Source: Minisyncoccota bacterium (GTDB taxonomy: Bacteria > Patescibacteriota > Minisyncoccia > Phycocordibacterales > UBA9973). Taken from it: a DNA stretch of 64,000 nucleotides. The notes beneath the pieces were generated by a model. That model searched no databases and had not been told where the DNA came from. It worked only from the letters and a program-made list of their open reading frames with translations. The translations under genes and the position numbers were made by a program. Numbering within the stretch: the first letter of the stretch is position 1; each line of letters starts with the position of its first letter. The stretch covers positions 479,515 through 543,514 of the forward strand of contig JBAZVG010000001.1 in assembly GCA_041661005.1 (NCBI GenBank), read 5' to 3'. Shown here in pieces: positions 1 through 64,000 of the stretch.

Positions 1-202
1 GGTAAAACTCCATAAACTTCAACCACTTGAGGACCATCAATTTCTTTGTTTTGTCTAATGATTGTATTTATTGTTTCTTTATTCCAGTGACACGGTATAG
101 TAATACTACTTTTATTTGAACTGTCCATAATTTTAAGTTAGACGTAAATTAACTTTTAATAGCATAATTTATTTATTACCATATCTGGGCTTATCTTTCA
201 TA

Positions 203-874
203 TCATTTTTTCTTGGCGATAAAATGAATAAATTGTGTTTCCTCTCCTAAAATAGTTTCTGAAGTTTTTTTTATTTCAACTATTTCCAAATTAAGAAAAT
301 CACACAAAGATTTTATTCCATCTTCCGACCATACCCTACGAATATGGCCATCTATATCTTCATATAAATTTTTGCCAACTTCAATTGACCTTTTAATTTT
401 AAAATCTTCTTTTGTTTTGCCTTCAATCATCACCACTCCGTCTTTGTTTAAGTGTGAAACAAGCCATTGAAGAAATGAAATAATTTTATCGTCATCTAAA
501 TGAAGCGCAGAACGACTATAAAAAGCATCATAACATTCTTGGTTATTAAGTAATTTAGGAATTTCTTCAGCATTAGCAACAATTGGCATCATCTTATCTA
601 TAGTTCCATCTTTAACTGCGGCATCAACGAAATTCTTAATTGCTTCTGCTGAGATATCAACTCCAACTATTTTGTTTTGATTTTCTCTTGCAAAATATCT
701 TGCATCATTTCCGCTCGCGACGCCAATTTCTAAAACCGTACCTCCTGGTTTTATGTATTTCATATAATTTATTGCAAATTCATTCGGCACTCCCTCTACT
801 TCACTCGCCCTCTTTCCTTTTTTATGTAGTCCATCCCAATATTCTTGTTGGTTTTTGTTTAATTTTTCATTCAT
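203..874 (-). CDS. class I SAM-dependent methyltransferase
   Basis: Gly-rich SAM motif VLEIGVASGNDARY followed by an acidic residue downstream; 223 aa. Confidence 0.6.
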   Translation of the reverse strand: MNEKLNKNQQEYWDGLHKKGKRASEVEGVPNEFAINYMKYIKPGGTVLEIGVASGNDARYFARENQNKIVGVDISAEAIKNFVDAAVKDGTIDKMMPIVANAEEIPKLLNNQECYDAFYSRSALHLDDDKIISFLQWLVSHLNKDGVVMIEGKTKEDFKIKRSIEVGKNLYEDIDGHIRRVWSEDGIKSLCDFLNLEIVEIKKTSETILGEETQFIHFIAKKK

Positions 875-1041
875 AAATTTAAATTTTTCATAATAACTTT
901 TTTTTAATTCAACATTATTGAAATATTCCCCGTTTACTTATCCAACGATTTTTCTTTATTTCATTATATTTTGTTTCAGTTTGGCAAGCAAGTTTACAAA
1001 GGAAGGGTTGCACAGAGACGGTTTTTTATTTATAATTAGCA

Positions 1042-1593
1042 ATGATGAAAATACATCTTTCGACCCACAACCCAGGTAAAATAAAAGCCGCAAAAAGTGT
1101 TTTTGATAAATACAATATAGATATTTTGTTGGTTGAAAAAGAATATCCAGAAATACAAGCAGATTCTAGCCTTGAGGTTGCAAAGTATTCAGCAATTCAA
1201 GCTGCAAAAGATCTTGGTGTCCCTGTTGTGCGAGAAGATCACAGTTTATTCATCAATGCGCTTAGATTTCCTGGTCCATATACCAATTATTTTGAAAAAA
1301 AGATACCTCCCTCTATATTACTTGAATGGCTAAAAAATTATGATGATCGAGATGGATTTTTTGAAATTGCTGCAGTTTACGCAAAACCAGATGGATTTTT
1401 TAAAGAATTTATCTATCAGGTTCCAATCACCATAGCCTTGAAAGAGAAAGGAAAATTGCAAAAAGGCTGGGCTAGGGTGTTAATGTTAAAAAATGACAAA
1501 AGAACATTTGCTGAATATCCTGAACAAGAAAGATTATCTGTTTGGAATAAAAATTATCAGGCTATTGCCATGTATATTAAGAACGATATATGA
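1042..1593 (+). CDS. Ham1/ITPase-like non-canonical purine NTP pyrophosphatase
   Basis: HLSTHNPGKIKA resembles ATGNxGKxxE; REDHSLFINALRFPGPYTNYF resembles DDSGLxVDALxGxPGxYSAR. Confidence 0.55.
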   Translation: MMKIHLSTHNPGKIKAAKSVFDKYNIDILLVEKEYPEIQADSSLEVAKYSAIQAAKDLGVPVVREDHSLFINALRFPGPYTNYFEKKIPPSILLEWLKNYDDRDGFFEIAAVYAKPDGFFKEFIYQVPITIALKEKGKLQKGWARVLMLKNDKRTFAEYPEQERLSVWNKNYQAIAMYIKNDI

Positions 1594-2195
1594 TTTTCAT
1601 TGTAGGTGCTCATGCTACAGGTAAGACACATCTAGCAGATATAATCTGTCAATTTAATTTTACAAAAATTGACTTAGGTCCTATTCTTAGTGATATTCAT
1701 AAAAAATCAGGGAATAATGGATCTTTTGCTGAATGGATTAATGAAGGAGAAAAAAAATTTGGAAAAAACTTTACTGATGATTTACTTGTGAATGAAATTA
1801 AAAACAAAATAAATAGTTTGGATGATACTTTTAAACCGATTGACTTTATTATTATAGGAAGTCGTTCAATAACCGGTTTGAGATATATTATGGAACATAT
1901 CGGGCAATATAACAATAAGAACAACAAAGTTATTTTTTTAGAAGCGCCATTTGCTCTTATGCATGAACGCTATAAAAAAAGAGAAAGTGCTGATATTACA
2001 GTTGAACAGTTTGAAGAGATTCTTGATAGTGATAGAAGAATGGGCCTTGAAGAATTGCGTCAAGTCGCTGATTTTATAATTATTAATGACTCAACACTTG
2101 AAAAATTGTCTGACCATGCTCTAAGTCTTTTAAGAAATAAATTAAATTATAAATTATCTGAAAATATATGGAAACCAAAGTTAAATATAAAATAA
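1590..2195 (+). CDS. P-loop NTPase / small-molecule kinase-like protein
   Basis: Walker A GAHATGKT at the N-terminus; 4-nt overlap with the upstream gene suggests an operon. Confidence 0.4.
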   Translation: MIFIVGAHATGKTHLADIICQFNFTKIDLGPILSDIHKKSGNNGSFAEWINEGEKKFGKNFTDDLLVNEIKNKINSLDDTFKPIDFIIIGSRSITGLRYIMEHIGQYNNKNNKVIFLEAPFALMHERYKKRESADITVEQFEEILDSDRRMGLEELRQVADFIIINDSTLEKLSDHALSLLRNKLNYKLSENIWKPKLNIK

Positions 2196-3262
2196 ATCCT
2201 TTTTTAAAAGTTGGTACAGTGACTAACAAAATTGGTGGCATTTATCCCATTTTTAATCCTTCTATTAATTCAATCGACATTAAATTTCCAAGCAGGTTAA
2301 ATGCAATGGCGATAGATCCTAGTCTGATTCTGCCTAACAAAAAGGGTATTTATAGAGCAGGAGAGGTAGTTTTCTCAATAGGGTTATATAGAATAATTCA
2401 TGTTGAAAGGCGTCCCGGAGGGCATATTGAAATCAGTAATCGCTCAAAAAGAAGACCTTTAATTTTACATGCTGCTTTGTTAATGAAAAAAGCATTATCT
2501 TTTAGTGAAGGATTATTTATTGATGTTGATAACCAAAATGAAATAAAGCATGCAGGACTTGGTTCTAGTAGCGGGCTTATCGCTGGGGTAGCATGCGCAA
2601 TAAATGAACTCTACGGTTCCTTGATTTTACCCCAAAAGTTAGTAAGGTATTTGGCGCAAAATCATGGAGAAGAAATAGAATTTAATAATGAATATTTATG
2701 TCCCGTACAATGTCTAGGCGGCGCAGCGGCAGCGGGTTTGTTTAAGGCCGGCATGATTGTTATTGCCGGTGAAAGCATTGTTATAGCAACATCTGTAATA
2801 CCCAAAAAATATAAAGTTATCATCGGGATACCAAAGGATTATGTTCCGTTGGATTCAAAAAAGTTGTTCGAACTAGAAACTGAAAATATTGAAAAATTTA
2901 TTAATACAGGGAAAAAAATGGGTGATAAGATAGCATATAATGTCTTGCATAAGATGTTACCAGCAATGATTAATGGTGATTTATCTTCAATAGGAGATGT
3001 TATTTATGATTATCGGTTCAATATGGGGAGTATCGATAATTGTTCTTTTTCATATCCTAAAGTAATTGAATTATCAAAGAAATTATCTTTTCTAAAGAAA
3101 GACAAATTTACTCCAATTCTTTCACTTTCGTCTGTTGGACCCAGCTTTTTTACTATTTCAGAACATGTTACCTATTGCAAAAATTATTTTGAGAAATTGG
3201 GTTTATCTACTATTGTTACAAATATTGAAAATAATGGATATGAAATAATAAAAACGAGATGA
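2168..3262 (+). CDS. GHMP-family kinase
   Basis: GHMP ATP-binding motif HAGLGSSSGLIAGVACA; the true start is probably downstream of 2168 because it overlaps the previous gene. Confidence 0.5.
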   Translation: METKVKYKINPFLKVGTVTNKIGGIYPIFNPSINSIDIKFPSRLNAMAIDPSLILPNKKGIYRAGEVVFSIGLYRIIHVERRPGGHIEISNRSKRRPLILHAALLMKKALSFSEGLFIDVDNQNEIKHAGLGSSSGLIAGVACAINELYGSLILPQKLVRYLAQNHGEEIEFNNEYLCPVQCLGGAAAAGLFKAGMIVIAGESIVIATSVIPKKYKVIIGIPKDYVPLDSKKLFELETENIEKFINTGKKMGDKIAYNVLHKMLPAMINGDLSSIGDVIYDYRFNMGSIDNCSFSYPKVIELSKKLSFLKKDKFTPILSLSSVGPSFFTISEHVTYCKNYFEKLGLSTIVTNIENNGYEIIKTR

Positions 3263-3915
3263 AAAAATCTTATTGGCACCAAAAAGCAGTTGTAAATGCA
3301 TTTACGAATTATAAGCCATCGTTAGCTTTATCGCGATTTCTAAATAAATTATCAAATCCCAATTTAATAACTATTTTAGATCTTGGTTGCGGAGGTGGTA
3401 GAAATACAGAAATGATTTTTAAAAAAGGATTCAATGTCTATGCATGTGATAATTCAACTGCGATGGTTCAACAAACAAAAAGACGCATGAGTAAAATTAT
3501 TCAAAGAAAAACTATTAAGTTAAATATTGCCAAGGCGACAATGATAAAGTTGCCTTATAAAAGTAATTTTTTTGATGTTGTAGTTTCAATCGGTGTATTT
3601 CATAATGCTACTTCGGTGGATATGCTAAGTAGGACCATAGGAGAAGCCAGCAGGGTTTTGAAACATAAAGGGAAACTCTATCTAAATATTTTTTATGAAT
3701 TTAGAAATATGACAGGTGCCAAAAAATTAAATACCACCAACGTCTATTTAGCAAGTAGCGGTTTAAAAATGACATTACTGAATCGCAAGGACCTCTTGCG
3801 TATTTTTAAAAATTTTGGATTCAAGTTATGTTCAAGCGTGAGGTTGTATAAAAGAAAATTAAATGTTGGTGATCGTGGGGTATTTCGTGCGGTTTTTATA
3901 AAAAATTCCAAATAA
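3259..3915 (+). CDS. SAM-dependent methyltransferase
   Basis: ILDLGCGGGRNTE motif I; start overlaps the stop of the GHMP kinase gene. Confidence 0.6.
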   Translation: MKKSYWHQKAVVNAFTNYKPSLALSRFLNKLSNPNLITILDLGCGGGRNTEMIFKKGFNVYACDNSTAMVQQTKRRMSKIIQRKTIKLNIAKATMIKLPYKSNFFDVVVSIGVFHNATSVDMLSRTIGEASRVLKHKGKLYLNIFYEFRNMTGAKKLNTTNVYLASSGLKMTLLNRKDLLRIFKNFGFKLCSSVRLYKRKLNVGDRGVFRAVFIKNSK

Positions 3916-3959
3916 AAAATTACTAGTTAAATAAATATTAATAGCCAATAGCTAATTCT

Positions 3960-4475
3960 TTAAAATATGTTGGTGATTTTTAATTTCCTTCCTTGAAACA
4001 CAAAGATATCACCTTTGTTTTTTTGTAGACAGGCTCTGGCAATAGGTGCTTGTGGAGTGATAGAAACAATATTTAGATTATTTATGTCTAATTCTTCTCC
4101 ACCCCCAACGGGAACCAAAAAATAATTATCTTCTTCTGAGTTACCGCCAATTTCAGAAATTGCAAAAATTGCCCCTGGTGTAATTTTACTGTAAATATTA
4201 ATTGGCATTTGCTTTAACAAAGAAATTGCTTTTTCTACTTCAATTTTTTTTGAGTCTAGACCAAGTTGAATAATTGAAAGCTGAGACTTACTTGTGTCTG
4301 AATGTGATTGATTTGCGCTTGGTGCATCTCTTGCCATTTCCCGCTTATCATCACGAGAAGTAATAAGCATTTTAAGGTTTGTTTCCAATCGTTCCACAAG
4401 TTGCTGTAAAACTTGTTTTTTCAACGACATTGAAGATTCTTGATCTCCTTGTAAATTGAATGATTCTGAAGGCAT
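3960..4475 (-). CDS. GreA/GreB-family transcription elongation factor-like protein
   Basis: N-terminal coiled-coil region and a C-terminal FKBP-like segment (ITPQAPIARACLQKNKGDIF..GRKLKI); start taken at the internal Met (MPSE), because the 5' extension is hydrophobic and junk-like. Confidence 0.45.
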   Translation of the reverse strand: MPSESFNLQGDQESSMSLKKQVLQQLVERLETNLKMLITSRDDKREMARDAPSANQSHSDTSKSQLSIIQLGLDSKKIEVEKAISLLKQMPINIYSKITPGAIFAISEIGGNSEEDNYFLVPVGGGEELDINNLNIVSITPQAPIARACLQKNKGDIFVFQGRKLKITNIF

Positions 4476-4740
4476 ATAAATATAATTAAAATTATAATGT
4501 TTATATTGTACCAATAAACCCCCTAGACTCCAATAAGCAAGGATTATTATCCTTGCTATTTCTAACATTTAAAAACCAGTAAAAATTTCTTTTATTTTTT
4601 CCTGAGTATTTTTTAGTTGCTCATCAAAAAGCAAATAATCTTTTAATTGCGCAAATCACCACAGACCTAGGACTCGCAAGGACTCGCAAGGACAGTCCTT
4701 GCAAAAGTTGGAATATTTGGTTTATTGAGTGGAATGTATT

Positions 4741-5709
4741 TCATAATTTTAAGCTCTTAAATATGGGATCAAGTTCAATAGCCTTTTTAAATGATTTAAT
4801 ATCGGGATGTTTGGGAATATTAACAAACAAAAGAGCGGCTAAAGTTGCATTTCTCATGCGAATAAACAATGATAACAGTCTTTTTTCCACACTACTCCTT
4901 TTGAGATATTTTATATAGCCTTTATTATATTGCTGTAAAATCTTTCCATGGATAGACAATGGGTTAAAAAACAACCACCACCACAGCGAAAAAGCGCTGT
5001 CTAACACCAATGGTTGATATGACAGGTCATCAAAATCCAAAATACCGCGTATGTGTTTACCTGAAACAATAATATTATTACTATCATAATCTAAATGAAC
5101 AAAACCAGCTGGCAAAGATAAAATTTCTTTCTCATTATCTTTAATTTCAACTAATATATCTTTAACAATTTCTTTAAATTTTAGCTTTAGAACTTTATCA
5201 GATATTTTTTCCACAGCTTTTACTTCTTCATTCTTAAGCCAATCAGTCATTTTTTTAAAAGATAATTTTAGTTTTAGTTGTGATTTTATCTGTTTTTCAA
5301 GTTTATGCATCTTTGATTGGAATTCAGCAAATTCACAAATCAATTGGTATTCATTAGATTTTAAATGATGACCTTTTATAAACTCCATTAAAATAACCTG
5401 CCAAGAATTTTTTTTTGAATCAATAAACTTAGTTAAAATTTGATTTTTTTGGTTTTCTAAAACTAAGGGAATTGGAACTCCTGCTTGTCGAAACTTTGTC
5501 ATTGTTTGTAATTCATTCAAAATTTCTTTATCTCCATGAATTTCACGCTGATACACTCTCAATACATATTGCTTATCATTTTGATCCAAAACAAAAAATG
5601 ATGAGTTTATAATCCCATCTTTGATAGATTTTATAACCTTTGGCTTCAATCCGTACAAGGCTAAAACCTTTTTAACCTCTAATTTTAAACCTAGAAATTT
5701 TTTATCCAT
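4741..5709 (-). CDS. aminoglycoside/choline-kinase-type phosphotransferase (APH family)
   Basis: Brenner motif FVHLDYDSNNIIV and ILDFDD; 322 aa. Confidence 0.55.
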   Translation of the reverse strand: MDKKFLGLKLEVKKVLALYGLKPKVIKSIKDGIINSSFFVLDQNDKQYVLRVYQREIHGDKEILNELQTMTKFRQAGVPIPLVLENQKNQILTKFIDSKKNSWQVILMEFIKGHHLKSNEYQLICEFAEFQSKMHKLEKQIKSQLKLKLSFKKMTDWLKNEEVKAVEKISDKVLKLKFKEIVKDILVEIKDNEKEILSLPAGFVHLDYDSNNIIVSGKHIRGILDFDDLSYQPLVLDSAFSLWWWLFFNPLSIHGKILQQYNKGYIKYLKRSSVEKRLLSLFIRMRNATLAALLFVNIPKHPDIKSFKKAIELDPIFKSLKL

Positions 5710-5873
5710 ATAATATCTTTCAATCCTTTTATAATAGCAAAAAATAGTTTTTATCTCTATTCCAGCTTAATACTTGAATATGAACCACTTTTAAACTATA
5801 GTAAGCTCACAAGGACAGTCCTTGCGAAAATTTTGCGAAAATTCAGTTTTTTCACATGATATAATTCCACAAA

Positions 5874-6353
5874 ATGATTATTTTCATTAATGGCTCAATA
5901 AATTCAGGTAAAACTACGGTCAGCAAACTACTTGTCAGCCACTTTCCAAAAACTGCATTAATTGAGTTAGATGATATTCGCGATATGTTCAGCTGGATGC
6001 CACTAGAAGAAGCAATACCGATTACTATAAATCTTGGTATTAATTTAATTAAAGATTTTGTGAAAAAAAACATGTCGGTTATTGTTTCTTATCCATTATC
6101 TCAAAAGAATTACGATTACATCACGAATAAATTAAAGGACACTGAAGTTAAAAAATATTTTTTTACACTTGCGCCAAAATTAGAAAAGATTCTTACTAAC
6201 AGAGGGACAAGAAAGCTGACCAAGTGGGAAGAAGAAAGAATTAAGCATCATTATGATATCGGCATTCATAATCCGTCGTTTGGAATAGTTATAGATAACA
6301 CTGATCAAACACCGGAGGAAACAACGAAAGAAATATTGGGAAATATAAAATAA
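5874..6353 (+). CDS. P-loop kinase (shikimate/chloramphenicol-phosphotransferase-like fold)
   Basis: Walker A GSINSGKTT at residues 7-15; 159 aa. Confidence 0.45.
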   Translation: MIIFINGSINSGKTTVSKLLVSHFPKTALIELDDIRDMFSWMPLEEAIPITINLGINLIKDFVKKNMSVIVSYPLSQKNYDYITNKLKDTEVKKYFFTLAPKLEKILTNRGTRKLTKWEEERIKHHYDIGIHNPSFGIVIDNTDQTPEETTKEILGNIK

Positions 6354-6357
6354 TTTT

Positions 6358-7011
6358 ATGAAACAGGAAAATGAAAAAATTTATTGCACCCTCTATTTAG
6401 TCCGTCATGGAGAGACAGAATGGAATGTAAAAAATATAAATCAAGGTCAATCTGAATCTTATCTAACTGAAAGAGGTATAGAGCAAGCTAAAGAAACAGC
6501 TGAAAGACTCAAAGATATTAAATTCGATGCAGTTTTCTCATCAGATTTAGGTCGTTGTACAAGAACTGCAGAAATTATAAAACTTGATCGTGAGCTTATT
6601 GTCCAAACATCAAAACTTTTAAGAGAAAGGGCACATGGACGCTTTGAAGGACAACACGATGATGTAATGAAGAGCACTCTAAAAGACAAACTAAAAGAAA
6701 GGGAGAGTGTGTCAGAAAGTGAATATGATTCATTTAGACTCGCTCCTGATGTTGAAACCACCGAAGAAGTCATGACTAGATTTTTGATTGAATTAAGAGA
6801 AATAGCTATTGCTTATTCAAACCAAAAAGTTTTAGTTGTAACTCATGCAGGTTGTATTAAAAATTTTTTGATAAAATTAGGATATGTAAAAAGGGTAGAT
6901 TTGCCGGGAGGATCTTTTAAACAAGGAGGATATGTGGTAGTTGACTCCGACGGAGTAGATTTTTTTATAAAAGAAGTTTGGGGTATTAGAAAACCAGAAG
7001 GGGGTGAATAA
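6358..7011 (+). CDS. histidine phosphatase family protein (phosphoglycerate-mutase-like)
   Basis: RHGETEWN catalytic motif at the N-terminus. Confidence 0.6.
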   Translation: MKQENEKIYCTLYLVRHGETEWNVKNINQGQSESYLTERGIEQAKETAERLKDIKFDAVFSSDLGRCTRTAEIIKLDRELIVQTSKLLRERAHGRFEGQHDDVMKSTLKDKLKERESVSESEYDSFRLAPDVETTEEVMTRFLIELREIAIAYSNQKVLVVTHAGCIKNFLIKLGYVKRVDLPGGSFKQGGYVVVDSDGVDFFIKEVWGIRKPEGGE

Positions 7012-7630
7012 AAAAACGACACGTGGTTTTTTCTATTTTATTTATAAAATGTGGAAAAAATATTTTAAAAAACATGAAAAAAGAAAACCAAGAAAGCAGT
7101 TAGTACGCGCCGTATCTTTTTGCGCAAATAAACAAAATGCCCTTGACTTGGGTTCTGGCACTATGATTGAATCAAAATACCTTGCAAAGAAAAAATTTGA
7201 CGTTGTCGCCATTGACCACTCCCCCGAAACTTTGAAATATACAAAAAACCTTTCCGAAAAGATTGATTTTAAAAACATTTCTTTTCAAGAATATAATTTT
7301 CCAAAAAATACTTTTGATCTAATCAATTCTCAATTCTCGCTTCATCTTTATGGCAAAAAAGGTTTTAATAGTTTCATTAAGAAAATAAAAAACTCTTTAA
7401 AACCCAAAGGTATTTTTGTAGGTCAGTTTTTGGGAATAAAAGATAGTTGGAATATAGGACCCGTTCCATTCCCAGCATATGATTATGTTTTTCACACAAA
7501 AAAACAGGCTCTTGATCTATTATCTGACTTGAAAATTTTAGAATTTACAGAAGAAGACGAAGATGGAAAAACTGTTTTAGGTAAAGCAAAGCATTGGCAT
7601 ATATTTTATTTTATTGCTCAAAAAAGATAA
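7004..7630 (+). CDS. SAM-dependent methyltransferase
   Basis: ALDLGSGTMIES motif I and acidic DHS motif II; overlaps the previous stop. Confidence 0.5.
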   Translation: MNKKTTRGFFYFIYKMWKKYFKKHEKRKPRKQLVRAVSFCANKQNALDLGSGTMIESKYLAKKKFDVVAIDHSPETLKYTKNLSEKIDFKNISFQEYNFPKNTFDLINSQFSLHLYGKKGFNSFIKKIKNSLKPKGIFVGQFLGIKDSWNIGPVPFPAYDYVFHTKKQALDLLSDLKILEFTEEDEDGKTVLGKAKHWHIFYFIAQKR

Positions 7631-7723
7631 ACTCAAATTCTTTAAAAATTTTTTCAATCTACGAGGAAATGATTCCGTCTTTTTTATTCTTTTTGTTATA
7701 TAATGACATGTAATTAATTTGAT

Positions 7724-8206
7724 ATGACATTTAACGAAGAAGATCAAATTGAATATTCCGCAGATACAATAAATCATGAATCAGCTGGTGGTTTTGTATT
7801 TTTTGAGTCGCCAAAAGATCATCAACTTTTTGTAGCATTACTGCGAAAAGCCGAAGGGGGGTATGTTATTCCCAAGGGGCACATACATAAAGGAGAAGCA
7901 CCCAATAAGGCGGCTATTCGAGAGGTAAAAGAGGAGCTTAATCTTAACTCTGATCCGGAGATTATTTCCAAAATAGGAACCGCTAGCTACACATTTAAGT
8001 TAGAGGATAGCGACGCTATTCATAATAAAAATGTACAGCTGTTTGTTTTTCAAATGCTTAATAAAGCGGATATATACCCGCAAAAAAATGAAGGTTACGA
8101 ATTTGCGGAATGGGTACCATTTGAACAAGCATTAGATCAGATGGTTTTTGACAAAGAAAATCTTCTGAAAGCTAGAGAACATTTTAAAGTTCGCAAGGAC
8201 AATTAA
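7724..8206 (+). CDS. NUDIX hydrolase
   Basis: Nudix box GHIHKGEAPNKAAIREVKEELNL (GX5EX7REVXEEXG). Confidence 0.65.
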   Translation: MTFNEEDQIEYSADTINHESAGGFVFFESPKDHQLFVALLRKAEGGYVIPKGHIHKGEAPNKAAIREVKEELNLNSDPEIISKIGTASYTFKLEDSDAIHNKNVQLFVFQMLNKADIYPQKNEGYEFAEWVPFEQALDQMVFDKENLLKAREHFKVRKDN

Positions 8207-8208
8207 AA

Positions 8209-8625
8209 TTACAAAGAATTCACAAAATCTCGAATAATTTCCGATTTAAAAAACTTTTCTTGAAAGTGTGTCGCTGACGCAATCTGTTCATCTGTCAAAA
8301 TAACCCCATCCGGTATCACAATCAATTTATCATCGTCATCATCGGTGCGATGAATAACTGCTACGCATTTTCCCGTAAAAGTTTCGACAGGTTCATTAAC
8401 TCCAAGAACGTATGCGTCTAGTTCTTCGCCGTCATCGGAAATTGTATTCGGGATAAAACCGTAGTTGAGTTCATATTTCCAATCATACTTTGGATGTTTC
8501 GAATTTAATGGTCTGTCAATCGTTACCTGAACGATTTTTCCAATAAAATCAGACGCTCTGGATTTCTTGTTAGTCCTGGTGATATCCATATGTTTTATAA
8601 AATAAATATGCTGATATTCTACCAC
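8209..8625 (-). CDS. ppa: inorganic pyrophosphatase (short form)
   Basis: YGFIPNTISDDGEELDAYVLG and VAVIHRTDDDDDKLIVIP match the PPase active-site regions. Confidence 0.55.
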   Translation of the reverse strand: MVEYQHIYFIKHMDITRTNKKSRASDFIGKIVQVTIDRPLNSKHPKYDWKYELNYGFIPNTISDDGEELDAYVLGVNEPVETFTGKCVAVIHRTDDDDDKLIVIPDGVILTDEQIASATHFQEKFFKSEIIRDFVNSL

Positions 8626-8750
8626 AAAAAATCTATAAATCGTCGTTCAATATTGAATTGTTTTAATGAAATAGTTTTTGGCATAAAAATTCAATAGCAA
8701 TATGTAAATTATATACTCATGCTAGTAGAAAAAAGAACTAACAACGGCAC

Positions 8751-9386
8751 CTAAGGTGCTGGAGACATATTTTCCACAACAATCACTTCACCATCTTGAA
8801 GTGTTTTATAGGGCATACTTTTTTCTTTAAAATACTCAACTTCTTTTTCAACTAATTCTGATTCGGGGTGATTTGATTGATAATGAACTGCAACATTGTA
8901 TGGAATAAGTCCTAAACCATTCCAACTAAAATTTGGAATATACCCTTCTGGAACCACATTAGGATTATCAACCAATTCCGCGCCACGTAGGGTTGGTGTA
9001 GCCACACAAACTGCCGCACTAAACCCCGCATATATTATCTGATCATTTATAACAAATTCTTTTATAAGGATTTCAAAACCACTTTGTTCAAAAGCTCGCT
9101 TGAGAATAAAAGTGTTACCACCGTGTATCCAAACCATTCCAATGCCTTTTAAATACTCTCTGAGTTCATCTTTCTTGCCAAAATAATTTCGCAGGTCAAG
9201 CCCTCTAGCTTCAAAACCAAGTTCATTCAACTTCTCAATCTGCGCAAGTAAACTATTGTGTTGACGTTCTTTATCGCCAAAATCTACAGCATTCATTATA
9301 ACTGCAACCTTTTTATTACTCCCAGCTAATTCGGCCAATTTTTCAGGATGATTACCGAATTTGTATGATGAAAGATATAGTTTCAT
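8751..9386 (-). CDS. peptidase E-like (S51) / class I glutamine-amidotransferase-like protein
   Basis: HGGNTFILKRA and YAGFSAAVCVATPTL resemble PepE GGGNTFxLL and the nucleophile-region motif. Confidence 0.5.
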   Translation of the reverse strand: MKLYLSSYKFGNHPEKLAELAGSNKKVAVIMNAVDFGDKERQHNSLLAQIEKLNELGFEARGLDLRNYFGKKDELREYLKGIGMVWIHGGNTFILKRAFEQSGFEILIKEFVINDQIIYAGFSAAVCVATPTLRGAELVDNPNVVPEGYIPNFSWNGLGLIPYNVAVHYQSNHPESELVEKEVEYFKEKSMPYKTLQDGEVIVVENMSPAP

Positions 9387-9497
9387 TGAGGGTTATTATA
9401 TCACTATTTCTACTCTCCTCCCTAAAAGCAAGCAAGAATAGTCCTTGATATTTCTACATAAGATTTATTGTCACAGGTTTTCTGTGCAATAAATTAC

Positions 9498-9728
9498 CTA
9501 ACTAAAAAAATACTTCAAGCTTTCCATGTCCAATTCTGCTTGAACTGCAATCGACTTTATGGTTTTTGGTGCCAATATTTTTCCATGAAATGGAACAACG
9601 ACTCGCAAATACAATTTCATCGGATGTCGTAAATGAATATGGCTTCCTTTTATATGATGAATAATAAATCCTGCATTTTGCAAAATTTTAACAACTTGCT
9701 TTGCTGTCAGCCTTTTTAAGCGAGGCAT
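9498..9728 (-). CDS. hicA: HicA-family toxin (mRNA interferase)
   Basis: 76 aa; KQVVKILQNAGF..IKGSHIHLRHP matches the HicA/YcfA signature. Confidence 0.7.
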   Translation of the reverse strand: MPRLKRLTAKQVVKILQNAGFIIHHIKGSHIHLRHPMKLYLRVVVPFHGKILAPKTIKSIAVQAELDMESLKYFFS

Positions 9729-9733
9729 AAACT

Positions 9734-9967
9734 CTATACTGAAACGGAAAGCCTCATGCTTGCTATGTCATTTTCGACTGGCATTTTTATTTTTTCGCTT
9801 TTAAAACCTTCAAGGTAACATTGAATAGCTTCTGTTGCCATCGCGCGCGCGTCATCAAGATTTTTACCCTCAGTCACTAATCCTGGAAGCGCAGGAACAA
9901 GGACGGTGTAGCCACCATTTTCGTTTCTCTCAAAAACTGCTGTATAGTTATATATTTGTTTCCTCAT
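9734..9967 (-). CDS. hicB: HicB-family antitoxin
   Basis: 77 aa; YTAVFERNENGGYTVLVPALPGLVTEGKNLDDA is a UPF0150/HicB N-terminal domain; lies directly upstream of hicA. Confidence 0.65.
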   Translation of the reverse strand: MRKQIYNYTAVFERNENGGYTVLVPALPGLVTEGKNLDDARAMATEAIQCYLEGFKSEKIKMPVENDIASMRLSVSV

Positions 9968-10053
9968 GTTTTCATTCTAACATATAGAAAAATAGGATGC
10001 AAAAAATTTACCCCCCCCTTGCAATTTTCTAATTTATTTGGTATAATAGCTTT

Positions 10054-10395
10054 ATGAAAAATACATACATTGTGGCGTTAATAATCTCAATAACAGTGGT
10101 AGGAATTGGTGCATTCACCATGAAAACCAATGACGCTTTTGCTCAGTATTACGAAAACAGAATCCCGTTTACACCTAAAGCGCAATTTGTTAACAAAACA
10201 AAAACAGACAGAAAATTTCCTCCTTATGAAATAAACGGAAACAGTAAAATTTTCAGGTCGCCACTCATGTCCGAAAGAATTTTTGTCAATCCGGCAACAA
10301 AAAATGTAAACACTAGTAATTTCAAATTCCAATCTACAAATACAAATTACTACGCTCCAAATAGTGTATATAAAATCAAAGCTTCAACAAAATAA
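10054..10395 (+). CDS. small secreted hypothetical protein
   Basis: N-terminal signal peptide MKNTYIVALIISITVVGIGAF..AFAQ; no recognisable domain. Confidence 0.35.
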   Translation: MKNTYIVALIISITVVGIGAFTMKTNDAFAQYYENRIPFTPKAQFVNKTKTDRKFPPYEINGNSKIFRSPLMSERIFVNPATKNVNTSNFKFQSTNTNYYAPNSVYKIKASTK

Positions 10396-10410
10396 AAAGA
10401 TATTTAACAA

Positions 10411-10442
10411 AAAAAAAAGACCGGGTTAACCCGGTTTTTTTT
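10411..10442. terminator. bidirectional rho-independent terminator
   Basis: A-run, GC hairpin gaccgggttaacccggt, then T8 run. Confidence 0.6.
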
Positions 10443-10444
10443 GA

Positions 10445-10533
10445 TGCGGACAGAGTGGGATTCGAACCCACGGTTCTTTTAAAGGAACGGCGGTTTAGTA
10501 AACCGCTGGTTTAAACCACTCACCCATCTGTCC
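10445..10533 (-). tRNA. class II tRNA (Ser-like, G73 discriminator, long variable arm); apparent anticodon loop UUACUAA
   Basis: Reverse complement folds with acceptor GGACAGA/TCTGTCC, T-arm GTGGG-TTCGAAT-CCCAC, 18-nt variable arm and anticodon stem GCGGT/ACCGC; anticodon reads ACU, which is unusual. Confidence 0.55.
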
Positions 10534-10636
10534 TTAAGATGTTCCGAGTGTAGCATAAAAAATTAAAAAATACATGGAAAAGTACAGATAATGTGTTAGA
10601 GTAATTACGTAATTAAATATGTAATTAATTACGTAT

Positions 10637-10725
10637 GGAGCCGTGTCAGAGTGGTCTAACGTACCTCTTTGCTAAAGAGGCAGGGGCTTCAAAACCCCTC
10701 GGCGGTTCGAATCCGCCCGGCTCCG
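10637..10725 (+). tRNA. tRNA-Ser(GCU)
   Basis: Acceptor GGAGCCG/CGGCTCC, anticodon stem CCTCT/AGAGG with loop TTGCTAA, long variable arm, T-loop TTCGAAT, G73. Confidence 0.8.
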
Positions 10726-10885
10726 CAAATTTGAACGTAGTGAAAACTGCGGAACGGCCCTAATATACTCAAGTATATTAGGGAGGATTCGAACGGCGAA
10801 ATGTAAAATTTTCAGCAGAAAATTTTATGAGTCGGTGCCCAGACAAATTTTTTGTGACGACAATAAATTTAGTCGAGGGAGAAAT

Positions 10886-10900
10886 TCCGCCCGGCTCCGC
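10886..10900 (+). repeat. direct repeat of the tRNA-Ser 3' end (tccgcccggctccgc), att-like
   Basis: 15-nt exact copy of 10712-10726 lying 160 bp downstream; the interval carries the hairpin ccctaatatac-tcaa-gtatattaggg and the aaaattttcagcagaaaatttt palindrome. Confidence 0.5.
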
Positions 10901-10917
10901 CAAAATATCATTCTTTG

Positions 10918-11280
10918 TTAGACCTTATTTTTCGCCACACGCAGACCTTTTTTAACTATTTTGTTTACATCTTTCCACTCGTCCTTTAATTTGTCAGCAA
11001 AAGATTTTATTTCCTTCTCATGCATTTTGTATTGTTTAGCATAATTCTTTGAAATCACATCCACTGCCTTGTGATACAAAGGAACAGAAACTTCTTTGGC
11101 TTTTTTAACTTCACTCGCTACTTCTTTCTTCATTTTAACCAAAAGCGCTCCCGCTTTCTTCTGATGCACTTTCGCCTTAGGACCAAAAAGATAATACGCT
11201 CCGGCGCTAGCCACACTCGCCGCCACTACCCCCGCCCCAATTGCCATTTTTTTACCTGTAGACATTTTTTTATTTTTCAT
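10918..11280 (-). CDS. hypothetical membrane-anchored Lys-rich protein
   Basis: 120 aa ORF with an N-terminal hydrophobic segment AIGAGVVAASVASAGAYYLF. Confidence 0.4.
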   Translation of the reverse strand: MKNKKMSTGKKMAIGAGVVAASVASAGAYYLFGPKAKVHQKKAGALLVKMKKEVASEVKKAKEVSVPLYHKAVDVISKNYAKQYKMHEKEIKSFADKLKDEWKDVNKIVKKGLRVAKNKV

Positions 11281-11304
11281 AGTATTTGTATTTAACTTTA
11301 TAAT

Positions 11305-11577
11305 TTATTTTAATTTTGATTTTTGTGAAACTTTCTTTTTTTTCTTAAAGAATTTAGTAAGAAATTGAAACAAGCCACTTTCTCTCACCTCTTCCAAAAT
11401 CTCCTTTGTGGTATCTCCAATATTATTTATATCTTCTTCTGCTTTATCCATAATCCTAGAGAAAGTACAACTTACACGAATAAGGTAAAACAAAAGTATA
11501 GCCACCATTATTCCTAAAATGATAAATCCGACCGAAGAGATAAAAAAGAAGACTTGTGATTGTAAAAGCGAGTTCAT
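11305..11577 (-). CDS. small membrane protein
   Basis: Hydrophobic helix FFFISSVGFIILGIMVAILLFYLI; start trimmed to the internal Met to avoid overlap with recG. Confidence 0.3.
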   Translation of the reverse strand: MNSLLQSQVFFFISSVGFIILGIMVAILLFYLIRVSCTFSRIMDKAEEDINNIGDTTKEILEEVRESGLFQFLTKFFKKKKKVSQKSKLK

Positions 11578-11596
11578 GAGTATATTATAGCACAAT

Positions 11597-13936
11597 ATGG
11601 AGCTCCACGACAAACTTGAATTAAAATTCCGTTTAGACATAAACCAAAAGAAAGCCCTGCACCGGTTGAAACTTTTCTCCGTATCGGATTTGCTTTTTCA
11701 CTTCCCTGTTCGATACAGCGATATCAGTGAAGTAAAGAAAATTTCTGAATTAGTCCCGGGTGATATGGCGACAGTCTACGGAAAAGTTTCAAATCTAAAA
11801 ACTAAAAAGGGATTCCGGTCAAAAATTCCTATGGCGGAAGGCACTATTGAAGATCTTTCCGGTAAAATAAAAATTACTTGGTTCAATCAGGCATATCTAG
11901 CCAAAATGATCCACGAAGGCGACACGGTGAAGCTGACTGGCAAAGTAACGGCGAGCAAGAGTGGGACATACTTAGCCAACCCAGAATTTGAAAAGATGCT
12001 GGATATGCCGATCGACTCGCACAACACGCTCTTTCGTCAAAGGGCATCTTTGACAAGCATGTCAAAGATGCCCTTTGACATTGGACTTTCCTATCCCATT
12101 TACGCGGAAACTCGCGGAATAACCAGCAAGTGGTTTTACCACGCAATAGAAAAAATACTGCGAGAAAAGACGTTGGATAATGTTTTAGATTATATTCCCT
12201 CAGATATTTTAAATAGATATCATTTGCCTATGCTCAAAACAGCTCTTGTATGGATTCATAAGCCCAAAAATGCGAAGGACGCGGAATCAGCCCGCAAAAG
12301 ATTCGCATTCGAAGAAGTCTTCTGCATCCAGTTGGAACGTCAGCATGATAAATTTGAATATAGGAAAAATAAATCTTTTCAAGTAAAAACAGATAATAAA
12401 AAAACAGGAGAATTTTTGGAACGCTTTCCTTGGGGGCTGACTAATTCGCAAAAAAAATCCATTGAAACCATACTGGGAGATATGGCAAAATCTTTTCCGA
12501 TGTCGAGACTCCTCGAAGGCGACGTCGGTTCAGGAAAAACCGCCGTCGCGGCCACAGCCGCATATACTGTGGTAAATACTAGACCCTTCGACTTTGCTCA
12601 GGGCAAACTCCAAAGCTTTGGGAGTTTGCAAGTGGCCTACATGGCGCCCACAGAAATTCTAGCGACTCAGCATTTTGAATCTTTTATACAGTATTTTTCA
12701 CCCCGCCCAGAAACGGGCGGGGCAAGCATTCCCATAAATATCGGGCTCATCACCGGAAGCGGTTGCCGAAAATTTCCCTCAAAATTAAATCCTGAAGGAT
12801 TCACCACCATCTCTCGCGCGCAACTTTTGAAATGGGTAGCTAATGGAGAAATACCTATCCTGATCGGCACTCATGCTCTTATTCAAAAAACTGTTAAATT
12901 TAAAAACCTAGCGCTAGTTGTGATTGATGAACAGCACAGATTCGGCACGGCGCAAAGAAGAAAATTGGTCAGAAAGGATACAAAAGGAAACATAAGCGCT
13001 CCACACTTACTTTCGATGACAGCCACCCCCATCCCCCGCACGCTTGCGCTCACTATCTATGGAGATTTGGATTTGTCATTGCTTAATGAAATGCCTCCGG
13101 GAAGAAAACAGGTAATTACAGAAATTATTACGCCAAACAAGCGCGCAGAAACTTATGAAAAAATTCGCTCTGAATTAAAAAATGGTCGGCAACTTTACGT
13201 GATTTGTCCGAGAATTTTTGAGGCGGAAAGCGAAGGAGGAGATGTTCCCGAGCGAACCCTTGGAAGGAGCGACGGCGACGGACAGAGAAAATTTTCAGCA
13301 GAAAATTTTCGTGGTGAGTCCGGGAATATCTCCTCCTTCGCTAAATTGGAAATGAAAGCGGTCACCACTGAGGCTAAAAGACTCAAAAAAGAAATCTTTC
13401 CTGAATATGAAATAGGCATCTTGCACAGTAAGATGAGTAAGGAAAAAAAAGAAGAAGTAATGCAAAAATTCACTGAAAATAAAATAAACATTCTTTGCGC
13501 CACATCCGTGGTAGAAGTCGGAGTAAATGTCCCTAACGCCACCGTCATAATTATAGAAGGCGCAGAACGTTTTGGTTTGGCGCAATTGCATCAGCTTCGC
13601 GGACGTGTGATCCGAAGCACGCATCAAGCTTATTGCTTTATTTTCGCGGAAGCCAAAAGTGCTAAAACGATGGAAAGATTAAAAGCATTAAAAACCGCTA
13701 AAAATGGTTTTGAACTGGCAGAACTAGACCTCACCCTTCGTGGCGCGGGAGAGCTCGGAGGCACCAAACAATGGGGCATCACTGACCTCGGAATGGAAGC
13801 GATTAAAAATATCAGAATGGTAGAAGCCGCTCGCACGGAAGCCATTCGCTTAATCGAAGAAGACCCGGAACTCACTAAATATCCCCTTTTGAAACAAAAA
13901 GTTCACCAAAAAGCGGGTGAATTCCATTTCGAGTAA
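11597..13936 (+). CDS. recG: ATP-dependent DNA helicase RecG (with in-frame insertions)
   Basis: Wedge domain, Walker A GDVGSGKT, DEQHRFG, QMTATPIPRTL and HQLRGRVIR motifs; 779 aa. Confidence 0.8.
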   Translation: MELHDKLELKFRLDINQKKALHRLKLFSVSDLLFHFPVRYSDISEVKKISELVPGDMATVYGKVSNLKTKKGFRSKIPMAEGTIEDLSGKIKITWFNQAYLAKMIHEGDTVKLTGKVTASKSGTYLANPEFEKMLDMPIDSHNTLFRQRASLTSMSKMPFDIGLSYPIYAETRGITSKWFYHAIEKILREKTLDNVLDYIPSDILNRYHLPMLKTALVWIHKPKNAKDAESARKRFAFEEVFCIQLERQHDKFEYRKNKSFQVKTDNKKTGEFLERFPWGLTNSQKKSIETILGDMAKSFPMSRLLEGDVGSGKTAVAATAAYTVVNTRPFDFAQGKLQSFGSLQVAYMAPTEILATQHFESFIQYFSPRPETGGASIPINIGLITGSGCRKFPSKLNPEGFTTISRAQLLKWVANGEIPILIGTHALIQKTVKFKNLALVVIDEQHRFGTAQRRKLVRKDTKGNISAPHLLSMTATPIPRTLALTIYGDLDLSLLNEMPPGRKQVITEIITPNKRAETYEKIRSELKNGRQLYVICPRIFEAESEGGDVPERTLGRSDGDGQRKFSAENFRGESGNISSFAKLEMKAVTTEAKRLKKEIFPEYEIGILHSKMSKEKKEEVMQKFTENKINILCATSVVEVGVNVPNATVIIIEGAERFGLAQLHQLRGRVIRSTHQAYCFIFAEAKSAKTMERLKALKTAKNGFELAELDLTLRGAGELGGTKQWGITDLGMEAIKNIRMVEAARTEAIRLIEEDPELTKYPLLKQKVHQKAGEFHFE

Positions 13937-13947
13937 TTCAAAAGTTG

Positions 13948-14217
13948 TCATTTCACTTCATCCAAGATGATTTTTTCTGCTGCCTCCGGGTCAAATCTAT
14001 AATTATTCTCCAAATTTGTCTTTACTTCATTCGCTCTATCTATCGCATCTTGTCCTTTTTCGATTATATTCTTTCCATCCTTATCGCCAGTAAATAAATC
14101 CGTGCGTATAATAAAAGTGAAAATGATCACCAATCCGATCATAAGCAATAAAAGTCCTATGTATCCGCCGTTTAAGCTATTTTTGTTTTTTATATATACT
14201 ATGTATTCTTTGAACAT
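13948..14217 (-). CDS. small membrane protein
   Basis: 89 aa with one TM segment GGYIGLLLLMIGLVIIFTFII. Confidence 0.35.
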   Translation of the reverse strand: MFKEYIVYIKNKNSLNGGYIGLLLLMIGLVIIFTFIIRTDLFTGDKDGKNIIEKGQDAIDRANEVKTNLENNYRFDPEAAEKIILDEVK

Positions 14218-14446
14218 CTTGTCCTCTTATCTTAACCTTTGCGCGAACCTTTTTCGAGAATCAAATGAAGTAATGCGCACGCTCCGCGTGCATCATTTCT
14301 CGAAAGCAATTACTACGCTCTGATAATGTGGTAACTCAATGAACTCCGCCACGCGCGATTACGCGCGTCTGCCCTCGCCTCGCCACCGTTTCCATGCATA
14401 TATTATTTCGCGGGGGTTTCTTTTGATTTGGTATGGGTGGCGGGCG
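14218..14446. repeat. left terminal inverted repeat of island (GC-rich, about 229 bp)
   Basis: Plus strand here is the near-exact reverse complement of 25925-26152. Confidence 0.75.
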
Positions 14447-14940
14447 AGGTCAGGTTTCTTCAAAGAAGAAACGGCGAAATTCAAAATACAAATTCAAATC
14501 ATTGTCTCGGGCATTATACCATTTTTCTATTTTGGTGGTCACGCAAAGTTTTGAGGTGCACCCTCGGCATTCGCCTCGGGCATTTCCGCTAGGGCTACGA
14601 GTGCCTAGATGCCTATGAGCGGGCAAGCAAAATAACCGAACGGCTCAAATACCAGTAAATGAGCCGTTCACTCGATTGCCCGCAACTTCTTGGGGAGAGG
14701 AAGTTTCCTCTCCCCGGGTCGGGCTACTCTGGGATTACCCAGAGTTCTGCCCTCGCCATCCCCACTCTACGTTTTTCAATATTGTGTTTAGTGTGTAGCT
14801 TTCGCTTTCGAGAATGCATTTCAATTCGGGTCAGGCACTCGTCCTTTAGCCGTGGCCACCCTAGCGGAAATGCCCAAGGCGGAAAATGCAAATGCACTTG
14901 ACCCACCCACCCATTCGCGTGCAAATTTTCGCCGTGAGGA
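14446..14940 (+). ncRNA. GC-rich hairpin-dense noncoding segment (candidate structured RNA or recombination site region)
   Basis: GC far above the window average; nested hairpins gcgggcaa[gaacggctca..tgagccgttc]ttgcccgc, ggggagagg/cctctcccc and ctctggg/cccagag; long-range complement gggcatttccgctaggg (14579) with ccctagcggaaatgccc (14856). Confidence 0.3.
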
Positions 14941-14963
14941 AAAAGGGACGGCGACTCCCTTAT

Positions 14964-15131
14964 TTATAAATCATCTTTCAATTCAATAGCTTCTTCTTCG
15001 TCTAGTCCTTCCGTATCCATAATTTCTTTTACATGTTCAGCTTCATCTTGATCCAGTCCGTGATTTTCCATAAGTTCCACAACTTCTTCGTCAATTTCTT
15101 CTCCATTTTCATTTTTAATTTCTTCATCCAT
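14964..15131 (-). CDS. tiny highly acidic protein (55 aa, MDEEIKNENGEEIDEEVVELMENHGLDQDEAEHVKEIMDTEGLDEEEAIELKDDL)
   Basis: Manual translation of the minus strand; below the ORF-track size cutoff; last gene of the island operon. Confidence 0.25.
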   Translation of the reverse strand: MDEEIKNENGEEIDEEVVELMENHGLDQDEAEHVKEIMDTEGLDEEEAIELKDDL

Positions 15132-15135
15132 TTTT

Positions 15136-15804
15136 TTATATTTCAGAATAAAATACTGAATGCCCAGTTTTTCCGTTCTGTTTTATTTTTCCTTCTTTCT
15201 CTAATTGTGAAAGGTATCTAGTTGCAGTTGCATCAGACACATGCAAAAACTTTTCTACTTCGTCGTTGGTGACTCGTGGTGAGCTTGTCGAACCATTTTT
15301 ATTTTCAAACAAAGACATGACACGATCTAGTTTCTTTCTTTTTCTGAATTGAATCGCATTTCTAGCTGTGATTAGAAGTTCGCGAGCTAGATTAGATTTA
15401 GGTTGCTCACTCACAGGCTTCGCCTGTTCGTTTTGAGAAGTTTCCGGTTCTTTCAACGGCTCATTTACTGGTATTTGAGCCGTTGGAGGTTCAATAGCTT
15501 GGACGGGTTCAAAAACTGACTCAATTGAGGGTTCATTTGTCCCGTTAGAGGTAGGATTTGCTTGCATATCCGTTGGCTCTAATGGGATTGCTTCTTCTGG
15601 TGTAGGGGTAGAATTTGAGGGTGGTATATTAGTACTTTCATCACTAAAACCCTCCCTAGAAGCTTCCGGGGCTTCAGGAAGCACTTCGACAGGCTCGGAA
15701 TCTATGGGTGGAATAGGTGCATCAGCCATAGGCTCTTGGGGGCTTGGTGGAATAGAGTTTTCTTCGGGAATTGGTTTTTGGGTTGTATTTTGTTCGTCGG
15801 ACAT
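15136..15804 (-). CDS. Pro/Glu-rich disordered protein with C-terminal winged-HTH
   Basis: Low-complexity PEPS-rich N-terminal 150 aa; C-terminal VSDATATRYLSQLEKEGKIKQNGKTGHSVFY is wHTH-like. Confidence 0.4.
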   Translation of the reverse strand: MSDEQNTTQKPIPEENSIPPSPQEPMADAPIPPIDSEPVEVLPEAPEASREGFSDESTNIPPSNSTPTPEEAIPLEPTDMQANPTSNGTNEPSIESVFEPVQAIEPPTAQIPVNEPLKEPETSQNEQAKPVSEQPKSNLARELLITARNAIQFRKRKKLDRVMSLFENKNGSTSSPRVTNDEVEKFLHVSDATATRYLSQLEKEGKIKQNGKTGHSVFYSEI

Positions 15805-15805
15805 A

Positions 15806-16681
15806 TTATTTCCCTAATTCTTCTAAATTAATGAACGGATTGGTATATTCTATACCTTTTGGTATAAATCTAATTGATTCTTCATAACATTTTTTTGCTT
15901 CCTCTGGCTTACCCGTCTCAGCAAATAATACCCCAATATTATTATATATATTTGAGTAATGAAGATTAGACTTTAATACAAGATAAAAAGAACTAAAATA
16001 TGCTGGGAGTATGTAGCGATTCATTTCTTGGTCATCATGTAAAGCAACACCCATCATTGGGTTGTCTTGAACAATTTTTTGTGCAGTTTCTCCCGTAGGA
16101 AATCTAAGTGCTCTTACTCTATCTTTAATAGCATTTTTATGAGCAATCCTCGTAGCTAAATCTACCCATCCTTCCTCTTTCTCGCCAGTATAATTAAAAT
16201 CTCTTCCTTTTAAATTAGTAAATTGTAATGGCTCATTTTTAATCTCCTCATAAACTTTTTGTCCGAGTATTTCTAGTGCTGCGTTATAGTTTTTTAATGA
16301 ATTTACTGTGTCCCCATTTAGCTTATATGTTAATGCCAAACTATTTAGTGTATCCACTATTTGAGTTCGAGAGATATTTTCTTTAGTTTGAATTACTATT
16401 TCTAGATACTTAATTGCTTTTTTATATTCTCCTTTCGTCTGGTAAATAATACCTAACTCAAAATTTAACTGACTGGAATCAGGATATTTTGAAATAGCTT
16501 TTTGGCAAACTTCTTCTGATTTATCTAAACGTCCCAACTTACGATTAACATGGACTAAAAAATACCAATAATCCATATCATCAATATATTCTGACTTAAT
16601 CGATATTAAGAAACTTTCAGCGGTGGAATAATCTTTATTTTTTATATAGTACTCAAGTTGTTGATGGTGTGTATCTGTCAT
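15806..16681 (-). CDS. tetratricopeptide-repeat protein
   Basis: Repeated TPR-like helices (YWYFLVHVNRKLGRLDKSEEVCQKAI, NFELGIIYQTKGEYKKAIKYLE and others). Confidence 0.5.
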   Translation of the reverse strand: MTDTHHQQLEYYIKNKDYSTAESFLISIKSEYIDDMDYWYFLVHVNRKLGRLDKSEEVCQKAISKYPDSSQLNFELGIIYQTKGEYKKAIKYLEIVIQTKENISRTQIVDTLNSLALTYKLNGDTVNSLKNYNAALEILGQKVYEEIKNEPLQFTNLKGRDFNYTGEKEEGWVDLATRIAHKNAIKDRVRALRFPTGETAQKIVQDNPMMGVALHDDQEMNRYILPAYFSSFYLVLKSNLHYSNIYNNIGVLFAETGKPEEAKKCYEESIRFIPKGIEYTNPFINLEELGK

Positions 16682-16694
16682 AAATTATTTTTAT

Positions 16695-17153
16695 TTACAC
16701 AACTTCTCCTAAACTAGAAACAAAAACTCCGACCGGCTCTTTCACTATTTTTACCTCAGTGATTACTAACGGTATGAAATTCTCGTCTGTTTTTGAAGAC
16801 TTTTCAGGGTCGCCTAATTTGCAAGTAAGTGCTACTCCCTCAATTCTTAGTAATATTGGGGAATCAGAAAAATTAACAACAACTGGCTGATTAGTTTGTT
16901 TTTGTATTTGCTCAGTAAGCGCTAATTTATTAATAAGCTTAAACTCTTGAAAAATATATATAAACACTTTTAAAACTTCGTCATTAAAATTAAACGAGGC
17001 AACCATTCCATTTATGTTAGCTGTAATACTCGAAGTATGATCTGGATATAATATTAAATCTAATGGAACAAAACTATCCGTAATTACAATCTTTCCATTT
17101 TTGGGAAGCCCAGTGTCTTTTATAAAGGAACCAAAATCTTTTTTGAATATCAT
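16695..17153 (-). CDS. hypothetical protein
   Basis: 152-aa ORF tightly packed between the TPR and ATPase genes. Confidence 0.35.
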   Translation of the reverse strand: MIFKKDFGSFIKDTGLPKNGKIVITDSFVPLDLILYPDHTSSITANINGMVASFNFNDEVLKVFIYIFQEFKLINKLALTEQIQKQTNQPVVVNFSDSPILLRIEGVALTCKLGDPEKSSKTDENFIPLVITEVKIVKEPVGVFVSSLGEVV

Positions 17154-17189
17154 AATTTTTTTATTTGTAAATTATTTTTCATTAGTTCT

Positions 17190-19541
17190 TTAATAATTTA
17201 AAGAGTATAAATAATCCATCATCTCAGTAGCAAAATTACGAACATCTTCATCGTTATTTGAAGTGAAAATATGAGAATCAGAATTTAGATTATTCCTAAA
17301 CCCATGAAGTTTTGTTTTTACTTCTTCTTTTCCCTCAAAAATTCCATCAATCATTTTTTCTAAACTACTACAATCTACTTTTTTATCTTGTATCTGTTTA
17401 GCAAAGATAGTTGGAAGGTATAAATTTTCTAAAAATGGCCTTAAATCCGTTTTTATAGATTCAGATTGTGATCTATTTATAAACTCATAAATTTTCATAA
17501 AAACTTTTTCATAATCACTCATAGTGTATACATTTCGTTCCGACAAAACTAAAGAACTAGTTGCATCATCTTTTTTGATTTTTAGATACTTTGTTGTTAT
17601 CTGTGAATCTTTTGTAATTTCACAAAATCTTTTTATAAAATTAGGGTAATGAGTTAATATTATAATTTGACTGACTTGACTTATCGTTTCTTTAAAAAGA
17701 TTTATACTATAAGTGGTTCTATTGTCATCAAAACTCGTCATTGGGTCGTCTAATATAATTACCATTTTCTCTTTTTCTGCTTGTTCTTTTAAGTCTATTT
17801 TAACCCAAAAAATAGCTAAGGCTAAAGTGCGTCTGTCTGATTCACTAAACACAGATTTTAATTGATCGTTAGATATTTTTACATTATGAAATTTTACTTT
17901 CAAAGAGTAGACGGGCATGTGTCCCTGATTATTAGTATCTTTTTCAAGGGTAAAATTCTTACTTCCAAGTTTTTTAAATAAATCATTTATTTGAGTAAAG
18001 TAATTTACTAAATACTGAGATTGATCTCCCTCCAAACGACTTTCTAACACAGAAATTTCTGCCTCTGATATAGTAATTTCTTGTTGTATTTTTATGTAAT
18101 TAATACAATCTTGGTCTTGGTCAATTCTTGCCTTTTTATATTCTAATTCTTCAATTTCACTTATTAAAAAATCGACACCCTGCTGAATCGTTACGATATT
18201 TTCGTACTGTTTTTTAAAAGCTTTTATTTTTACCGAAAGTTCATCAATTATTTCTTTTATATTTATAAGGGATTGGTTATATTCAAGATATATTGTTTTA
18301 AAATGTGAAAAGTCAATAATGTCCACTCTCTTATATGGGCACTTACTTTTTAGATCTTGACTTGATTCTATGTTTTTTAATATTTTGCCTTTTTCAACAC
18401 TTAAATCCTCTTCTTGTAGTAAATCTATGTTTGTTTGTAGTTCAATCAATTTAGCTTGAAAAATTTCGTCGCTTATAAATTCTTTGTATTTATTGAATCC
18501 TATTAGAACAGTTTGTAAAATTGTTTTTTGAGCGAAGGTAAAATTTTCAATTTCTCTATTTTTGCTTTCTAATTCTTTGTCAATTCTACTTATAAAATCA
18601 TTGTAAACCTCATCGAAATATGAATCATAAATATTTATTAAATCTTGAGCATTATGAAGAAATTGACCACAAAACGGACAACCATCTTTTGTTCTATCCT
18701 TACAATAATGTAAGCCTGCTTTTATCCAATTTTCAGCGTTATCTTTAGAAGAAAAATTGTCAAATAAATGTTTATTTAGCTTTACTAATATATCTTCCTT
18801 AATACTTGAGTAGTCCTCTTGTAGTAAAGTATTTATCATTTCAAGTAATTCTATAATAGTAAAAGTTGGTAAATAAAATTCGTTTGGCTCCTGTAATTGC
18901 GATATCTTTTGTGGCTCCTTTAAACGTTCTTGTTCCTTCTGTAATGCGATTTTCTTTTGAGGCAAAATATTTTCAATATTATCTTTTTCTAACCCCACAA
19001 TAGAAAATTCCAAGAATTTTATGATTTCAATATCTATCTTATCTTTTACGAAATTTGGTACTTTTGTCTTTAATTCTCTTTTTTTATCTCCTGTTTCTTT
19101 TTTCTTTTTTGCAATTTCTTTTGCAAGTTTTACGCTTTGCTCTCCAAGAATAAACTGGGTAAAGTTTTCCTTGTTTTCTCTTCCAATATTTAAACCAGTA
19201 AATAAATTTTTATGAATAAAATCAGTGTCAAAAACCTCTAAATACTTTGACAGATCATTTTGGGTCCAATTATCATGTTCAAACATGATATCGTTTTCTA
19301 TCTCTTCTTTAACAGAAAAAACCACCTTCTGTTGTCCTGTCTGTGCTGGAATTGTTTTTCTATCTTGAATAATTTTAGGATCATTGTCTTTTAAAGATTG
19401 GAAAATATCTGTCAAAGTAGTTTTTCCATAAGTATTAAAACCATAGATAAAAGTTAGTTTTTCAAAACCCAAAGAAGCTCCATTTGTGAAATTGGAAAAT
19501 GTACCTATATTTTTAATTTCTTTAATGCGAGCTATTTTCAT
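17190..19541 (-). CDS. AAA_13 / RloC-like Rad50-type ABC ATPase with coiled-coil zinc hook and possible C-terminal anticodon-nuclease-like domain
   Basis: N-terminal KLTFIYGFNTYGKTTL Walker A in an SMC-like context; central coiled coil with CPFCGQ; Walker B IILDDP; H-loop ILTHY; C-terminal LRPFLE...KLHGF resembles an R-x3-E...H triad. Confidence 0.5.
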   Translation of the reverse strand: MKIARIKEIKNIGTFSNFTNGASLGFEKLTFIYGFNTYGKTTLTDIFQSLKDNDPKIIQDRKTIPAQTGQQKVVFSVKEEIENDIMFEHDNWTQNDLSKYLEVFDTDFIHKNLFTGLNIGRENKENFTQFILGEQSVKLAKEIAKKKKETGDKKRELKTKVPNFVKDKIDIEIIKFLEFSIVGLEKDNIENILPQKKIALQKEQERLKEPQKISQLQEPNEFYLPTFTIIELLEMINTLLQEDYSSIKEDILVKLNKHLFDNFSSKDNAENWIKAGLHYCKDRTKDGCPFCGQFLHNAQDLINIYDSYFDEVYNDFISRIDKELESKNREIENFTFAQKTILQTVLIGFNKYKEFISDEIFQAKLIELQTNIDLLQEEDLSVEKGKILKNIESSQDLKSKCPYKRVDIIDFSHFKTIYLEYNQSLINIKEIIDELSVKIKAFKKQYENIVTIQQGVDFLISEIEELEYKKARIDQDQDCINYIKIQQEITISEAEISVLESRLEGDQSQYLVNYFTQINDLFKKLGSKNFTLEKDTNNQGHMPVYSLKVKFHNVKISNDQLKSVFSESDRRTLALAIFWVKIDLKEQAEKEKMVIILDDPMTSFDDNRTTYSINLFKETISQVSQIIILTHYPNFIKRFCEITKDSQITTKYLKIKKDDATSSLVLSERNVYTMSDYEKVFMKIYEFINRSQSESIKTDLRPFLENLYLPTIFAKQIQDKKVDCSSLEKMIDGIFEGKEEVKTKLHGFRNNLNSDSHIFTSNNDEDVRNFATEMMDYLYSLNY

Positions 19542-19543
19542 AA

Positions 19544-21052
19544 TTATTCTTCCCCTTCACCCAATTCTAATCTTTTTATCTGCGGCAAGGCCACCAATCC
19601 ACTCAAATCACCATACATACCAACTGTATTAGTAATTACTTTTTTAATTTGTTTTTCTCTTTCTGACCAAATTTTTTCGTAAGCTAACCTTTCTTTCTTT
19701 AATCCGTTATCCATACCTGTAAAAGCTTCAACTATTGCTTCTACTCTTTGTTTAAACTCTATACCTGTTAAATAAGCGTAAAGTATTTCCATTTTATCAT
19801 TTTTACCAACGGACATTGTTTTTTCCCTTGTTACAGATTCTAAATTTACTCGCAAGGCAGTTGCAAGAGCTGTAGCAAGTTTTATGTCACAAATCCACAC
19901 ACCATCACGAAAACCAAAGCCTTTAATGTCTCCTGGTAGCGTGATAGAAACTATAACAGCAATTTCAGCCTTCATAATCCTTTGATCATCTTTTAATTTT
20001 TGTATCCATCCTTCACTCCATGCTTTGGTCTTTTTTGATTCCCACACAATTTGACCACAATATTTACCAGATTGATTCTGAACCTTTTGTATGATATCGG
20101 CTCCACTTACTCCTTTCGGAACTGGAGATATTTCATCAAAAGGAAATTCAGATCTTAAAAGATCCTCCAACTCAAGCTCCAACACTTCTCCTTGTGTTTG
20201 TTGTGAACCCTGTTCAAGCTTACGAGAAAGTTCGTCTTTTGCCTTAGTAGCATCAGTTAAACGTTTCTCTAGTTGTGCAATAATATACTTCTGTTCTTCA
20301 TTTGCTTTTTTACTAGCTTCCTCTATTATTTGTTTTCTTTCTATATCCAACTGTCTTTGTTTTTCTAACTCAAAGTTTTGTTTATCTTCTTCAAGTTTAT
20401 TTTTCTCTTTGCGCAAATCCAGCTCTTTTTTGTTTGCTTCTTTCAGTTTGATATCTTTCTCTTCTAATTGTTCCTGAAGTATTTTCTTGTCTGCTTCCTT
20501 TTCTTTTTCTGCCTCCTCTATTTGTTTTAATAATTTTATAGAATCTCTCTCGCTTTGTTTTACGGCACGAGCAAAAGCTTCTTGCTCTATCCCTTTACGC
20601 TCAGCATCGATTATTTTTGCTTTTTCCACCTCAAAATTTTTCTTTTCATCCTCAAATTTCTGCCTACTTGCACGAGCTTTTAAAGATTCAGTGTTTGCCT
20701 CATCCAACTTTTTATCTTTTTCTTTCATTTGTTCTTCTAACAACTTAACTTCAGCTGCTGTTTTCTTTTCAGCTGCTGTTTGTGCTTCTTTCCATAGTGT
20801 AATTTTTTCCACTGCAAGTTTTTCTGCCACTTTTTTACTGACTTCACTTTGTGTGTTTTTCTGTAATTCTTCCAATTTTATTTTTTGTTCTTCTATTTCT
20901 TTTCTCTCTTTTGCCATTTCTATTTCCTTTAGCTTGTTTTCTTCACTAATTTCCTTCTTTATATTTTCTTCAATTTGATGCGTTAATACATCATCAATTG
21001 ATATTGCTGTTTTACAATTGGGGCAGATAATATTTTTTGTATCGTTTTTCAT
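19544..21052 (-). CDS. DUF2130-like coiled-coil protein with N-terminal zinc ribbon and C-terminal PD-(D/E)xK-like domain
   Basis: CPNCK at the N-terminus; about 250 aa of K/E-rich coiled coil; C-terminal GADIIQ...IVWESKKTK. Confidence 0.45.
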   Translation of the reverse strand: MKNDTKNIICPNCKTAISIDDVLTHQIEENIKKEISEENKLKEIEMAKERKEIEEQKIKLEELQKNTQSEVSKKVAEKLAVEKITLWKEAQTAAEKKTAAEVKLLEEQMKEKDKKLDEANTESLKARASRQKFEDEKKNFEVEKAKIIDAERKGIEQEAFARAVKQSERDSIKLLKQIEEAEKEKEADKKILQEQLEEKDIKLKEANKKELDLRKEKNKLEEDKQNFELEKQRQLDIERKQIIEEASKKANEEQKYIIAQLEKRLTDATKAKDELSRKLEQGSQQTQGEVLELELEDLLRSEFPFDEISPVPKGVSGADIIQKVQNQSGKYCGQIVWESKKTKAWSEGWIQKLKDDQRIMKAEIAVIVSITLPGDIKGFGFRDGVWICDIKLATALATALRVNLESVTREKTMSVGKNDKMEILYAYLTGIEFKQRVEAIVEAFTGMDNGLKKERLAYEKIWSEREKQIKKVITNTVGMYGDLSGLVALPQIKRLELGEGEE

Positions 21053-21079
21053 ATTTTTTAATTTTATTAATAAATTTTC

Positions 21080-24000
21080 TTAAACTGCTTTTGTCCCACG
21101 ACAATAAGGAAACTTTGAACATCCATAAAATTTGCCTCTCCTTCCATTTCTTAAAATCATTTTTGATCCACAGCGCGGACAATCTTTATCAGAAAGTATT
21201 GGCACTGGTCTATCATTTCTCGAAATTCGAGATAGACCTTTACAAGTCTTGCAAAAGCGTCCGTAGCCACGGATTAGAGTTGGGTCTTTAAAATCAACTA
21301 AATCCCTTATCTCGCGACATTTTGGACATTCTTTTTTATCTCCATTGTGCAAGCCCTCAATCGTATTCTGAATACCGTTTAAAACAGCATTGTTTTGTGT
21401 GCGATAATTTTTAAACAAACTCGTGATTCTTTCATTAAGCGTTGTAACAGGGTTAGAACCAACATTGAATTTGTTAATTCGCAAGAATTTATATCCGTAA
21501 CTCTCCAAAACTTTCTGACGATAAACATCATCTTCAGAATAATAGTTTTCATAATTAAACTCATTTGCCTCGTCGAGATCGTTAAAATGTTCTGTAAATC
21601 CATCATACTCAATGATAATCTTGTGTTCTTTTTGGTTTTCATCTTTATACACAAGTAAAAAATCAACTTTATAGTGAGGATGTTTATAAGTCCTATCAAG
21701 TTGTTTTAGATATTTTCCAATTTCAAATTGAGGGAAGAATTCAATATTTTCTTTATTATTTTTCCAAAAATCTGTATCATAAAACCATTTTAAAACCTTA
21801 GGTTCCATTTTTGATTTTTGATCCACTTCAGAAATTTCGTGTTCTTTCTTCGCTTCCTCAAGAATAAAATTATAATGTCTTAAAGCATCTCCAATTGAAC
21901 CTGTAAATTTATCAAGTGGCTTACTAAGCACAAAGTGTACAGTTTCTTTAGCCCGACTAAATCCAACATTGAGGCGTTGAACTTTTATTTTTCCATCTTC
22001 CTCACTATCAACGCTATTAAAATCTTTTATAAAGACACCCCACAATCTATCAGAGTTTTCATTTGCAACCATCGAATAGAAAATAATATCTCGTTCTTCT
22101 CCCTGACAAGTATCAAAAGTCATTATTTTTAACTTCAGATTTTCAAAGTAAAAATCTCGTTCAGGTAATTTACTGATGGCCTCCATAAGCAATTTCTGCT
22201 GATTGGTGTGTGGCGTGATAATACCTACACTTTCGGTCTTGTTGTTTTCATACATTATCTTTAATTGTCCAACTATAAAATCAATCTCGGCTTTATTACT
22301 ATTTCCAACTAGCTCGTCTTTCCCGTCGTGGTCAACGAAACTAAATTTAACAACATCAGCAATTTTTTTACCCCTAATCTTCATTACTTGAAGACTGTCC
22401 TGATAAAAATACTTATTCGAGTAAGAAATAATTTCTTTGTATCCACGAAAATGTTTCAAAAGTTGCGTGTTGTAATTTGTTATAAATTCAAAAAATTCTA
22501 GTATTGAGGTCTTGATGTCAAATTTCCCAAGCTTCACTATTTTAGAATCTTCTTCTGATACTTGATCGCGAAATACTTGCGCCAAGGAATTTAAGTACTC
22601 CCGATTTGTTTCAGACCGAGCTTGTGCCGCCTTAATGTTACTGAATTGTTTTCTATCCCCGAGAATAAGCACCTTTTTCGCTCGAATCAAAGCGGGAAAA
22701 GCTTGTGCAATACTAACTTGTGATGCTTCATCAATAATAACCAAGTCAAAAAGTCCTGCATGCAAAGGAATGTATTCTGCGTAATCTCTGATTCCGGCAA
22801 GTATGCAAGGGAAAGCGTCTTTGAGTTTAAGAAATTGCTCTTTCGGAAACTTCATTTTATTTTTAATAACTTCTCTTAAAGTTTCCGCATCTGCTTTGTT
22901 GTTATTATAAAAATCAATAAGGCGAGTATCTAAAACATGAGTAACTTGCGTAGTTACCAAAGTTTCCAACTCTTTCTTCTGTCCCATATAACTCAATGTC
23001 GGGATTAACCCGAATTTAGCAACTATGGAACCCTTAAGTATTGCGTAGCGTGTTGCTTTATCAAAGTCCAAGCTAGTCATTTTAACAAGCTTGCTGTCTA
23101 ACATTTCTGAAAAATTGTCTTTCGAGATTTTTAACTTTTTTATTGAATGAGGGTATGAATCTAATTCTTGCAAGAGCGATAAAAAGTCCGTCTCGAGAGA
23201 AAGTACCTTTTCTTTATTTTCACTAAAATTACTACCCGTCAATATTAGTTTAGATAAAATTTCAATATGATCAATCCCCAAATGTGAAATTGTTTTTGCT
23301 TGCTCTTTTAAGGCATTATAATAATCACAAATCTCTATAACTCGTTTAAAGTTTTTTATATTTTCATTAGGATTTTGAAAATCTGACAACGGAAATAGTT
23401 CCCTAAATGAGTTATTTAAAGTCTGAACCTTAGAACTGCTGAACAGGTATCCAAAAATAGGTATTCTGGTTTCATCATAAGATCGAGTCCACTTTTTGAG
23501 CTCGTTTAAGTCTTTGTGAGAAAAAACTTTGAAACGAGATAGTATCTGAACATCTTGATTAAATTTCAAAGAGACATCTTCCACAATTTGATAATAAGCG
23601 GTAAGAATACGTAATGTGTCTAAAAACATCTCACTACTTTTTAATGTTTCTAGTTTTACATTCAATATTTCTGATAAGTAATCGTTTTTAAGAATGTCGG
23701 GCAAAGATAATAATAAAGACCTTAGATCATCGAAAAAGACGACAGCGTTTTCATTCTCGGATAACTCATCAAGATCAAAATCATATTGCCTTGAAGAATA
23801 AAATTCCTCTAGCCCACAAAATTCAGTTATTTCCCGAAGATCAATATCAGAATACGCTAATGCTTCTACTTCAATATCTTCTTTCAAAGAATTCGATAAT
23901 TTGGAAATATTTTCCTCAATCGAAGAATAATCTTTTTGTACTGCTCTATGGTGAGTTTTAATTTTTTCTATAGAAGACTTTGCAAGAATTTGACCATAAG

Positions 24001-25642
24001 TATTCCCTGTTTTTCCAAGCCTTAAAATTGGATTTTGAAAATTCTCCTCATCAAAACGAACTCTATTCATAGTTTCAGTTATCTTGTCCTCAACAACATC
24101 AAGTGCTTCTTTTTTATCAGAAAGTACAAGTACTGATTGATGATTAAGAATTGCATCAAATATAATTGCGGTGATCGTATGACTTTTACCCGTACCCGGA
24201 GGGCCTTCAACTGTTATATATTTGCATCCATCTTTTCTTATTGCTGACAATATCTGTATTTGTTCACTGTTAAGAGGAATCGGGCTTGTTGAGACAAGTT
24301 TATCGGGAACCGATGTATCATCCCACTCCCTTTCAACTTCAGGATTTATAGGCTTTGGATTTTTGTGAATAAAATCATCAACTAATATGTTGAATATCTT
24401 GGCAAGTTCTCCTTCTCCATTACTTAGCTGTTGCAAGATTTCCTCATAGTCATTTACAAGGGCTTCATCTGATTTATCAAATAACGAAAGATACACTGAG
24501 TTAGAAGTTCTAACGCTTAGGCTTTTTGCTTGTTGGGGGTCTTTTGAATCAAGGTCAATATTTTTATTTAACCCAAAAAGATTTGTGATTTCATTAAGAA
24601 TTTTTTCAAGTGTATCATTAACACGCTCTGTTTCTTGCGATAAATAAATAATGCGTTCAGTAATACTTTTAAGATTACCCTTTGCACCAGTTTCTTTGTT
24701 GTACTCTTGCACAATAAACTCAAGAGCTTTTTTGTTTATGTATATTTGAGAATCAAATTCAATATGAAATATATCGTTATCCCTCTTTAGAGAAAATGGT
24801 GTATAAAAGATTGGATATTTTACTTTATTAAAACTAATATCGCAGAAATAAAGATAGAATTCTTGTTTATCTAAAATTGCTCTGTTTTTATCAATTTCAA
24901 AAAGTTCGCTGAACAAATCTCCGACTTGAAACGACTCAAAAAAGTTTGTGATAGTGTTTTTTGTATCATTTAAGTCAATAACTGATTTAAGCTCTTTTTG
25001 AATATTAACTTTCTGTTTAGAAATTAAAACTTTCAAAAGTTCAGAAACTTTATTTTCGGTGATATTTAAAAAAACTTCGGCTAGCTCTTCTTCCATTAAA
25101 AATATATCGTTCTCGTCGCCAATACCAAGACTTTCTATTGATTTTTCAATACTACTGACAAATGGAAGGACTAGGAATGTTTTGATATGTAATGAAACTG
25201 CTTCAAGGGTTATGGTCAAAGCCTTCTCGTATTCTTTTGAATACAGGGTCGCTGATTTTTCAAGATCATCAGTTATGGCATTAATTAACTCATTGATTTG
25301 AGAACTTTGAATTTTACCAACTTGCAAAGTTATTAGATCTAAAAGATTTTTTGGAAGATTACTACGATATACTCCTTTACTGATTGTACTTAAAACACTC
25401 TTGTCAAAACCGTGAGTAACTAATTTCCATATATCCTTTGTGAAAGATGGATATTTTGAAAGATTTATGCCGACAAGCAAATTATCGTTAGTTCTATATT
25501 TGACTGATCGTTTTGGATTTTTTCTCTTATGAAAATCTGTCTCAAGAAAATCCATGAAATACTTAGCAACCTCTTTAACAAAGGCGAGATTGCCAGTAAG
25601 GCTAGTGTCTAATCTTTTTTCTTGTGAATTATTTTCATTCAT
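21080..25642 (-). CDS. SF1 (Upf1/Dna2-like, AAA_11/AAA_12) helicase fused to DUF559/Vsr-like endonuclease and topoisomerase-type C4 zinc ribbon; N-terminal DUF4011-like region
   Basis: GPPGTGKSHT, DLVIIDEASQ, LILGDRKQ, TFDTCQGEERDIIFYS; KVDFLLVY..IIIEYDGFTEHF..YGYKFLRIN; CPRCGSKMILRNGRRGKFYGCSKFPYC. Confidence 0.65.
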   Translation of the reverse strand: MNENNSQEKRLDTSLTGNLAFVKEVAKYFMDFLETDFHKRKNPKRSVKYRTNDNLLVGINLSKYPSFTKDIWKLVTHGFDKSVLSTISKGVYRSNLPKNLLDLITLQVGKIQSSQINELINAITDDLEKSATLYSKEYEKALTITLEAVSLHIKTFLVLPFVSSIEKSIESLGIGDENDIFLMEEELAEVFLNITENKVSELLKVLISKQKVNIQKELKSVIDLNDTKNTITNFFESFQVGDLFSELFEIDKNRAILDKQEFYLYFCDISFNKVKYPIFYTPFSLKRDNDIFHIEFDSQIYINKKALEFIVQEYNKETGAKGNLKSITERIIYLSQETERVNDTLEKILNEITNLFGLNKNIDLDSKDPQQAKSLSVRTSNSVYLSLFDKSDEALVNDYEEILQQLSNGEGELAKIFNILVDDFIHKNPKPINPEVEREWDDTSVPDKLVSTSPIPLNSEQIQILSAIRKDGCKYITVEGPPGTGKSHTITAIIFDAILNHQSVLVLSDKKEALDVVEDKITETMNRVRFDEENFQNPILRLGKTGNTYGQILAKSSIEKIKTHHRAVQKDYSSIEENISKLSNSLKEDIEVEALAYSDIDLREITEFCGLEEFYSSRQYDFDLDELSENENAVVFFDDLRSLLLSLPDILKNDYLSEILNVKLETLKSSEMFLDTLRILTAYYQIVEDVSLKFNQDVQILSRFKVFSHKDLNELKKWTRSYDETRIPIFGYLFSSSKVQTLNNSFRELFPLSDFQNPNENIKNFKRVIEICDYYNALKEQAKTISHLGIDHIEILSKLILTGSNFSENKEKVLSLETDFLSLLQELDSYPHSIKKLKISKDNFSEMLDSKLVKMTSLDFDKATRYAILKGSIVAKFGLIPTLSYMGQKKELETLVTTQVTHVLDTRLIDFYNNNKADAETLREVIKNKMKFPKEQFLKLKDAFPCILAGIRDYAEYIPLHAGLFDLVIIDEASQVSIAQAFPALIRAKKVLILGDRKQFSNIKAAQARSETNREYLNSLAQVFRDQVSEEDSKIVKLGKFDIKTSILEFFEFITNYNTQLLKHFRGYKEIISYSNKYFYQDSLQVMKIRGKKIADVVKFSFVDHDGKDELVGNSNKAEIDFIVGQLKIMYENNKTESVGIITPHTNQQKLLMEAISKLPERDFYFENLKLKIMTFDTCQGEERDIIFYSMVANENSDRLWGVFIKDFNSVDSEEDGKIKVQRLNVGFSRAKETVHFVLSKPLDKFTGSIGDALRHYNFILEEAKKEHEISEVDQKSKMEPKVLKWFYDTDFWKNNKENIEFFPQFEIGKYLKQLDRTYKHPHYKVDFLLVYKDENQKEHKIIIEYDGFTEHFNDLDEANEFNYENYYSEDDVYRQKVLESYGYKFLRINKFNVGSNPVTTLNERITSLFKNYRTQNNAVLNGIQNTIEGLHNGDKKECPKCREIRDLVDFKDPTLIRGYGRFCKTCKGLSRISRNDRPVPILSDKDCPRCGSKMILRNGRRGKFYGCSKFPYCRGTKAV

Positions 25643-25646
25643 AAGT

Positions 25647-25853
25647 TTATTTCAAAAGTTCATTAGTAGAAACATTTAATGCTTTTGCTAACTTTGCAAT
25701 TGTCGAAAGCGTTGGGTTTGTTTTGCCACTTTCAATATTACTAATAAAACCACGACTAACACCAAGGGAACGAAAAATATCGCCTTGCGTTAAGCCCTTG
25801 CTGATTCTGATGCGTTTCATGTTTTTGCCAAGCTTTACCGACTCAGTTTTCAT
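25647..25853 (-). CDS. XRE-family HTH transcriptional regulator
   Basis: LTQGDIFRSLGVSRGFISNIESGKTNP HTH_3 motif; start taken at the internal Met (MKTES), because the 5' extension runs into the inverted repeat. Confidence 0.6.
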   Translation of the reverse strand: MKTESVKLGKNMKRIRISKGLTQGDIFRSLGVSRGFISNIESGKTNPTLSTIAKLAKALNVSTNELLK

Positions 25854-25877
25854 TATCCACAGTATAGCTCTTGCTAC

Positions 25878-25886
25878 ATTATACCA
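25878..25886 (-). promoter_or_regulatory. extended -10 element TGgTATAAT upstream of the XRE gene
   Basis: Reverse complement reads tgtggtataat about 25 nt upstream of the ATG. Confidence 0.4.
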
Positions 25887-25924
25887 CAATATTATATTAT
25901 AATGTAATAGATGGAATATACCCA

Positions 25925-26152
25925 TCGCCCGCCACCCATACCAAATCAAAAGAAACCCCCGCGAAATAATATATGCATGGAAACGGTGGCGAGGCGAGGG
26001 CAGACGCGCGTAATCGCGCGTGGCGGAGTTCATTGAGTTACCACATTATCAGAGCGTAGTAATTACTTTCGAGAAATGATGCACGCGGAGCGTGCGCATT
26101 ACTTCATTTGATTCTCGAAAAAGGTTCGCGCAAAGGTTAAGATAAGAGGACA
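25925..26152. repeat. right terminal inverted repeat of island
   Basis: Reverse complement matches 14218-14446. Confidence 0.75.
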
Positions 26153-26164
26153 AATTGAGACATC

Positions 26165-26265
26165 AGTGAAAAAATCGGTCGCGCGCTTGCGCGCAATAAT
26201 GGAAAGGGGGTGGGCGAATTCCGAACCCATCTTCTCCGCAAATGCGAATTCGGTGGGTGGGCAAG
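26165..26265. repeat. inverted repeat copy flanking the recombinase gene (partner 27735-27835)
   Basis: Reverse complement of ttgcccacccaccgaattcgcatttgcggagaag...ccattattgcgcgcaagcgcgcgacc is present at 27735-27835. Confidence 0.65.
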
Positions 26266-26320
26266 AAAACAGAAATGAGCCAGACACGAATTCTTCTTTT
26301 TTTATAATCTAAAAACAAAT

Positions 26321-27871
26321 ATGAACAAACCAAAATATTTTCTATACGCGCGAAAGTCAACGGAAGATGACGACAAACAAGTCATGAGTATTGAAGCTCA
26401 ACTTTTTGAGCTTCGTGAATTCGCGCGTAAAGAAAATCTGCAAATTCTTGAGGAATTTACAGAATCAAAAAGCGCAAAGAAACCTGGTCGTGAAAAATTC
26501 AGCGTGATGATGGGTAAAATTGAAAGTATGGACGGTGTAGGTATTCTCGCTTGGCATCCGGATCGTTTAGCGAGAAATAGTATTGACGGTGGACGCATCA
26601 TTTACGCTGTGGACACTACCAAAATAGTTTCTTTACGCTTTCCAACATTTTGGTTTGAACCCACCCCGCAAGGGCTGTTTATGTTGCAAGTGGCGTTCGG
26701 GCAATCCAAGTATTATTCCGACAACCTCAAGCAAAATGTTGAGCGAGGAATCCGCCAAAAATTAAGACGTGGCGAATGGCTAGCCTTGGCTCCTCGTGGC
26801 TTTGTGAATAATCCAAAAACAAAAAATATTGAACCCGATCCGGTGGTGGCAAGAATAATTGTGCAAGCATATAAAGAATTCGCCACGGGAAAACATAATT
26901 TTCCAACGCTTTCAAAATTTTTGGCGGATTTAGGCATGGTCGGAAAAAATGGAACGCCACTTTACAAATCTGCCGTCAGTAATTTGCTTTCCAATAAAGC
27001 ATACATCGGTTTGGTAAAGCATAAAAATGAATGGCATGCCGGCAGTTTTACGCCAATTATTTCTCCCGATTTATTTGAAGCCGTGCAGAAACGTTTGAAA
27101 GAACGAGCAAGGCCTCGCAAAACAAAAGTTGGACACAATTTTCCTTTTACTGGACTTTTTCGTTGTGGTGAATGTAATTGTATGATTTCAGCACAATGGG
27201 CGAAAGGTCGCGGAGGTTTGTACCGGTATTATCGCTGTACGAAAAAAGCAGGAGAAAATTGTTCACAAGGATATTTGCAAGAAAAATTGCTCGTCTCTCA
27301 AGTAAAGGAACGACTTCAACAAATCGCACTTCCCGACGAATGGACCAACTGGATGCTGAAACAAACTGACACATGGGAAAAAGAAGAAAAGTTTTCGTCG
27401 GGAAGTAATCTCGGACAAATCAAAGACGATGAGCAAGTAATACAGCAAAAGCTCGACGATTTAATTACGCTTTATCTCGATGGCGATATTCCGAAAGAAA
27501 ATTATCTCGCCAAAAAGGACGAGCTTTTGCTGAAAAAAGTCTCGCTCACGAAAAAAATTGATTCTGCCCGACACGAGAGAAATAATTGGGTCGAACCCTT
27601 GCGGGAATGGATTTTAGATATGAAAAAAGGTGCCGAATTGGTTTCGTCTTCCGATTTTTACGAAATTCGTGATTATTTGAAAAAAATCGGAACGAACCCT
27701 CGGATGCACGACAAATCCGTCTCTGTCTCATTTTGCCCACCCACCGAATTCGCATTTGCGGAGAAGACGGGTTCGAAATTCGCCCACCCCCTTTCCATTA
27801 TTGCGCGCAAGCGCGCGACCGATTTTTTCGCTGAAGTTTCGTCTTGTCCGCCTGCTACGATTCGAACGTAG
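26321..27871 (+). CDS. large serine recombinase (site-specific integrase/invertase)
   Basis: N-terminal resolvase catalytic domain YARKSTEDDDKQVMSIEAQ, recombinase domain, zinc ribbon CGECNC..YYRC and coiled coil; 516 aa; the 3' end overlaps tRNA-Ile. Confidence 0.7.
   Translation: MNKPKYFLYARKSTEDDDKQVMSIEAQLFELREFARKENLQILEEFTESKSAKKPGREKFSVMMGKIESMDGVGILAWHPDRLARNSIDGGRIIYAVDTTKIVSLRFPTFWFEPTPQGLFMLQVAFGQSKYYSDNLKQNVERGIRQKLRRGEWLALAPRGFVNNPKTKNIEPDPVVARIIVQAYKEFATGKHNFPTLSKFLADLGMVGKNGTPLYKSAVSNLLSNKAYIGLVKHKNEWHAGSFTPIISPDLFEAVQKRLKERARPRKTKVGHNFPFTGLFRCGECNCMISAQWAKGRGGLYRYYRCTKKAGENCSQGYLQEKLLVSQVKERLQQIALPDEWTNWMLKQTDTWEKEEKFSSGSNLGQIKDDEQVIQQKLDDLITLYLDGDIPKENYLAKKDELLLKKVSLTKKIDSARHERNNWVEPLREWILDMKKGAELVSSSDFYEIRDYLKKIGTNPRMHDKSVSVSFCPPTEFAFAEKTGSKFAHPLSIIARKRATDFFAEVSSCPPATIRT
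27735..27835. repeat. inverted repeat copy (partner of 26165-26265); encodes the C-terminus of the recombinase
   Basis: See the partner repeat at 26165-26265. Confidence 0.65.
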
Positions 27872-27920
27872 GACCCTCTAGGTATAAGCTAGATGCTCTA
27901 ACCAACTGAGCTACAGGCGG
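27847..27920 (-). tRNA. tRNA-Ile(UAU)
   Basis: Reverse complement CCGCCTG-TA-GCTC-AGTTGGTTA-GAGC-A-TCTAG-CTTATAC-CTAGA-GGGTC-CTACG-TTCGAAT-CGTAG-CAGGCGG-A; Ile-type D-arm; anticodon TAT. Confidence 0.65.
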
Positions 27921-27954
27921 ATAACTAACAATAATAACTATAAGCAAAACAAGG

Positions 27955-28635
27955 TTAAAATGCAATTTTGTGCTCATGTAATAAAACATCTTGTATGTAC
28001 TGTATACCCATCAGAACTTGAGCAGAAACAAGACCATCTTCGACGATAACTGAACACGTCCCTTGTCCAAAACCGTTAGTATAGGTAATAGAAGATAAAG
28101 TGGTTTTCTTAATATAAGGCTTTCTAAATTGCGAAATTGGAATATTGAGTGTTTTGGACCAAAAATTTATTTGCTTTTTAATATTCATATCTGAATACAG
28201 ATGTAAGTGAACTTTGAGTTTTGATCTAGGAACTCCAAAGAATTTCAGCCAACGAATAAATAAAATTAGCATCTTGGGATTTGTATTGGTGAGTGCAGTT
28301 GAAAAAGTTTTTGTTTTTGAACCCTCAGCCCAATATAAAAATAGTCCTGCAATTAAAAACTCTCTTTCAGAAATTTTACCAATTCTTTTTGCAATATTTT
28401 GATATGCAGTTTTATTTTTTGCCTCACGTTTTGCCCGCATAGTATTTCTATACTTTTCAATGCGAATAGGACTAAAATCTCTTAGTTCTCTGATTCTTTT
28501 CTCGGAAAGAGGCATATTATAAAGCCAGCCACTTAGGGTGCTCTTGCTTATACCAAGCTTTTCTTTGATTTGACTATAGCTCATTCCCTTTTGCCGCATA
28601 GCTAGTGCCTTTTGCTTATCTTCTTTTCTTGCCAT
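27955..28635 (-). CDS. HTH-domain protein with LAGLIDADG-like C-terminal region
   Basis: MSYSQIKEKLGISKSTLSGWL resolvase-type HTH; REFLIAGLFLYWAEGSK resembles a degenerate LAGLIDADG motif. Confidence 0.3.
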   Translation of the reverse strand: MARKEDKQKALAMRQKGMSYSQIKEKLGISKSTLSGWLYNMPLSEKRIRELRDFSPIRIEKYRNTMRAKREAKNKTAYQNIAKRIGKISEREFLIAGLFLYWAEGSKTKTFSTALTNTNPKMLILFIRWLKFFGVPRSKLKVHLHLYSDMNIKKQINFWSKTLNIPISQFRKPYIKKTTLSSITYTNGFGQGTCSVIVEDGLVSAQVLMGIQYIQDVLLHEHKIAF

Positions 28636-28854
28636 TCTTTATTTATATATGTGAACCTACGAATAATGATTACTGGTATAGTATACCATAGTTCATTTAT
28701 AGTAGTAAATGCTAGGCTTCCCTTCGGACAAACAAAGACACAATCGCTTTTTTGTCTCGTGAAAATATTGGAGCTAGAATTATGTTCGATTAGTCTTTGT
28801 TGAGCAATTTTCGCGGTATAACCAAAGCTATAACAAAATAAGGTCAAAAGGCAA

Positions 28855-29076
28855 TTAAGCCAATTTCTTGAGTTCTTCTTCATGTTTCTTCATCACTTCC
28901 ATACTCGCATCCATCTCGCTCATTCCCCCTTTTACTTTCTCTTGCACTTCTTTTGCAATAGTTTGAAAAAGCTCGGGATTTTTCTCGATCATTTTCACAA
29001 ACATATCTATCTGCGCCTCAGGCACGCCCTTCCCCCGCAACATTTTTTTAAGCAAAAAATTTTGAAACATATCCAA
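28855..29076 (-). CDS. small hypothetical protein
   Basis: 73 aa ORF; its 3' end is partially duplicated at 29321-29360. Confidence 0.3.
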   Translation of the reverse strand: MDMFQNFLLKKMLRGKGVPEAQIDMFVKMIEKNPELFQTIAKEVQEKVKGGMSEMDASMEVMKKHEEELKKLA

Positions 29077-29088
29077 AAATATAACAGT

Positions 29089-29313
29089 TTAATCTTCGAT
29101 AATCAATAACTTGCTGGGGTGGTGGTGTCCGTTCACGATACGGACTTTGCTTTTGGAAACTTTAAAATGACTTGCCACCATCTCTAGAACGCGAGTATTT
29201 GCCATATTCCGCTCAGCTTTTTCTTTTACTGAAATTTCAAAATGATCTGAAGATTTTTGCTTGAAAGACTCCCTTTTCACTCCTGCTGTAACTTTTATAT
29301 GAATATAGAACAT
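29089..29313 (-). CDS. DUF167 (YggU-like) protein
   Basis: IKVTAGVKRESFKQ...HFEISVKEKAERNMANTRVLEMVASHFKVSKSKVRIVNGHHHPSK matches the UPF0235 pattern. Confidence 0.5.
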   Translation of the reverse strand: MFYIHIKVTAGVKRESFKQKSSDHFEISVKEKAERNMANTRVLEMVASHFKVSKSKVRIVNGHHHPSKLLIIED

Positions 29314-29439
29314 TTAATTACACCAACTTCTTAAACTCCCTTTCATGTTTCTTCATCATTTGTATGCTGGCAAGAGTATATCATATTTTTTCTCCATTTC
29401 CACAAAACAAAATAGAGGGCCTCCGCGTTGGAAGACCCC

Positions 29440-29901
29440 CTATAAAATCAGATGACCGAAGAAGTACCCGAGGAGCATGCACACCAGGTATATCACTAAA
29501 GTCCACACCACGATGATGCGCATGAATTTCGGAAGTGACATTTTCGTCATGCCAGCTACGATGATTACCGGTTTTGATCCGACAAGAACCTTTGATGCGA
29601 CAATTGCTCTAGGGAGATTTTTGTTCCATTCACCTTTAAACTGACCAATTCTGTCGCGCCAACTCTTTCTGATGAAGAAACTACACACCCTGTTTCCGAC
29701 ACGCCCGACAAAATAGTAGAACATGTCGCCTAAAACTCCCATCGTGACAAATATGCTATATGCCACAATTGGATTGACGTAACCTTGAGCTACAAAGGCT
29801 CCGACGGCTATTGCCGTGAGCCGACCCTCAATCACAGAAAACGTGATTATGGTCCAGTAAGGATGGGCTTTTATGCCCTCCAACAGACTAATATAATCCA
29901 C
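29440..29901 (-). CDS. DedA/SNARE-associated-family membrane protein
   Basis: Multiple TM helices and a YYFVGRVGNR-type motif. Confidence 0.4.
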   Translation of the reverse strand: MDYISLLEGIKAHPYWTIITFSVIEGRLTAIAVGAFVAQGYVNPIVAYSIFVTMGVLGDMFYYFVGRVGNRVCSFFIRKSWRDRIGQFKGEWNKNLPRAIVASKVLVGSKPVIIVAGMTKMSLPKFMRIIVVWTLVIYLVCMLLGYFFGHLIL

Positions 29902-29975
29902 AAATTCCTTTCGTTTCGCTTGGTTTGGGTACTGATCACAAGGAGTTTAGCATAGTTTGTGCTAAAATTATAACC

Positions 29976-30623
29976 ATGGCAAAAAAATTAATATATTTTG
30001 TGCGACATGGAGAAACGGAAAATAATGCCAAAAATATCAGACAGGGGTCGGAAGGTCCCCTGAGTGAGAAAGGCAGAGCTCAAGCGCTAGAAACAGCAAA
30101 AAGATTTCCTAAAAATAAAGGATGCCCGCAAGCCATAATCGCGAGCCCGTATGAACGCACCAAGGAAACTGCCGGAATTATAGGAAAAGAGCTCAATATG
30201 AATGTGGAATATTCCGATCTTCTAATGGAGAGGAGGAATCCGACAGACATAATCGGTCACGAAGGAAAAGAAAGGAATGTGAGACAAATCGTAGATTATA
30301 TCGATAACAGCTTCCATGATGACAACTTGCGATACGCGGATGAAGAGAATTTTGTCGATCTAAAAGAGCGGGCAAAAAAATTGTTAGCCTATATCTTGGA
30401 AAGACCGGAAGAAAGAATGATAATGGTAACACATAAAATATTTTTAAGAATGGTAGTTTCCTATATGCTCCTCGGAGAAAAACTCACCGCTTCAGAATAC
30501 AATAATCTGAGCTACTTAAACCCGATAAACAATGCCAGCATGGCTATCTGTTCATGCACCACTCACTTCTTCAAAGAGCCGGAGTGGAAACTCTTGATTT
30601 GGAATGATCTTGAAGAAAAATAG
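29976..30623 (+). CDS. histidine phosphatase family protein
   Basis: YFVRHGETENN motif; start taken at MAKKL. Confidence 0.6.
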   Translation: MAKKLIYFVRHGETENNAKNIRQGSEGPLSEKGRAQALETAKRFPKNKGCPQAIIASPYERTKETAGIIGKELNMNVEYSDLLMERRNPTDIIGHEGKERNVRQIVDYIDNSFHDDNLRYADEENFVDLKERAKKLLAYILERPEERMIMVTHKIFLRMVVSYMLLGEKLTASEYNNLSYLNPINNASMAICSCTTHFFKEPEWKLLIWNDLEEK

Positions 30624-30627
30624 TTTT

Positions 30628-31596
30628 CTATTCACTTATCCCACACTTTGCTTTGAGTGCATCTAGATCTGTTTTTGTTAGATTAACGCTTGTGCCTTGA
30701 TTTAGCTCATACATAATCGCTTTTGGATCATCCACATGTTCAAGGTCAAGAGCGTGACCCAATTCATGCGTGAGCACCCATATAAGATTGGATCTATTTC
30801 TAAATTCAAAAATATCTATTCCCTTACTTGATCCATCAGAATAATAAACCCCTTCGGTAAAAGATTCCCCGCGTGAAGCGCCGACTGTATTATATTTTTC
30901 GACAGAGAGATTGAGTGTGCCCACAAGGCGATTCAAGGCTACAACAAGCGCATTTATCTCTTCCACCATCTCACCCATTTTATTGTGTAAAGTTTGCAAT
31001 TGAGATGATTCTCTTTCCAAAACACTTTTCTCTACTTGAAGCTGTTCATATTCTTTTTTAGGCGCCCCGCCTCGCGCGTTCCAATATTCCACTTGTCCCT
31101 CATAAACTTTCTGTTTTTGATTAAAATCCTGCACGCGAGCATTGTAATCCACCCCCTCTACTTCAAGTTCCGCTTTTAACTCTGTAAATTTTATTTTCAG
31201 ACTGTCATATGAGGCCTGATTGTCTTTCATAGTAATTCCCAAACTCTCAAGTTTGTTCGTTGCCTGTTGGCGATAATCATAGACGAGATTGATCTTCAAA
31301 CTATCAACATTTTCGCTATCTTCTTCATATTCAAAGAGTTCTTTTCCCAAAGGCTTTTCCCACATTTTTTCAGCATCCAAGAGGGCGTTTAAAAAATATT
31401 CTCGTGAAATATTAAACCGCGTATCAAAATCGCCCAAAGTGTACATTATGGGCTCTGCGCAAGGAACCTGGGGAAAAATATATGATTCAACCATATACCA
31501 AAGTGGCATGAGTCCCCCGCGAAGCGGGAGGCGGAATTGATACGCCAAGGCTCCGAGGATGAGGAGAGGAAACAAAATTTTTAAAATTCTTTTCAT
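30628..31596 (-). CDS. secreted/membrane-anchored zinc metalloprotease (metzincin-like)
   Basis: Signal/anchor MKRILKILFPLLILGALA; coiled-coil middle region; VLTHELGHALDLEHVDD zinc-binding motif. Confidence 0.55.
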   Translation of the reverse strand: MKRILKILFPLLILGALAYQFRLPLRGGLMPLWYMVESYIFPQVPCAEPIMYTLGDFDTRFNISREYFLNALLDAEKMWEKPLGKELFEYEEDSENVDSLKINLVYDYRQQATNKLESLGITMKDNQASYDSLKIKFTELKAELEVEGVDYNARVQDFNQKQKVYEGQVEYWNARGGAPKKEYEQLQVEKSVLERESSQLQTLHNKMGEMVEEINALVVALNRLVGTLNLSVEKYNTVGASRGESFTEGVYYSDGSSKGIDIFEFRNRSNLIWVLTHELGHALDLEHVDDPKAIMYELNQGTSVNLTKTDLDALKAKCGISE

Positions 31597-31662
31597 ACTC
31601 ACAAATGATACTATAGAAAAAGGCAATTTGCATTTTGGTCTTTATTGTGCGATAATAGCTTT

Positions 31663-31896
31663 ATGAGTTCAGTAGTGCAAATTCTACCATATATAGAGAT
31701 AATCCTTTCAGTAATATTGGTGACAGCAATTTTGCTTCAACAGTCTAGCGCCGGAGTAGGAGGGGCTTTGGGTGGAAACGACAGCGGGGGGTTTCATCAC
31801 ACTCGCCGGGGTTTTGAGAAATTTCTCTTTTATTTATCTATCGTCTGTGGAGTTCTCTTTGCTTTATTTGCATTGCTAAGTATAATTAGTAAGTGA
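31663..31896 (+). CDS. secG: preprotein translocase subunit SecG
   Basis: Two TM helices flanking the Gly-rich loop LLQQSSAGVGGALGGNDSGG. Confidence 0.55.
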   Translation: MSSVVQILPYIEIILSVILVTAILLQQSSAGVGGALGGNDSGGFHHTRRGFEKFLFYLSIVCGVLFALFALLSIISK

Positions 31897-32016
31897 GAAA
31901 GGAATGACAAGCTCGCTTCACTATCCTAGAGTGAACAAGCTGATTATGTTACAATCCAGCTATATAATGACAGAGGCTAATAGCTAGTTTTTGATCTCAC
32001 TCTAGACAATTACCGT

Positions 32017-33744
32017 ATGCGTAATTTTAAATTACCTTCAAAAGCACAAATCAATACAGTTTTTCATTCTTTCTCTCAAAAAGAGCGAACAGTTTTCGTG
32101 ATACTTTTATTGATACTGCTCTTAAGTACAATATCCATACTCCAAAGTATCAATACATCTCTCATGGTACAAGTACCCCTAAAAGGAGGCTCTGTCTCCG
32201 AAGGTATTGTCGGAGTTCCACGTTTTATAAACCCAGTACTTGCAAATTCTCAAGCTGATCTAGATCTAATCTCACTCATTTATTCCGGTCTTATGAGAAA
32301 AGACAGCAACGGAAATTTAATTCTAGATTTGGCAGAAAAATATGAAAGATCAGAGAATGGCTTGATTTACACTTTTACCTTGAAAAACAATTTATACTTC
32401 CATGATGGGAAACCCCTCACTGCGGACGATGTCCTGTTCACCGTAAACAAAGTCAAAGACGGGGTCATCGAGAGTCCACACAAAATACATTGGGATGGTG
32501 TGACTGTCGAAAAGATAGATCAAAAGACCGTTAAATTTATTTTAAAACAACCCTATGCTTCATTCTTAAAAAATACCACGCTTGGAATAATGCCCGCACA
32601 TTTATGGGACAACACTCCCCTCGAACTCAATGACACAAACACAAACCCTATCGGATCAGGACCTTACAAAGTAAGTTCAGTGAGCAAGCAATCGTCAGGA
32701 ATAATAGACTACTTCGAGCTCGTGCCATTTGAAGAATTTACATTGGGTGAACCGTATATTGAAAAAATAAATTTACATTTTTACCAAAATGAAGACGATC
32801 TCGTCAAAGCCCTCGGAGATAAAAAGGTAGATCAGATAAGCTCTATTACCCCACTAAATGCGGAGACTTTAAAAGAAAAAAACTACCAAATTGAATCCTC
32901 AGTGCTTCCCAGAATATTCGGACTTTTTTTCAATCAAAACCAGAACCAGCTTTTTGTGGATAAAAATATAGTCAAAGCTATTGGAGAGGTTATAGACAAA
33001 GATAGGATCGTCAAAGAAGTGCTTTTAGGATACGGAACTGCAATTGATAGCCCAATACCGCCAAATATGATGGAATACAAAAAAACAGTGAGCAATAGTC
33101 TCTCACGCCAAGAGTTACTGCAAAAAGTGAAAAATGACTTGTCAAAAGACGGATGGAAGGCTGGCGCAGATGGATTTTTAGAAAAGACAACCACAGATAA
33201 AAAAAAGAAAACAACGATAAAATTGGAATTCTCCTTATCAACGAGCAACATCGGAGAACTTTCGAAAACAGCTGAATTGATAAAACAAGATTTGGCGGAT
33301 GTCGGCATAAAAGTTGAGATAAAAACTTTTGAAACCGGGAATCTGAGTCAGAATGTGATTCGCCCGCGTAAATATGACACTCTTTTGTTTGGAGAGATAA
33401 TCAATCACGAATCTGATCTCTTTGCTTTTTGGCACTCTTCGCAGAGAAAAGACCCAGGGCTCAACATCGCCATGTATACCAATGCAAAAGTAGATAAAAT
33501 TTTAGAAGACGCCTCTGTTACGATAGACGAAGAATCTCGAATCAAAAAATACACCCAATTTTCTGAAGAAATAAAAAAAGACATGCCAGCAATCTTTTTA
33601 TACAGCCCTGATTTCATATACACAGCATCGAAAAATCTTAAAAGTTTTAAAATGGATCAAATTATTTCATCTTCAGATCGTTATTTAAATGCATATTTAT
33701 GGTATGCTCGAACGGAAAACGTCTGGAAAATATTTGCTAAATAA
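32017..33744 (+). CDS. ABC transporter substrate-binding protein, family 5 (Opp/Dpp-like)
   Basis: N-terminal anchor; FTLKNNLYFHDGKPLTADDVLFT SBP_bac_5 signature; 575 aa. Confidence 0.6.
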   Translation: MRNFKLPSKAQINTVFHSFSQKERTVFVILLLILLLSTISILQSINTSLMVQVPLKGGSVSEGIVGVPRFINPVLANSQADLDLISLIYSGLMRKDSNGNLILDLAEKYERSENGLIYTFTLKNNLYFHDGKPLTADDVLFTVNKVKDGVIESPHKIHWDGVTVEKIDQKTVKFILKQPYASFLKNTTLGIMPAHLWDNTPLELNDTNTNPIGSGPYKVSSVSKQSSGIIDYFELVPFEEFTLGEPYIEKINLHFYQNEDDLVKALGDKKVDQISSITPLNAETLKEKNYQIESSVLPRIFGLFFNQNQNQLFVDKNIVKAIGEVIDKDRIVKEVLLGYGTAIDSPIPPNMMEYKKTVSNSLSRQELLQKVKNDLSKDGWKAGADGFLEKTTTDKKKKTTIKLEFSLSTSNIGELSKTAELIKQDLADVGIKVEIKTFETGNLSQNVIRPRKYDTLLFGEIINHESDLFAFWHSSQRKDPGLNIAMYTNAKVDKILEDASVTIDEESRIKKYTQFSEEIKKDMPAIFLYSPDFIYTASKNLKSFKMDQIISSSDRYLNAYLWYARTENVWKIFAK

Positions 33745-33810
33745 TTATCATTAACTCCAACCTAAAATTGGATTCCCGATCAAAAACATCGGAGCGAGAA
33801 AATAAATAAA

Positions 33811-35814
33811 ATGACAAAGAGACATAGACTATCTTTCAGCGCCATAAGTGTTGACAGTAAAACCAAAGAACAGAAGACTCCTCTAAATCCAGCGCACTCT
33901 GGCGCTAGCGAATCTGCGAGGGCAAATGTTCAATCAAACACGGAACACAAACCACTTGATCGAAAAAAATTGATAAAGAGCTCAACTTATCAGTATTCCA
34001 AAAAAAGATTCGGGTCAGGAGGAAAATCCTCCAGATTCAGCGTAAAAAACCAATTCAAATCGGACACTAAATCAAGTGTGAAAATCCCCTCACCGGAAAA
34101 AGGAGTAATTCGCGTTATCCCGCTTGGGGGCGTGGAAGAAATTGGTAAAAATATGACAGCCATCGAAATCGGAGAGGACATCATCGTCATTGACGCTGGT
34201 ATGCACTTCTCGACTGAAGCGACCCCCGGGGTTGATTATGTTATCCCAAATACTACCTATCTTGAAGAAAGAAAAGACAAGATACGCGCGCTCATCATAA
34301 CTCATGGACATTTGGACCACATCGGAGGCGTGCCACTCGTGCTTTCGCGTATTGGGAATCCTCCCGTATATTCTAGAAAACTCTCTGTTTTGATGATGAG
34401 AAAGCGTCAAGCAGAGTTTCCGCACTTGCCGGCTATGAAAGAAAATATAGTTGAAAAAGATTCTGTCATCACCTGCGGGAAAATAAAAATCAGGTTCTTT
34501 GGTGTAACGCATACCATTCCTGATAGCATGGGCATAATCATAGAAACAGAAAATGGATGGATTGTTACTCCGGGAGATTATAAACTCGACCAAGTGGACG
34601 GAATTGTTTCAAAAGAAGAAGAGAAAGAATATTCAATTTTTGATAAAGCCAAAGTTCTTCTTTTAATGACTGATTCCACGAATATTGAAAATGAAGGCTT
34701 CTCCTTGCCTGAAATAAAAGTGCACCAGGGACTTGAGAATTTGATAAGAAAAGTGAGCGGTCGGATAATTATCGCCGCTTTTGCCTCGCACATCACTAGA
34801 TTGGCTTACGTGGTGAAATTTGCCGAGTCTATAGGTAAAAAAATAGCAATCGATGGACGTTCGATGAAAACAAACATTGACGTAGCGATAGAAGCCGGGC
34901 TGTTTGAACCAAAAAAAGGAACAATCATACCGATAGAAGAAGCAAATAATTATCCACCTAATAAGATCGTAGTTCTCATGACAGGAGCGCAAGGAGAAGA
35001 ATTTGCTTCGCTTAATCGTGTAGCTAACAAAACCCACACAAAATTTTCTCTCCAGAAAGGCGACACTATCATCCTCTCTGCTTCCATCGTCCCGGGCAAT
35101 GAAAGAGCAGTAGAAAAAATGAAGGATGGTTTGACCAGACAAGGCGTACGCATCATTAGTTACCGCACAGCTGGTGAGGATTTTGTTCATGCGACAGGAC
35201 ACGGGAATATTGAAGATGTAAAATGGCTACACAGAAAAACACATCCAAAATTCTTTATCCCAATACATGGCAACCATTACCGCTTGGTGCTTCATAAAGA
35301 ACTCGCCATGGACATCGGAATGAGTGAAGAAAACATCGTCGTTCCAGACAATGGTTCAATTATTGAGATATCTGCCAATGGACAAAAGATATTGATGCGT
35401 AAAGAAAAAGCTCCGAGCGGAGCAATGATGGTGGACGGCACTTCTATCAGCGACACGCAAGACGTCGTCATCCGCGACCGTGTGATGCTCGCGCAAGATG
35501 GAATGTTTGTCATTATCGCGCTTATTGATCAAAAAACCGGAAAATTAAAAAAATCTCCTGACTTGATTTCTCGCGGATTTGTCTATCTAAAAGAAAACCA
35601 AGAACTCTTGCGTCAAGTGAGAATCATCATTAAGAAATCAGTGGAAGATACCGCTACAAAAAGACCCATCCATGGAACAAGTGGGTTAGATACTGGAAGC
35701 AGTCCAACAGACTTTGACCATATAAAAAGTAATTTAGGAGAAACAGTCTCAAAATTCTTATATCAGAAAACCGAAAAAAGGCCCCTGGTCATACCTGTAA
35801 TATTAAGCGTATAA
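33811..35814 (+). CDS. rnj: ribonuclease J
   Basis: MBL motif ITHGHLDHIGGVP, beta-CASP region, RNase J C-terminal domain; N-terminal S/K-rich extension of about 95 aa. Confidence 0.75.
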   Translation: MTKRHRLSFSAISVDSKTKEQKTPLNPAHSGASESARANVQSNTEHKPLDRKKLIKSSTYQYSKKRFGSGGKSSRFSVKNQFKSDTKSSVKIPSPEKGVIRVIPLGGVEEIGKNMTAIEIGEDIIVIDAGMHFSTEATPGVDYVIPNTTYLEERKDKIRALIITHGHLDHIGGVPLVLSRIGNPPVYSRKLSVLMMRKRQAEFPHLPAMKENIVEKDSVITCGKIKIRFFGVTHTIPDSMGIIIETENGWIVTPGDYKLDQVDGIVSKEEEKEYSIFDKAKVLLLMTDSTNIENEGFSLPEIKVHQGLENLIRKVSGRIIIAAFASHITRLAYVVKFAESIGKKIAIDGRSMKTNIDVAIEAGLFEPKKGTIIPIEEANNYPPNKIVVLMTGAQGEEFASLNRVANKTHTKFSLQKGDTIILSASIVPGNERAVEKMKDGLTRQGVRIISYRTAGEDFVHATGHGNIEDVKWLHRKTHPKFFIPIHGNHYRLVLHKELAMDIGMSEENIVVPDNGSIIEISANGQKILMRKEKAPSGAMMVDGTSISDTQDVVIRDRVMLAQDGMFVIIALIDQKTGKLKKSPDLISRGFVYLKENQELLRQVRIIIKKSVEDTATKRPIHGTSGLDTGSSPTDFDHIKSNLGETVSKFLYQKTEKRPLVIPVILSV

Positions 35815-35824
35815 AATAACAAAA

Positions 35825-36976
35825 ATGATTCATAAAAAAAGAATAGTATACTTGGCAGGTTTTGTTTTTGCTTTATCGATAGCCTTGATGTCTTACATCA
35901 ATTCAAGCTTCATTTCTTCTTTCATCGACGAGAAACTGGTTGGACTGGTTTATGCCCTTGGATCAATTGCTTCGGTAATCGCGCTTTTAATAGTCCCCGA
36001 AATATTCAGGAAGATCGGTGGATATAAATTCCTCCTCTCAGTAATCGGGCTCAATGCGCTAGCAATCTTATTGTTTGCGTTTTCACAAAATGCTTGGAGC
36101 GCCATTGTCGTTTTCATCGCAAACTACACATTGAACATCTTGATCTTTTTCTCCTTAGATGAACTTTTGGAAATATTTTCAAAAAATTCTTCAACTGGAA
36201 AAACGAGAGGAAGTTATCTCACTCTCTCTAGTTTAGCTTGGATAATAGCGCAATTAGGATTGGGCACAATCTTGGGAGGATTTTCTTTTAGAATGATTTA
36301 CCTTTCCAGTTTTGTGATAATGTTGTGTCTATTTGCCATATCATACTTTGGTTTGAACCATATTCCAGAACCAAAATACGATAGAATAAATACAAGAAAA
36401 TATATCGGGGAATTTTTAAAAAATAGAAACCTATTCCGCGCTTTCAGTATGAACTTACTACTTCAGTTTTTTTATTGCTGGATGATTATCTACACACCGA
36501 TATATCTGTCTTCATATCTGGGTTTTTCTTGGAAAGAAATAGGCCTTACATTCGCTGTGATGCTTTTGCCTTTTATTATTATTCCATTCCGAATGGGAAA
36601 ATACGCAGACAAAGTGGGAGAACGAAAAATGTTAATGTGGGGATTTGGGATCGCGTCTATCTCGACCTTGTCTCTTTTTTATATTCACTCGAACGAAATA
36701 TGGATATGGGCTATGTTGCTATTCACAACTCGAATCGGCGCCGCAAGTATCGAAGTAATGAATGATATTTATTTTTTTAAACACATAAGACCTGAAAATG
36801 AAGAGTTTGTGGGAGTCTATCGTAGCGCGCCCCCCGTCGCATATATACTAGGTCCCCTGCTTGCCTTCGTAGTTTTTAATTTTGTTCCGTCTTTTAACTT
36901 TATCTACCCCATCCTAGGCACTTTTATGATGTTCGGAGTTTATCTCTCTTCCACCATCCAAAAGAGCGACATTTAA
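35825..36976 (+). CDS. MFS-type transporter
   Basis: About 12 predicted TM helices; 383 aa. Confidence 0.45.
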   Translation: MIHKKRIVYLAGFVFALSIALMSYINSSFISSFIDEKLVGLVYALGSIASVIALLIVPEIFRKIGGYKFLLSVIGLNALAILLFAFSQNAWSAIVVFIANYTLNILIFFSLDELLEIFSKNSSTGKTRGSYLTLSSLAWIIAQLGLGTILGGFSFRMIYLSSFVIMLCLFAISYFGLNHIPEPKYDRINTRKYIGEFLKNRNLFRAFSMNLLLQFFYCWMIIYTPIYLSSYLGFSWKEIGLTFAVMLLPFIIIPFRMGKYADKVGERKMLMWGFGIASISTLSLFYIHSNEIWIWAMLLFTTRIGAASIEVMNDIYFFKHIRPENEEFVGVYRSAPPVAYILGPLLAFVVFNFVPSFNFIYPILGTFMMFGVYLSSTIQKSDI

Positions 36977-36992
36977 AAAATATAAAATTATA

Positions 36993-37412
36993 TTATTTTT
37001 TGTTTTTTAGTAAGTGGCTTTTGTAAATCTTTTCTTTAAAAGGCTTCAAGCGCGCCATTTTTACTATCAGACCTTTATTTTTTAAGTCCTTTTTAAGATT
37101 TTGAACGTAGGCCTTTTGATCGTATCCTAAAGCTATAATATCAGGATGTTCTTTTATAATGTGAGGAATATGATTCTTGATTCCAGAGAGCACTGCTTTA
37201 TCAACCAATTTGCATTTTTTAACCAAAGCTAGCCTCTGGTTCTCATTTAAATAAGAGCTCTTTCCCTTTATTCGTTTTACATTCTTATCTCTTGCTATTG
37301 AAACAATTAAAAATGAAATCTGCGCAAGATTTTTTGCCTGTTTAAAAAAATCAATATGACCTTTGTGCAATCCGTCAAAGGTTCCAAAAACCATTATCTT
37401 CTTTTTCTTCAT
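36993..37412 (-). CDS. cytidylyltransferase-like nucleotidyltransferase (FAD synthetase/RibL-like)
   Basis: FGTFDGLHKGH (HxGH) motif. Confidence 0.5.
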   Translation of the reverse strand: MKKKKIMVFGTFDGLHKGHIDFFKQAKNLAQISFLIVSIARDKNVKRIKGKSSYLNENQRLALVKKCKLVDKAVLSGIKNHIPHIIKEHPDIIALGYDQKAYVQNLKKDLKNKGLIVKMARLKPFKEKIYKSHLLKNKK

Positions 37413-37421
37413 ACAGACTTT

Positions 37422-37456
37422 ATTACGTAATCTATTACGTAATAGATTACGTAATT
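37422..37456. repeat. three tandem TTACGTAA palindromes
   Basis: attacgtaat-ct-attacgtaat-ag-attacgtaat; a related array lies at 10601-10635. Confidence 0.5.
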
Positions 37457-38045
37457 ATTTAAAAGAAATACTTTCTATAACCACAGGGGTCGCAGGTCTG
37501 TCGGCAATACCGGGAAGCAGAGTCGGCACATTTTCAATTTTTGTAACTATATCCATACCGTTCGTCACTCGCCCAAATACTGTATGCTTGTCATCCAGAA
37601 AATTATTTGAAGCTACGTTAATAAAAAACTGGCTTCCATTTGTGTTCGGACCAGAGTTTGCCATCGAGATAGTTCCCGCATCATTTTTATTATTCTTGTT
37701 TACACTACCCAATTCATCGGGGAAACTGTATCCCGGACCTCCGGTACCCCAAAGATTAATCTTGGAATCGTCTTTCGTCAGAGGGTCCCCTCCTTGAATC
37801 ATAAAACCTTTTATCACTCGATGAAATTTAGTTCCATTATAGAAACCGTCTTTGGCTAACTTCACAAAATTAGCAACCGTATTCGGAGCTTGTGAGTCAA
37901 AAAATTCAATTGTAATATCCCCCTGATTTGTGTGCAATGTTGCATTCATGGTATTTTTCTCTTCTTTTGTACTGCTTGTTGCAGAAAACCAGATGCTTCC
38001 GATCACCGCAACAACACCGACTAAAATAATAATGTTCTTTTTCAT
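37455..38045 (-). CDS. ppiB: peptidyl-prolyl cis-trans isomerase, cyclophilin type (membrane-anchored)
   Basis: HTNQGDITIEFF...FHRVIKGFMIQGGDP and NGSQFFI motifs. Confidence 0.75.
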   Translation of the reverse strand: MKKNIIILVGVVAVIGSIWFSATSSTKEEKNTMNATLHTNQGDITIEFFDSQAPNTVANFVKLAKDGFYNGTKFHRVIKGFMIQGGDPLTKDDSKINLWGTGGPGYSFPDELGSVNKNNKNDAGTISMANSGPNTNGSQFFINVASNNFLDDKHTVFGRVTNGMDIVTKIENVPTLLPGIADRPATPVVIESISFK

Positions 38046-38049
38046 AAAA

Positions 38050-38970
38050 CTATAAATTCCCCGCTTCTATTATTCTAAGCCCTGTAGGAATAAAGATCGC
38101 ACCGATATTAATCTGCCCGGAAACATTAGCATAAGCTCTATGGCCATTGTTACCCGGAGAACCATCGCCTTCATCATCAAAATCTATCCCTACTCCAAAT
38201 GGAGCTCCCGATGATGCACTAAACCCTCTCAAAAATCCAACATAGTAATTAGCATCAATTTTGGAAAAAAAAGTAGCAAGTTCTCCGCTGGTCATTGGAG
38301 TATTCGGAGAATCTGTATACCAACATGTTGTAAATTCTACATAACGTAAACCTGAGCCATCTGTCGAAACAGTACATCGCACAGCCTTTGGTGAAACATT
38401 CTCTACTGCTGTCCAGCTAGCTACACCATTCGCATCAGAGGTGAGCACTTTTCCGGCACCAGCGCCGGTGGCAACTTGTAAACCAGTCGCTTTGACTGTT
38501 CCCACTACATCCAGCTTTGTGGCTGGCGCTGTTGTCCCAATGCCAACATTCGTCGTAAATATAAAATTAGAGTTTGCACCAACATTATAGATGCCCCATG
38601 TGCTTGCATTTGCTTGGTTAAATTTAAATCCGTTTCCATTGTTTGTAAACAAAAAACCGTTTGGACTATCAATATGCAACTTCGCCAGTGGATTCGTTGT
38701 GCCTATTCCCACATTGCCGTATTGAACGATAAGACCATTTGTTGGATTTCCTGTTCCAGCAACTAATCCTCCCCCTACAGTTAATCCCCCAGTTTTAGTC
38801 TGAAGTGTACCTGATACGTTGATCGGTGTATCAACATTGTTACCGGGCGGATTCGCTGTGGGACCACTCCAAGCGCCAAACACAACATAAGCATAACTGA
38901 CACCCACGGTCAGTATCAAAGCGAGGATTATAGATTTTATATTTTGTGTTACTTTTTTCTTCATAAACAT
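38050..38970 (-). CDS. secreted Gly/Thr/Asn-rich repeat protein (tail-fibre-like NVGIGTTxPxxKL repeats)
   Basis: Signal anchor; repeated GNVGIGTTNPLAKLHI / NVGIGTTAPATKLDVVG. Confidence 0.4.
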   Translation of the reverse strand: MFMKKKVTQNIKSIILALILTVGVSYAYVVFGAWSGPTANPPGNNVDTPINVSGTLQTKTGGLTVGGGLVAGTGNPTNGLIVQYGNVGIGTTNPLAKLHIDSPNGFLFTNNGNGFKFNQANASTWGIYNVGANSNFIFTTNVGIGTTAPATKLDVVGTVKATGLQVATGAGAGKVLTSDANGVASWTAVENVSPKAVRCTVSTDGSGLRYVEFTTCWYTDSPNTPMTSGELATFFSKIDANYYVGFLRGFSASSGAPFGVGIDFDDEGDGSPGNNGHRAYANVSGQINIGAIFIPTGLRIIEAGNL

Positions 38971-38991
38971 TTGGTTAAATTATTAATAGTT

Positions 38992-39303
38992 TTATTTACT
39001 CTGTTCTCGTGGCTCAATAGAATCAGATAGTTTCTTTAATTCTTGCGCGGTAAGTAGAGTGGTCGTAGTTGTGGGCTTAATGGAATCAGACAGTTTCTTT
39101 AATTCTTGCGCGGTAAGTGAAGTTATCATAGTCTTAGGTGTGATGGAATCAATAAGAGCTTGTTTTTTTTGTTCATCTGTAAGAGGAGAAGACAAAGGCG
39201 TGGCAGGCGGAGAGGATTTAGACTGAAAAGTATAATGAAAAATAAATGCCCCAGAAAGAAGGATAACCAAAATAAGCAAGATAATTTTTAGACTTTTCAC
39301 CAT
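38992..39303 (-). CDS. small anchored protein with tandem TAQELKKLSDSI repeats
   Basis: Approximately 60-bp tandem DNA repeats at 39030-39150 encode the peptide repeats. Confidence 0.35.
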   Translation of the reverse strand: MVKSLKIILLILVILLSGAFIFHYTFQSKSSPPATPLSSPLTDEQKKQALIDSITPKTMITSLTAQELKKLSDSIKPTTTTTLLTAQELKKLSDSIEPREQSK

Positions 39304-39376
39304 GGCTCAATTATAGAACAAAAGGGTTACTAACAGAAATTATCAATGTGGATAACCCCCACACCCTTCATTCTAT

Positions 39377-39931
39377 TTAATCTTCTTTCTTGTAAAAATG
39401 CGCCACTAGGACTACAGCTAGCAAGGCAAAGAAAATGGTCAGAGCAAGCATGGGGATTGAAATATATCCCCCGAATTCTGACACTAGGCGTTGATAACAA
39501 GACACACCGGATGCATCACAGGGCAATGATGATCCTCCGCCAAAATAATAAAAGAAATTTTGATAAACGGATATCACAAAACCGACAGCAAGGAGCGGAA
39601 GGATATATTTCACTATTTTGCGATCTTTATGCCAGATGGCTGAACCGAAAATAAAAGGAAGCGGAAACAGAAAAATTCTCTGAAACCAGCAGAGATAGCA
39701 TGGCAGAAAATTAATAACCTCCGAATAAACCAAGGAGAAAAGCGATGCAGAAAGGGAAAGGAGGAATCCAATCGGCAAGAAATACTTGTCTACATAACCT
39801 AAAAATTTATTTTTCTCATTTTTCTTTGAAACAAAAAACAAAAGAAAAAGCGCGCAAACTGAAAGTATCTGGAGAATTATTGCTCCCAGTCCGAGAAAAA
39901 CATTCAGATAATGCACAGCTTCTGTATTCAT
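39377..39931 (-). CDS. DsbB/BdbC-family disulfide bond formation protein
   Basis: PCYLCWFQRIFLFPLPF matches the BdbC/DsbB CxxC loop motif; polytopic membrane protein. Confidence 0.55.
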   Translation of the reverse strand: MNTEAVHYLNVFLGLGAIILQILSVCALFLLFFVSKKNEKNKFLGYVDKYFLPIGFLLSLSASLFSLVYSEVINFLPCYLCWFQRIFLFPLPFIFGSAIWHKDRKIVKYILPLLAVGFVISVYQNFFYYFGGGSSLPCDASGVSCYQRLVSEFGGYISIPMLALTIFFALLAVVLVAHFYKKED

Positions 39932-39943
39932 ATTTTTATTTTA

Positions 39944-40363
39944 TTACGGCAAAACGCTCGCCTCGCTGGAGCTTTGGAGAAGCGGGCAGGAAGTTTTTTC
40001 TGCCAATTGCGCAAGAGGAATTTCTCCATTTAGACGCGACCCGTCTATAAACTCCCAAGTCGGATAACTGAGGATCTTTTTATCTATGCAGGCTTGTGTC
40101 TGACCTTGTCCATTGGCAGTAGAACATTCTACGTAGGGCAGAAGTTTAGCGGACGAACCAAAAAGTTTTTTCTGCGCTTGACAATGCGTGCACCAAAAAG
40201 CGCCGTAAAATACTGCGCCCTTATCTTTCAAGCAGGTGGCAAAACTATCATATTTTCCGGGTCCTGCTGGCACATTGGCATTATTTGATCGAATTATAAC
40301 AGTCGCGATAACGCCCAAGACTAAAAGCCCAACTATTGAAATAAATATTTTTACATTATTCAT
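39944..40363 (-). CDS. thioredoxin-like thiol-disulfide oxidoreductase (anchored)
   Basis: YGAFWCTHCQAQKKLFG...PYVEC...YPTW. Confidence 0.5.
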   Translation of the reverse strand: MNNVKIFISIVGLLVLGVIATVIIRSNNANVPAGPGKYDSFATCLKDKGAVFYGAFWCTHCQAQKKLFGSSAKLLPYVECSTANGQGQTQACIDKKILSYPTWEFIDGSRLNGEIPLAQLAEKTSCPLLQSSSEASVLP

Positions 40364-40380
40364 GTTTAAATTATACTAAT

Positions 40381-40764
40381 TTAAAATATCTTTGGCAAAA
40401 AGATAATCAGTCCTACAATTATTGCCACAAACACAGACAATAAAACGGCTGCAGCCGCTACGTCCTTAGTGTCCCGAGCATAAGGGTGGTATTCAGGAGA
40501 AGTTAAATCTATGTCTATCTCAATAGCCGTGTTTAATGTCTCAGTGATGAAAACAAAACCAATTGCAAAGACAAGCGCAATCCATTCTAGACCGGAAACT
40601 TTTAAATAACATCCCAAAACTACTACAATCAGGGCCGACACTATGTGTATAAATAAATGCCTCGTTGTTTTAGAAACAACATATAGACCTCGAAAAGCGT
40701 TCAAGAATTTTTCCTTGTATTTCACCTCACGCCACGCTTTTTTTTCTTTTTGAGAATCGTTCAT
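40381..40764 (-). CDS. dgkA: diacylglycerol/undecaprenol kinase (DgkA family)
   Basis: ETLNTAIEIDIDL and TM organisation typical of prokaryotic DAGK. Confidence 0.55.
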   Translation of the reverse strand: MNDSQKEKKAWREVKYKEKFLNAFRGLYVVSKTTRHLFIHIVSALIVVVLGCYLKVSGLEWIALVFAIGFVFITETLNTAIEIDIDLTSPEYHPYARDTKDVAAAAVLLSVFVAIIVGLIIFLPKIF

Positions 40765-40768
40765 TTTT

Positions 40769-41146
40769 TTATTCAGTTTTTGGCAATTCACACCCGCTTA
40801 TTTTTGACAATTTTTCTAACCCCTGCTCCCCCACATATTTACCACCTTTTTCGTCTATCCAAGTCGGATAGCCTTCCACGCCTTTCAGTAGACACTGATT
40901 GGGATTTTCCGTGCATTCAACATAAGGCACATATTTGAAAGAATCTCCAAAACGCGCCTTTTCCGCCTTGCAATGGGAACACCACACAGCTCCATACATA
41001 GTTAAATTTTTCGCCGCTAGACACTGGGCAAAAACATCATATTTTCCTGAAGAAATATCTGGACCTCCTTGTCGAAGTATCGTCGTTGCGACCGTCCCTA
41101 AAACCAAAAGACCTATTATTAAAATGAAAATATTTTTTTGCGACAT
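40769..41146 (-). CDS. thioredoxin-like thiol-disulfide oxidoreductase (paralogue of 39944-40363)
   Basis: YGAVWCSHCKAEKARFG...PYVEC...YPTW. Confidence 0.5.
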   Translation of the reverse strand: MSQKNIFILIIGLLVLGTVATTILRQGGPDISSGKYDVFAQCLAAKNLTMYGAVWCSHCKAEKARFGDSFKYVPYVECTENPNQCLLKGVEGYPTWIDEKGGKYVGEQGLEKLSKISGCELPKTE

Positions 41147-41158
41147 AGTTTTATTGTG

Positions 41159-41662
41159 TTATTCTTTACAGCAATCGACTAACTTGCCCATGATATCGTC
41201 AAAAGTCATAGGCTTCTCTTTTTCCAAACTATTTTTCACATCCGGTATATTGATAATTTTTAATCTGAGCCCGAAAAATAAATTATATGCTTTATATGCG
41301 AAACTAAACATTTGTTTTGCTTCATCTGTTTTGCCATCTCCCTGCAGTTTAGTGCCGACTTCCATGAGTCGCATCGTGGTGGCGAGCAAGTGCTTGGATA
41401 TGCACCAGCTTTCACCCTCTGTCTTGTCTATCATGCGAGCCAAAAGAACTTTTCGCATCTCGCGCACTTCTCTCAACATATCATAATACTCGTCTTTGCC
41501 TGTTTTTGCCCCGGAAAAAAAGAAATGCTCTTCCAAGCTTATCAGATTCATCACAGCGATGCTCAAATCTTCCTCGGTCGACAAATCAACTCCCCTGTTT
41601 TCCTTCAGTAGGGATATCTTTTTTTGAAGCTCTTCGAAACTCATTAGTTTTAGATCAGCCAT
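41159..41662 (-). CDS. hypothetical protein
   Basis: 167 aa ORF; no recognisable motif. Confidence 0.3.
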   Translation of the reverse strand: MADLKLMSFEELQKKISLLKENRGVDLSTEEDLSIAVMNLISLEEHFFFSGAKTGKDEYYDMLREVREMRKVLLARMIDKTEGESWCISKHLLATTMRLMEVGTKLQGDGKTDEAKQMFSFAYKAYNLFFGLRLKIINIPDVKNSLEKEKPMTFDDIMGKLVDCCKE

Positions 41663-41689
41663 AAAATTATTTATATCTTTTTATATATT

Positions 41690-41793
41690 AATACTAAATA
41701 TTGTTGTTTTAAAAGACTTGGGAGCGCGACGGCGCGAGCACGAGGAATTTTTTAGCAAAAAAATATCCGTGCTTTTAAAACAACAATATTTAG
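41690..41793. repeat. 27-bp perfect inverted repeat enclosing a GC-rich 50-bp core (large hairpin)
   Basis: taatactaaatattgttgttttaaaag ... cttttaaaacaacaatatttagtatta. Confidence 0.6.
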
Positions 41794-41803
41794 TATTATA
41801 ACA

Positions 41804-42520
41804 TTATAATGAAAATATAATAAGACCAAATGCGATAAGAACAAGGAGCAAAAATACGCGAGCTTTTTTCGTCTCCAATCGGCGCAACTTGTCTATCTTT
41901 TCTATCATAACCTTGTTCGTGGCAAATGCAAGTATGAGAATGAGTGGCGACACGAAAACGATGTTATAAATAATCAAATACCAGAAACCTTTCCAGAAAC
42001 TCGCATAATCATGAAGCAGTGTCAGAACAAAGAGGTATGGTCCGCCGGTGCATGGAAATTCGAACAAGGCAACCAAGGCGCCCAAAAAGAAAAAAGCTGG
42101 AATGGAACCCTTGCTGATCACTCTCGCGATGGTCGAATGCGAGCTTTCTGGAATTTTTAATTTAATCGGAAAATTTGGGTAAAATTCATTTATCAAACCA
42201 ATGAAGCTGTAAATGAGCAGTATCGATGCCCCCACTTTCGCCATGATGTTTGGCACATTTAAAAAGCTGAGGGCTTGGAGAGCTCCCAGCCCTATCAATG
42301 TGTAGACTATGGCAATAGCCAAAATGTATACACCCCCCGATAACAAGACAAACTTTCTATTCTTCCCGAGACTGAATAAAAAAGTAATGGTCAAAAATAA
42401 TACGGATATTGCGCAAGGGTTGATGCTGTCTATTAAAGCCGAAACCATGATAGCTGGCAAAAAGAATCCCTGCGCGTTAGTAGCTAAATAACTTGAAAAC
42501 ATTATAGAATAATAGCACAA
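41804..42520 (-). CDS. ccdA: CcdA/DsbD-family thiol-disulfide transporter membrane protein
   Basis: SALIDSINPCAISVLFL motif and 6 or more TM helices. Confidence 0.5.
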   Translation of the reverse strand: MCYYSIMFSSYLATNAQGFFLPAIMVSALIDSINPCAISVLFLTITFLFSLGKNRKFVLLSGGVYILAIAIVYTLIGLGALQALSFLNVPNIMAKVGASILLIYSFIGLINEFYPNFPIKLKIPESSHSTIARVISKGSIPAFFFLGALVALFEFPCTGGPYLFVLTLLHDYASFWKGFWYLIIYNIVFVSPLILILAFATNKVMIEKIDKLRRLETKKARVFLLLVLIAFGLIIFSL

Positions 42521-42550
42521 ATAATTTTGAAAACAAAAATTATTTAATAC

Positions 42551-43699
42551 TTACTGATACTGAATATAAACAGGCTGTGGGTTTAATTTCAGTAAATCAT
42601 CTGGCGTCATTAGAACAGTACCGGGGGTTAAAACATCGTTTTTGTAAAACAATTTAAAACCGGTAAACTGGACTGGTTCTTTGTAGATAAATTGCTGATA
42701 GGTATTTCTTTTTTTCGCCGCTCCGCCCCAACCATCCATATGCATGACTATCTGCACTTCAGGTAAAGGTTTTATTTCTTGATAATTCGTAATCATCTTT
42801 TGGGTATAACGATGAACTATCAAAATCTTTGGGGGGAGGTTGTTTTCTTTGATAATCCTAGCCAAAAAATTGGCTGCAAAATTCAAATCCCCTGCATCAT
42901 AGGTGCCCACGACTTTCCCCGGTCTTATCCCATATTTCATAGAAAATTCAGCATCGACTCCTAGATGCACATTCGGCAATTTAAAATATTTTTCAAGTCT
43001 AGGCAATTCGGATTCTAATGTGCTAAAGCCAACTTGCAAATCCAAAAAAACGATGGCGTTTATTTTGTCTGCTATTGCTAGCACTTTGTCTATCTCACTG
43101 TCTGGCATGCGAGCTCTGTATTTTCCGTCCACCCCGGGACTGCCTTGCGCCACCACCGCAATATAATGGAGCGCTGGAATAACCGGAGTAGACGGATCCG
43201 CCACTTCCCATTTTTTTACTTCTACATCTAACCTGGCAAGCATTTCATCTTCCGGATATTCACCGAGCACTCCCATTTTTTTTGAATATAAATTTCCGTA
43301 ATAAGCAATGATGCGTTTGAAGGGAAGAATCGCCCCAGCGTTAGGATAGACAGTTTTGACTGGCCAGAGGTGTGACCTGATCGGCTGTGGATCAAGGAGA
43401 ACTTTAGTTGTCTTAGTTATCGTTTTACCGTTTTCATCTATTTCAGTAGTCTTAACGGTATTGTAAACAATGGGGTCAGGCGGATTGTTGGCTATTTCAT
43501 TTAACTTTTTGTCGTAGGCCATGGTATCAAGCGGAAGAATAACAGGTGTTGCAGGCTTTTCTTTATTCACTGTTTCTTCACTTCTCACATAAGACGCTCC
43601 AGTGCTAAAAAATTCTGGAAATACAAAAAGAGAAACAGAAAACGCAAGTACGCAAATTAGAAATATCCAAAAGATATTTTTTTTCATTATTTTAACCAC
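42551..43699 (-). CDS. exported hypothetical protein
   Basis: Signal peptide; 382 aa; no confident domain. Confidence 0.35.
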   Translation of the reverse strand: MVKIMKKNIFWIFLICVLAFSVSLFVFPEFFSTGASYVRSEETVNKEKPATPVILPLDTMAYDKKLNEIANNPPDPIVYNTVKTTEIDENGKTITKTTKVLLDPQPIRSHLWPVKTVYPNAGAILPFKRIIAYYGNLYSKKMGVLGEYPEDEMLARLDVEVKKWEVADPSTPVIPALHYIAVVAQGSPGVDGKYRARMPDSEIDKVLAIADKINAIVFLDLQVGFSTLESELPRLEKYFKLPNVHLGVDAEFSMKYGIRPGKVVGTYDAGDLNFAANFLARIIKENNLPPKILIVHRYTQKMITNYQEIKPLPEVQIVMHMDGWGGAAKKRNTYQQFIYKEPVQFTGFKLFYKNDVLTPGTVLMTPDDLLKLNPQPVYIQYQ

Positions 43700-43763
43700 T
43701 AAGGCATCATAGCAGAATTTGGACTAAATCTACAATTTGATAAAAGGTGATTTTTGTATTATT

Positions 43764-43836
43764 GTACTTAGATTGGGAGATCGTCTAACGGTAGGACCGC
43801 GCCCTCTGGAGGCGTGTATCTTGGTTCGAATCCAAG
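43764..43836 (+). tRNA. tRNA-Gln(CUG)
   Basis: U1-A72 acceptor TGGGAGA/TCTCCCA, anticodon loop CTCTGGA, T-loop TTCGAAT, G73 and CC. Confidence 0.8.
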
Positions 43837-43933
43837 TCTCCCAGCCTTGTGGATAAAAAGGTAGTCGTTGACTTTTGGACCTGAATACGCTATCATCTTG
43901 TAGTCAAAGGTTTTTTGGCACTATTTACACCAA

Positions 43934-44437
43934 TTGCGTGAAAGAATAAACAACCAAATACGAGCAACAGAACTTCGGGTTTTAGACAGTGAAAATAAAA
44001 ATCTCGGTGTTTTAAGCATAAAAGACGCTTTAGAACTGGCTCAAAATCAAGGCTTGGATTTGATTGAGATAGGTCCGAACGCTAACCCTCCATTAGCAAA
44101 AATAATGGATTTTGGAAAATATAAATATGAGGCAAGCAAGAAATTGAAGAAACAGAAAGGTGGCGCCAAGCAGACAGAGACCAAAGGAATCCAGATTAAA
44201 ATAGGCACTGGAGATCATGATCTGGAGCTGAAGGCCAAAAGCGCTTCCAAATGGTTGAAAGAAGGACATCGGGTGAAAGTTGAACTTTTCCTCGCTGGAC
44301 GCGCAAAGTATATGGATGAAAAATTTTTAAGAGAGCGTTTAGATAGAGTTCTTCATTTAATCACTGAAGATTACAAAATATCGGATGCATACAAAAAAGG
44401 ACCGAAGGGTTTGACGACAACAATAGAGAGAAAATAA
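43934..44437 (+). CDS. infC: translation initiation factor IF-3
   Basis: INNQIRATELRVLDSENKNLGVLSIKDALELAQNQGLDLIEI. Confidence 0.75.
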   Translation: MRERINNQIRATELRVLDSENKNLGVLSIKDALELAQNQGLDLIEIGPNANPPLAKIMDFGKYKYEASKKLKKQKGGAKQTETKGIQIKIGTGDHDLELKAKSASKWLKEGHRVKVELFLAGRAKYMDEKFLRERLDRVLHLITEDYKISDAYKKGPKGLTTTIERK

Positions 44438-44447
44438 TTCAACAACA

Positions 44448-44633
44448 ATGAAAACAAATAAATCATTTTCAAAAAGATTAAAAGTCACAAAGAATGGAAA
44501 GATACTCTCGCGCAAGCCGGGTTTTAATCATTTCAATGCGAAACAATCACGAACAAGACAGCTTGCCGGAAAAAAAGGTCAGAATTTCGTTATTAAAAAT
44601 AAACCAAAAAGTCACCTATTACCATTTAATTAA
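44448..44633 (+). CDS. rpmI: 50S ribosomal protein L35
   Basis: Basic 61-aa protein with MKTNKSFSKRLKVTKNGKI; in the infC-rpmI-rplT context. Confidence 0.65.
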   Translation: MKTNKSFSKRLKVTKNGKILSRKPGFNHFNAKQSRTRQLAGKKGQNFVIKNKPKSHLLPFN

Positions 44634-44696
44634 ACCTCTCCCCAACCCCTCTCCTTATCAAGGAGAGGGGCGAAGGGGTGAGGTGAATCAGATTTT

Positions 44697-45041
44697 ATGA
44701 CCAGAGTAAAAAAGGGAGTACATGCATTAAAAAGAAGAAGAAGTGTTTTAAAACAAACTAAAGGTTTTCGCCATGGCCGAAGCACCAAAGAACGCCAAGC
44801 AAAAGACGCGCTGTTGCACGCCGGAAATTATTCTTTTGCGCACAGGAAAGACAAAAAATCCCACAACAGAAAACTCTGGAACATAAAAATAAACGCAGGC
44901 GCGCGCGAACTTGGCATGACTTATTCGAAATTGATGGGAGCGCTTTCAAAAAAGAAAAACTTACTTGACCGAAAAATTCTCGCAGACTTAGCCGAACATC
45001 ATCCGTCAACTTTTGCTAAAGTTTTGGAATCGGTAAAATAA
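44697..45041 (+). CDS. rplT: 50S ribosomal protein L20
   Basis: MTRVKKGVHALKRRRSVLKQTKGFRHGRS. Confidence 0.8.
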   Translation: MTRVKKGVHALKRRRSVLKQTKGFRHGRSTKERQAKDALLHAGNYSFAHRKDKKSHNRKLWNIKINAGARELGMTYSKLMGALSKKKNLLDRKILADLAEHHPSTFAKVLESVK

Positions 45042-45053
45042 TCTAAAAAAATA

Positions 45054-45140
45054 AAACATAACTTTTGAAGGGGTTTCGAGGCTGACGAGCCGAGAACTTC
45101 AGGATTTTTTAAACTTCAAAAAATCCGTACCGGAAAAAGC
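45054..45140. mobile_element. MITE-like palindromic element copy 1 (about 90 bp)
   Basis: Core aacttttgaaggggtttcgaggctgacgagccgagaacttcaggattttttaaacttcaaaaaatccgtaccggaaaaag with terminal inverted repeats cataactttt/aaaagctatg. Confidence 0.6.
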
Positions 45141-45156
45141 TATGTTTTATTTTTTT

Positions 45157-45756
45157 CTATATTTTATACTCAGCTATTTTATTTTTCTTAACCATATCAA
45201 TAACACCTTCCAAAAGTTTCTTTGGGTCATCACTCGCCATGATCTTTGTATAAGGACGATGACTTTTTTCTAAGATATCTTTGAGCTGATTCCCCATTTC
45301 CCATGGTCCTTCAAAAATACCTAGAGGCTTATCGTCTTCAAAGGCAACAGTAAACTCATGGATAGTCCCGATGCGTCCACAACCGCATATCACAGCATCG
45401 ACACAACGAGTGAGCAATAAATCACGCCCTGGGTAACCAAAACCTGTATAAATTATCAGGTCCATATAATCCAGCGGAAGTTTGTAGACCTCGACATGCT
45501 CTTTTTCGGATGCCGCAGGGGAAAATCCGATAGATATTCCGCCGAGTTCTTTCACTCCCATTGCCACCCAAAAAGGAAAACCTGTCGTAGCTCCCGTCAC
45601 CAGAATCGCTCCTTGTCGAGCTATTTCACGTCCAAGCTCTTTAGCCTTATCTAATGCGTTTAGTCCGCAGTGACCAGTCTCAGCCGCGCCAGAAACGCAA
45701 ATTTTTATTTGACGATGACCGTGCTTATTTTTCGAATTTAAAAAATTAGAATCCAT
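45157..45756 (-). CDS. LOG-family / TIGR00725-type Rossmann-fold nucleotide-binding protein
   Basis: ICVSGAAETGHCG...ILVTGATTGFPFWVAMGVKELGGISIGFSP. Confidence 0.55.
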   Translation of the reverse strand: MDSNFLNSKNKHGHRQIKICVSGAAETGHCGLNALDKAKELGREIARQGAILVTGATTGFPFWVAMGVKELGGISIGFSPAASEKEHVEVYKLPLDYMDLIIYTGFGYPGRDLLLTRCVDAVICGCGRIGTIHEFTVAFEDDKPLGIFEGPWEMGNQLKDILEKSHRPYTKIMASDDPKKLLEGVIDMVKKNKIAEYKI

Positions 45757-45780
45757 GCAAAAAAGTATATCACATATTTA

Positions 45781-45897
45781 GACAAAAAAACATAACTTTT
45801 GAAGGGGTTTCGAGGCTGACGAGCCGAGAACTTCAGGATTTTTTAAACTTCAAAAAATCCGTACCGGAAAAAGTTATGTTTTTTGTCTAAATTTAAC
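45781..45897. mobile_element. MITE-like element copy 2 (direct orientation, 19-bp TIR gacaaaaaaacataactttt)
   Basis: Same core as copy 1. Confidence 0.6.
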
Positions 45898-47257
45898 AAT
45901 CAAGCGTCACACTGCTCCCCTGTTCTGGAGCGTAAGCTTCGATTCCTAAATTGTCTCGCAATTTCTGCACCAGAAACATTGCCGACTTTGGCTCACCCAT
46001 AACCACAAAAACTTTCTTGAGCGTGTCCTCTATATCTTCAACAAAACTCAACAACCCATCAGAATCTTTATGCCCTGAATATCCAGTAATCGTCACAACG
46101 TGCGCTCGAACTATCACATCTTCACCCGTTATGCGCACTGTTTTGACCCCCTCCTGAATCAAGCGCCCAGGGCTACCCACAGCCTGATATCCAGTGAGGA
46201 GCAGTGTATTGTTAGGATCTGGTAAATAATGCCTCTCATGGTGCACCACACGTCCACCAGTAGACATCCCGCTTCCAGCAATAACTATTTTTGGGTTAGG
46301 CACATCGCCAATCATGCGAGATTCTTCTGATTTCAGAGTGCTGTGAAGTCCTGGAAAATCAAATAAATATTTATCATGCGACATTGCTTTTTGGGCATTT
46401 TCATTGAAATAATTTCTGAACTGCTTGAAAATTTCAGTCAGGCGAATAGCGAGCGGAGAATCCAAGAAGATGGGCATTATGGGTATGCGATTGTTTTCAA
46501 CCAGCGCATTAAGCTCAAAGAGAAGCTCTTGAGAACGTTCCAAAGAAAAGGTCGGAATAATAAGTGTCCCACGCCTTTTATAATTATCTTCAATTGTTTC
46601 CTCTAAAAATTTCCTACGATCGTCCCGCGACTCATGATTCCTGTCGCCATAGACAGACTCCATGATTAGATAATCCACATCGGTAATCTTTTCAGTGTCA
46701 GGCAAAAGCATTGAAGGCGAATTGCCTAAATCGCCGGTAAAAAGGATCTTCTTTCCATTGTAAATAAATTGCACCATAGCTGAACCCAATATATGCCCAG
46801 CGTTCAGAAAAGACATTTCCAGATTTGGGGTTATTTTTAACGCTTGATTATATCCAAAATCCTCCCACAACGACAGCGCTGATTTTATATTTTCGGGGGT
46901 ATAGATTTCATCCAAATGCAAATCCGTATTTTTTGATAAAATCCCTGCAGTATCTTCGAGCATCGGAAGAGCCAACGCTCGAGTCGGCTCTGTGGAATAA
47001 ATTTTTCCGTGAAATCCTTCATGAATAAGTTTTGAAACACGCCCTAAATGATCAATATGCGCGTGAGTAATAAAAAGAATATCTATCTCCTTTGAATCAT
47101 AAGGGAAAGGGTCCCAATTTATGTCATCCGCCAGTTTTAATCCTTGAGTGAGACCGCAATCAACCAGAATTTTCTTTCCATCTGCCTCTAAAAGAAAATT
47201 AGCTCCAGTCACTGAGCCAGTTCCTCCACAAAAAGTTATTTTGGCTATATTTTGCAT
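45893..47257 (-). CDS. MBL-fold beta-CASP RNA-metabolising metallo-hydrolase
   Basis: HAHIDHLGRV MBL motif and beta-CASP motifs; 454 aa. Confidence 0.6.
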   Translation of the reverse strand: MQNIAKITFCGGTGSVTGANFLLEADGKKILVDCGLTQGLKLADDINWDPFPYDSKEIDILFITHAHIDHLGRVSKLIHEGFHGKIYSTEPTRALALPMLEDTAGILSKNTDLHLDEIYTPENIKSALSLWEDFGYNQALKITPNLEMSFLNAGHILGSAMVQFIYNGKKILFTGDLGNSPSMLLPDTEKITDVDYLIMESVYGDRNHESRDDRRKFLEETIEDNYKRRGTLIIPTFSLERSQELLFELNALVENNRIPIMPIFLDSPLAIRLTEIFKQFRNYFNENAQKAMSHDKYLFDFPGLHSTLKSEESRMIGDVPNPKIVIAGSGMSTGGRVVHHERHYLPDPNNTLLLTGYQAVGSPGRLIQEGVKTVRITGEDVIVRAHVVTITGYSGHKDSDGLLSFVEDIEDTLKKVFVVMGEPKSAMFLVQKLRDNLGIEAYAPEQGSSVTLDC

Positions 47258-47287
47258 TATTTTATTGTACCCGATAGTGAGACTTTT

Positions 47288-47704
47288 TCAAAGCTCTACT
47301 ACCGGGTGTACCCTACTTTCCGGAGTAAGCATAATTCTTTTTGAAAAGTATAAAATTGCCAGCACACCTCCAGAAAGATCAAAGAAAATATCTGAAATGA
47401 TATCTAGAAAATCAAGCGGGTTTTGCGCAAGAGCACCATTAACCAAGATTTCAAACACTTCCCATCCAACCCCGATCAATAACACAAATAATAATATTTT
47501 TAAAATTGCATATACGAGATGATCTTTCGAAAAAGGAAAAATATAAAAATAAAGAAGCCCAAGCCAAAATCCACCGAGAAAGTGCATGATCATATCAAAA
47601 TACCAAATAGAAAAGTACCAATAGAATTTATTTGCAATAAAATTCACCAAAAAAATGAAAATGATTAGGAATATCAGACGTTGTATAAGCTTTTTTCTGT
47701 CCAT
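47288..47704 (-). CDS. polytopic membrane protein (VanZ-like?)
   Basis: Four hydrophobic helices; 138 aa. Confidence 0.3.
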   Translation of the reverse strand: MDRKKLIQRLIFLIIFIFLVNFIANKFYWYFSIWYFDMIMHFLGGFWLGLLYFYIFPFSKDHLVYAILKILLFVLLIGVGWEVFEILVNGALAQNPLDFLDIISDIFFDLSGGVLAILYFSKRIMLTPESRVHPVVEL

Positions 47705-47998
47705 CAGAGTATTATAGCGCGAAATAAAACTTTTTGATAAGAAAAAATCCGCTACGGTGCGGAGTTCTTCTTAGGACTATTTCAGATGTATTACCATAGC
47801 TCAAAGCTAGGTGGGTGTTAGACGTGTGCAACCAAGGCTACACTCGATCGAAACTCCCATAAATTAGTGTTCTAGGTAATAATCGGAAATAACCCTACCG
47901 AAATTATACGCCCTCTATAAATTCTAGCAACTAGACGGAAGCATTTTTTTGTTTTCGAATTATTTTGCGAAACTTTTGCATAAATTTCTTTCATAAAT

Positions 47999-48559
47999 TT
48001 ATTTCACACCCAATTTTCTTTGTATTTCATGAAGCATGATATCATATTTACCTCCAACAACATGATCTTCTTTTGAAATACCAATTGTTTCCAAAAACTT
48101 AAATAGTTCGTCTTGAATTTTTTTACGATTTTCTGGGTTTTCATCGGTTGAAATTTTTTCCGCCTCGACAAACTCACCTAAATCTTTTACGTTATCGAGT
48201 ACAATTTCCATATCTCTATACTTGGTTTTGATTCTTTTTTTTTCTACCAGAACAAACTTTTTGTATTTTAGAAGTTTCATAATTTCCATCATTTTTGCAC
48301 CATCTTTTATCTCTAATTCCTTTTCAATACAATCTTGTCGACTGGATTGGGAAATTTTTAAAGTGAAAAGAAAAATTCCATTCTGCTCTCGGATACGCAA
48401 AACTGGTGTGCTAAAAAGCGGAGGGAAGATAGAATCTTCTGGAAGAAAAATGTGATCAATTTGATAGAGTTCTTTCCCAAATTTACAACCTAAATCTTTT
48501 AGTTTTTTTATAACAGCTTTTTTGTCTCGTAGATGCGCTTTTACCTCAACTTCATACAT
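47999..48559 (-). CDS. CYTH-domain (triphosphate tunnel metalloenzyme) protein
   Basis: N-terminal EVEVKAHL (ExExK) signature. Confidence 0.5.
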   Translation of the reverse strand: MYEVEVKAHLRDKKAVIKKLKDLGCKFGKELYQIDHIFLPEDSIFPPLFSTPVLRIREQNGIFLFTLKISQSSRQDCIEKELEIKDGAKMMEIMKLLKYKKFVLVEKKRIKTKYRDMEIVLDNVKDLGEFVEAEKISTDENPENRKKIQDELFKFLETIGISKEDHVVGGKYDIMLHEIQRKLGVK

Positions 48560-48567
48560 AGATTGTT

Positions 48568-49152
48568 TTATTCATCCACCCCAAAACGTTTGTAGTCGTA
48601 AGTTTTTTTATCGCCAAACCAATGCTTTATTTCATGCTCAGCTTCTTCTGGAGTTTCCGAACAATGAACAATGTTCATCACTGCGCGTTTTTCTTTGTTT
48701 GCCAAAGCCGGAGAATCGATTGAGAAATCTCCCCGAATTGTACCTACTTCGGCTAAGTATGGCATGGTCGGTCCGGCAATCTTGCGAACAACATCAACTG
48801 CATGGACTCCCTGTACCACCATTTTTACCAACGGCGCGGACTCCATGTAATCAATCAACCATTTGCGGATATTCGGACCGATTTTTTCAGGTTCTAGAGT
48901 TCCAAAATCAAGTAACGCATCATAACCATACTTTTCATAGGTGGAAAGAGTCTTTTTGCCAAGTCTAGTAATCCACTCTTCATTTTTTGGGTAATGATTA
49001 TCAATCTGGTCGTGCGATGGCTGGAACATTTCGAGCGCCACAATCTTTAAATCTCGCTGTTCAAAACGCTTGATAATCTCTCCGGTAAGACCCTTACGGA
49101 CTCCGTCCGGCTTCAACATTACATATGTTCTTTCTTCTTTTGGATGTTTCAT
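48568..49152 (-). CDS. ndk: nucleoside diphosphate kinase (long form)
   Basis: ERTYVMLKPDGVRKGLTGEIIKRFE and the NIVHCSE active-site His region. Confidence 0.7.
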   Translation of the reverse strand: MKHPKEERTYVMLKPDGVRKGLTGEIIKRFEQRDLKIVALEMFQPSHDQIDNHYPKNEEWITRLGKKTLSTYEKYGYDALLDFGTLEPEKIGPNIRKWLIDYMESAPLVKMVVQGVHAVDVVRKIAGPTMPYLAEVGTIRGDFSIDSPALANKEKRAVMNIVHCSETPEEAEHEIKHWFGDKKTYDYKRFGVDE

Positions 49153-49189
49153 ATTTTTTATTCTAGCAGAAAAAAATAATTTTGCAAAA

Positions 49190-49765
49190 CTATTTTTTTA
49201 TCATTCCTTCAAAAGTTATAGAAGAATACGCGCCGGTACTGAAACCATATTTTTTATAAACAGTCCCAGCCGAGCCTATGATGCCATTTTTTGGGTCAAA
49301 ACCGAGTTCGACGGCTGCAGCTTCTGCTTTTTTATGAGAGCTTGATTCAATTTCGAGGTAAGTCGGAATAAACGGCCAAGAATCTATATCGAAAACCACA
49401 TCGTCTTTAATATAGCGTGTCCTTTTATTTTTTTCTTCAGTAGTTACCACGAGCCCCATGGCTTTAAGAAGTTCACAAGTTTTCGCATAATCATTGACAG
49501 AGACTTCAATTTCTTTTGCCCCGATATTCTCCTCACTTCCGTCATCTAATTTTTTCCTTAGGTTCTGCTTGTATGTCAACGTTGTTTCCTTGCCATCAGT
49601 TCGCACTCGGATCCAGCTATGCCTATCATTCATAGCACCATCAGGATAATCAAAAAGTTTTCGGCTATAGTCATAGCTACCCACTTTTTTCGCGCCAATT
49701 GCCAGCAATTTCTTCTCTAATTCCGGCACGTCAACTTCCAAAAATTTTATCTCAAATTCTTCCAT
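49190..49765 (-). CDS. CYTH-like domain protein
   Basis: N-terminal EFEIKFLEV (ExExK). Confidence 0.4.
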   Translation of the reverse strand: MEEFEIKFLEVDVPELEKKLLAIGAKKVGSYDYSRKLFDYPDGAMNDRHSWIRVRTDGKETTLTYKQNLRKKLDDGSEENIGAKEIEVSVNDYAKTCELLKAMGLVVTTEEKNKRTRYIKDDVVFDIDSWPFIPTYLEIESSSHKKAEAAAVELGFDPKNGIIGSAGTVYKKYGFSTGAYSSITFEGMIKK

Positions 49766-49889
49766 ACATATTATTTTATCATAACTTTCCTATATTGCTT
49801 GTAATATCATATCCCAGTTCTTTTGTTCGAACCACAGATTTTTTTAAAAAATAAATCCAATGGTCATAGCCCTTACTCTCTTTATATGA

Positions 49890-50525
49890 TTAAAACAGAC
49901 GGATGAGAAGGATGACCGAAGCAACGATTAAAAGAATCCCGAAAACTTTATTGATAACTTGAAGAGATGGAATTTTCATCCGCGCTTTTACAAGAGACAC
50001 GATGATAAGGACCCCAACCCACCAGAGAAATAAACCGCATATGATTCCCCCTGCAATCGAAATCATATACATGACACTTCCGACTTCTCCTCCACCTCCG
50101 AGCCACGCTATGAATCCCAAGATGGCGAGAAAAGTAAGCGGGTTTGTGATAGTAAGCATGAATCCCACACCTAAATCCTTGAGAACCCATTTAACCTCCC
50201 GCTTGATCAACCTTTGCTCATCCTCATCCTTGGTGGTTAAAAAATTCGATCTGGAAAACATAATATTAAGGCCAATGAAAAAAAGGAAAAGAGCGCCCAA
50301 CATGCCCAAACCTCTTTCTTCTTCGGAGATAAAAACAGAGAGAAAAGAAACACCAAAGGAAGCAACGAGACTAAAGACAATGTTGGCCAACATCGAACCA
50401 ACGATGATTGGGATGCTAGATTTCCAATTTTTAGCAATAATTCGATGGATAACAAAAATCGCTACCGCCCCCATCGGCACGCTGATTGCGAGAGCGACTA
50501 TTATTCCTGTCAGAAAAACAGACAT
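49890..50525 (-). CDS. LysE/RhtB-type exporter-like membrane protein
   Basis: Six TM helices; 211 aa. Confidence 0.35.
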   Translation of the reverse strand: MSVFLTGIIVALAISVPMGAVAIFVIHRIIAKNWKSSIPIIVGSMLANIVFSLVASFGVSFLSVFISEEERGLGMLGALFLFFIGLNIMFSRSNFLTTKDEDEQRLIKREVKWVLKDLGVGFMLTITNPLTFLAILGFIAWLGGGGEVGSVMYMISIAGGIICGLFLWWVGVLIIVSLVKARMKIPSLQVINKVFGILLIVASVILLIRLF

Positions 50526-50552
50526 GGGTTAATGTTAGCAGAAAACAAAATA

Positions 50553-53321
50553 TTACTCCATAGACTTATATCTGCCCATAATTTCAGCCTCCACCTCTCC
50601 CCTATCTCTGCCATATTTGACATAAGAAAGTTCTTTTAAATTATCCACGATGTCCATATTGCCCTTCTCAGCATCCATGGTTCTAAGATTGAAGGGTTTA
50701 ACCGGTTGGCCATTGACCAACATACTTATATAAGCATTGCGGTTATCGAGTTTGGTGATATCTTGGGCAGAAAATGTCGGCTTGAATTTAGACTCGAGAA
50801 ATGTCGCGTCTTCAGTGCCGACACGAAAAACAGCCATGGAACCCACGTTGCCAAAAACGGCATTTTTTATTTTCTCTTCGAGTTGAGTGATGTATTGATG
50901 GGCGATATTGAGCGATAATCTGTATTTTCGAGCCTCAGACAATATGGAGGCGATAGAATCAGTCGTAACATTTTGAAACTCATCGATATAAAGATAGAAA
51001 TCATTCATGGGTTTGCCAAACATATCTACGCGTGAGAGCGCCGCCATTTGGATTTTGCCCACCAAAACGAGACCAATCAAATTCGCATTGATGTCGCCTA
51101 GCCTGCCTTTAGAAAGATTCACCAACAGGATTTTTTTCTCATCCATGATTTTTCGGAAGTTAAAAACGGAATTCTGTTGGAGCACCACCGGACGCATAAT
51201 GTCATTTGAGATAAAGTTGTCGAATTTGGAAGAAATGTATGGAACAAAGTTCGCAAGAGATTGATCTCCCGTTGTTTGTTCGGCTGAAATCCAAAATTGT
51301 TTGATAATCGGATTCTTGCATTTAGCAAGTTTCATATCGCGAAATTCTTTATCTCCTAGCACTCTCGTTATTTCTAAAAGGGTCGAACCTGATTCTGGAT
51401 CTTCCATCACTAGAAACGCGCTATTCCTGAAATATTGTTCAAACATCGCTCCCCCACCCACCTTCATATCAAAAAGTTTGTTGAAAATCCCCATCAATTC
51501 ATTTACTACAAAAGTTTTCTGTTCCGGATATTTTGGATCATATTCCAACATGTTAAGTCCCATAGGACGCGGTGTATATGCCGGATCAAAATAAATCACA
51601 TCATCAATGCGTTCTTTTGGAATTCGAGAAAGAATAGTTTGAATATCGGTGCCGTGCGGATCAATATAACAAACCCCGTCGCCGTTTCTTATGTCCTGTG
51701 CAATCATGTTGAGCATGATGTTTGTCTTGCCCGTTCCCGTCTGACCGATAACATAGAAATGCCTCATCCTGTCTTCACGCGCTAGATGAATTTCAGTATC
51801 TTTGCCCCGATAACTATTTACGCCCAAAACTATACCCTCCTGACCCATTTCCATAGGCGCTCCTGCAATACCGGCCTTTGCTTCCTTTAATTGTGGCTGG
51901 CCTCCAAGACCGACTGGAAAATGAAACACAGAAGCGAGTTCTTTTAAATTCAATGGCATTATTTTGTCATGTGAAAAAGAACGATATGAAAAATCATGGA
52001 AAAGTTGCTTCAAATCACTCCCATGAGCTTTTTCAAAAACAAATGAATTACTAGCAGCTTCGGAGAATTGATTGAAAGAAGATTCTATCTCCTGCAAGAT
52101 CGCCTCCGCGCGCTCTTTTGTCTCTCCAGACGCAATCACACGGATATTCACTTTCATGATGGTGCTCTTTATTTTATTTCCTATCTTTTCGACTGCGCCT
52201 TCATCAACCGCGCGCCTACCTTTCATGTATTTTTCCTTACCATTTTCTTCAGTTTTTTCTTTATGCCCGAATAGAAGATCTTTACCGACTTTGAGAAACG
52301 CTTTGTTGAATTTATAGAAATTATCCGCCGCGTGTTTTATAGACACACCGTCTTTCACATCATCCAATATCATATGAAATTCATTTATAAATTTATCTCC
52401 GGCTGGCGCCACTAGAAGCTGAATCGCCGCTCCTTCACCCTTTGTTTTCAACTTAGAGAAAACATTTAGTATCATGTTCATAGGGTCATGCTCAATATTG
52501 TCATAAGTCTTGATGGGCATCACGCCACGCTCCGCGAGATTCGCATACGCTCCGACTGATCCGCCAGAAGCGTTAAAAATATTATAATCATCCGCAACTT
52601 CGCGGACCTTTGCATGGTGATAAAACGCCAAGATTTGTTTTTCAAAAAGTGAAATATATTTATTCGGTATCCCGGCATAAATAACCACTTCATCGCTCTC
52701 TCCGCTGAGCGCCACCTCAAGTGTAAAATAAATTTCTTTATCATTTTTTTTGTCAGGAGAAATAGATTGCATGCCGGCATAAAATTGTTCCATAGCGCCG
52801 ATAAATTCCTTGAAACCTTTCGACTTGTCGGCTTCATCCGTGGGTGGTGGAAGTGTTATTTCGAAAAGCGTCATGTTGAGAGCTTTATATAAAGGCGTAC
52901 CTTCTTTAAGGTCAAGTACAGCCTGACCTGTCTTCAAATATTGCACTAAGATTCTATGGAAATCATCATCAACGTGCGGATTCCCCATTGCTTCCACAAC
53001 CGAGAGCGCGTTACGAACCCCCTTGGTGATGACAATGCCCAGAAGCTCTTCCATGACACTATCATGAGATTCAGGTCGAAGAGCCAGTACTATACCCTCT
53101 GCTTCTTTTTTGTTTATGATGTGACTGTCGTGTACCACTTGCTCAGCTGGCACATCCTTGTAAGCGCCCACCACGTCATGTACTGCGTTATCTTTCGCAT
53201 TTTCAAAGTGGCCCAGTTTGGTGAGTTCCGCTTCGCGTTTTGAAACATGCGCGCGCAAATAATCAAGCTCTTCCTCTGGAGTTTTAAACTTCGGCATTTC
53301 CTTAAAAAAGGATGGTTCCAT
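50553..53321 (-). CDS. HerA/FtsK-superfamily (DUF87/VirB4-like) P-loop ATPase with large N-terminal domain
   Basis: Walker A GQTGTGKT, Walker B YLYIDEFQN, and ARKYRLSLNIAHQYITQL (HerA-type RKYG...QR motif). Confidence 0.5.
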   Translation of the reverse strand: MEPSFFKEMPKFKTPEEELDYLRAHVSKREAELTKLGHFENAKDNAVHDVVGAYKDVPAEQVVHDSHIINKKEAEGIVLALRPESHDSVMEELLGIVITKGVRNALSVVEAMGNPHVDDDFHRILVQYLKTGQAVLDLKEGTPLYKALNMTLFEITLPPPTDEADKSKGFKEFIGAMEQFYAGMQSISPDKKNDKEIYFTLEVALSGESDEVVIYAGIPNKYISLFEKQILAFYHHAKVREVADDYNIFNASGGSVGAYANLAERGVMPIKTYDNIEHDPMNMILNVFSKLKTKGEGAAIQLLVAPAGDKFINEFHMILDDVKDGVSIKHAADNFYKFNKAFLKVGKDLLFGHKEKTEENGKEKYMKGRRAVDEGAVEKIGNKIKSTIMKVNIRVIASGETKERAEAILQEIESSFNQFSEAASNSFVFEKAHGSDLKQLFHDFSYRSFSHDKIMPLNLKELASVFHFPVGLGGQPQLKEAKAGIAGAPMEMGQEGIVLGVNSYRGKDTEIHLAREDRMRHFYVIGQTGTGKTNIMLNMIAQDIRNGDGVCYIDPHGTDIQTILSRIPKERIDDVIYFDPAYTPRPMGLNMLEYDPKYPEQKTFVVNELMGIFNKLFDMKVGGGAMFEQYFRNSAFLVMEDPESGSTLLEITRVLGDKEFRDMKLAKCKNPIIKQFWISAEQTTGDQSLANFVPYISSKFDNFISNDIMRPVVLQQNSVFNFRKIMDEKKILLVNLSKGRLGDINANLIGLVLVGKIQMAALSRVDMFGKPMNDFYLYIDEFQNVTTDSIASILSEARKYRLSLNIAHQYITQLEEKIKNAVFGNVGSMAVFRVGTEDATFLESKFKPTFSAQDITKLDNRNAYISMLVNGQPVKPFNLRTMDAEKGNMDIVDNLKELSYVKYGRDRGEVEAEIMGRYKSME

Positions 53322-53354
53322 GCCTTAATTATACAACAAACTAAATAAAAGATT

Positions 53355-53465
53355 AACTTCTTAAAATAAAACTTTTTCCGGTACGGATTTTTTGAAGCTT
53401 AAAAAATCCTGAAATTCTCGGCTCGTCAGCCTCGAAACCCCTTCAAAAGTTTCATTTTAAGAAGT
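53355..53465. mobile_element. MITE-like element copy 3 (inverted orientation)
   Basis: Reverse complement of the 45054-45140 core. Confidence 0.6.
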
Positions 53466-53466
53466 T

Positions 53467-53763
53467 TTATTCAGTCAACTTCGCCTTCAAGTCTTTTATT
53501 TTAGCTTGATCTTCAAGAATTTTTTTAGCTTTATCTATCTGACTCATAGCTTCCAAGCCTTGCTTTTGCATTTCAGCTATTTCTTTTACACCTTTTACTT
53601 CACTCATCAAAGCTTCTTCAAAAAAAGCAAAAGTTAATTTTTCTTGCACTTCTTCCGGAAATTTTTGCAAATTATCAACCAAAAACTTCCGCGCGCCAGC
53701 TTCGTCGTCTTTATTAACATAACCTAAAAATTCGTTATATAAATCTATAAATGTGTCGCTCAT
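53467..53763 (-). CDS. hypothetical protein
   Basis: 98 aa acidic helical ORF. Confidence 0.3.
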   Translation of the reverse strand: MSDTFIDLYNEFLGYVNKDDEAGARKFLVDNLQKFPEEVQEKLTFAFFEEALMSEVKGVKEIAEMQKQGLEAMSQIDKAKKILEDQAKIKDLKAKLTE

Positions 53764-53765
53764 AG

Positions 53766-54857
53766 TTAATTTAATTTATCTTTTTTACTGTTAATCAATG
53801 TCTCAGTGAGGGTTATCAAAACATTATGCCAAAATCCCTTGCCTGAATTTTTTTTCATATAATACGTGTGCGCGTCATCAATAAACGTCTGTTTTACATG
53901 TTCCCGCTCTGCATCACTTAATCTTTCATAATTTGTGTATCGCTTTTTATTTTCCCATTCTTCTTCAAATTCAGCCTCATCAAAAGCTTCCTTTTTCGCC
54001 TCCTTAAATCCACTTTTGGGTTCTTCTTGAACTTTTTCATTTGTTAGTTCACCGGCCAAAGCATTTCTCATATTGTCATTACCACTGACACTATAAAAAA
54101 GAACAGCTCCAATATCTTGGTGTAAAAGATCTAATTGAGCAATAGAATTCTCGAGTGAATTTTCAGAAGATTGCAAACCCCTAAGAACATCTTCATTGAA
54201 GGTACCTCCCTTTCCCACCATTCCGCGTGAAAGCCAATTCATGGTTTTTCTTAACTCGCTAGGTACCCTGCTTGCCAATTCTCTTAGTTTTTTATCTTTC
54301 TCTATCGGATCTTCTATCGCGAGGACAGCTAGATATTCCTGTGGACTGATATTATTATCTTTACATATCTTTTCAACTTCATCATTAACTGTTTTGTATT
54401 CTCCTTTTTTATAGCTATCCAAAGTCTCCATCGCAGATAAAATACCGTTAAATCTGCTTTCATCGGTAATAGATATTTCTCTCAATTGACCTTGAATCGC
54501 CTTTATAGCTTTTTCAGGACCAAGAAGATTAATTATTTTTTCAAATTCAGGATGATTGCGAGCAAAATCAATTATGTTTTCTTTGGTTAGTAATTTCTCA
54601 ATTTTTTCCGCTTGGATAATTTTTTCTGAAAAAATCAACCTCTTTTCTTCAAGCAGGGCAATGTCGCTTTCTTCAAGTTTTCCTTCAGCAAGTCTCGATG
54701 CAAGTTCTTGATCTCCATCCCTTTCAAGCAATTTACCAAAGAGATGACTTTTGTTTTTATCTTGCAAAACTTGCGCTAAAGTATGTCCCTGTGGAGGCGG
54801 TGTGGCATGCTCTTTTTTTTCTTCTCTACTTTTCCTTAATGAATCTAGGATTCCCAT
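53766..54857 (-). CDS. hypothetical protein
   Basis: 363 aa; adjacent upstream ORF in the same orientation as the ATPase (the MITE intervenes). Confidence 0.35.
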   Translation of the reverse strand: MGILDSLRKSREEKKEHATPPPQGHTLAQVLQDKNKSHLFGKLLERDGDQELASRLAEGKLEESDIALLEEKRLIFSEKIIQAEKIEKLLTKENIIDFARNHPEFEKIINLLGPEKAIKAIQGQLREISITDESRFNGILSAMETLDSYKKGEYKTVNDEVEKICKDNNISPQEYLAVLAIEDPIEKDKKLRELASRVPSELRKTMNWLSRGMVGKGGTFNEDVLRGLQSSENSLENSIAQLDLLHQDIGAVLFYSVSGNDNMRNALAGELTNEKVQEEPKSGFKEAKKEAFDEAEFEEEWENKKRYTNYERLSDAEREHVKQTFIDDAHTYYMKKNSGKGFWHNVLITLTETLINSKKDKLN

Positions 54858-54906
54858 ATGTTATGTTTGTTATTTATAAGCTATATCTAAATAATAAACT
54901 TTTCTA

Positions 54907-55680
54907 CTATTTAGTCAACACTTCTGCCTCGCCTTCCGTAATCAAAATAGTATGTTCAAAATGAGCGCTTTTTTTACCGTCAGCAGTGCGAAAAGTATAT
55001 CCGTCGTCATCTATAGTGACATTCTTTGTCCCATTGTTTAACATCGGCTCTATAGCCACCACCATGCCCGGAACCAACTTTTCCCCTTTGCCGGCTTTGC
55101 CGAAATTTGGGATGTAAGGATCTTCATGTATTGCACGACCTACGCCATGTCCAGACAAAACTTCCACAATGCCATAGGTATTGCCTTTTTGAGCGCGAAC
55201 AAAACTCTCCACTGCATGGCCAATGTCTCCGACAGTATTGCCATTGAGTGCAGCATCGATCCCCACCTGCAACGCTTTTTCTGTCGTATCCATTAATTTC
55301 TGACTTCCTTTTGTCACTTCACCCACAGGCACGGTAATAGCCATATCGGTAAAAAGCCCCCTGTGTTTTAGACCTAAATCAAGTGAGACAATGTCCCCTT
55401 CTTGCAATATTTTATCTTTGCTTGGTATACCATGCACGACTTCATCGTTAACTGAAATACATAGCGACGCGGGAAATGGGATTTTCGCTCCAGCTGGACG
55501 GTAATTTAAGAATGCTGGATAATCACCCATATCTTTAATTAATTGTTCCGCATATTTATCTAAATCCCAAGTGGAAACCCCCGGTTTTACCATTTCCTTT
55601 ACTTTATACAAAACAGTAGCCAACCGTTTGCCACCCTCTCGCAGTATTTCTATTTCTTCTTTGGTTTTTATTATTATCAT
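54907..55680 (-). CDS. map: methionine aminopeptidase type I
   Basis: IKTKEEIEILREGGKRL and metal-ligand regions (D...D...H...E...E). Confidence 0.8.
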   Translation of the reverse strand: MIIIKTKEEIEILREGGKRLATVLYKVKEMVKPGVSTWDLDKYAEQLIKDMGDYPAFLNYRPAGAKIPFPASLCISVNDEVVHGIPSKDKILQEGDIVSLDLGLKHRGLFTDMAITVPVGEVTKGSQKLMDTTEKALQVGIDAALNGNTVGDIGHAVESFVRAQKGNTYGIVEVLSGHGVGRAIHEDPYIPNFGKAGKGEKLVPGMVVAIEPMLNNGTKNVTIDDDGYTFRTADGKKSAHFEHTILITEGEAEVLTK

Positions 55681-55823
55681 AAAAAAAATTTATAAAATTC
55701 GTTGCAGGCGTATGTTTTATGGAACATTGCGCAGGCTGACAAGCCGAGCATAGCAAATTTTCAGCAGAAAATTATGTCGTGTTCCAGAAAATATATGCCA
55801 AGAAAGAATTTTATAAATCATAT

Positions 55824-56504
55824 TTAAGAAATTAATGTACCAATAAAACTTTCCCCATCTAGACACTTTGCCAGATTATCAATCGGTTTGCCATTCATAA
55901 TCATCACCTGCATTCCCTCTTCTTCCGCCATCTTTGAAGCTGTGGGGTCAAAAGGAGAATTGAGTCCCGGATTCCATTCTTTTGGGATAATTGCTCGATA
56001 TTCCGCCCAGGATATTTTTTCTATCTTTTTTGCATCTGGATTTATTTTTGGATCTGAATCATACACATAGTCAGTATTCGATAGATTAATAACTTTTTTC
56101 GCTCCAAATGTTTTGGCTGCCAAAACAGCATCCCAGTCTGTGCTATGTCCTGGTTCATAAGCCGCGCCTATAATGATTGGTTTTGTAGAAATAAGTTTAT
56201 TGGATAAATTAAAAATTACCTCATCATGAGCTTGTTCTCCAAAAATTACCCTGACTAGTTCAGCATTTAATTTCAAAGACGCTATGCCAATCCAATCCAG
56301 ATCATCATACGACGGAATCGCAAGTTCCTTGGCCACATCTTGATATCGGCGACAAATTTTCCCTCCGCCTGTGGTAATTATAAATTTTTTCCCCTGCTCC
56401 ACATGTGAAAGAATAAGAGATTTAAAATCTTTTAAAAAATCAACATCTACCTGGTCGGGAATTATGAGTGACCCGCCAAGAGAAATTACTATCGTTTCTT
56501 GCAT
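55824..56504 (-). CDS. pyrH: UMP kinase (archaeal-type amino-acid-kinase fold)
   Basis: IVISLGGSLI and ITTGGGKICRRY. Confidence 0.5.
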   Translation of the reverse strand: MQETIVISLGGSLIIPDQVDVDFLKDFKSLILSHVEQGKKFIITTGGGKICRRYQDVAKELAIPSYDDLDWIGIASLKLNAELVRVIFGEQAHDEVIFNLSNKLISTKPIIIGAAYEPGHSTDWDAVLAAKTFGAKKVINLSNTDYVYDSDPKINPDAKKIEKISWAEYRAIIPKEWNPGLNSPFDPTASKMAEEEGMQVMIMNGKPIDNLAKCLDGESFIGTLIS

Positions 56505-56510
56505 AAATAA

Positions 56511-57107
56511 TTAAAAATTTAGCGCTTTAATAATGTCCTGATGCACATTTTCGACTGTTTGTTCGCCATTAATAGTGTAAATCGTATAATTCTCTTTGCC
56601 TTTAAAATAATTCATCGATGGAATCACATTATTCACATATTCATCGAATCTTTTGGCGATACCCTCTTTGGTATCATCATGCCTGCCACGCAAAAGATTG
56701 CGTTTCATTGCCTCTTCTTTGCCCACCTCAATGTAAATGATTTTAATATTTTCCCTTTTATAAAATTTCATCATCTCTTCAAAGGCTTGGGATTGATCTA
56801 AGGTACGAGGATAACCATCAGCAAAGAGGTGTTTTTCTGGGGTTAGAGACGAAACTAAAATATTTGTAAAAATCGCATTAGTCAGAAAATTTGGCTGGAG
56901 TTCTCCGCGTGTAATAGAATCTTTCACAATACCGCCGGTATAACTGCCACTTGCTATAAGCTTGCGATATTCATCACCTGTCGAAGTATAGACAGAGTCG
57001 CGATGATCACGATTTTTCAAGAATTCAGTCAAAAGCTTGACCTGAGTTCCTTTACCAGAACCCACTATTCCAAAAAATACAAAAGTTTGCGGTTGCCCAT
57101 TTGTCAT
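56511..57107 (-). CDS. adk: adenylate kinase
   Basis: GIVGSGKGTQ P-loop and ADGYPRT. Confidence 0.65.
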   Translation of the reverse strand: MTNGQPQTFVFFGIVGSGKGTQVKLLTEFLKNRDHRDSVYTSTGDEYRKLIASGSYTGGIVKDSITRGELQPNFLTNAIFTNILVSSLTPEKHLFADGYPRTLDQSQAFEEMMKFYKRENIKIIYIEVGKEEAMKRNLLRGRHDDTKEGIAKRFDEYVNNVIPSMNYFKGKENYTIYTINGEQTVENVHQDIIKALNF

Positions 57108-57234
57108 AGGCTAACAATACAAAATTTGTGATATAAAATCAACCCGGTAGTAGAGCTCGGCAATGCTTGTTTCACAAGCGTGTTTTGCGCTTTGCCAAGT
57201 CTCACTACCGGGTCAAATATGCTATAATCGCACC

Positions 57235-57804
57235 ATGCAGAAAATTAAAATAATAACTATCAATGGCTTTCCTGGAAGTGGAAAATCCAGCACAGCAGAT
57301 GGAGTCGCAAAAGAACTAGGCTTCAAAAGATTTTCTTCGGGAGATTTCATGCGCCAAATCGCCCTCGACAGAGGCATATCCTTGAATGAACTCAGTAAAA
57401 AAGCTGAAAGTGATACCGCAGTAGATAAAAGCATAGATGAAGCGGTGAAAAAAACTGGGGAGGGTGAAAAAATAGTGATAGATTCCCGTTTGGCATTCCA
57501 TTGGATTCCAAATTCTTTTAAAGTCTATTTAGATCTTCCACCCGAGATTGCCAAAGAAAGAATTTCAAACAACCTAAAAACAAACAAATTCAGGCAAGAA
57601 AGTGAGGGAAAAATGGACGTTGAAGAAGTTTATAAAAAAATAATAGAAAGATTTGAAAGCGAGAAAAAAAGATACCAGAATTTATATCAAGTTGATCATG
57701 CCGATAAAAACAACTTTGACTTAGTGGTAGACACAAACAAAAACAACTTAAAGCAAGTCATTGATATTATAGTTCGAGAATACAAAAATTGGATCGAAAA
57801 TTAA
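57235..57804 (+). CDS. cmk: cytidylate kinase (short/archaeal-type)
   Basis: ITINGFPGSGKSSTADGVAKELGF; start taken at the internal Met (MQKIK). Confidence 0.55.
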   Translation: MQKIKIITINGFPGSGKSSTADGVAKELGFKRFSSGDFMRQIALDRGISLNELSKKAESDTAVDKSIDEAVKKTGEGEKIVIDSRLAFHWIPNSFKVYLDLPPEIAKERISNNLKTNKFRQESEGKMDVEEVYKKIIERFESEKKRYQNLYQVDHADKNNFDLVVDTNKNNLKQVIDIIVREYKNWIEN

Positions 57805-59087
57805 TACTCCCGCATTGAGATCTGCGCGTCTACTTTTTTTATCAAATCAAGAACAACTGAGACGACGATGAGAACTGACGTCCCACCCAAAGCGAGAGCG
57901 GTAATGCCGGTAAAACGTTGCATGATGAGAGGTAAAATTGCAATAAACCCCAAGAAAACAGCGCCCAGGAGCGTAATGCGAGTCAAGACCTTGGAAATAT
58001 ATTCAGCAGTCGATTGCCCCGGACGGATGCCTGGAATAAACGCGCCATTTTTTTGTAAGTTAGTGGAAAGAGCCTCAGGATCAAAAGTAACGGCTGTGTA
58101 AAAATAAGTGAAAAGAAAAACTAAAATAAAATAAAAAATAGCGTAAAGCGCTGAGGTTTGCGTAAATGAGATAAGCACACTGGAAATTTTTGCAATAATT
58201 TCATTGCTGAATCTAGCCAAAAAAGTTCCAATCATTTGTGGGAAAAGGAGAATGGATAGAGCAAAGATTATTGGGATAACTCCCGCTTGATTGACCCGTA
58301 ACGGCAGATAAGTAGATCCACCGCCATACATCTTCATGCCACGCACGCGCTTGGCATAAGTAACAGGGATAGGACGTTCAGCCTCGGTAACAAGGACAAT
58401 ACTTGCAATAACTAGAACGCCCACCAACACAGATATAATCAATGTAGGCAAAATGCTTGAATCAAATGTAGGGTAAATATATGTAAAAATAAATGTTCCT
58501 ACTGTCGATGGAAGACCCGAGACAATACCGGCAAAAATTATGAGCGATACACCGTTGCCAATACCAAATTCAGATACGAGTTCTCCTATCCACATCAACA
58601 ACATCGATCCCGCAACTACAATAATCAAATTCGTGATTCGATCGAAAGCTGTTAAGTTTACTAAAATACTTTGGCTTTCCAAAATAGCTAAAAGAGCAAA
58701 CCCTTGAATAGCAGCCAAAGGAACAGTCAAAAGCCGTGAATATTGGGTAAATCTTTTCCTTCCAGCTTCGCCTTCTTCATGATATATCTTCTTCAAAGCT
58801 GGAACCATGATGGTCAAAAGTTGCATGATGATGGAGCTGGTGATATAAGGCCCGACACCAAGCATGATTATGGAAAGATTGGAAAGCCCGCCTCCGGAGA
58901 ATATATTCAAGATACCGAAAAATTGGTTGTTGGACAAGAAACGATCAAGCGCCAGAGTGTCAATGCCGGGGATTGGGATAGCCGAAAGCAATCTGAACAC
59001 AATCAGTGAAAAAAGCACGAACAAAACCCGCTTTCTCAGCGTGATATCTGTCCAAACTAATTTCATTTTATTTAAAAAATTTTGCAT
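57801..59087 (-). CDS. secY: preprotein translocase SecY
   Basis: 10 TM helices; GIDTLALDRF and GGLSNLSIIMLGVGPYITSSIIMQLL. Confidence 0.8.
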   Translation of the reverse strand: MQNFLNKMKLVWTDITLRKRVLFVLFSLIVFRLLSAIPIPGIDTLALDRFLSNNQFFGILNIFSGGGLSNLSIIMLGVGPYITSSIIMQLLTIMVPALKKIYHEEGEAGRKRFTQYSRLLTVPLAAIQGFALLAILESQSILVNLTAFDRITNLIIVVAGSMLLMWIGELVSEFGIGNGVSLIIFAGIVSGLPSTVGTFIFTYIYPTFDSSILPTLIISVLVGVLVIASIVLVTEAERPIPVTYAKRVRGMKMYGGGSTYLPLRVNQAGVIPIIFALSILLFPQMIGTFLARFSNEIIAKISSVLISFTQTSALYAIFYFILVFLFTYFYTAVTFDPEALSTNLQKNGAFIPGIRPGQSTAEYISKVLTRITLLGAVFLGFIAILPLIMQRFTGITALALGGTSVLIVVSVVLDLIKKVDAQISMREY

Positions 59088-59153
59088 ATACTTTTTTTTG
59101 TAACAGCGCTTTAGGCGCTCTGAGCGCCTAAAGCGCTATCTCACCCGATTCTC

Positions 59154-59456
59154 TTACTTGATTTTAATCTTCTTTCCTTGAATACCAAGACGCTTTCTTA
59201 TTTCAGAGAACTTTTCCGTTGTAGAGACCATTTTGTCTTTTTCCACCAAAAACAATTTCTGAATTGACTTGAATTGATATCCACGATTCTTTGGCAACCT
59301 TTTAATGATATCACGAAGTTCCGGGCGACGCTTGTTGCCGGAACGAGCTGTCTGCCCCTTGCCTCCTCGGCCAGAAGTCTTGGCGTGCTTTCCCCCGCGA
59401 CCCACCAGTCGGTCTTTTCTATTCTTATGAATTCTTTTTAAATTATGTATCTGCAT
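59154..59456 (-). CDS. rplO: 50S ribosomal protein L15 (short)
   Basis: GRGGKHAKTSGRGGKGQTARSG. Confidence 0.6.
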   Translation of the reverse strand: MQIHNLKRIHKNRKDRLVGRGGKHAKTSGRGGKGQTARSGNKRRPELRDIIKRLPKNRGYQFKSIQKLFLVEKDKMVSTTEKFSEIRKRLGIQGKKIKIK

Positions 59457-59490
59457 TGTTTTAATTTCTTAGCTTATAACTTTCGGCTTG

Positions 59491-60096
59491 TTATTCTTTT
59501 TCTTTCCCGACACTTTCGATCTGGATTCCGACATCTGCAAGTGTTGGAACTTTATTTACGACGATAGCGCTCTCGGGTATATGTTTTGTGTATTTTGAGG
59601 AAATTGCTGAAAGCGCCTCCATGACCGCCTTGGCATTGTTCAATTTATTCTTGCTGTTAGATATGATTTTCCCTGTGATATCTTTCATCCCAGAAAGCTT
59701 CACTATGTCGCGGACTACCGAACCCGCCACAAGTCCACGGCCTTTGTTTGGGATGAGCACAACTTTCGAACTTGAAAATTTAGCAGAAAGCTCGTGTGGA
59801 ATAGACATGGTCTTTGTCAGATTCAACTTGACCATGTTTTTCTTGGCATTTCTGACTGCTTTATTTATCGCAAGAGCCGTGTCGCCCGCTTTTCCTAAGC
59901 CCAAACCAACAGATCCTTTTTTGTCTCCCGCTACCAAAGCGACGCTGAAAGAAAATCTGCGTCCGCCGGCAACGACTCTGGTGACGCGACGAATATTCAG
60001 AATCTTTTGATCAAATTCTGGCTTGGATCGTCCAAAAGAAGAACCTTTTCGGCCACCACTCTTTTTGTCTCTAATTTTATCTTGTGTTTTTTCCAT
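59491..60096 (-). CDS. rpsE: 30S ribosomal protein S5
   Basis: RRVTRVVAGGRRFSFSVALVAGDKKGSVGLGLGKA. Confidence 0.8.
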   Translation of the reverse strand: MEKTQDKIRDKKSGGRKGSSFGRSKPEFDQKILNIRRVTRVVAGGRRFSFSVALVAGDKKGSVGLGLGKAGDTALAINKAVRNAKKNMVKLNLTKTMSIPHELSAKFSSSKVVLIPNKGRGLVAGSVVRDIVKLSGMKDITGKIISNSKNKLNNAKAVMEALSAISSKYTKHIPESAIVVNKVPTLADVGIQIESVGKEKE

Positions 60097-60115
60097 TGTA
60101 TTTTACTTTATAACT

Positions 60116-60481
60116 TTAAAACTTGAGTCCGGCTGCTCTCGCTTCATCTGCTACTAATTTTATTCGTCCAGTGTATTTAAATCCATTTCGATCAAAGACA
60201 ACTTTGTTTATCTTGGCTTCCAAACAAATCTTACCGATCGTGCTTCCAACTTCTTTTGCCCTCTCTGTTTTTGTGCCCTTTGCAATTTTAACACCCGCCT
60301 TGACTTGGCGAGGCAGGTCGCTCGCCTGCGCTAGAGTCTTGCCAGTCGTATCGTCGATAACCTGCGCATAGATAAATTTGTTAGAACGAAAAACTGTAAG
60401 TCTCGGACGCTCTGCCGTGCCTTTTATTTTTGCCCTAATTTTTCTCTTTAATCTTATTCTTTTGTCGGTTTTTGTTTGCAT
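60116..60481 (-). CDS. rplR: 50S ribosomal protein L18
   Basis: RPRLTVFRSNKFIYAQVIDDTTGKTLA. Confidence 0.8.
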   Translation of the reverse strand: MQTKTDKRIRLKRKIRAKIKGTAERPRLTVFRSNKFIYAQVIDDTTGKTLAQASDLPRQVKAGVKIAKGTKTERAKEVGSTIGKICLEAKINKVVFDRNGFKYTGRIKLVADEARAAGLKF

Positions 60482-60504
60482 TTTTCTTTATAACTTTCAA
60501 CTAC

Positions 60505-61059
60505 CTAAACAGTCTTCTTGCCTTGTTTGCGTCTGATAACTTCACCTTCATAACGCATTCCCTTGCCTTTATAAGGCTCTCCTTTCTTTAAAGCGCGAAT
60601 GGATGCGGTGAAACTGCCGACCAGCTCTTTATCAATTCCAGTAATTGTAATATTGTTCTTGTCAGCAGTAGCAGTGATAGCATCTGGGATTTTGACAATA
60701 ACTGGATGAGAAAACCCTAAGGCAAAATGAAATTCTTTGCCCTTTACTTCAGATTTGAATCCCACACCTTCTAATATTAATTTCTTTTGATATGGGGTCT
60801 GCACACCGGCAATCATGTTTTTTATGTGTGAAGCATAAGTTCCCCAAAGAGATTTAGAAAACTTGTCATTTCTTTTTATATTTAAATTTATAGTCTTACT
60901 TGCCCCGTCTTTGGCGGAGTCAGCGATAGTAATCGTAATATCATCTCGAAAAGTTTTCGAAAGAGTCCCTTTGGGACCGACAACAGAAAGAACAAGTCCA
61001 TTCTGACTTACTTTGACTCCGTCCGGTATTTGTATTTCTTGTTTGCCTATTCTACTCAT
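60505..61059 (-). CDS. rplF: 50S ribosomal protein L6
   Basis: MSRIGKQEIQIPDGVKV; two L6 repeats. Confidence 0.8.
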   Translation of the reverse strand: MSRIGKQEIQIPDGVKVSQNGLVLSVVGPKGTLSKTFRDDITITIADSAKDGASKTINLNIKRNDKFSKSLWGTYASHIKNMIAGVQTPYQKKLILEGVGFKSEVKGKEFHFALGFSHPVIVKIPDAITATADKNNITITGIDKELVGSFTASIRALKKGEPYKGKGMRYEGEVIRRKQGKKTV

Positions 61060-61124
61060 ATAATTTTTTGAATTACCTCCCCTTCCTCCCCTCCTTAATC
61101 AAGGAGGGGACAGAGGGGTGGTCT

Positions 61125-61511
61125 CTACCAAATTTTAAATAATACTTCCCCGCCGACTTGTTCTTTGCGAGCATCTTTGCCTGATAAAATCCCTTTCGAT
61201 GTTGAAAGCACCAGCAATCCAGATCCACTTCTAACCGAATGAATGTCTTTCATCCCAAAATAAACACGTCGTGATTGCTTTGAGATTCTCTCAACTTCGG
61301 TGATTTTTGGTTTTTTATCAACGTAGAACAGCTCTATTTCCAACAACGGCTGATCGTCTTTTGTTTTCTTTGAAACACTGTGAACATACCCTTCCTTTTT
61401 TAAACATTCTGCAATGGCATTTTTTATTTTGGAATACGGAAGAGACACGGACTTCTTGCCTACCAAACTTCCATTCTTCATTACTATTAACATGTTTGAA
61501 ATTGAATCCAT
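61125..61511 (-). CDS. rpsH: 30S ribosomal protein S8
   Basis: MDSISNMLIVMKNG...GGEVLFKIW. Confidence 0.8.
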   Translation of the reverse strand: MDSISNMLIVMKNGSLVGKKSVSLPYSKIKNAIAECLKKEGYVHSVSKKTKDDQPLLEIELFYVDKKPKITEVERISKQSRRVYFGMKDIHSVRSGSGLLVLSTSKGILSGKDARKEQVGGEVLFKIW

Positions 61512-61526
61512 TTTATTTTTATATAA

Positions 61527-61712
61527 CTACCAACTTGATTTGCGAACACCCGGCAACATCCCTTCATTTGCTAATTCTCTGAAACAAATACGACATACTC
61601 CAAAATCTCTCATAAAAGCATTACCTCGGCCACAGCGAAAACATCGATTTTTTTGTCGAGTGCTGAATTTTGGTTTTTTTAAAGCTCTTGCTTTTACTGA
61701 TGTTTTTGCCAT
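61527..61712 (-). CDS. rpsZ: 30S ribosomal protein S14 type Z (zinc-binding)
   Basis: 61 aa with [20 protein letters not shown]. Confidence 0.8.
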
Positions 61713-61884
61713 ATAGTAAATATCGTCTATTTATAGGTGATATCTTGTGTTTTTTCTTCTTGGCCTCTTCCCTAAAGCACTTTTAAGCGCTCGGGCAAAG
61801 AAGGAGAAACACAGATCGAACCTATTTCTTAGACTCTCTGATATTAGCAGATTGGGGAAAATTAGTCAAATGAAACGTAATTGG

Positions 61885-62223
61885 TTATTTAAACAAAGTA
61901 GAAGCCCGAGCTAAAATTTCATTGATTTCTGGTTCACTAACTTTACCCATTGTTATTTTCACTCTTTCTTTAACATCAAAAGATCTTATTTGGTCAGCCA
62001 AAACAAAAGATTTTCCTTTCGGTCCATCTATTGGAACCTCAAAAAAATAATTCTTGCGTTTACTGGTCATCGGACACACTAAAACTAGATTGGAAAAAGA
62101 ATTGTATTGCAAGGAAGAAATCACCACAGCTGGTCGTAATCCTGATTGTTCATGGCCTTTTGTGGGACTAAAATCAATCCAGACAATATCACCTCGTTCA
62201 GGAATTTTAGAATTTTTTACCAT
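61885..62223 (-). CDS. mazF: MazF/PemK-family toxin endoribonuclease
   Basis: RGDIVWIDFSPTKGHEQSGLRPAVVIS...VLVCPMTS. Confidence 0.65.
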   Translation of the reverse strand: MVKNSKIPERGDIVWIDFSPTKGHEQSGLRPAVVISSLQYNSFSNLVLVCPMTSKRKNYFFEVPIDGPKGKSFVLADQIRSFDVKERVKITMGKVSEPEINEILARASTLFK

Positions 62224-62480
62224 ATTTCTTTACCCCTCGGCCTATCATTGGGCCAAAGTGATTTATGGCGATTTTTCTTGGTAATGCCTTTAACCATATC
62301 TTCTAGAGTATATTGAGGACGGCTGGAAGTAATAATCATCTGGTCCTTTAATTGCTTAAAACCGACAATAGAACCTGCTTGCCAATTAAGGTTTTCGGCA
62401 AATTCATTCGGTATTCGAACCGCCAAACTATTTCCCCATTTTTGTATTTTAGTTGTCATGGATTCAATTTTATTCACCAT
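62217..62480 (-). CDS. mazE: MazE/AbrB-type antitoxin
   Basis: KIQKWGNSLAVRIPNEF SpoVT/AbrB swapped-hairpin motif; overlaps the mazF start. Confidence 0.55.
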   Translation of the reverse strand: MVNKIESMTTKIQKWGNSLAVRIPNEFAENLNWQAGSIVGFKQLKDQMIITSSRPQYTLEDMVKGITKKNRHKSLWPNDRPRGKEIW

Positions 62481-62560
62481 GACCCTGAGTTTTTATCGAA
62501 GGGTCATGGATTCAAGTATATACAATGTATCTACAAAGTCAAGTAAAACATTAACCCCTT

Positions 62561-62610
62561 CGCAAGGACTGTCCTTGCGAAATCTTTTGCGAAATCTGTC
62601 CTTGCGAAAA
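62561..62610. promoter_or_regulatory. palindromic operator-like motif cgcaaggactgtccttgcg plus downstream TTGCGAAA direct repeats
   Basis: 19-bp perfect palindrome; the same motif family occurs at 4686-4702 and 5820-5853. Confidence 0.45.
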
Positions 62611-62613
62611 GTA

Positions 62614-63149
62614 TTATGGATTTTGGTGACAACCGATATTATCATACACGGGATTACCGGGAAGATTAATAAAGGCTTTTCCAAAACTAATGCCACTGCT
62701 TCCCACACAATAAAGCAAACCCTCTGGACCAAACCAACTTTCAGCAGAAAATAAGGAGCTATCCCCTCTAACATGCAGGGCATATCCTTGCGCATTACCG
62801 CTCGAAATTTCTAGAATTTTTTTACATAAAGCATTGGCTTGTGGAATATAAATAGATGCATTTGAATTTAAAGGATACATTTGATCACAAGTTCCTGCAA
62901 AAGCATGAACTGGATTATTAGCCCAATTAATTTGACCATTCAAGCCTGCATAAGACCCTTTATCTGAATACTCTAGTGCCAACAATGTACGAAATTGAGT
63001 CAATTCTTCTTTTAAAGCAGACAGTCTCGTCTTTATTCTCGCCGTATTCAAACTCGCCATTACGATCGAAGACAAAAGGCTGATGATGGCAACCACTACC
63101 AAAAGTTCTATAAGAGTGAAACCTTTTTTGTTGTTTTTAATATATTCAT
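62614..63149 (-). CDS. type IV pilin/pseudopilin-like protein, leader region frameshifted at an A6 tract
   Basis: Mature N-terminus GFTLIELLVVVAIISLLSSIVMASL lies in frame with the ORF; the MNILKTTKK leader ATG at 63149 is in the +1 frame across acaacaaaaaagg. Confidence 0.45.
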
Positions 63150-63162
63150 ATTTGTTATTTTA

Positions 63163-63483
63163 TCATTGATTTGGGGATGAAGGTATTTGTTCAAATTGTT
63201 CGGGAGTGAATTCTGGTTGGATGGATTTTCCACCAAAAAAGAAATAAAAAGAAAGAGCAAACATTAATACCGCAATTCCTAAAAGCACATACTCCGCTTG
63301 TTTCTGCTCTTTAATGATTCCACCAGAGTATTTCATCACCAGTCGAACCATCCTGGGAAGTTCAGAAGAAACTTCTGGGGTCTGTCCAGTTTCCTGCGCC
63401 TGTTCAGCGCTCGACTTCATTTCAAACTCTTTCAGAGCTTGATCGATTTCAGAGTTGTTTGGTATTTTTGTTTCAGGAGGCAT
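63163..63483 (-). CDS. hypothetical membrane protein
   Basis: One TM helix near the C-terminus; 106 aa. Confidence 0.3.
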   Translation of the reverse strand: MPPETKIPNNSEIDQALKEFEMKSSAEQAQETGQTPEVSSELPRMVRLVMKYSGGIIKEQKQAEYVLLGIAVLMFALSFYFFFGGKSIQPEFTPEQFEQIPSSPNQ

Positions 63484-63504
63484 GAAAATATCAAGACACC
63501 CAAA

Positions 63505-63741
63505 CTAAGGTTTAGGCTGATAAGAATTCGTCTTTATCATTTCGTCTGGAAAATCTTGATACATATTATACACACTTGCGCCATAAGGCTGGAGGGCGTG
63601 AGAGAGGTAGTCGCGTATAAAGAAAACTACTAAAACCAAGAGAATGACTCCAAGAAAAATATCCGAAGCATTATAATAAATAATAAATTTGCTTGAGCCC
63701 TTGTCGGCATACATATGCCTTTTGTGAATAAATTTAATCAT
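63505..63741 (-). CDS. small membrane protein
   Basis: 78 aa with a TM segment ASDIFLGVILLVLVVFFI. Confidence 0.3.
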   Translation of the reverse strand: MIKFIHKRHMYADKGSSKFIIYYNASDIFLGVILLVLVVFFIRDYLSHALQPYGASVYNMYQDFPDEMIKTNSYQPKP

Positions 63742-64000
63742 ATGCTTACATTATACACGAATGTCAAAACATTACGCAAGGGAGAGCGCCTAGTTATTCC
63801 CCAGTGTATTCTATTTCTTTTCTTCCTTTTTAAAAGGAATACCCAAGAGTCCAAAAAAAGTGATCCCTTCTTTTTTATTTTTAGCTGTAGAGACGAGAGT
63901 GATAGAAAGTCCGAAAACATCTCGGATATCCTCATCGGCAGTTTCTGGAAAAATAGTGTGTTCTTTGATGCCGATAGTCAAGTTGCCGATATTGTCTACC

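What the first reader, a model, noticed from the sequence alone, without database searches (positions are those of the whole stretch)
12037..13310. In-frame palindromic insertions inside recG (Rickettsia-RPE-like behaviour)
recG contains at least four short GC-rich or perfectly palindromic segments that keep the frame but add residues absent from canonical RecG. The first is a 19-bp perfect IR with an AGCA loop at 12037-12078. The second is gcaaactcc-aaagcttt-gggagtttgc at 12603-12629. The third is ccccgccc-agaaac-gggcgggg at 12701-12722. The fourth is gaaaattttc-AGCA-gaaaattttc at 13287-13310, lying within a roughly 45-aa insertion (EGGDVPERTLGRSDGDGQRKFSAENFRGESGNISSF) before the conserved EIFPEYEIGILHSKM block. 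The last motif recurs intergenically at 10806, 55754 and 62738, so these look like mobile palindromic elements that colonise coding sequence.
Basis: partly seen in the sequence, partly recalled or inferred. Interest (0 to 1): 0.6.

Follow-up and report, generated by a model that had tools for sequence, protein, structure and literature searches.

The report
Hairpin repeats inserted in-frame in recG
The DNA-repair gene recG of this ultra-small (candidate phyla radiation) bacterium carries several short hairpin-forming insertions that are read through as extra protein loops. The largest is a copy of a widespread, apparently undescribed family of fork-tipped hairpin repeats that has also settled in many other housekeeping genes, much as palindromic elements do in Rickettsia.

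Summary
The shortest orthologues have 720 aa. Across 80 related genomes each site is an indel hot spot: the short form occurs in 42-68 genomes and unrelated hairpin inserts in the rest.

The sites differ in kind.
- Site 4 (13229-13342, exactly 38 codons) is a 114-nt hairpin. It belongs to a large family with a variable long outer stem and a conserved forked tip: a covarying GC hairpin with a GACG loop, plus the AAATTTTC-AGCA-GAAAATT hairpin.
- Site 3 belongs to a smaller dispersed family.
- Site 1 is an inverted duplication of a small hairpin unit.
- Site 2 is no better than chance, and its motif was found nowhere outside recG.

The site-4 family has seven copies in this window and at least 120 metagenome hits. 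In-frame copies sit in Fmt, KsgA, MetK, UvrD, TsaD, Tgt, GlmM-like and XerC-like genes. Two window copies are cleanly absent from a close relative.

The claimed copy at 62738 is only a 12-nt match.

The behaviour is RPE-like, but there is no homology to RPEs. No Rfam family, transposase or target duplication was found. The verdict is a new variant of a known kind; the mobilisation mechanism is unknown.

The parts
11597..13936 (+). recG ORF (779 aa), host of the insertions. The helicase motifs are intact: GDVGSGKT, VIDEQHRFG, MTATPIPRT, QLHQLRGRVIRS and the TRG-like RGAGELGGTKQWG.
   Evidence: motifs read from the translation
12036..12079 (+). Site 1. Perfect 20-bp inverted repeat with AGCA loop (codons R147-I162, net +8 aa). 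It is made of two inverted copies of a small hairpin unit, GTCAAAG-N5-CTTTGAC.
   Evidence: (z = -8.1). L028 has one unit only. L011 has a full palindrome with two compensated differences. A single unit lies intergenically in L077.
12587..12629 (+). Site 2. The 6-aa lineage-variable insertion FDFAQGKL (12587-12610) plus the imperfect palindrome 12603-12629, whose right arm is the native FGSLQ codons.
   Evidence: z = -1.3; motif found only at this recG site in 1.44 Mb
12698..12727 (+). Site 3. GC-only hairpin CCCCGCCC-AGAAAC-GGGCGGGG (12701-12722), encoding SPRPETGGAS (net +8 aa).
   Evidence: (z = -4.7). The same hairpin type lies at a second recG site in L026 and L065 and in another gene in L025; one search shows it in UvrD of L193.
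13229..13342 (+). Site 4. A 114-nt fork-tipped hairpin element of exactly 38 codons (S545-A582), with a 22-bp outer stem 13229-13250 / 13321-13342.
13250..13322 (+). Conserved core of the site 4 element: junction, degenerate GACG hairpin and AGCA hairpin (tip at 13287-13310).
   Evidence: model R1, 60.2 bits, E = 1e-16
10777..10838 (+). Family member lacking the GACG hairpin, just downstream of tRNA-Ser(GCT).
   Evidence: 33 bits
41689..41798 (+). Intergenic family member. Its tip hairpin is UUUUUU-AGCA-AAAAAA and its outer stem is about 24 bp.
   Evidence: 58 bits; z = -9.7
45046..45155 (+). Intergenic family member (subfamily with GGATTTTTT-AAACTTC-AAAAAATCC tip), between convergent L20 and LDcluster4 genes.
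45778..45890 (+). Intergenic family member with the same core as 45046-45155 but a different outer stem.
53355..53466 (-). Intergenic family member with the same core and a third outer stem. It is absent from the close relative L205.
55690..55816 (+). Intergenic family member (best match to the model), inserted between the amino-acid-kinase-family gene (PF00696) and map. It is absent from relatives L205-L207 in the alignment, and L208 has only a 2-nt spacer at the site.
   Evidence: (72 bits)

Best explanation
recG in this Paceibacterota (Nomurabacteria-like) genome has accumulated in-frame, stop-free, hairpin-forming DNA insertions at four permissive loops. They have different origins.

Site 4 is a complete copy of a dispersed, non-autonomous repeat. 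The repeat is a long hairpin. Its outer stem differs from copy to copy, and its tip is a conserved fork made of a short GC hairpin with a GACG loop and an AGCA-looped hairpin. New copies arise, or are lost, as whole hairpins. Most lie at gene ends. Those that land in genes persist only if they keep the frame, contain no stop and sit in a tolerant loop. They are then translated as about 35-40 extra residues.

The constraint acts on the nucleic-acid structure, not on the peptide. Site 3 is a smaller member of another dispersed hairpin family. Site 1 is a small hairpin unit that was duplicated in inverted orientation in place. Site 2 is an older lineage-variable 6-aa insertion whose palindrome comes from local quasi-palindrome sharpening.

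Shown: presence/absence, dispersal, in-frame status, structural covariation. Inferred: translation, neutrality, and the way copies are made (probably a DNA-level process acting on the folded single strand, with template switching keeping the arms complementary).
For: Indel hot spots. Length census over 80 sequences (the window plus 79 of the 80 fetched loci; L080 was dropped for a frameshift):
- Site 1: baseline of 16 aa in 42 genomes.
- Site 2: 15 aa in 37.
- Site 3: 10 aa in 68.
- Site 4: 20 aa in 59.
The rest carry unrelated inserts. These fold with z mostly from -3 to -8 and have GC of 0.5-0.6, against 0.27-0.44 for the baseline. L028 has two different elements in tandem at site 4. Insert states are mosaic on the core tree.

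Family of site 4.
- At least 120 metagenome stretches share the 19-mer, and most share the full architecture.
- The GACG hairpin covaries: GC:28 / CG:21 and GC:31 / CG:26.
- The tip stem covaries outside the ascertained set, at 41707 (UUUUUU/AAAAAA) and in the type B recG inserts (CTCGGCT-AGCA-AGCCGAG).
- Model R1 finds 7 copies in the window and 22 in 1.37 Mb of relatives.

Coding copies.
- They occur in Fmt, KsgA, MetK, UvrD, TsaD, an XerC-like gene, Tgt, a PGM/PMM gene and recG.
- They are read in at least 4 frame/orientation combinations.
- Orthologous recG copies differ by compensated pairs. WIN against L074: 16 stem positions, of which 8 changed on both sides and 0 are broken.

Gain or loss.
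- 55690-55816 and 53355-53466 are absent from L205, whose Map is 95% identical in protein and 87.6% in DNA, and whose flanks align closely.
- 45046-45155 and 45778-45890 are absent from the homologous spacers of L201-L204.
- The PGM/PMM insert in L055 is absent from L062, L072 and L051.

Loop positions. All four sites fall at gaps in the alignment to solved RecG 1GM5. In the low-confidence model they lie between regular secondary-structure elements.

Other families in both coding and spacer positions: PARNAFSIADAGG and SA(K/R)GGSASGG, and SPR..GGAS.
Against: - No transposase or other mobilising gene was found in the neighbourhoods of 120 copies.
- No clear target-site duplication appears at two clean empty sites.
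- The terminal arms are not conserved between copies, which is unlike ordinary transposable elements.
- Three copies in this one genome have near-identical cores but unrelated outer stems. Simple copy-and-paste does not explain this.
- Strong conservation of the tip across contigs of GC 0.29-0.58, the covariation, and the position of six window copies at gene 3' ends would also fit a functional RNA or DNA structure rather than purely selfish DNA.
- Translation of the inserts is inferred only from frame and stop-codon conservation.
- Site 2 shows no dispersal at all.
- The metagenome set was ascertained on an exact 19-mer, so the invariance of the tip is partly by construction.
Confidence: 0.75

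Rival explanations
1. The palindromes are made in place, not brought in. Replication template switching (quasi-palindrome correction, fold-back copying) at flexible loops creates and perfects inverted repeats from local sequence.
For: - Site 2: WIN, L026 and L068/L071/L053 each have a palindrome whose right arm is their own native NLQ(V/T)A / FGSLQ codons, and the centres differ.
- Site 1: L028 has one hairpin unit where WIN and L011 have two in inverted order. WIN and L011 differ at two positions, both mirrored on the other arm.
- Outer stems stay complementary while changing.
Against: - The same 70-nt core occurs in many unrelated genes and spacers and in many genomes.
- Empty sites show that whole hairpins with no similarity to the flanks are gained or lost.
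- The L055 insert arms are absent from orthologues.
This rival can hold for sites 1 and 2, and for maintenance of the arms, but not for the origin of sites 3 and 4.
Confidence: 0.3
2. The fork-tipped hairpin is a functional structured element, not selfish DNA. It could be a bidirectional terminator or RNA-processing signal, or a protein-binding DNA cruciform. The recG copy would regulate recG expression.
For: - Conserved GACG and AGCA loops and junction with a covarying stem.
- Six of seven window copies lie at gene 3' ends, with A-rich 5' and T-rich 3' arms.
- L202 has an ordinary terminator hairpin at the position of copy 45046-45155.
- Compensatory change persists even inside coding sequence.
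Against: - Orientation relative to genes is only biased, 35 of 53 opposite, and both orientations occur inside ORFs.
- Close relatives do without the copies. One copy sits between two genes that overlap in L205, which is not a place for a terminator.
- No Rfam family matches.
- The peptide frames used are heterogeneous.
Confidence: 0.2
3. The inserted peptides are adaptive protein modules, new surface loops selected for RecG function or partner binding.
For: - The subtype peptide ERTLGRSDGDGQRKFSAENFRGES is conserved in several host proteins.
- The inserts sit in loops of intact enzymes.
Against: - The same DNA is read in at least 4 frames and orientations, giving unrelated peptides.
- Unrelated insert families occupy the same site in orthologues, and 59 of 80 genomes have none.
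- Arm codons change freely as long as pairing is kept.
- There are no protein-family hits.
Confidence: 0.05
4. The inserts are removed before the protein is made (intron-like or intein-like), or they are assembly artefacts of metagenome bins.
For: Hairpins can cause assembly errors. L080 has a frameshifted recG. The phosphoglucosamine-mutase-like gene is split at the insertion site in L072 and L051.
Against: - 79 of 80 independent assemblies keep recG in one frame through inserts of many lengths, all multiples of three and stop-free.
- The same inserts recur in independent samples and assemblers.
- The inserts are too short for inteins and have no intron signatures or Rfam intron hits.
Confidence: 0.03

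Closest known systems
Rickettsia palindromic elements (RPE-1 to RPE-10; Ogata et al. 2000, as summarised in PMC10969869)
   Same: - Palindromic repeats of about 100-150 bp, in several families.
- Dispersed in a small genome.
- Often inserted in frame in unrelated housekeeping genes and read through as extra peptide segments compatible with the fold.
   Different: - No sequence relationship: the insert peptides hit no NCBIfam model.
- The host is a Paceibacterota (CPR) bacterium, not Rickettsia.
- Here the tip is conserved and the stems are copy-specific.
- The tip is a fork with covarying hairpins.
- Several reading frames and both orientations are used.
- Most copies sit at gene 3' ends.
MITEs and REPINs (REP doublets forming hairpins, mobilised by RAYT transposases)
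   Same: Short, non-autonomous, hairpin-forming, multi-copy repeats, mostly extragenic, with presence/absence variation between relatives.
   Different: - Terminal inverted repeats are not conserved between copies.
- No target-site duplication is seen at two empty sites.
- There is no GTAG/CGTC tag at the ends.
- No RAYT or IS partner was found near 120 copies.
- Intragenic in-frame copies are frequent.
Coding palindromes and hairpin elements of organelle genomes (Nematomorpha mitochondrial genes, PMC6649704; sponge repetitive hairpin-forming elements, PMC2800124)
   Same: Long inverted repeats embedded in protein-coding genes, with both arms translated; hairpin elements invade repeatedly.
   Different: Those are organellar, not bacterial. 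From the abstract of PMC6649704, they are perfect inverted repeats up to 284 bp long, with both arms encoding protein. Here a conserved forked core is shared by copies in many genomes.
Quasi-palindrome template-switch mutagenesis (Ripley model; my own knowledge, not checked in the library)
   Same: It explains how an imperfect inverted repeat is made perfect and how a change on one arm is copied to the other. That fits sites 1 and 2 and the compensated outer stems.
   Different: It is a local mutational mechanism. It does not explain the dispersal of the same 70-nt core to many loci.

Membership tests
Rickettsia palindromic elements (RPE) | Palindromic repeat of roughly 100-150 bp present in many copies in the genome | tested here: met
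   Site 4 element is 114 nt. There are 7 family copies in 64 kb.
Rickettsia palindromic elements (RPE) | In-frame insertion in unrelated protein-coding genes, read through as a peptide | tested here: met
   In-frame, stop-free copies occur in recG, Fmt, KsgA, MetK, UvrD, TsaD, Tgt, a PGM/PMM gene and an XerC-like gene. Translation itself was not tested.
Rickettsia palindromic elements (RPE) | Sequence homology to an RPE family (conserved RPE peptide or DNA) | tested here: not met
   The insert peptides give no hit in NCBIfam at E up to 10. No RPE family appears among the Pfam matches with E up to 0.01 for the whole RecG.
Rickettsia palindromic elements (RPE) | Insertion at protein surface loops compatible with the fold | tested here: inconclusive
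   All four sites are gaps against solved RecG 1GM5. In the model they lie between secondary-structure elements, but the model is poor (pLDDT 46).
MITE | Terminal inverted repeats conserved between copies | tested here: not met
   Outer arms differ completely between copies with near-identical cores. There are 61 distinct 10-nt arms among 67 copies.
MITE | Target-site duplication flanking the element | tested here: inconclusive
   Two clean empty-site comparisons show none beyond a possible ATGAT or 4-nt match.
MITE | Related autonomous insertion sequence that supplies the transposase | tested here: inconclusive
   No recurrent transposase-like ORF was found in the neighbourhoods of 120 copies. 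The rest of the 813-kb genome was not available.
REP / REPIN with RAYT | 20-40 nt imperfect palindrome with a conserved GTAG or CGTC tag at one end, in inverted doublets, with a RAYT gene in the genome | tested here: not met
   There is no end tag. GACG (the complement of CGTC) is a loop inside the element, not an end. Presence of RAYT is not testable from 64 kb.
Any Rfam 15 RNA family | Match to a curated covariance model | tested here: not met
   Only tRNAs reach the gathering threshold in the window. Nothing relevant appears at E up to 1 in 10400-15200 or in 12 loci holding copies.
RecG helicase (host gene) | Wedge domain, two RecA-like helicase domains with motifs I-VI, and the C-terminal TRG region | tested here: met
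   Pfam domains; NCBIfam RecG models at E = 9e-213, although the score is just under the curated cut-off; PDB 1GM5 at E = 3e-116.

The most novel reading that the evidence does not exclude
The fork-tipped hairpins are a new class of structured mobile element of CPR and related bacteria.
- The conserved GACG/AGCA fork would be the handle recognised by an unknown hairpin-specific machinery, or would be a self-acting nucleic-acid structure.
- The long stem would be rebuilt or rewritten at each copying event by fold-back synthesis. That would explain locus-specific but perfectly paired arms around identical cores.
- The elements would double as gene-end hairpins, and they seed new protein loops in essential enzymes of genomes that are otherwise extremely streamlined.
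Probability: 0.3. Interest if true: 0.8.

Novelty: new variant of a known kind. Interest (0 to 1): 0.62.

Why it matters
- It would extend 'selfish DNA inside protein-coding genes', best known from Rickettsia, to the candidate phyla radiation. Those genomes of about 0.8 Mb are usually described as streamlined.
- It gives a natural map of sites in core enzymes (RecG, UvrD, MetK, KsgA, TsaD, Tgt) that tolerate 10-70 extra residues.
- It affects practice. These inserts create indel hot spots in marker genes, lower equivalog scores (RecG falls just under NCBIfam cut-offs), and may disturb assembly.
- The conserved forked tip, with covariation and copy-specific stems, is not in Rfam. It poses a concrete mechanistic puzzle about how hairpin DNA is copied and kept paired.

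Tried and rejected
- **tmRNA reading of the intergenic copies.** Prompted by a sub-threshold Rfam tmRNA hit at 10637-10728 and GGGC..GACGG-like starts. Rejected: ARAGORN finds no tmRNA in eight loci, the supposed 5' end is the 3' end of tRNA-Ile, and no plausible tag frame exists.
- **Outer stems as inverted copies of the native flank (inverted target duplication).** Rejected: neither arm is present in insert-free orthologues of the L055 gene or at the empty sites in L205.
- **Core inserted into the loop of a pre-existing terminator hairpin.** Support is weak and low-complexity only: L202 AAAACAAAAC.. and L203 AGATAAA/TTTGTCT. It is contradicted by copies 53355-53466 and 55690-55816.
- **Known ribozymes or ncRNAs.** By eye I saw no hammerhead, twister-type, SRP or RNase P signature, and Rfam gave no relevant match.
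- **Phage vector.** Four IMG/VR hits to the 19-mer lack the rest of the motif.
- **Structure prediction of RecG from 28 close homologues.** The model was poor (pLDDT 46), so no fold search was run.
- **Literature.** There was no hit for the core sequence or peptides. None of the 25 top-ranked papers in a combined search for CPR terms with MITE or REP terms held a MITE or REP term, and two other CPR searches found nothing relevant. Subscription journals are not covered.
- **Ungapped test of outer-arm pairing.** It gave only 7.5 of 10 within a locus against 4.6 across loci, because of bulges. The per-sequence folds are more informative.
Full report
**The locus.** The window is AT-rich (GC 0.29-0.43). 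Positions 11597-13936 (+) encode a 779-aa RecG.
- It has wedge, DEAD, Helicase_C and RecG_dom3_C domains.
- It matches T. maritima RecG 1GM5 at E = 3e-116.
- The identical protein is on record from a 'Candidatus Paceibacterota' MAG contig of 813,355 bp.
- Its closest database relatives, 73-84% identical by BLASTP, range from 720 to 816 aa. That spread already points to indels.

**Checking the observation.** All four inverted repeats are at the stated places.
- Site 1: 12036-12079, 20-nt perfect arms, AGCA loop.
- Site 2: 12603-12629, 12-nt arms with one mismatch.
- Site 3: 12701-12722, 8-nt arms, all G/C.
- Site 4: 13287-13310, GAAAATTTTC-AGCA-GAAAATTTTC.

Strong hairpins are enriched in the window: 12 against 0-4 in ten shuffles. 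The segments around sites 1 and 3 fold far better than shuffles (z = -8.1 and -4.7), but site 2 does not (z = -1.3).

The small site 4 palindrome is only the tip of a 114-nt hairpin, 13229-13342, with a 22-bp outer stem. The 136-nt stretch containing it folds with z = -6.05. The element begins on a codon boundary and spans exactly 38 codons, S545-A582.

The 18-mer AATTTTCAGCAGAAAATT is exact at 10807, 13290 and 55756, against 0.35 expected. The claimed copy at 62738 is only a 12-position match (13 bits, E = 0.07).

**Are they insertions?** I fetched 80 recG loci from species-representative genomes, all Nomurabacteria/Paceibacterota-type MAGs, 70-81% identical over the best tblastn segment. After dropping L080, which is frameshifted, I aligned 79 of them with the window sequence.

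| Site | Baseline length | Genomes with baseline | Extra in the rest | Net gain in this genome |
|---|---|---|---|---|
| 1 | 16 aa | 42 | up to +22 | +8 |
| 2 | 15 aa | 37 | +4 to +13 | +6 |
| 3 | 10 aa | 68 | +4 to +13 | +8 |
| 4 | 20 aa | 59 | +10 to +71 | +33 |

A non-palindromic +4 (TKGNIS) makes up the rest of the 59-residue excess over the 720-aa form.

- The inserted DNA folds well (z mostly -3 to -8) and is G+C-rich: 0.5-0.6, against 0.27-0.44 for the baseline segments.
- Site 4 hosts at least six unrelated hairpin families in different species. L028 carries two in tandem.
- On a tree of the conserved columns the insert states are mosaic.
- All four sites coincide with gaps in the alignment to solved RecG. 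Site 4 falls exactly between the two aligned blocks, at 1GM5 residue 592, after the first strand of the second RecA-like domain.
- The structure model was poor (pLDDT 46). Even so, it places each insert between regular secondary-structure elements.
- The helicase motifs are intact (translation).

**Site 4 belongs to a large structured family.** Blast of the inserts against all loci found copies outside recG. Most hits share one architecture:
- a long outer stem of about 15-25 bp whose sequence is specific to each locus;
- a junction (cATTGCGCAG, CTTACGGAG or CCCTTGGnAGG);
- a 4-5-bp GC hairpin, usually with a GACG loop;
- GAGCAGAGC or GGACAGAG;
- the AGCA-looped hairpin;
- ATGCGTG or TTCGTGGTG;
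- the returning arm of the outer stem.

The GC hairpin covaries: GC:28 / CG:21 and GC:31 / CG:26 at two pairs. Invariance of the tip is partly due to how I ascertained the set. However, the tip stem does covary in copies found by the model: 41707, UUUUUU-AGCA-AAAAAA. It also covaries in the 'type B' recG inserts of L001, L058, L029 and L004. Those have the same layout with CTCGGCT-AGCA-AGCCGAG and a GGGC-GACG-GCCC hairpin.

A covariance model (R1) scores the recG element at 60 bits (E = 1e-16). In the window it finds 7 copies: 10777, 13250, 41707, 45063, 45797, 53375(-) and 55717. It also finds 22 hits in 1.37 Mb of related loci. No Rfam family matches.

**Coding copies elsewhere.** In-frame, stop-free copies sit in Fmt, KsgA/RsmA, MetK, UvrD, TsaD, an XerC-like recombinase, Tgt, a PGM/PMM (GlmM-like) gene, and recG of other lineages.
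- They are read in at least four frame/orientation combinations, for example ..GQRKFSAENFRGES....SDSPRKFSAENFLCPSPSLLPRVRS....NFQQK.. and ..IFSRK... The peptide is therefore not what is conserved.
- Orthologous recG copies (WIN, L074, L137) keep a 70-nt inner part of identical length. Their outer stems differ by compensated pairs. WIN against L074: 16 positions, 6 the same, 2 changed on one side, 8 changed on both sides, none broken.
- Other hairpin families behave alike. PARNAFSIADAGG occurs in recG of L052, the GlmM-like gene of L072, a gene of L062, and spacers. SA(K/R)GGSASGG occurs in recG and other genes.

**Gain and loss.** The closest relative available is L205, whose Map is 95% identical in protein and 87.6% in DNA.
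- L205 lacks copy 55690-55816. There the PF00696 amino-acid-kinase-family gene and map overlap, and L206-L208 have 2-19-nt spacers.
- L205 also lacks copy 53355-53466, and the flanking sequence on both sides aligns closely.
- In both cases the whole hairpin, outer stem included, is the indel, and no convincing target duplication is seen.
- Copies 45046-45155 and 45778-45890 are absent from the homologous spacers of L201-L204.
- The L055 insert is absent from three orthologues.

**The other three sites.**
- Site 3. The CCCCGCC..GGCGGGG hairpin (peptide SPR..GGAS) occurs at recG site 3 in about nine species. It also occurs at a second recG site (L026, L065), in another gene of L025, and in UvrD of L193. 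It is a small dispersed family.
- Site 1. This is a hot spot for several families. The version in this genome is two inverted copies of a small unit, GTCAAAG-N5-CTTTGAC. L028 has a single unit, and L077 has one in a spacer. L011 has a full palindrome that differs from WIN at two positions, both mirrored on the other arm. This points to inverted duplication in place.
- Site 2. The FDFAQGK motif was found only at this recG site (13 sequences in 1.44 Mb). In WIN, L026 and L068/L071/L053 the palindrome uses each genome's own native downstream codons as the right arm. It is a local quasi-palindrome, not an imported element.

**What remains unexplained.**
- Three window copies share a near-identical 75-nt core but have unrelated, perfectly paired outer stems. 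Yet empty sites show that the stems arrive with the element.
- No mobilising gene recurs near 120 copies. IMG/VR holds only chance 19-mer matches.
- The motif strand is the C-rich strand in 37 of 53 loci (p = 0.005) and opposite to most genes in 35 of 53 (p = 0.03). This is a bias compatible with a single-strand DNA process, but it is not decisive.
- Six of the seven window copies lie at gene 3' ends, so a secondary role as gene-end hairpins cannot be excluded.

**Comparison with known systems.** The behaviour matches Rickettsia RPEs as described in PMC10969869: several families of about 100-150-bp palindromic repeats, often in frame in unrelated metabolic genes.
- Membership fails on homology, and the architecture is different (conserved tip, variable arms).
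- MITE and REPIN criteria are not met: conserved terminal repeats, target duplication, an end tag, and a partner transposase.
- I found no paper describing such elements in CPR bacteria in the searchable library. That library does not cover subscription journals.

**Verdict.** The RPE-like interpretation is right in spirit for site 4 and, more weakly, for sites 3 and 1. It is wrong for site 2. The finding is a new variant of a known kind, with an interesting and apparently undescribed repeat family behind it.

Noticed in passing
window 10637-10903: tRNA-Ser(GCT) at 10637-10726 is followed by about 160 nt. That segment holds a family member without the GACG hairpin (10777-10838) and ends in a 16-nt copy of the tRNA 3' end plus CCA (10888-10903), like a miniature integrated element. 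The same arrangement (GGATTCGAACGnCGGA .. AGCA hairpin .. GGTGCCCAGAC .. GACG hairpin .. AGTCG) occurs in metagenome loci L088, L093, L127, L158, L194 and L197. In L093 and L127 it lies just downstream of a long (83-86-nt) tRNA.
   Followed up: partly
window 14220-15135: About 900 nt without a long ORF, relatively G+C-rich, with long-range inverted repeats (14572-14594 / 14859-14881, 96% complementary) and several hairpins. There is no Rfam hit. The 23-mer GTGGTAACTCAATGAACTCCGCC is shared with L004, L052 and L068.
   Followed up: partly
window 14638-14669 and 15454-15485: A 32-nt hairpin (GAACGGCTCAAATACCAGTAAATGAGCCGTTC) occurs twice in opposite orientation. One copy is non-coding. The other is in frame (..PTAQIPVNEPL..) in the low-complexity ORF 15136-15804. 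It is another small palindrome found in both coding and non-coding DNA.
   Followed up: no
window 10446-10533 (-): ARAGORN calls a tRNA-Ser with anticodon ACT, which is unusual. The same call, paired with tRNA-Ser(GCT), recurs near recG in L076, L070, L055 and L034, and alone in L019.
   Followed up: no
L072 11841-12046 and L051 12144-12350: The phosphoglucosamine-mutase-like gene is split into two overlapping ORFs (..YYEHS* / MNIPNFTKEH..) exactly at the interdomain linker where L055 carries the fork-tipped element. This is either a real gene split or a frameshift.
   Followed up: partly
window 10606-10635 and 37417-37460: AT-rich palindromes built on TTACGTAA (TACGTAATTAA..TTAATTACGTA; ATTACGTAATCTATTACGTAATAGATTACGTAAT) lie in two spacers. 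They may be a protein-binding site.
   Followed up: no
L178 1622-4796: A UvrD/PcrA homologue of 1058 codons seems to carry a large insertion after the DEYQD/VGD motif region (..VGDTDQCLTRGTKIKMADD..), which looks intein-like. UvrD was also the most frequent neighbour or host of family copies (12 loci).
   Followed up: no
window 12977-12997 (recG aa 461-467): A fifth, non-palindromic indel in recG: TKGNIS against N-IA in most orthologues, shared with P0057 and P0101.
   Followed up: no

Follow-up and report, generated by a model that had tools for sequence, protein, structure and literature searches.

The segment from 14218 to 27849 of the window (the whole stretch of 64,000 nucleotides that was analysed) is very probably an integrated element mobilised by a large serine recombinase (LSR), bounded by these two positions and containing an inverted copy of its own attachment site. 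The host of this site-specific cargo element is a Patescibacteria bacterium. The element is 13.6 kb long and consists, in order, of attL, cargo, an inverted and intact copy of attP, the LSR gene and attR, followed by a tRNA gene. It is read as an integrated element because the inner repeat arms are contiguous, because joining its right end to its left end would regenerate the reverse complement of an internal block (X), and because the same core is found at both ends. The Patescibacteria family of which it is a member is large, and its members all keep the extra inverted attachment site, resulting in nested inverted repeats. An LSR integrative element that keeps a second, inverted, full copy of attP is new, and no description of such an element family was found in the searchable literature.

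Inverted repeats and attachment sites

In full, the locus comprises the left flank F, arm A′, a GC-rich module, defence-like cargo, an XRE-type regulator, the joined arms A and B, the recombinase gene, arm B′ and the tRNA gene. F is an 89-aa membrane-protein gene (13948–14217, minus strand; from the ORF list and sequence) whose ATG abuts the attL core and whose product matched no family in a Pfam search; it lay directly downstream of tRNA-Ile before the insertion. The integration target, tRNA-Ile(UAU) (27847–27920, minus strand), was identified by ARAGORN and is intact, scoring 68.8 bits over its full length in Rfam. The LSR ORF (26321–27871) runs 25 nt into its 3′ end on the opposite strand, an overlap already recorded in the initial annotation.

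The outer inverted repeat is formed by arm A′ (14219–14447, plus strand), the attL arm, and its inverted copy, arm A (25925–26153, plus strand). The two are 229 nt long and identical at 228 positions, and direct comparison locates the sole mismatch at 14307 (C against the complement of 26065). The inner repeat pairs arm B (26148–26264, plus strand) with arm B′ (27733–27849, plus strand), the attR arm, which lies within the 3′ end of the recombinase ORF; these arms are 117 nt long and 93% identical, with the mismatches concentrated in the ∼20 nt beside the outer end. Repeats of such lengths within 64 kb are far beyond chance expectation. Both pairs had been described in the initial annotation, the outer one to within a few bases. 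Its reading of the 229-nt repeats as terminal does not hold, since the left copy is the attL arm and the right copy is half of the internal inverted attP; likewise, the recombinase gene is located inside the element, at its right end, rather than immediately outside the cassette. Two features had been overlooked: arms A and B abut, overlapping by 6 nt in a contiguous 340-nt block, X, and one short core is common to the three arm junctions.

Block X is a second, complete, inverted copy of attP, situated between the regulator and the recombinase promoter, with A as its left and B as its right half. Read as the reverse complement, B gives the attR arm and A the attL arm, and the locus looks like two nested pairs of inverted repeats because the inverted attP copy provides each outer arm with an inverted twin. 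Comparison of the three junctions places the 7-nt core CTTGTCC at both ends of the island, in attL (14218–14224, plus strand) and, as a direct repeat, in attR (27843–27849, plus strand), where its last 3 nt are positions 71–73 of the tRNA. At the A|B junction within X, the internal attP core is ggacaaa (26147–26153, minus strand), or TTTGTCC on the other strand.

Arm A′ contains the conserved half-site TAACCTTTGCGCGAACC at 14232–14250, where a motif search gives a hit at 14237, and a terminator-like hairpin at 14277–14291 detected by terminator scan; its inner end is marked by a G-rich motif. Arm B′ carries the conserved half-site motif GAAGTTTC and a terminator-like hairpin at 27801–27818. 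The outermost ∼20 nt of arm B have diverged in the window (GATGTCTCAAT instead of GAAGTTTCGTC), and the undiverged version is retained in the related locus L081. A further copy of the ttgacccacccacc..attcgc boundary motif (also seen as TTGaCCCACCCACC..ATTCGC), previously noticed near the left end, is indeed present at 14897–14920 (plus strand), on the right-hand border of the GC-rich module, and several loci have a TTGcCCC motif at the equivalent position. The copies of cccacccacc had been proposed as crossover sites; they instead mark the inner ends of the arms, and the crossover core CTTGTCC lies at the outer ends, reaching into the last 3 nt of the tRNA.

Long inverted repeats on either side of a group of genes, and a recombinase close by, would also be expected of a classical transposon or insertion sequence, moved by a transposase that recognises its terminal repeats. 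This is extremely improbable: Pfam finds no DDE transposase in the element, there is no target-site duplication past the shared core, and one arm of each pair is internal, including the right 229-nt arm. Moreover, insertion occurs strictly at the last 3 nt of tRNA or tmRNA genes, random sites not being seen, and the arms are lineage-specific beyond ∼70 nt around the core. The chance that the repeats are an assembly artefact, a caveat of the initial annotation, is close to nil. A collapsed or mis-joined repeat could give near-perfect identity over 229 nt, and many related contigs do break within arm A, but there is a one-base difference between the two arms, F and A′ are matched exactly by an independent contig from JGI, and the architecture recurs, with arms 96–99% identical, in the closed chromosome CP060229.1 (locus L063) as well as in dozens of independent assemblies for which different software was used.

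The recombinase

The gene at 26321–27871 (plus strand; ORF list, Pfam) encodes a 516-aa enzyme that is, by sequence, a bona fide LSR. It contains Resolvase (PF00239, 5.6e-21, residues 7–153), Recombinase (PF07508, 1.6e-12) and Zn_ribbon_recom (PF13408, 2.8e-9) domains. Its YARKST segment aligns with YLRRSR of SprA (9dxh), and S13 is invariant across 20 homologues. Residues ∼340–440, a candidate for the direction-controlling coiled-coil motif that LSRs have within the zinc-ribbon domain, are helical-looking and rich in Lys, Glu and Leu. A promoter-like site (CAGACA-16-TATAAT; 26281–26308, plus strand) is located in the unique DNA between arm B and the ATG. The conserved protein stops near residue 477 (..SVSFCPPTEFA), and the tail beyond this point is translated from arm B′, the core and the tRNA; it reads ..CPPATIRT when the element is integrated and ..CPLILTFARTFFENQMK when B′ is joined to A′. 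In 86 of 120 homologues the tail reads into a tRNA, and in 10–12 of the 120 it crosses the core into A′. The tail is poorly conserved as protein and probably amounts to no more than translated att DNA. A recombination directionality factor was not identified; the only conserved neighbour is a 68-aa XRE-type protein, and nothing ties it to excision.

Cargo, regulator and non-coding module

The cargo in the window is a defence-like operon (15136–25642, minus strand; Pfam, PADLOC). It encodes a winged-helix protein (15136–15804; Pfam), a TPR protein (15806–16681; Pfam), a 152-aa protein (16695–17153; ORF), an AAA_13 ATPase that matches PDC-S06 (17190–19541; Pfam, PADLOC 2.8e-193), a DUF2130 protein (19544–21052; Pfam) and a 1520-aa MkoC/PDC-S37-like SF1 helicase with a nuclease-like domain and a Zn ribbon (21080–25642; PADLOC MkoC 2.1e-44). 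Adjoining arm A, and divergent from the recombinase gene, is the gene for the small 68-aa XRE-type HTH regulator (25647–25853, minus strand; Pfam HTH_3 7e-17). This protein has repressor- and antitoxin-like matches in NCBIfam and is the only cargo-side gene kept across the family (family 0, 12 of 19 loci).

At the other end of the cargo, a conserved, GC-rich, structured non-coding module occupies 14548–14925 (plus strand). Its closing stem pairs 14572–14594 with 14859–14881, its inner hairpins include 14639–14668 and 14693–14716, and its fold z-scores are −7.2 and −9.2. The module is matched by nhmmer in 12 loci, and alignment A2 contains compensatory pairs as well as G-U pairs on the plus strand; a search of Rfam returned no family. 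Between the module and A′, a putative promoter-like site (GTGACC-18-TGgTATAAT; 14513–14542, minus strand) points outward through A′ to the flanking gene, and a similar sequence can be recognised by eye at the equivalent place in locus L090.

The element is not a prophage or phage satellite. Phage structural, replication and packaging families were not found by Pfam in the element or in the cargo of relatives, and the element has no conjugation or replication gene. Among 2.9 million viral contigs in IMG/VR there is only one relative, a distant one (38% identical), and the scanned sequence pattern was absent from viral contigs. The view of the locus as a recombinase-mobilised island at a tRNA gene, carrying a defence-like operon and distinct from ordinary chromosome, is supported.

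A family of elements in Patescibacteria

The same architecture and junction logic recur across the family, with variable cargo, many t(m)RNA targets and natural variants. The B/B′ repeat flanks the recombinase in 73 of 81 related Patescibacteria loci, with a median length of 117 nt and an identity of ≥98% in 48 loci and 90–98% in 20, and its end coincides with the 3′ end of a tRNA or tmRNA gene on the minus strand, these genes being of more than 20 kinds. Of the 34 loci whose upstream DNA exceeds 2.5 kb, 16 have the outer A′/A repeat, which is 69–269 nt long, 96–100% identical, and brackets 1.1–11.5 kb of cargo that is wholly different between loci. Arm A′ is also backed by an alignment of 16 loci. 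In 17 loci with both repeat pairs, the reverse complement of X equals the left side of attR, the core and the right side of attL. Their cores measure 3–9 nt, and the final three bases of the tRNA, which constitute the minimal core, are part of every one. The A half-site motif is located 180–205 nt upstream of the recombinase start in most loci (≥50). The paired arms of a family locus are often slightly diverged, and arm sequences are lineage-specific save for ∼70 nt around the core.

The boundaries are defined by comparison with other genomes. Homology between loci L010 and L011 (88%) starts exactly at the outer end of A′, their flanks not being collinear; L082 has A′ and the GC-rich module beside a different flank; and the cargo differs. 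In 7 of 19 left flanks, a tRNA-strand hairpin and T-run, recognised by eye, directly follow the core, consistent with a displaced tRNA terminator. F, the left half of attB, lacks conservation across loci, which is unusual for an LSR site. Recombinases that are 85–88% identical are found at different tRNA isotypes, with matching cores. A metagenome pattern scan, anchored on sequence other than the tRNA, and exact-protein look-ups recovered neither an empty attB site nor a circle junction for the present element; all that the scan yielded was an internal site and an attL, both of them related.

Two independently acquired units might instead lie side by side, a cargo cassette (A′..A) and a small recombinase element (B..B′), both moving in circular form, closed by a palindromic joint. 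Either unit has a repeat pair of its own at its borders, arms are swappable between lineages (L087, L090), and many public contigs of 1.7–2.3 kb hold the recombinase alone. Assemblies that break at the repeats account for such short contigs, however, and arm A abuts arm B in most loci (≥50). About 95 loci display only three junction types, F.A′, A.B and B′.tRNA; they include no B′.B or A.A′ joint and no solitary F|B-rec-B′|tRNA or F|A′..A|tRNA arrangement. We therefore regard two independent units as very unlikely and treat the locus as a single element.

Variant loci and orientation

Some contigs depart from the common order, with either an intact attP after the recombinase or a tRNA joined to the upstream site. 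Locus L087 reads tRNA-Ile(+)|B-rec-B′.A′ with a Glu-type core, L090 has the recombinase between two different complete attP sites, and L066 reads X-rec-X′ with arms 90% identical; the recombinase module is flipped in L087 and L066. The arms of these three loci are too different for the arrangements to be assembly ambiguities. Five others (L015, L085, L089, L008 and L083) could reflect wrong turns of the assembler through identical repeats. Among them, the GC-rich module adjoins X in L008, and L083, a 926-nt contig, joins F and A′ to the regulator end of the cargo. The latter suggests inversion of 14448–25924 in this strain, and can equally be explained as a repeat-caused assembly chimera. The L083 arm carries the A′ allele, as would result from a k-mer chimera or from homologous recombination within the inner 140 nt, and not from exchange at the core. 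Relatives do have segments in alternative orientations, in line with the possibly invertible cassette of the initial annotation; inversion in this strain is shown by this one ambiguous contig.

These variants bear on whether the locus is mainly an in situ inversion switch, in which the recombinase flips the cargo or its own gene (attL × X, X × attR) to change expression, with mobility secondary. Both unique segments are bracketed by inverted sites with one common core, and the L083 and L008 contigs, the flipped modules of L087 and L066 and the ∼10% of homologues in which the recombinase reads into A′ are all in keeping with such a switch. LSRs without a directionality factor normally recombine attP with attB only, which counts against it. 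The canonical orientation also dominates: of the 12 loci with the XRE gene, 11 have it beside arm A, the exception being the rearranged L058, and there is no flipped case; all of the ∼60 recombinases from the genome set face the tRNA. The A′ allele of L083 is unlike the outcome of a core exchange, and the robust variants, because their arms are heterologous, represent fixed rearrangements rather than a reversible switch. The locus does not fit the Hin/Gin design either, in which a small enzyme with a C-terminal HTH acts on inverted sites of 26 bp and uses an enhancer: here the enzyme is a 516-aa LSR and the arms are 117–229 nt long. Finally, variable cargo and >20 targets indicate that insertion is the main activity. 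A dedicated switch is accordingly improbable, and a mobile, integrating element remains the preferred reading.

Proposed mechanism

In the mechanism that we propose, the LSR would join attP of the element (B′.A′) to an attB made up of the last 3 nt of the tRNA and the few bases that follow, generating attL (F.A′) and attR (B′.tRNA) and leaving the tRNA intact. The excised circle would carry two inverted attP sites that divide a recombinase segment from a cargo segment. Integration could proceed via either attP, flipping might take place between the two, and copy correction may keep the twin arms near-identical. The recombinase may recognise the generic T-arm and acceptor end of tRNA genes, with the core selecting the tRNA. 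We give even chances to the idea that the spare attP functions as a second site and gives rise to isomers; equal use of two identical attP sites predicts orientations near 1:1, whereas ∼85–90% of assembled loci have one orientation.

We tentatively suggest, with less confidence than for the second site itself, that these elements may form a distinct class of serine-recombinase mobile DNA. Its circle would carry two interchangeable inverted attP sites, flip in a 2-micron-like manner and enter t(m)RNA genes by either site; the sites would be copy-corrected or diverged into two specificities (L087, L090), and generic features of tRNA genes would be read while the core bases mostly set the target. 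If this is true, retargeting would need almost no change in the protein, since a few core bases in the element's own DNA would set the choice of tRNA.

Comparison with known systems

The element resembles those of phiC31, Bxb1, A118, SPbeta SprA, SCCmec CcrAB and XisF in its enzyme (Resolvase, Recombinase and zinc-ribbon domains), the position of the recombinase gene at the element end beside att, the very short core and a site-specific insertion that preserves the target gene. Sequence kinship is distant (SprA, E = 5e-6; CcrB, 76 bits against a cut-off of 900). In contrast to these systems, many tRNA and tmRNA 3′ ends are targeted, a second inverted full attP is kept, the conserved arms extend over 115–270 nt (∼50 bp for a known attP), an ORF reads through attR, and there are no phage or conjugation genes. 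The use of t(m)RNA genes by serine integrases was described as 'not reported previously' (PMC7192596).

Tycheposons and other tRNA-targeted islands are likewise small and cargo-carrying, sit at the 3′ ends of tRNA genes, vary in their accessory or defence genes and have the recombinase at the edge. They duplicate a longer 3′ part of the tRNA and mostly use tyrosine integrases, whereas here a serine recombinase is at work and no more than 3 nt of the tRNA lie in the core; they also lack the internal inverted attP. As in phages BPs and Brujita, integration alters the C-terminus of a product because att lies inside its ORF, but in those phages the change has a demonstrated regulatory role, while the tail here is poorly conserved.

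Hin, Gin and Pin share with the element a serine recombinase gene and a segment that has inverted crossover sites at its two ends. They are small enzymes that end in an HTH, depend on a Fis-bound enhancer and act on 26-bp sites of non-mobile segments, in contrast to an LSR with many targets. The inferred circle is reminiscent of 2-micron FLP/FRT and other flip-flop inverted-repeat genomes, with two long near-identical inverted repeats, a recombinase site at their centre and two flippable segments. FLP is a tyrosine recombinase acting on a replicating circle, and the present element has no replication gene; the likeness is one of architecture only.

Repeats, core and element boundaries

The repeats, the recombinase gene and the tRNA described in the initial annotation were all found where it had placed them. 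The arms of the outer inverted repeat (14219-14447 and 25925-26153) were assigned a length of 229 nt by the repeat finder, and a base-by-base comparison gave an identity of 228/229, the sole difference being the C at 14307 versus the complement of 26065. The inner pair (26148-26264 and 27733-27849) is 117 nt long and 93% identical according to the repeat finder. The two inner arms, A and B, abut with a 6-nt overlap to form a single 340-nt block, X (A.B, 25925-26264). The left outer arm, A' (14219-14447), is the reverse complement of A and the right outer arm, B' (27733-27849), that of B, such that joining 27849 to 14219 would rebuild a complete inverted X. The heptamer CTTGTCC occurs at both 14218-14224 and 27843-27849, and TTTGTCC is found at the A|B junction. 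Judged from sequence, this pattern of arms and core is the signature of conservative site-specific recombination, with the left flank joined to A' (F.A') as the putative attL, B' joined to the tRNA gene (B'.tRNA) as the putative attR, and X as an intact copy, in inverted orientation, of the attP (B'.A') expected to form again on excision. By the logic of these junctions, the element extends from 14218 to 27849, and we consider it very probable that this interval is an integrated element mobilized by a large serine recombinase (LSR) and carrying an internal inverted attP copy. The recombinase, previously set immediately outside the repeats, thus lies inside the element, given the positions of attL, attR and the core.

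Upon excision, the circle would carry the predicted junction GAAGTTTCGTCTTGTCCTCTTATCTTAACC and the empty chromosomal site would read TTCTTTGAACATCTTGTCCGCCTGCTACGATTCG; an empty-site relative would hold GTCCGCCTGCTACGATTCGAACGTAGGACC, with tRNA-Ile followed directly by the 89-aa membrane-protein gene of the left flank (13948-14217, minus strand). A metagenome scan for the core plus A' recovered a related internal site (L081) and a related attL (L082) and no circle junction. Support for the element boundary comes from two loci (L010 and L011) that hold the same element at 88% identity, as the homology starts exactly at the outer end of A' and the flanks are not collinear. In addition, a hairpin and T-run on the tRNA strand directly follow the core in 7 of 19 left flanks (judged by eye), as expected of a tRNA terminator that the insertion has displaced, and this supports the original adjacency of tRNA and flank.

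The arms contain several further features. Each holds one terminator-like GC hairpin (14277-14291, 26081-26095, 26179-26196 and 27801-27818). A G/C-run motif (GGTGGGTGGGC / TTGCCCACCCACC) is present at the inner end of each arm as well as at the right edge of a GC-rich module, with copies at 14428-14447, 14897-14912, 25925-25940, 26250-26264 and 27735-27750; in one related locus (L087), the change from one arm type to another falls at this motif. The extra ttgacccacccacc motif reported initially is present at 14897-14920. The cccacccacc motif is ruled out as the crossover site, as it sits at the inner ends of the arms. Comparison of the internal attP copy (26148-26168) with 27829-27849 reveals six substitutions clustered in the 20 nt adjacent to the core (GATGTCTCAAT versus GAAGTTTCGTC); both copies are alike over this stretch in L081. 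The spare attP of the window may be impaired or of another subtype.

Conservation across Patescibacteria

Comparison with relatives placed the boundaries and the core. Self-BLAST and ARAGORN were applied to 81 loci, consisting of the window and 80 loci from species-representative genomes. A repeat flanking the recombinase is present in 73 of the 81 (median 117 nt), with an identity of ≥98% in 48 loci and 90-98% in 20, and the right arm extends to the 3' terminus of a tRNA or tmRNA gene on the minus strand. An outer pair is also present in 16 of the 34 loci with >2.5 kb of upstream DNA (69-269 nt, 96-100% identical, spanning 1.1-11.5 kb). Across 17 loci carrying both repeat pairs, the internal junction, read as its reverse complement, matches the left side of attR followed by the core and the right side of attL. 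Their cores measure 3-9 nt, and the shortest, TGA (L032) and GTCC (L025), confine the exchange to the final 3 nt of the tRNA gene. The repeats could instead represent two independent palindromic modules, but only three junction types (F.A', A.B and B'.tRNA) were seen in all loci, which argues against this alternative.

Across lineages, only ∼70 nt around the core are conserved, including a B'-side motif, GAAGTTTC-N6-8-TG.G, and an A'-side motif, ..TAACCTTTGCGCGAACC.., the latter located, in most loci (at least 50), 180-205 nt before the start of the recombinase gene. The remaining arm sequence is lineage-specific, yet the twin arms within one locus are almost identical, which implies that they would be subject to copy correction or frequent regeneration. 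The closed genome CP060229.1 contains two family members (L063 and L073), one at tRNA-Glu with 98% identical arms and one at tRNA-Arg with arms decayed to 77-80%; twin-arm identity may track element activity. In L030, a second pair of 212-nt inverted repeats (90%; 11844-12049 and 14224-14429) lies downstream of the occupied tRNA-Ser without a recombinase, and a further copy of the GC-rich module is located at 15233-15411. This arrangement may be a recombinase-less or decayed neighboring element.

Recombinase and choice of target

The 516-aa recombinase (ORF 26321-27871) contains Resolvase, Recombinase and Zn_ribbon_recom domains, and its ORF overlaps by 25 nt the tRNA-Ile(UAU) gene on the opposite strand (27847-27920). 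Its homologues number in the thousands and are essentially all from Patescibacteria; similarity to solved or named LSRs is only distant (SprA, E = 5e-6; CcrB and XisF far under cut-offs). The conserved part of the protein stops near ..SVSFCPPTEFA, and beyond it only residues that coincide with DNA motifs are retained. The tail is a translation of antisense tRNA in 86 of 120 homologues (..NRT.., LKRELLYQLSYG) and runs through the core into A' in 10-12 of the 120 (..C-x-LILTFARTFFE); thus, in ∼10% of public gene calls the recombinase is followed by an intact B'.A' junction. A role for the tail as a conserved functional peptide was rejected, as its conservation follows the DNA motifs. Exact-protein look-ups yielded no record for the recombinase, the 226-aa right-flank protein or the 222-aa cargo protein, and the only match to the regulator is a unitig ending at the repeat.

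The target tRNAs include Glu, Ser, Ala, Arg, Gly, Ile, Leu, Val, Lys and Pro isotypes with >20 anticodons, along with tmRNA. Recombinases that are 85-88% identical over 465 aa occupy tRNAs of different isotype, such as Ser(ACU) versus Glu(CUC) or Ala versus Val, with cores that match the respective targets, and among recombinase pairs at 80-90% identity the isotype differs in 38 and agrees in 32. The locus whose recombinase is 87.5% identical to that of the window (L001) is inserted at a Lys-like tRNA that shares both the 3' end, GGCGGA, and the core. That near-identical enzymes use different tRNAs with matching cores suggests that the enzyme reads generic features of tRNA genes and that the core and acceptor end pick the tRNA. 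These comparisons point to an integrase whose target may be changed with little or no change in the protein. The ARAGORN call of a suppressor tRNA, or tRNA-Stop(tta), at 1832-1905 of L001 was discarded, the gene resembling by eye a tRNA-Lys(UUU) with the anticodon loop CTTTTAA. The window also contains a divergent pair of tRNA-Ser genes (10446-10533 and 10637-10726), one of them carrying the unusual anticodon ACU; the recombinases of L030 and L040 are targeted to this same tRNA-Ser(ACU).

Variant arrangements and inversion

Several contigs depart from the canonical layout. In L087, the recombinase shares 90% identity with that of the window; its upstream arm is joined to a plus-strand tRNA-Ile, and on its downstream side there is an intact attP whose core is of the Glu type. 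The recombinase in L090 is flanked by two different complete attP sites (cores TGTGG and TGTGC), and L066 is arranged as X-rec-X' with arms that are 90% identical. Because the arms differ, these three are not repeat-induced assembly errors. In L086, one B' is joined to two different A' arms, a pattern compatible with a circle junction, with a tandem array or with the two together. The variants fit a model in which both inverted attP sites would be usable and arms exchangeable between lineages. The canonical orientation dominates among the loci, a bias left unexplained by a simple model with two equal sites, and we regard the chances as evenly balanced that the spare attP is a working second site producing isomers.

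The cargo appears in inverted orientation in one case, a 926-nt JGI contig (L083) that matches 13773-14447 exactly before passing into the regulator end of the cargo. The arm in this contig is of the A' allele, which does not fit an exchange at the core; the contig would fit either homologous recombination within the inner 140 nt or a low-coverage k-mer chimera, and inversion of the island in the window is unproven. L083 was not counted as proof, nor were L015, L089 and L008, as the arms are identical or the contig starts within an arm, and L085, which resembled a flipped isomer, was set aside because an NN scaffold join adjoins its tRNA. The family architecture accounts for many assembly breaks at such loci.

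Cargo and GC-rich module

The DNA between A' and A is unrelated between loci. Family cargo includes methyltransferases, a PLD nuclease, Shedu SduA, NYN, ABC transporters, an aromatic amino-acid lyase, surface proteins and an IS3 transposase, among others. The cargo in the window is defence-like: its AAA_13 ATPase matches PADLOC PDC-S06 (2.8e-193), and it also encodes a DUF2130 protein and an MkoC/PDC-S37-like SF1 helicase of 1520 aa that contains a nuclease-like domain. The conserved backbone consists of a small XRE regulator adjoining arm A and divergent from the recombinase (12 of 19 loci) and the GC-rich module adjoining A'. No replication, conjugation or phage genes were found in the elements examined. 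Among 2.9 million viral contigs, there is only one distant relative, and a scan of the viral collection for the core plus A' gave no match.

The GC-rich module (14548-14925) is conserved in 12 loci, and its folding greatly surpasses that of shuffled sequence (z = −7.2 and −9.2). The stem that closes it is 23 bp long and shows compensatory changes as well as G-U pairs on the plus strand. Rfam searches returned tRNAs only (whole window at gathering level; 14100-15300 at E ≤ 1), placing the module in no described RNA family. A hairpin within it (14639-14668, AACGGCTCAAATACCAGTAAATGAGCCGTT) has a perfect 30-nt inverted copy at 15455-15484, within the ORF of a 222-aa winged-helix protein, and is translated there as TAQIPVNEP; L086 and most copies of the module contain a similar hairpin. 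Promoters within the arms were rejected, the strongest candidates being located just inward of the arms, in unique DNA. One promoter-like site with an extended −10 box (14513-14542, minus strand) points outward through A' to the 89-aa gene and would replace the tRNA read-through otherwise lost to that gene; L090 has similar sequence at the same place. Elsewhere in the window, a ∼90-nt repeat unrelated to the island occurs in three copies (45060-45149, 45794-45882 and 53362-53451; 94-96%), the third inverted relative to the other two.

Comparison with known integrative elements

The routes of gene exchange in Patescibacteria are poorly known, and this family is a main carrier of defence and accessory genes in the group. 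The spare attP raises testable questions of site choice, flipping, arm shuffling and twin-repeat identity. To our knowledge, no described integrative element has a conserved inverted spare attP, and no account of the family, its architecture or the internal inverted attP was found among the papers searchable. Serine integrases are valued tools for genome engineering and are generally regarded as avoiding tRNA genes. An integrative-element survey from 2020 counted only 14 t(m)RNA users among 297 serine-integrase elements and described such use as not reported before (PMC7192596). In contrast to the surveyed elements, the present family is very large, with thousands of homologues, and targets t(m)RNA genes exclusively. 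The element is an LSR integrative element set apart by its use of t(m)RNA 3' ends, its long arms and its conserved inverted spare attP.

What the first reader, a model, noticed from the sequence alone, without database searches (positions are those of the whole stretch)
14446..14940. GC-rich, hairpin-dense 500-bp segment inside the island left end: candidate structured ncRNA
This segment has a sharp local rise in GC, with nested perfect stems (gcgggcaa...ttgcccgc enclosing gaacggctca/tgagccgttc, plus ggggagagg/cctctcccc and ctctggg/cccagag). It also has a 17-nt long-range complement (14579-14595 with 14856-14872). It contains only short mutually overlapping ORFs, so it is unlikely to be coding. 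It lies where an inward-reading transcript from the left IR would run, and the IR carries promoter-like sequence on its partner copy. It could be a regulatory or guide-like RNA for the adjacent system, or recombination sites.
Basis: seen in the sequence. Interest (0 to 1): 0.55.

Follow-up and report, generated by a model that had tools for sequence, protein, structure and literature searches.

The report
New structured RNA in Paceibacteria islands
The GC-rich, hairpin-dense stretch is one copy of a previously uncatalogued ~365-nt structured RNA that ends the gene cassette of a recombinase-associated, inverted-repeat-bounded genomic island found in hundreds of Paceibacteria (candidate phyla radiation) genomes; what the RNA does is still unknown.

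Summary
Window 14446-14940 has 49.9% GC against 36.7% for the window (99.8th percentile), and all the named stems exist. It folds far better than shuffles (z -8.9 on the + strand, -10.2 on the - strand).

It is not a local oddity. The 23-nt arm of its closing helix occurs in 79 species genomes and more than 120 metagenome contigs, nearly all Paceibacteria. A 64-sequence alignment shows real covariation: 97.4% of cells paired, and 19 pairs changed on both sides against 11.8 in shuffles.

Wobble-pair bias (183 G-U against 27 A-C) and gene context place the RNA on the minus strand (about 14912 to 14545). A co-directional ORF ends just upstream in 74 of 83 copies.

It belongs to the island backbone: a cassette bounded by inverted repeat IR1, next to a large serine recombinase bounded by IR2. 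It does not belong to the variable cargo. No Rfam family matches it.

Function is inferred only. My best guess is a processed, stable operon-terminal RNA that also carries the binding site for the island's winged-helix protein. It is not a guide RNA, an inverton or a MITE.

The parts
14545..14912 (-). Structured RNA domain. This is the window's single copy of the family, and its 5' and 3' ends pair with each other.
   Evidence: An nhmmer profile of alignment A1 hits 14912-14545 on the minus strand (E 9e-116), and it is the only full copy in 64 kb. Fold z is -10.2. Covariation is shown.
14859..14881 (-). P1 closing helix, 5' arm (CGCCUUGGGCAUUUCCGCUAGGG).
   Evidence: Pairs with 14572-14594. 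It matches a 23-mer found in 79 species genomes and more than 120 metagenome contigs. Protein-seeded loci show compensatory changes in this helix.
14572..14594 (-). P1 closing helix, 3' arm.
   Evidence: One-sided changes in this helix are mostly G-U on this strand.
14834..14842 (-). P1b helix, 5' arm. It pairs with 14597-14605.
   Evidence: The pair at alignment columns 101-402 (alignment A1) switches between U-A (44 sequences) and C-G (17 sequences).
14797..14806 (-). Small conserved hairpin with a GNRA tetraloop (AGC-GAAA-GCU).
   Evidence: Nearly invariant in alignment A1 and in the divergent group C (GAAA or GGAA loop).
14726..14745 (-). Hypervariable hairpin. The sequence varies freely but pairing is kept.
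   Evidence: All 7 pairs show changes on both sides, in 14 to 31 of 64 sequences. Loops include UAAU and UUCG. No match elsewhere in its locus.
14692..14715 (-). Near-invariant 10-bp hairpin (GGGGAGAGGA-AACU-UCCUCUCCCC).
   Evidence: Group C carries a compensated variant, GGGGGGAG/CUCCCCCC.
14619..14683 (-). P5 helix (GCGGGC/GCCCGC) and its optional extension.
   Evidence: All 6 pairs show changes on both sides. The extension is absent in the ~335-nt copies.
14639..14668 (.). 9-N12-9 palindrome AACGGCTCA-N12-TGAGCCGTT at the tip of P5. Candidate binding site of the winged-helix protein.
   Evidence: A perfect reverse-complement copy lies at 15455-15484. Its presence tracks a winged-helix gene upstream: 39 copies have both, 43 have neither, 7 are discordant. 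The half-site occurs nowhere else in the 64 kb.
15455..15484 (.). Second copy of the palindrome, inside the winged-helix ORF. It encodes the invariant TAQ...NEPL motif.
14513..14521 (-). Extended -10 element (TGGTATAAT) immediately 3' of the RNA, reading outward into IR1-L.
   Evidence: It is conserved in most group A copies.
14219..14447 (.). IR1, left arm.
   Evidence: 229 nt with one mismatch to 25925-26153. Homologous IR pairs flank cassettes in many other loci.
25925..26153 (.). IR1, right arm.
14964..15131 (-). 55-aa acidic protein gene, optional. It is the last gene before the RNA.
   Evidence: Homologues occur in 14 loci.
15136..15804 (-). Gene for a 222-aa protein with a disordered N-terminus and a C-terminal winged helix.
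   Evidence: Weak Pfam HTH_24 and MarR hits. 1722 homologue clusters, none annotated with a function. The AlphaFold model has residues 1-137 disordered and 138-222 as a helix plus winged helix. The fold resembles both MarR/ArsR regulators and ribosomal protein eS25.
25647..25865 (-). XRE-family HTH gene, the first gene of the cassette operon.
   Evidence: Pfam HTH_3. Homologues occur in 28 loci.
26148..26264 (.). IR2, left arm.
   Evidence: 117 nt, 93% complementary to 27733-27849. Equivalent IR2 pairs flank the recombinase gene in other loci.
26321..27871 (+). Large serine recombinase gene.
   Evidence: Pfam Resolvase, Recombinase and Zn_ribbon_recom. PHROG integrase family.
27733..27849 (.). 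IR2, right arm. It abuts the 3' end of tRNA-Ile(TAT) at 27846-27920.

Best explanation
The segment encodes a ~365-nt structured RNA on the minus strand (about 14912 to 14545) that belongs to a new, widespread family in Paceibacteria.

**Shown**
- The fold is conserved. A long closing helix (P0/P1/P1b) pairs the 5' and 3' ends. It encloses a multi-branch core: a GNRA hairpin, a hypervariable hairpin, a near-invariant 10-bp hairpin, and helix P5.
- The RNA is a fixed backbone part of one kind of genomic island. In that island a cassette of variable cargo lies between long inverted repeats (IR1), next to a large serine recombinase gene that has its own inverted repeats (IR2).
- The RNA always follows the last co-directional gene of the cassette. 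It lies 55-250 nt inside the IR1 arm that is opposite the XRE end.

**Inferred**
- The RNA is transcribed as the tail of the cassette operon.
- Its paired ends allow it to be cut out or protected. It would then persist as a stable, compactly folded RNA that marks and insulates the end of the operon, just before a conserved outward promoter and the IR junction.
- The optional tip of P5 carries a 9-N12-9 palindrome that is the binding site of the island's winged-helix protein. A second copy lies inside that protein's own gene, which suggests feedback control.
- The RNA is far better conserved than the recombinase and does not co-diverge with it. Its partner is therefore more likely a conserved host factor, or its own fold, than a particular recombinase or cargo system.

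The exact molecular role is the least certain step.
For: **Structure**
- Fold z-scores are -8.9 and -10.2.
- 97.4% of cells are paired against 92.4% in shuffles and 35-48% in slid controls.
- 19 pairs changed on both sides against 11.8 in shuffles (0 of 500 shuffles reach this).
- Per-helix covariation is seen in P1b, P3, the hypervariable hairpin and P5.
- P1 shows compensatory changes in loci retrieved by protein rather than by the RNA sequence.

**RNA rather than DNA, and which strand**
- 183 G-U against 27 A-C in the same helices.
- GNRA and UUCG loops are present.
- A co-directional ORF ends less than 400 nt upstream in 74 of 83 copies, with a median gap of 62 nt. Only 7 have a divergent ORF.

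**Distribution**
- 79 species genomes and more than 120 metagenome contigs.
- Homology spans window 14219-15805.

**Backbone, not cargo**
- Three of the four cargo genes tested (TPR, unk152, AAA_13, DUF2130; the helicase is counted separately) match none of the 199 loci; the helicase matches 5. The winged-helix gene matches 80, XRE 28 and the recombinase 31.
- The double-IR layout recurs.
- Loci seeded by the recombinase (L214, L216) and by the winged-helix protein (L204, L206, L210/211, L213) all contain the RNA in the same position.

**Palindrome and winged-helix link**
- 39 copies have both, 43 have neither, 7 are discordant.

**Other**
- The outward -10 element is conserved.
- RNA identity is 72-92% while recombinase identity is 32-72%, with Spearman rho 0.07.
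- No Rfam family matches.
Against: - There are no transcription data, so the ends, the processing and the abundance of the RNA are all inferred.
- No canonical promoter lies directly upstream and no U-tract terminator follows the closing helix.
- Many junction nucleotides are invariant. A plain 3'-end stabiliser or insulator would not need that.
- One closely related island (L202) works without the RNA.
- The retrieval was seeded on an exact 23-mer of P1, so the near-invariance of P1 in alignment A1 is partly an ascertainment effect.
- The count of structure pairs shuffle control does not correct for phylogeny.
- The winged-helix fold matches both DNA-binding regulators and an RNA-binding ribosomal protein. 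Whether the palindrome is read as DNA or as an RNA hairpin is open.
Confidence: 0.55

Rival explanations
1. It is a trans-acting, complex-folded RNA whose operon-tail position is only its mode of expression. It would be a large orphan non-coding RNA carried by a mobile element, in the manner of ROOL, GOLLD or OLE. It would act through a conserved host machine or as a ribonucleoprotein or ribozyme.
For: - Long stretches of unpaired junction sequence are invariant.
- The RNA is 72-92% identical between islands whose recombinases are only 32-72% identical, and the two do not co-diverge (rho 0.07).
- The core is kept across three size classes and whatever the cargo.
- The paired ends fit a stable, excised RNA.
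Against: - No partner has been identified.
- Nothing matches in Rfam.
- Its fixed position, 55-250 nt from the IR arm and directly before a conserved outward -10 element, suggests a role in cis.
- L202 lacks it.
Confidence: 0.28
2. It is a single-stranded-DNA element rather than an RNA. It would be a folded recombination or replication site at the 3' end of the cassette, analogous to an integron attC site or a single-strand origin.
For: - It sits at the 3' end of a variable cassette.
- Its ends are conserved inverted repeats around a variable centre.
- Pairing is strand-biased.
- IS110 and IS200 family elements have inserted into it in L040 and L065. Some IS110-family elements are known to target attC sites (general knowledge).
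Against: - The backbone has no tyrosine integrase, relaxase or rolling-circle Rep protein.
- Large serine recombinases act on double-stranded sites (established knowledge).
- At ~365 nt it is several times the size of an attC site.
- GNRA and UUCG tetraloops and conserved junctions are RNA hallmarks.
- There is one element per island, not one per gene.
Confidence: 0.08
3. It is a small invertible DNA switch (an inverton). The 23-bp arms would be recombinase sites flanking a ~270-nt invertible segment.
For: - 23-bp inverted repeats flank 264-370 bp.
- A serine recombinase is encoded nearby.
- Both arms are highly conserved.
Against: - The interior has the same orientation as both flanks in 76 of 76 and 46 of 46 comparisons.
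- The interior hairpins covary.
- The wobble bias favours one strand.
Confidence: 0.03
4. It is a guide or regulatory RNA for the neighbouring defence genes (AAA_13/PDC-S06, DUF2130, helicase-nuclease). Alternatively it is a MITE-like selfish repeat.
For: - It lies next to defence-type cargo.
- It has terminal inverted repeats.
- Some metagenome-assembled genomes carry it on up to three contigs.
Against: - Cargo differs from locus to locus while the RNA stays.
- The variable hairpin has no target match in its locus.
- The context is always the same.
- The window holds only one copy.
- Covariation implies selection on the fold.
Confidence: 0.03

Closest known systems
Large orphan bacterial non-coding RNAs carried by mobile elements or prophages (ROOL, GOLLD, HEARO, OLE class)
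   Same: - Several hundred nucleotides long.
- A multi-helix fold supported by covariation, with conserved junctions.
- Associated with mobile DNA.
- Function not evident from the sequence.
   Different: - No sequence or structure match to any of them (Rfam covariance-model scans).
- Restricted to Paceibacteria.
- Fixed position at the tail of a cassette between inverted repeats, next to a large serine recombinase.
Integron attC sites
   Same: - Lies at the 3' end of an exchangeable cassette.
- Conserved inverted ends around a variable centre.
- Strand-specific folding.
- Hit by IS110-family insertions.
   Different: - About 365 nt against 57-141 nt.
- One per island rather than one per gene.
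- No IntI tyrosine integrase.
- RNA-type tetraloops.
- No R/L core boxes.
Transposon-end guide-RNA scaffolds (omega/reRNA of TnpB and IscB; IS110 bridge RNA)
   Same: A structured RNA encoded at the edge of a mobile unit, downstream of or beside a backbone gene.
   Different: - The backbone has no TnpB, IscB or DEDD recombinase.
- The RNA is separated from the island boundary by a promoter and a 229-bp repeat.
- Its variable part is a closed stem, not an open guide loop, and has no local target.
End-paired processing and stability stems (the stems flanking rRNA, T7 early mRNA RNase III sites, lambda sib)
   Same: A long helix formed by the two ends of a transcript segment. That is the form expected for excision or protection by double-strand-specific RNases.
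   Different: Those are simple stems. Here the stem encloses a conserved ~270-nt multi-branch core. No cleavage has been shown.

Membership tests
Any Rfam 15 family (including GOLLD, ROOL, HEARO, OLE, raiA, group I/II introns, RNase P, 6S, tmRNA, SRP) | The covariance-model score reaches the family's gathering threshold. | tested here: not met
   There is no hit at gathering threshold in the window apart from 4 tRNAs. At E<=10 on 14100-15200 only chance-level hits appear. Eleven other loci containing copies of the RNA give none at E<=1.
Inverton (invertible DNA switch) | Short inverted repeats flank a segment of 50-750 bp, with a recombinase gene nearby. | tested here: met
   23-bp arms lie 264-372 bp apart (outer ends) in all but one of 54 loci; L065 has a 920-bp span caused by an IS200 insertion. 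A serine recombinase gene is on the island.
Inverton (invertible DNA switch) | The segment is found in both orientations relative to its flanks. | tested here: not met
   The orientation is the same in 76 of 76 (right flank) and 46 of 46 (left flank) comparisons. Assemblies could miss a minor orientation.
Integron attC site | An imperfect palindrome of 57-141 bp with R''/L''-L'/R' core boxes, recombined by an IntI tyrosine integrase. | tested here: not met
   The element is ~365 nt. The Pfam annotation of the island shows no tyrosine recombinase. The only recombinase is of the serine type.
TnpB/IscB omega RNA or IS110 bridge RNA | Encoded beside its cognate TnpB, IscB or DEDD recombinase gene at the element's end. 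| tested here: not met
   No such gene is present in the island or among the conserved backbone genes. The IS110 gene in L040 is a secondary insertion that splits the RNA.
Retron msr-msd RNA | An adjacent reverse transcriptase gene, with a1/a2 repeats flanking msr-msd. | tested here: not met
   The window's island has no reverse transcriptase. RT genes occur as cargo in only 10 of 199 loci and at varying distances.
Intrinsic terminator | A GC-rich hairpin followed directly by a U tract. | tested here: not met
   The scan reports no terminator-like site on the minus strand at the 3' end of the RNA. The sequence after the closing helix is A-rich.
MITE or selfish repeat | Many copies in unrelated contexts, with no selection on the internal fold. 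| tested here: not met
   The window holds one copy. The context is always the same. Internal stems covary.
Structured non-coding RNA (generic) | A conserved secondary structure supported by compensatory changes, with strand-specific wobble pairs. | tested here: met
Structured non-coding RNA (generic) | Transcribed, with defined ends. | not testable with these tools
   No transcriptome data are available. Only indirect support exists, from gene orientation.

The most novel reading that the evidence does not exclude
The RNA is an active component of the island's DNA rearrangement or exchange machinery. It could be an RNA cofactor or sensor that sets when or in which direction the serine recombinase inverts or moves the IR-bounded cassette. 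Alternatively it could be a folded nucleic-acid site at which cargo cassettes are swapped. Either would be a first case of a large structured RNA working with a large-serine-recombinase element.
Probability: 0.1. Interest if true: 0.9.

Novelty: new variant of a known kind. Interest (0 to 1): 0.66.

Why it matters
- **A new large RNA class.** Structured bacterial RNAs longer than 300 nt are rare, and each new class has opened new biology. This one is abundant: hundreds of loci carry it, and the linked protein family has more than 1,700 clusters.
- **An understudied lineage.** It occurs in the candidate phyla radiation, where almost no non-coding RNAs have been described.
- **An undescribed island type.** The RNA marks an island made of two adjoining segments, each bounded by inverted repeats. 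One segment holds a large serine recombinase. The other holds exchangeable cargo, which is defence genes in some loci and metabolic genes in others. The cargo segment is found in both orientations.
- **Practical uses.** The RNA and its 23-nt arm give a simple handle for finding these islands and their cargo in metagenomes. They also explain a recurrent point where Paceibacteria assemblies break.

Tried and rejected
- **Viral contigs.** Scans with the 30-nt hairpin found nothing. A 17-mer of P1 gave two hits (L001, L002), both in coding regions of unrelated, higher-GC contigs. These are chance hits.
- **Phage and plasmid collections.** No similarity.
- **Exact-protein look-ups.** The window's winged-helix and recombinase sequences were not on record.
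- **Kissing-loop or antisense pairing between the two palindrome copies.** The loops are perfectly complementary in the window but not consistently so elsewhere. Rejected as a conserved interaction.
- **Pairing of the RNA with the recombinase's translation start.** The first attempt timed out. The second gave no consistent or significant duplex in 14 loci.
- **Guide hypothesis.** The variable hairpin has no 11-mer match elsewhere in its locus beyond the control rate.
- **Inverton hypothesis.** No flipped interiors were found.
- **IR1 as a conserved structured RNA.** IR1 folds well in the window (z about -4.5). The 22-sequence alignment gives only a weak consensus with no covariation. Left undecided.
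- **Inward promoter in IR1.** Not conserved.
- **Co-evolution of RNA and recombinase.** None (rho 0.07).
- **Structure of the winged-helix protein.** It is a generic winged helix, matching both MarR/ArsR regulators and ribosomal protein eS25. This does not decide between DNA and RNA binding.
- **Literature.** Six searches found no description of this RNA or island.
- **Covariance model.** A model of the whole RNA was not built, because the tool refuses calibration of models much beyond ~190 positions.
Full report
**1. The observation**

The window is an AT-rich genome (36.7% GC) of a Paceibacteria-type bacterium. The exact winged-helix protein of the window is on record from an 813-kb 'Candidatus Paceibacterota' contig.

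Positions 14446-14940 have 49.9% GC, the 99.8th percentile of windows of that size, and the GC maximum of the whole 64 kb lies here.

The long-range complement is really 23 nt: 14572-14594 with 14859-14881, with one mismatch. It continues through internal loops to about 14548/14912.

The region folds far better than dinucleotide shuffles. The plus strand gives -162 kcal/mol (z -8.9) and the minus strand gives -176.5 kcal/mol (z -10.2).

The region lies in a 740-nt gene-free gap. On one side is a small membrane-protein ORF (13948-14217, minus). On the other is a 55-aa acidic ORF (14964-15131, minus).

**2. It is one copy of a widespread conserved element**

Rfam gives nothing here, either at gathering threshold or at E<=10.

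I scanned public collections for the 23-nt helix arm CGCCTYGGGCATTTCCGCTAGGG. In 54 loci two inverted copies lie 264-372 nt apart, apart from one locus (L065, 920 nt) split by an IS200 insertion.

Almost all the named genomes are Paceibacteria lineages: Nomurabacteria, Kaiserbacteria, Yonathbacteria, Taylorbacteria, Zambryskibacteria and Minisyncoccia. Many contigs are labelled 'uncultured Candidatus Saccharibacteria', and two are assigned to a Woesearchaeota archaeon and to Thermodesulfovibrionales.

BLAST against these loci shows that homology covers the whole of 14219-15805. That span is the IR, the GC-rich segment, the acidic ORF and the 222-aa ORF. Identity reaches 93%.

Nothing similar occurs in IMG/VR viral contigs, phage records or plasmid records.

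**3. It is a structured RNA on the minus strand**

I collected 104 distinct copies, 52-94% identical to the window's. They fall into three size classes: about 335, 372 and 435 nt.

A 64-sequence alignment (A1) gives the following consensus fold:
- a long closing helix P1 (21-23 bp), extended by P1b
- a small GNRA hairpin
- a three-way region carrying a hairpin whose sequence is hypervariable but always paired
- a near-invariant 10-bp hairpin
- helix P5

With that structure, 97.4% of cells pair. Column shuffles give 92.4%, and slid-partner controls give 35-48%. Nineteen pairs show changes on both sides, against 11.8 in shuffles, and none of 500 shuffles reaches that number.

All 7 pairs of the variable hairpin and all 6 pairs of P5 covary. 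One P1b pair switches between U-A (44 sequences) and C-G (17 sequences).

P1 looks invariant in this set, but the set was seeded on P1. In loci retrieved through proteins instead, P1 shows compensated changes: C-G to A-T in L204 and G-C to T-A in L216.

The divergent ~435-nt class keeps the same core and has a compensated variant of the 10-bp hairpin.

Three lines of evidence give the strand:
- In the shared helices there are 183 G-U pairs in the minus-strand reading. Only 27 positions are A-C, which would be G-U on the plus strand.
- GNRA and UUCG tetraloops occur.
- In 74 of 83 copies with enough flank, an ORF of at least 90 aa on the same strand ends within 400 nt upstream, with a median gap of 62 nt. 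Only 7 copies have a divergent ORF there.

So the RNA is the tail of the preceding operon and reads outward towards the IR. The promoter-like site inside the IR is not conserved.

A profile search finds exactly one copy in the window, at 14912-14545 on the minus strand.

**4. What it belongs to**

tblastn of the window's island proteins against 199 related loci gave the following:

| Protein | Loci with a homologue |
|---|---|
| 222-aa winged-helix protein | 80 |
| Large serine recombinase | 31 |
| XRE regulator | 28 |
| 55-aa acidic protein | 14 |
| SF1 helicase-nuclease (cargo) | 5 |
| TPR, 152-aa unknown, AAA_13/PDC-S06, DUF2130 (cargo) | 0 |

Cargo elsewhere includes type I restriction-modification systems, methyltransferases and reverse transcriptases. 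In some loci it is metabolic genes.

Self-comparison of the loci shows a recurrent layout of two adjoining inverted-repeat pairs:
- IR2 (115-177 bp) brackets the ~1.45-kb recombinase gene.
- IR1 (80-508 bp as seen; arms are often cut off at contig ends) abuts or slightly overlaps IR2 and brackets a cassette of 3-11 kb.

The two arms of a pair are mostly 90-100% identical within a locus. Between loci they are only about 67-93% identical.

The window has exactly this layout. IR1 is 14219-14447 with 25925-26153. IR2 is 26148-26264 with 27733-27849. Next to IR2 is tRNA-Ile(TAT).

The RNA always sits 55-250 nt inside the IR1 arm that lies opposite the XRE end.

The cassette is found in both orientations relative to the recombinase. 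The RNA end is next to the recombinase in L103, L124, L137, L114, L159, L149 and L150. It is far from the recombinase in the window and in L089, L101, L119, L143, L180, L211, L214 and L216. The IR1 segment has therefore inverted repeatedly, at least over evolutionary time.

Loci retrieved independently of the RNA confirm the association:
- Four of five contexts seeded by the winged-helix protein contain the RNA in the expected place.
- Both informative contexts seeded by the recombinase do as well.

The exception is L202. It is a close relative at the same recG-tRNA-Ile site, with 88-92% nucleotide identity in the flanks. It has lost the RNA and the acidic ORF together with XRE, the second IR1 arm, IR2 and the recombinase.

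**5. The palindrome and the winged-helix protein**

The tip of P5 carries AACGGCTCA-N12-TGAGCCGTT (14639-14668). A perfect reverse-complement copy lies inside the winged-helix ORF (15455-15484).

Across 65 loci both copies exist. The arms are almost invariant and the spacers vary. The spacers are not consistently complementary between the two copies, so a conserved kissing interaction is unlikely. Some loci add a third half-site one 21-nt period away.

Whether an RNA copy has the palindrome tracks whether a winged-helix gene lies just upstream: 39 have both, 43 have neither and 7 are discordant. The half-site occurs nowhere else in the 64 kb.

In the protein the arms encode the only invariant residues (TAQ...NEPL) of an otherwise disordered N-terminal half.

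The C-terminal 85 residues model confidently as a helix plus a winged helix. That fold resembles both MarR/ArsR regulators and ribosomal protein eS25.

I read the palindrome as this protein's binding site. It is an optional accessory grafted onto the RNA. Whether it is read as DNA or as an RNA hairpin is unresolved.

**6. Rivals that were tested**

- **Inverton.** The interior has the same orientation as both flanks in all 122 comparisons.
- **Guide RNA.** The variable hairpin has no match in its own locus above the control rate. No conserved pairing with the recombinase start region was found.
- **Recombinase cofactor.** RNA identity (72-92%) does not track recombinase identity (32-72%). Spearman rho is 0.07 over 153 pairs. 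A lineage-specific partnership is therefore unlikely.
- **MITE.** There is a single copy per window, the context is fixed and the stems covary.
- **Single-stranded-DNA site of the attC type.** This is not excluded, but it is disfavoured by the size, the RNA-type loops and the absence of a tyrosine integrase, relaxase or Rep protein.

**7. Most likely mechanism**

Shown:
- the fold
- the strand
- the position at the operon tail
- membership of the island backbone
- the link between the palindrome and the winged-helix gene
- a conserved extended -10 element (TGGTATAAT, 14521-14513 on the minus strand) directly after the RNA, reading outward into IR1

Inferred:
- The RNA is made as the end of the cassette transcript.
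- The pairing of its two ends lets it be excised or protected. It then persists as a compact RNA that defines and insulates the end of the operon before the outward promoter and the IR junction.
- Its strong sequence conservation, independent of cargo and of recombinase lineage, points to a conserved host partner or to an intrinsic structural role.

I put about 0.55 on this package. Most of that weight rests on the identity and context, and much less on the specific insulator and stability role. I put about 0.28 on a mainly trans-acting RNA of the ROOL/GOLLD kind.

**8. Novelty**

No Rfam family matches the window's copy or the copies in eleven other loci. Six full-text literature searches found no description of the RNA or of the double-inverted-repeat serine-recombinase island.

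It is a new family within the known category of large structured RNAs carried on mobile DNA. No new mechanism has been demonstrated.

Noticed in passing
window 14219-27849: The whole island has a recurrent architecture that I could not find described. IR1 (229 bp) brackets an 11.5-kb one-strand cassette running from XRE to the RNA. Directly abutting it, IR2 (117 bp, 93%) brackets the large serine recombinase gene, next to tRNA-Ile(TAT). The same double-IR layout occurs in many Paceibacteria loci, and the arms are 90-100% identical within a locus.
   Followed up: partly
window 14219-14224, 26148-26153, 27844-27849: The hexamer GGACAA/TTGTCC sits at all three outer or junction ends of the IR arms. 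The third copy overlaps the last bases of tRNA-Ile. It may be the recombinase crossover core.
   Followed up: no
window 14896-14920 (minus), 26244-26266 (plus), 27731-27753 (minus): A G-rich motif (GCGAAT..GGTGGGTGGG.CAAG) lies at the inner end of both IR2 arms, just upstream of the recombinase start. A near-copy lies just 5' of the RNA. Related GGGAGGGYGGGY-AAG motifs precede the RNA and the recombinase genes in other loci.
   Followed up: partly
L040:509-1582 and L065:2642-3076: Mobile elements have inserted into the RNA gene in other genomes. An IS110-family transposase element splits the P1 arm in L040. An IS200-type TnpA lies between the P1 arms in L065.
   Followed up: partly
L202:10004-10938: A closely related island at the same recG-tRNA-Ile site carries a type I restriction-modification cargo. 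It keeps the winged-helix gene and one IR1 arm. It lacks the RNA, the acidic ORF, XRE, the second IR1 arm, IR2 and the recombinase. It looks like an immobilised remnant.
   Followed up: partly
window 26321-27871 and homologues P0121-P0240: The recombinase ORF runs through IR2-R and overlaps the tRNA gene by about 25 nt. Many homologues sit on contigs of only 1.7-2.3 kb, meaning assemblies break at IR2. This fits either inversion polymorphism or multiple copies.
   Followed up: no
window 17190-25642: The cargo of this island looks like defence genes. They are an AAA_13 protein matching PADLOC candidate PDC-S06 (E 3e-193), a DUF2130 protein, and a 1520-aa SF1 helicase with a REase-like domain and a Zn-ribbon domain that matches the Mokosh and PDC-S37 models.
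   Followed up: partly
window 45050-45148, 45784-45882, 53362-53459: Three copies (92-98% identical) of a ~98-nt repeat with its own terminal inverted repeats. Two are direct and one is inverted. No Rfam match.
   Followed up: partly
window 25866-25924: The unique stretch between XRE and IR1-R holds back-to-back promoter-like sites. One is an extended -10 element (TGGTATAAT) facing XRE. The other is TTGCTA...TATTAT facing outward through IR1-R towards the recombinase.
   Followed up: no
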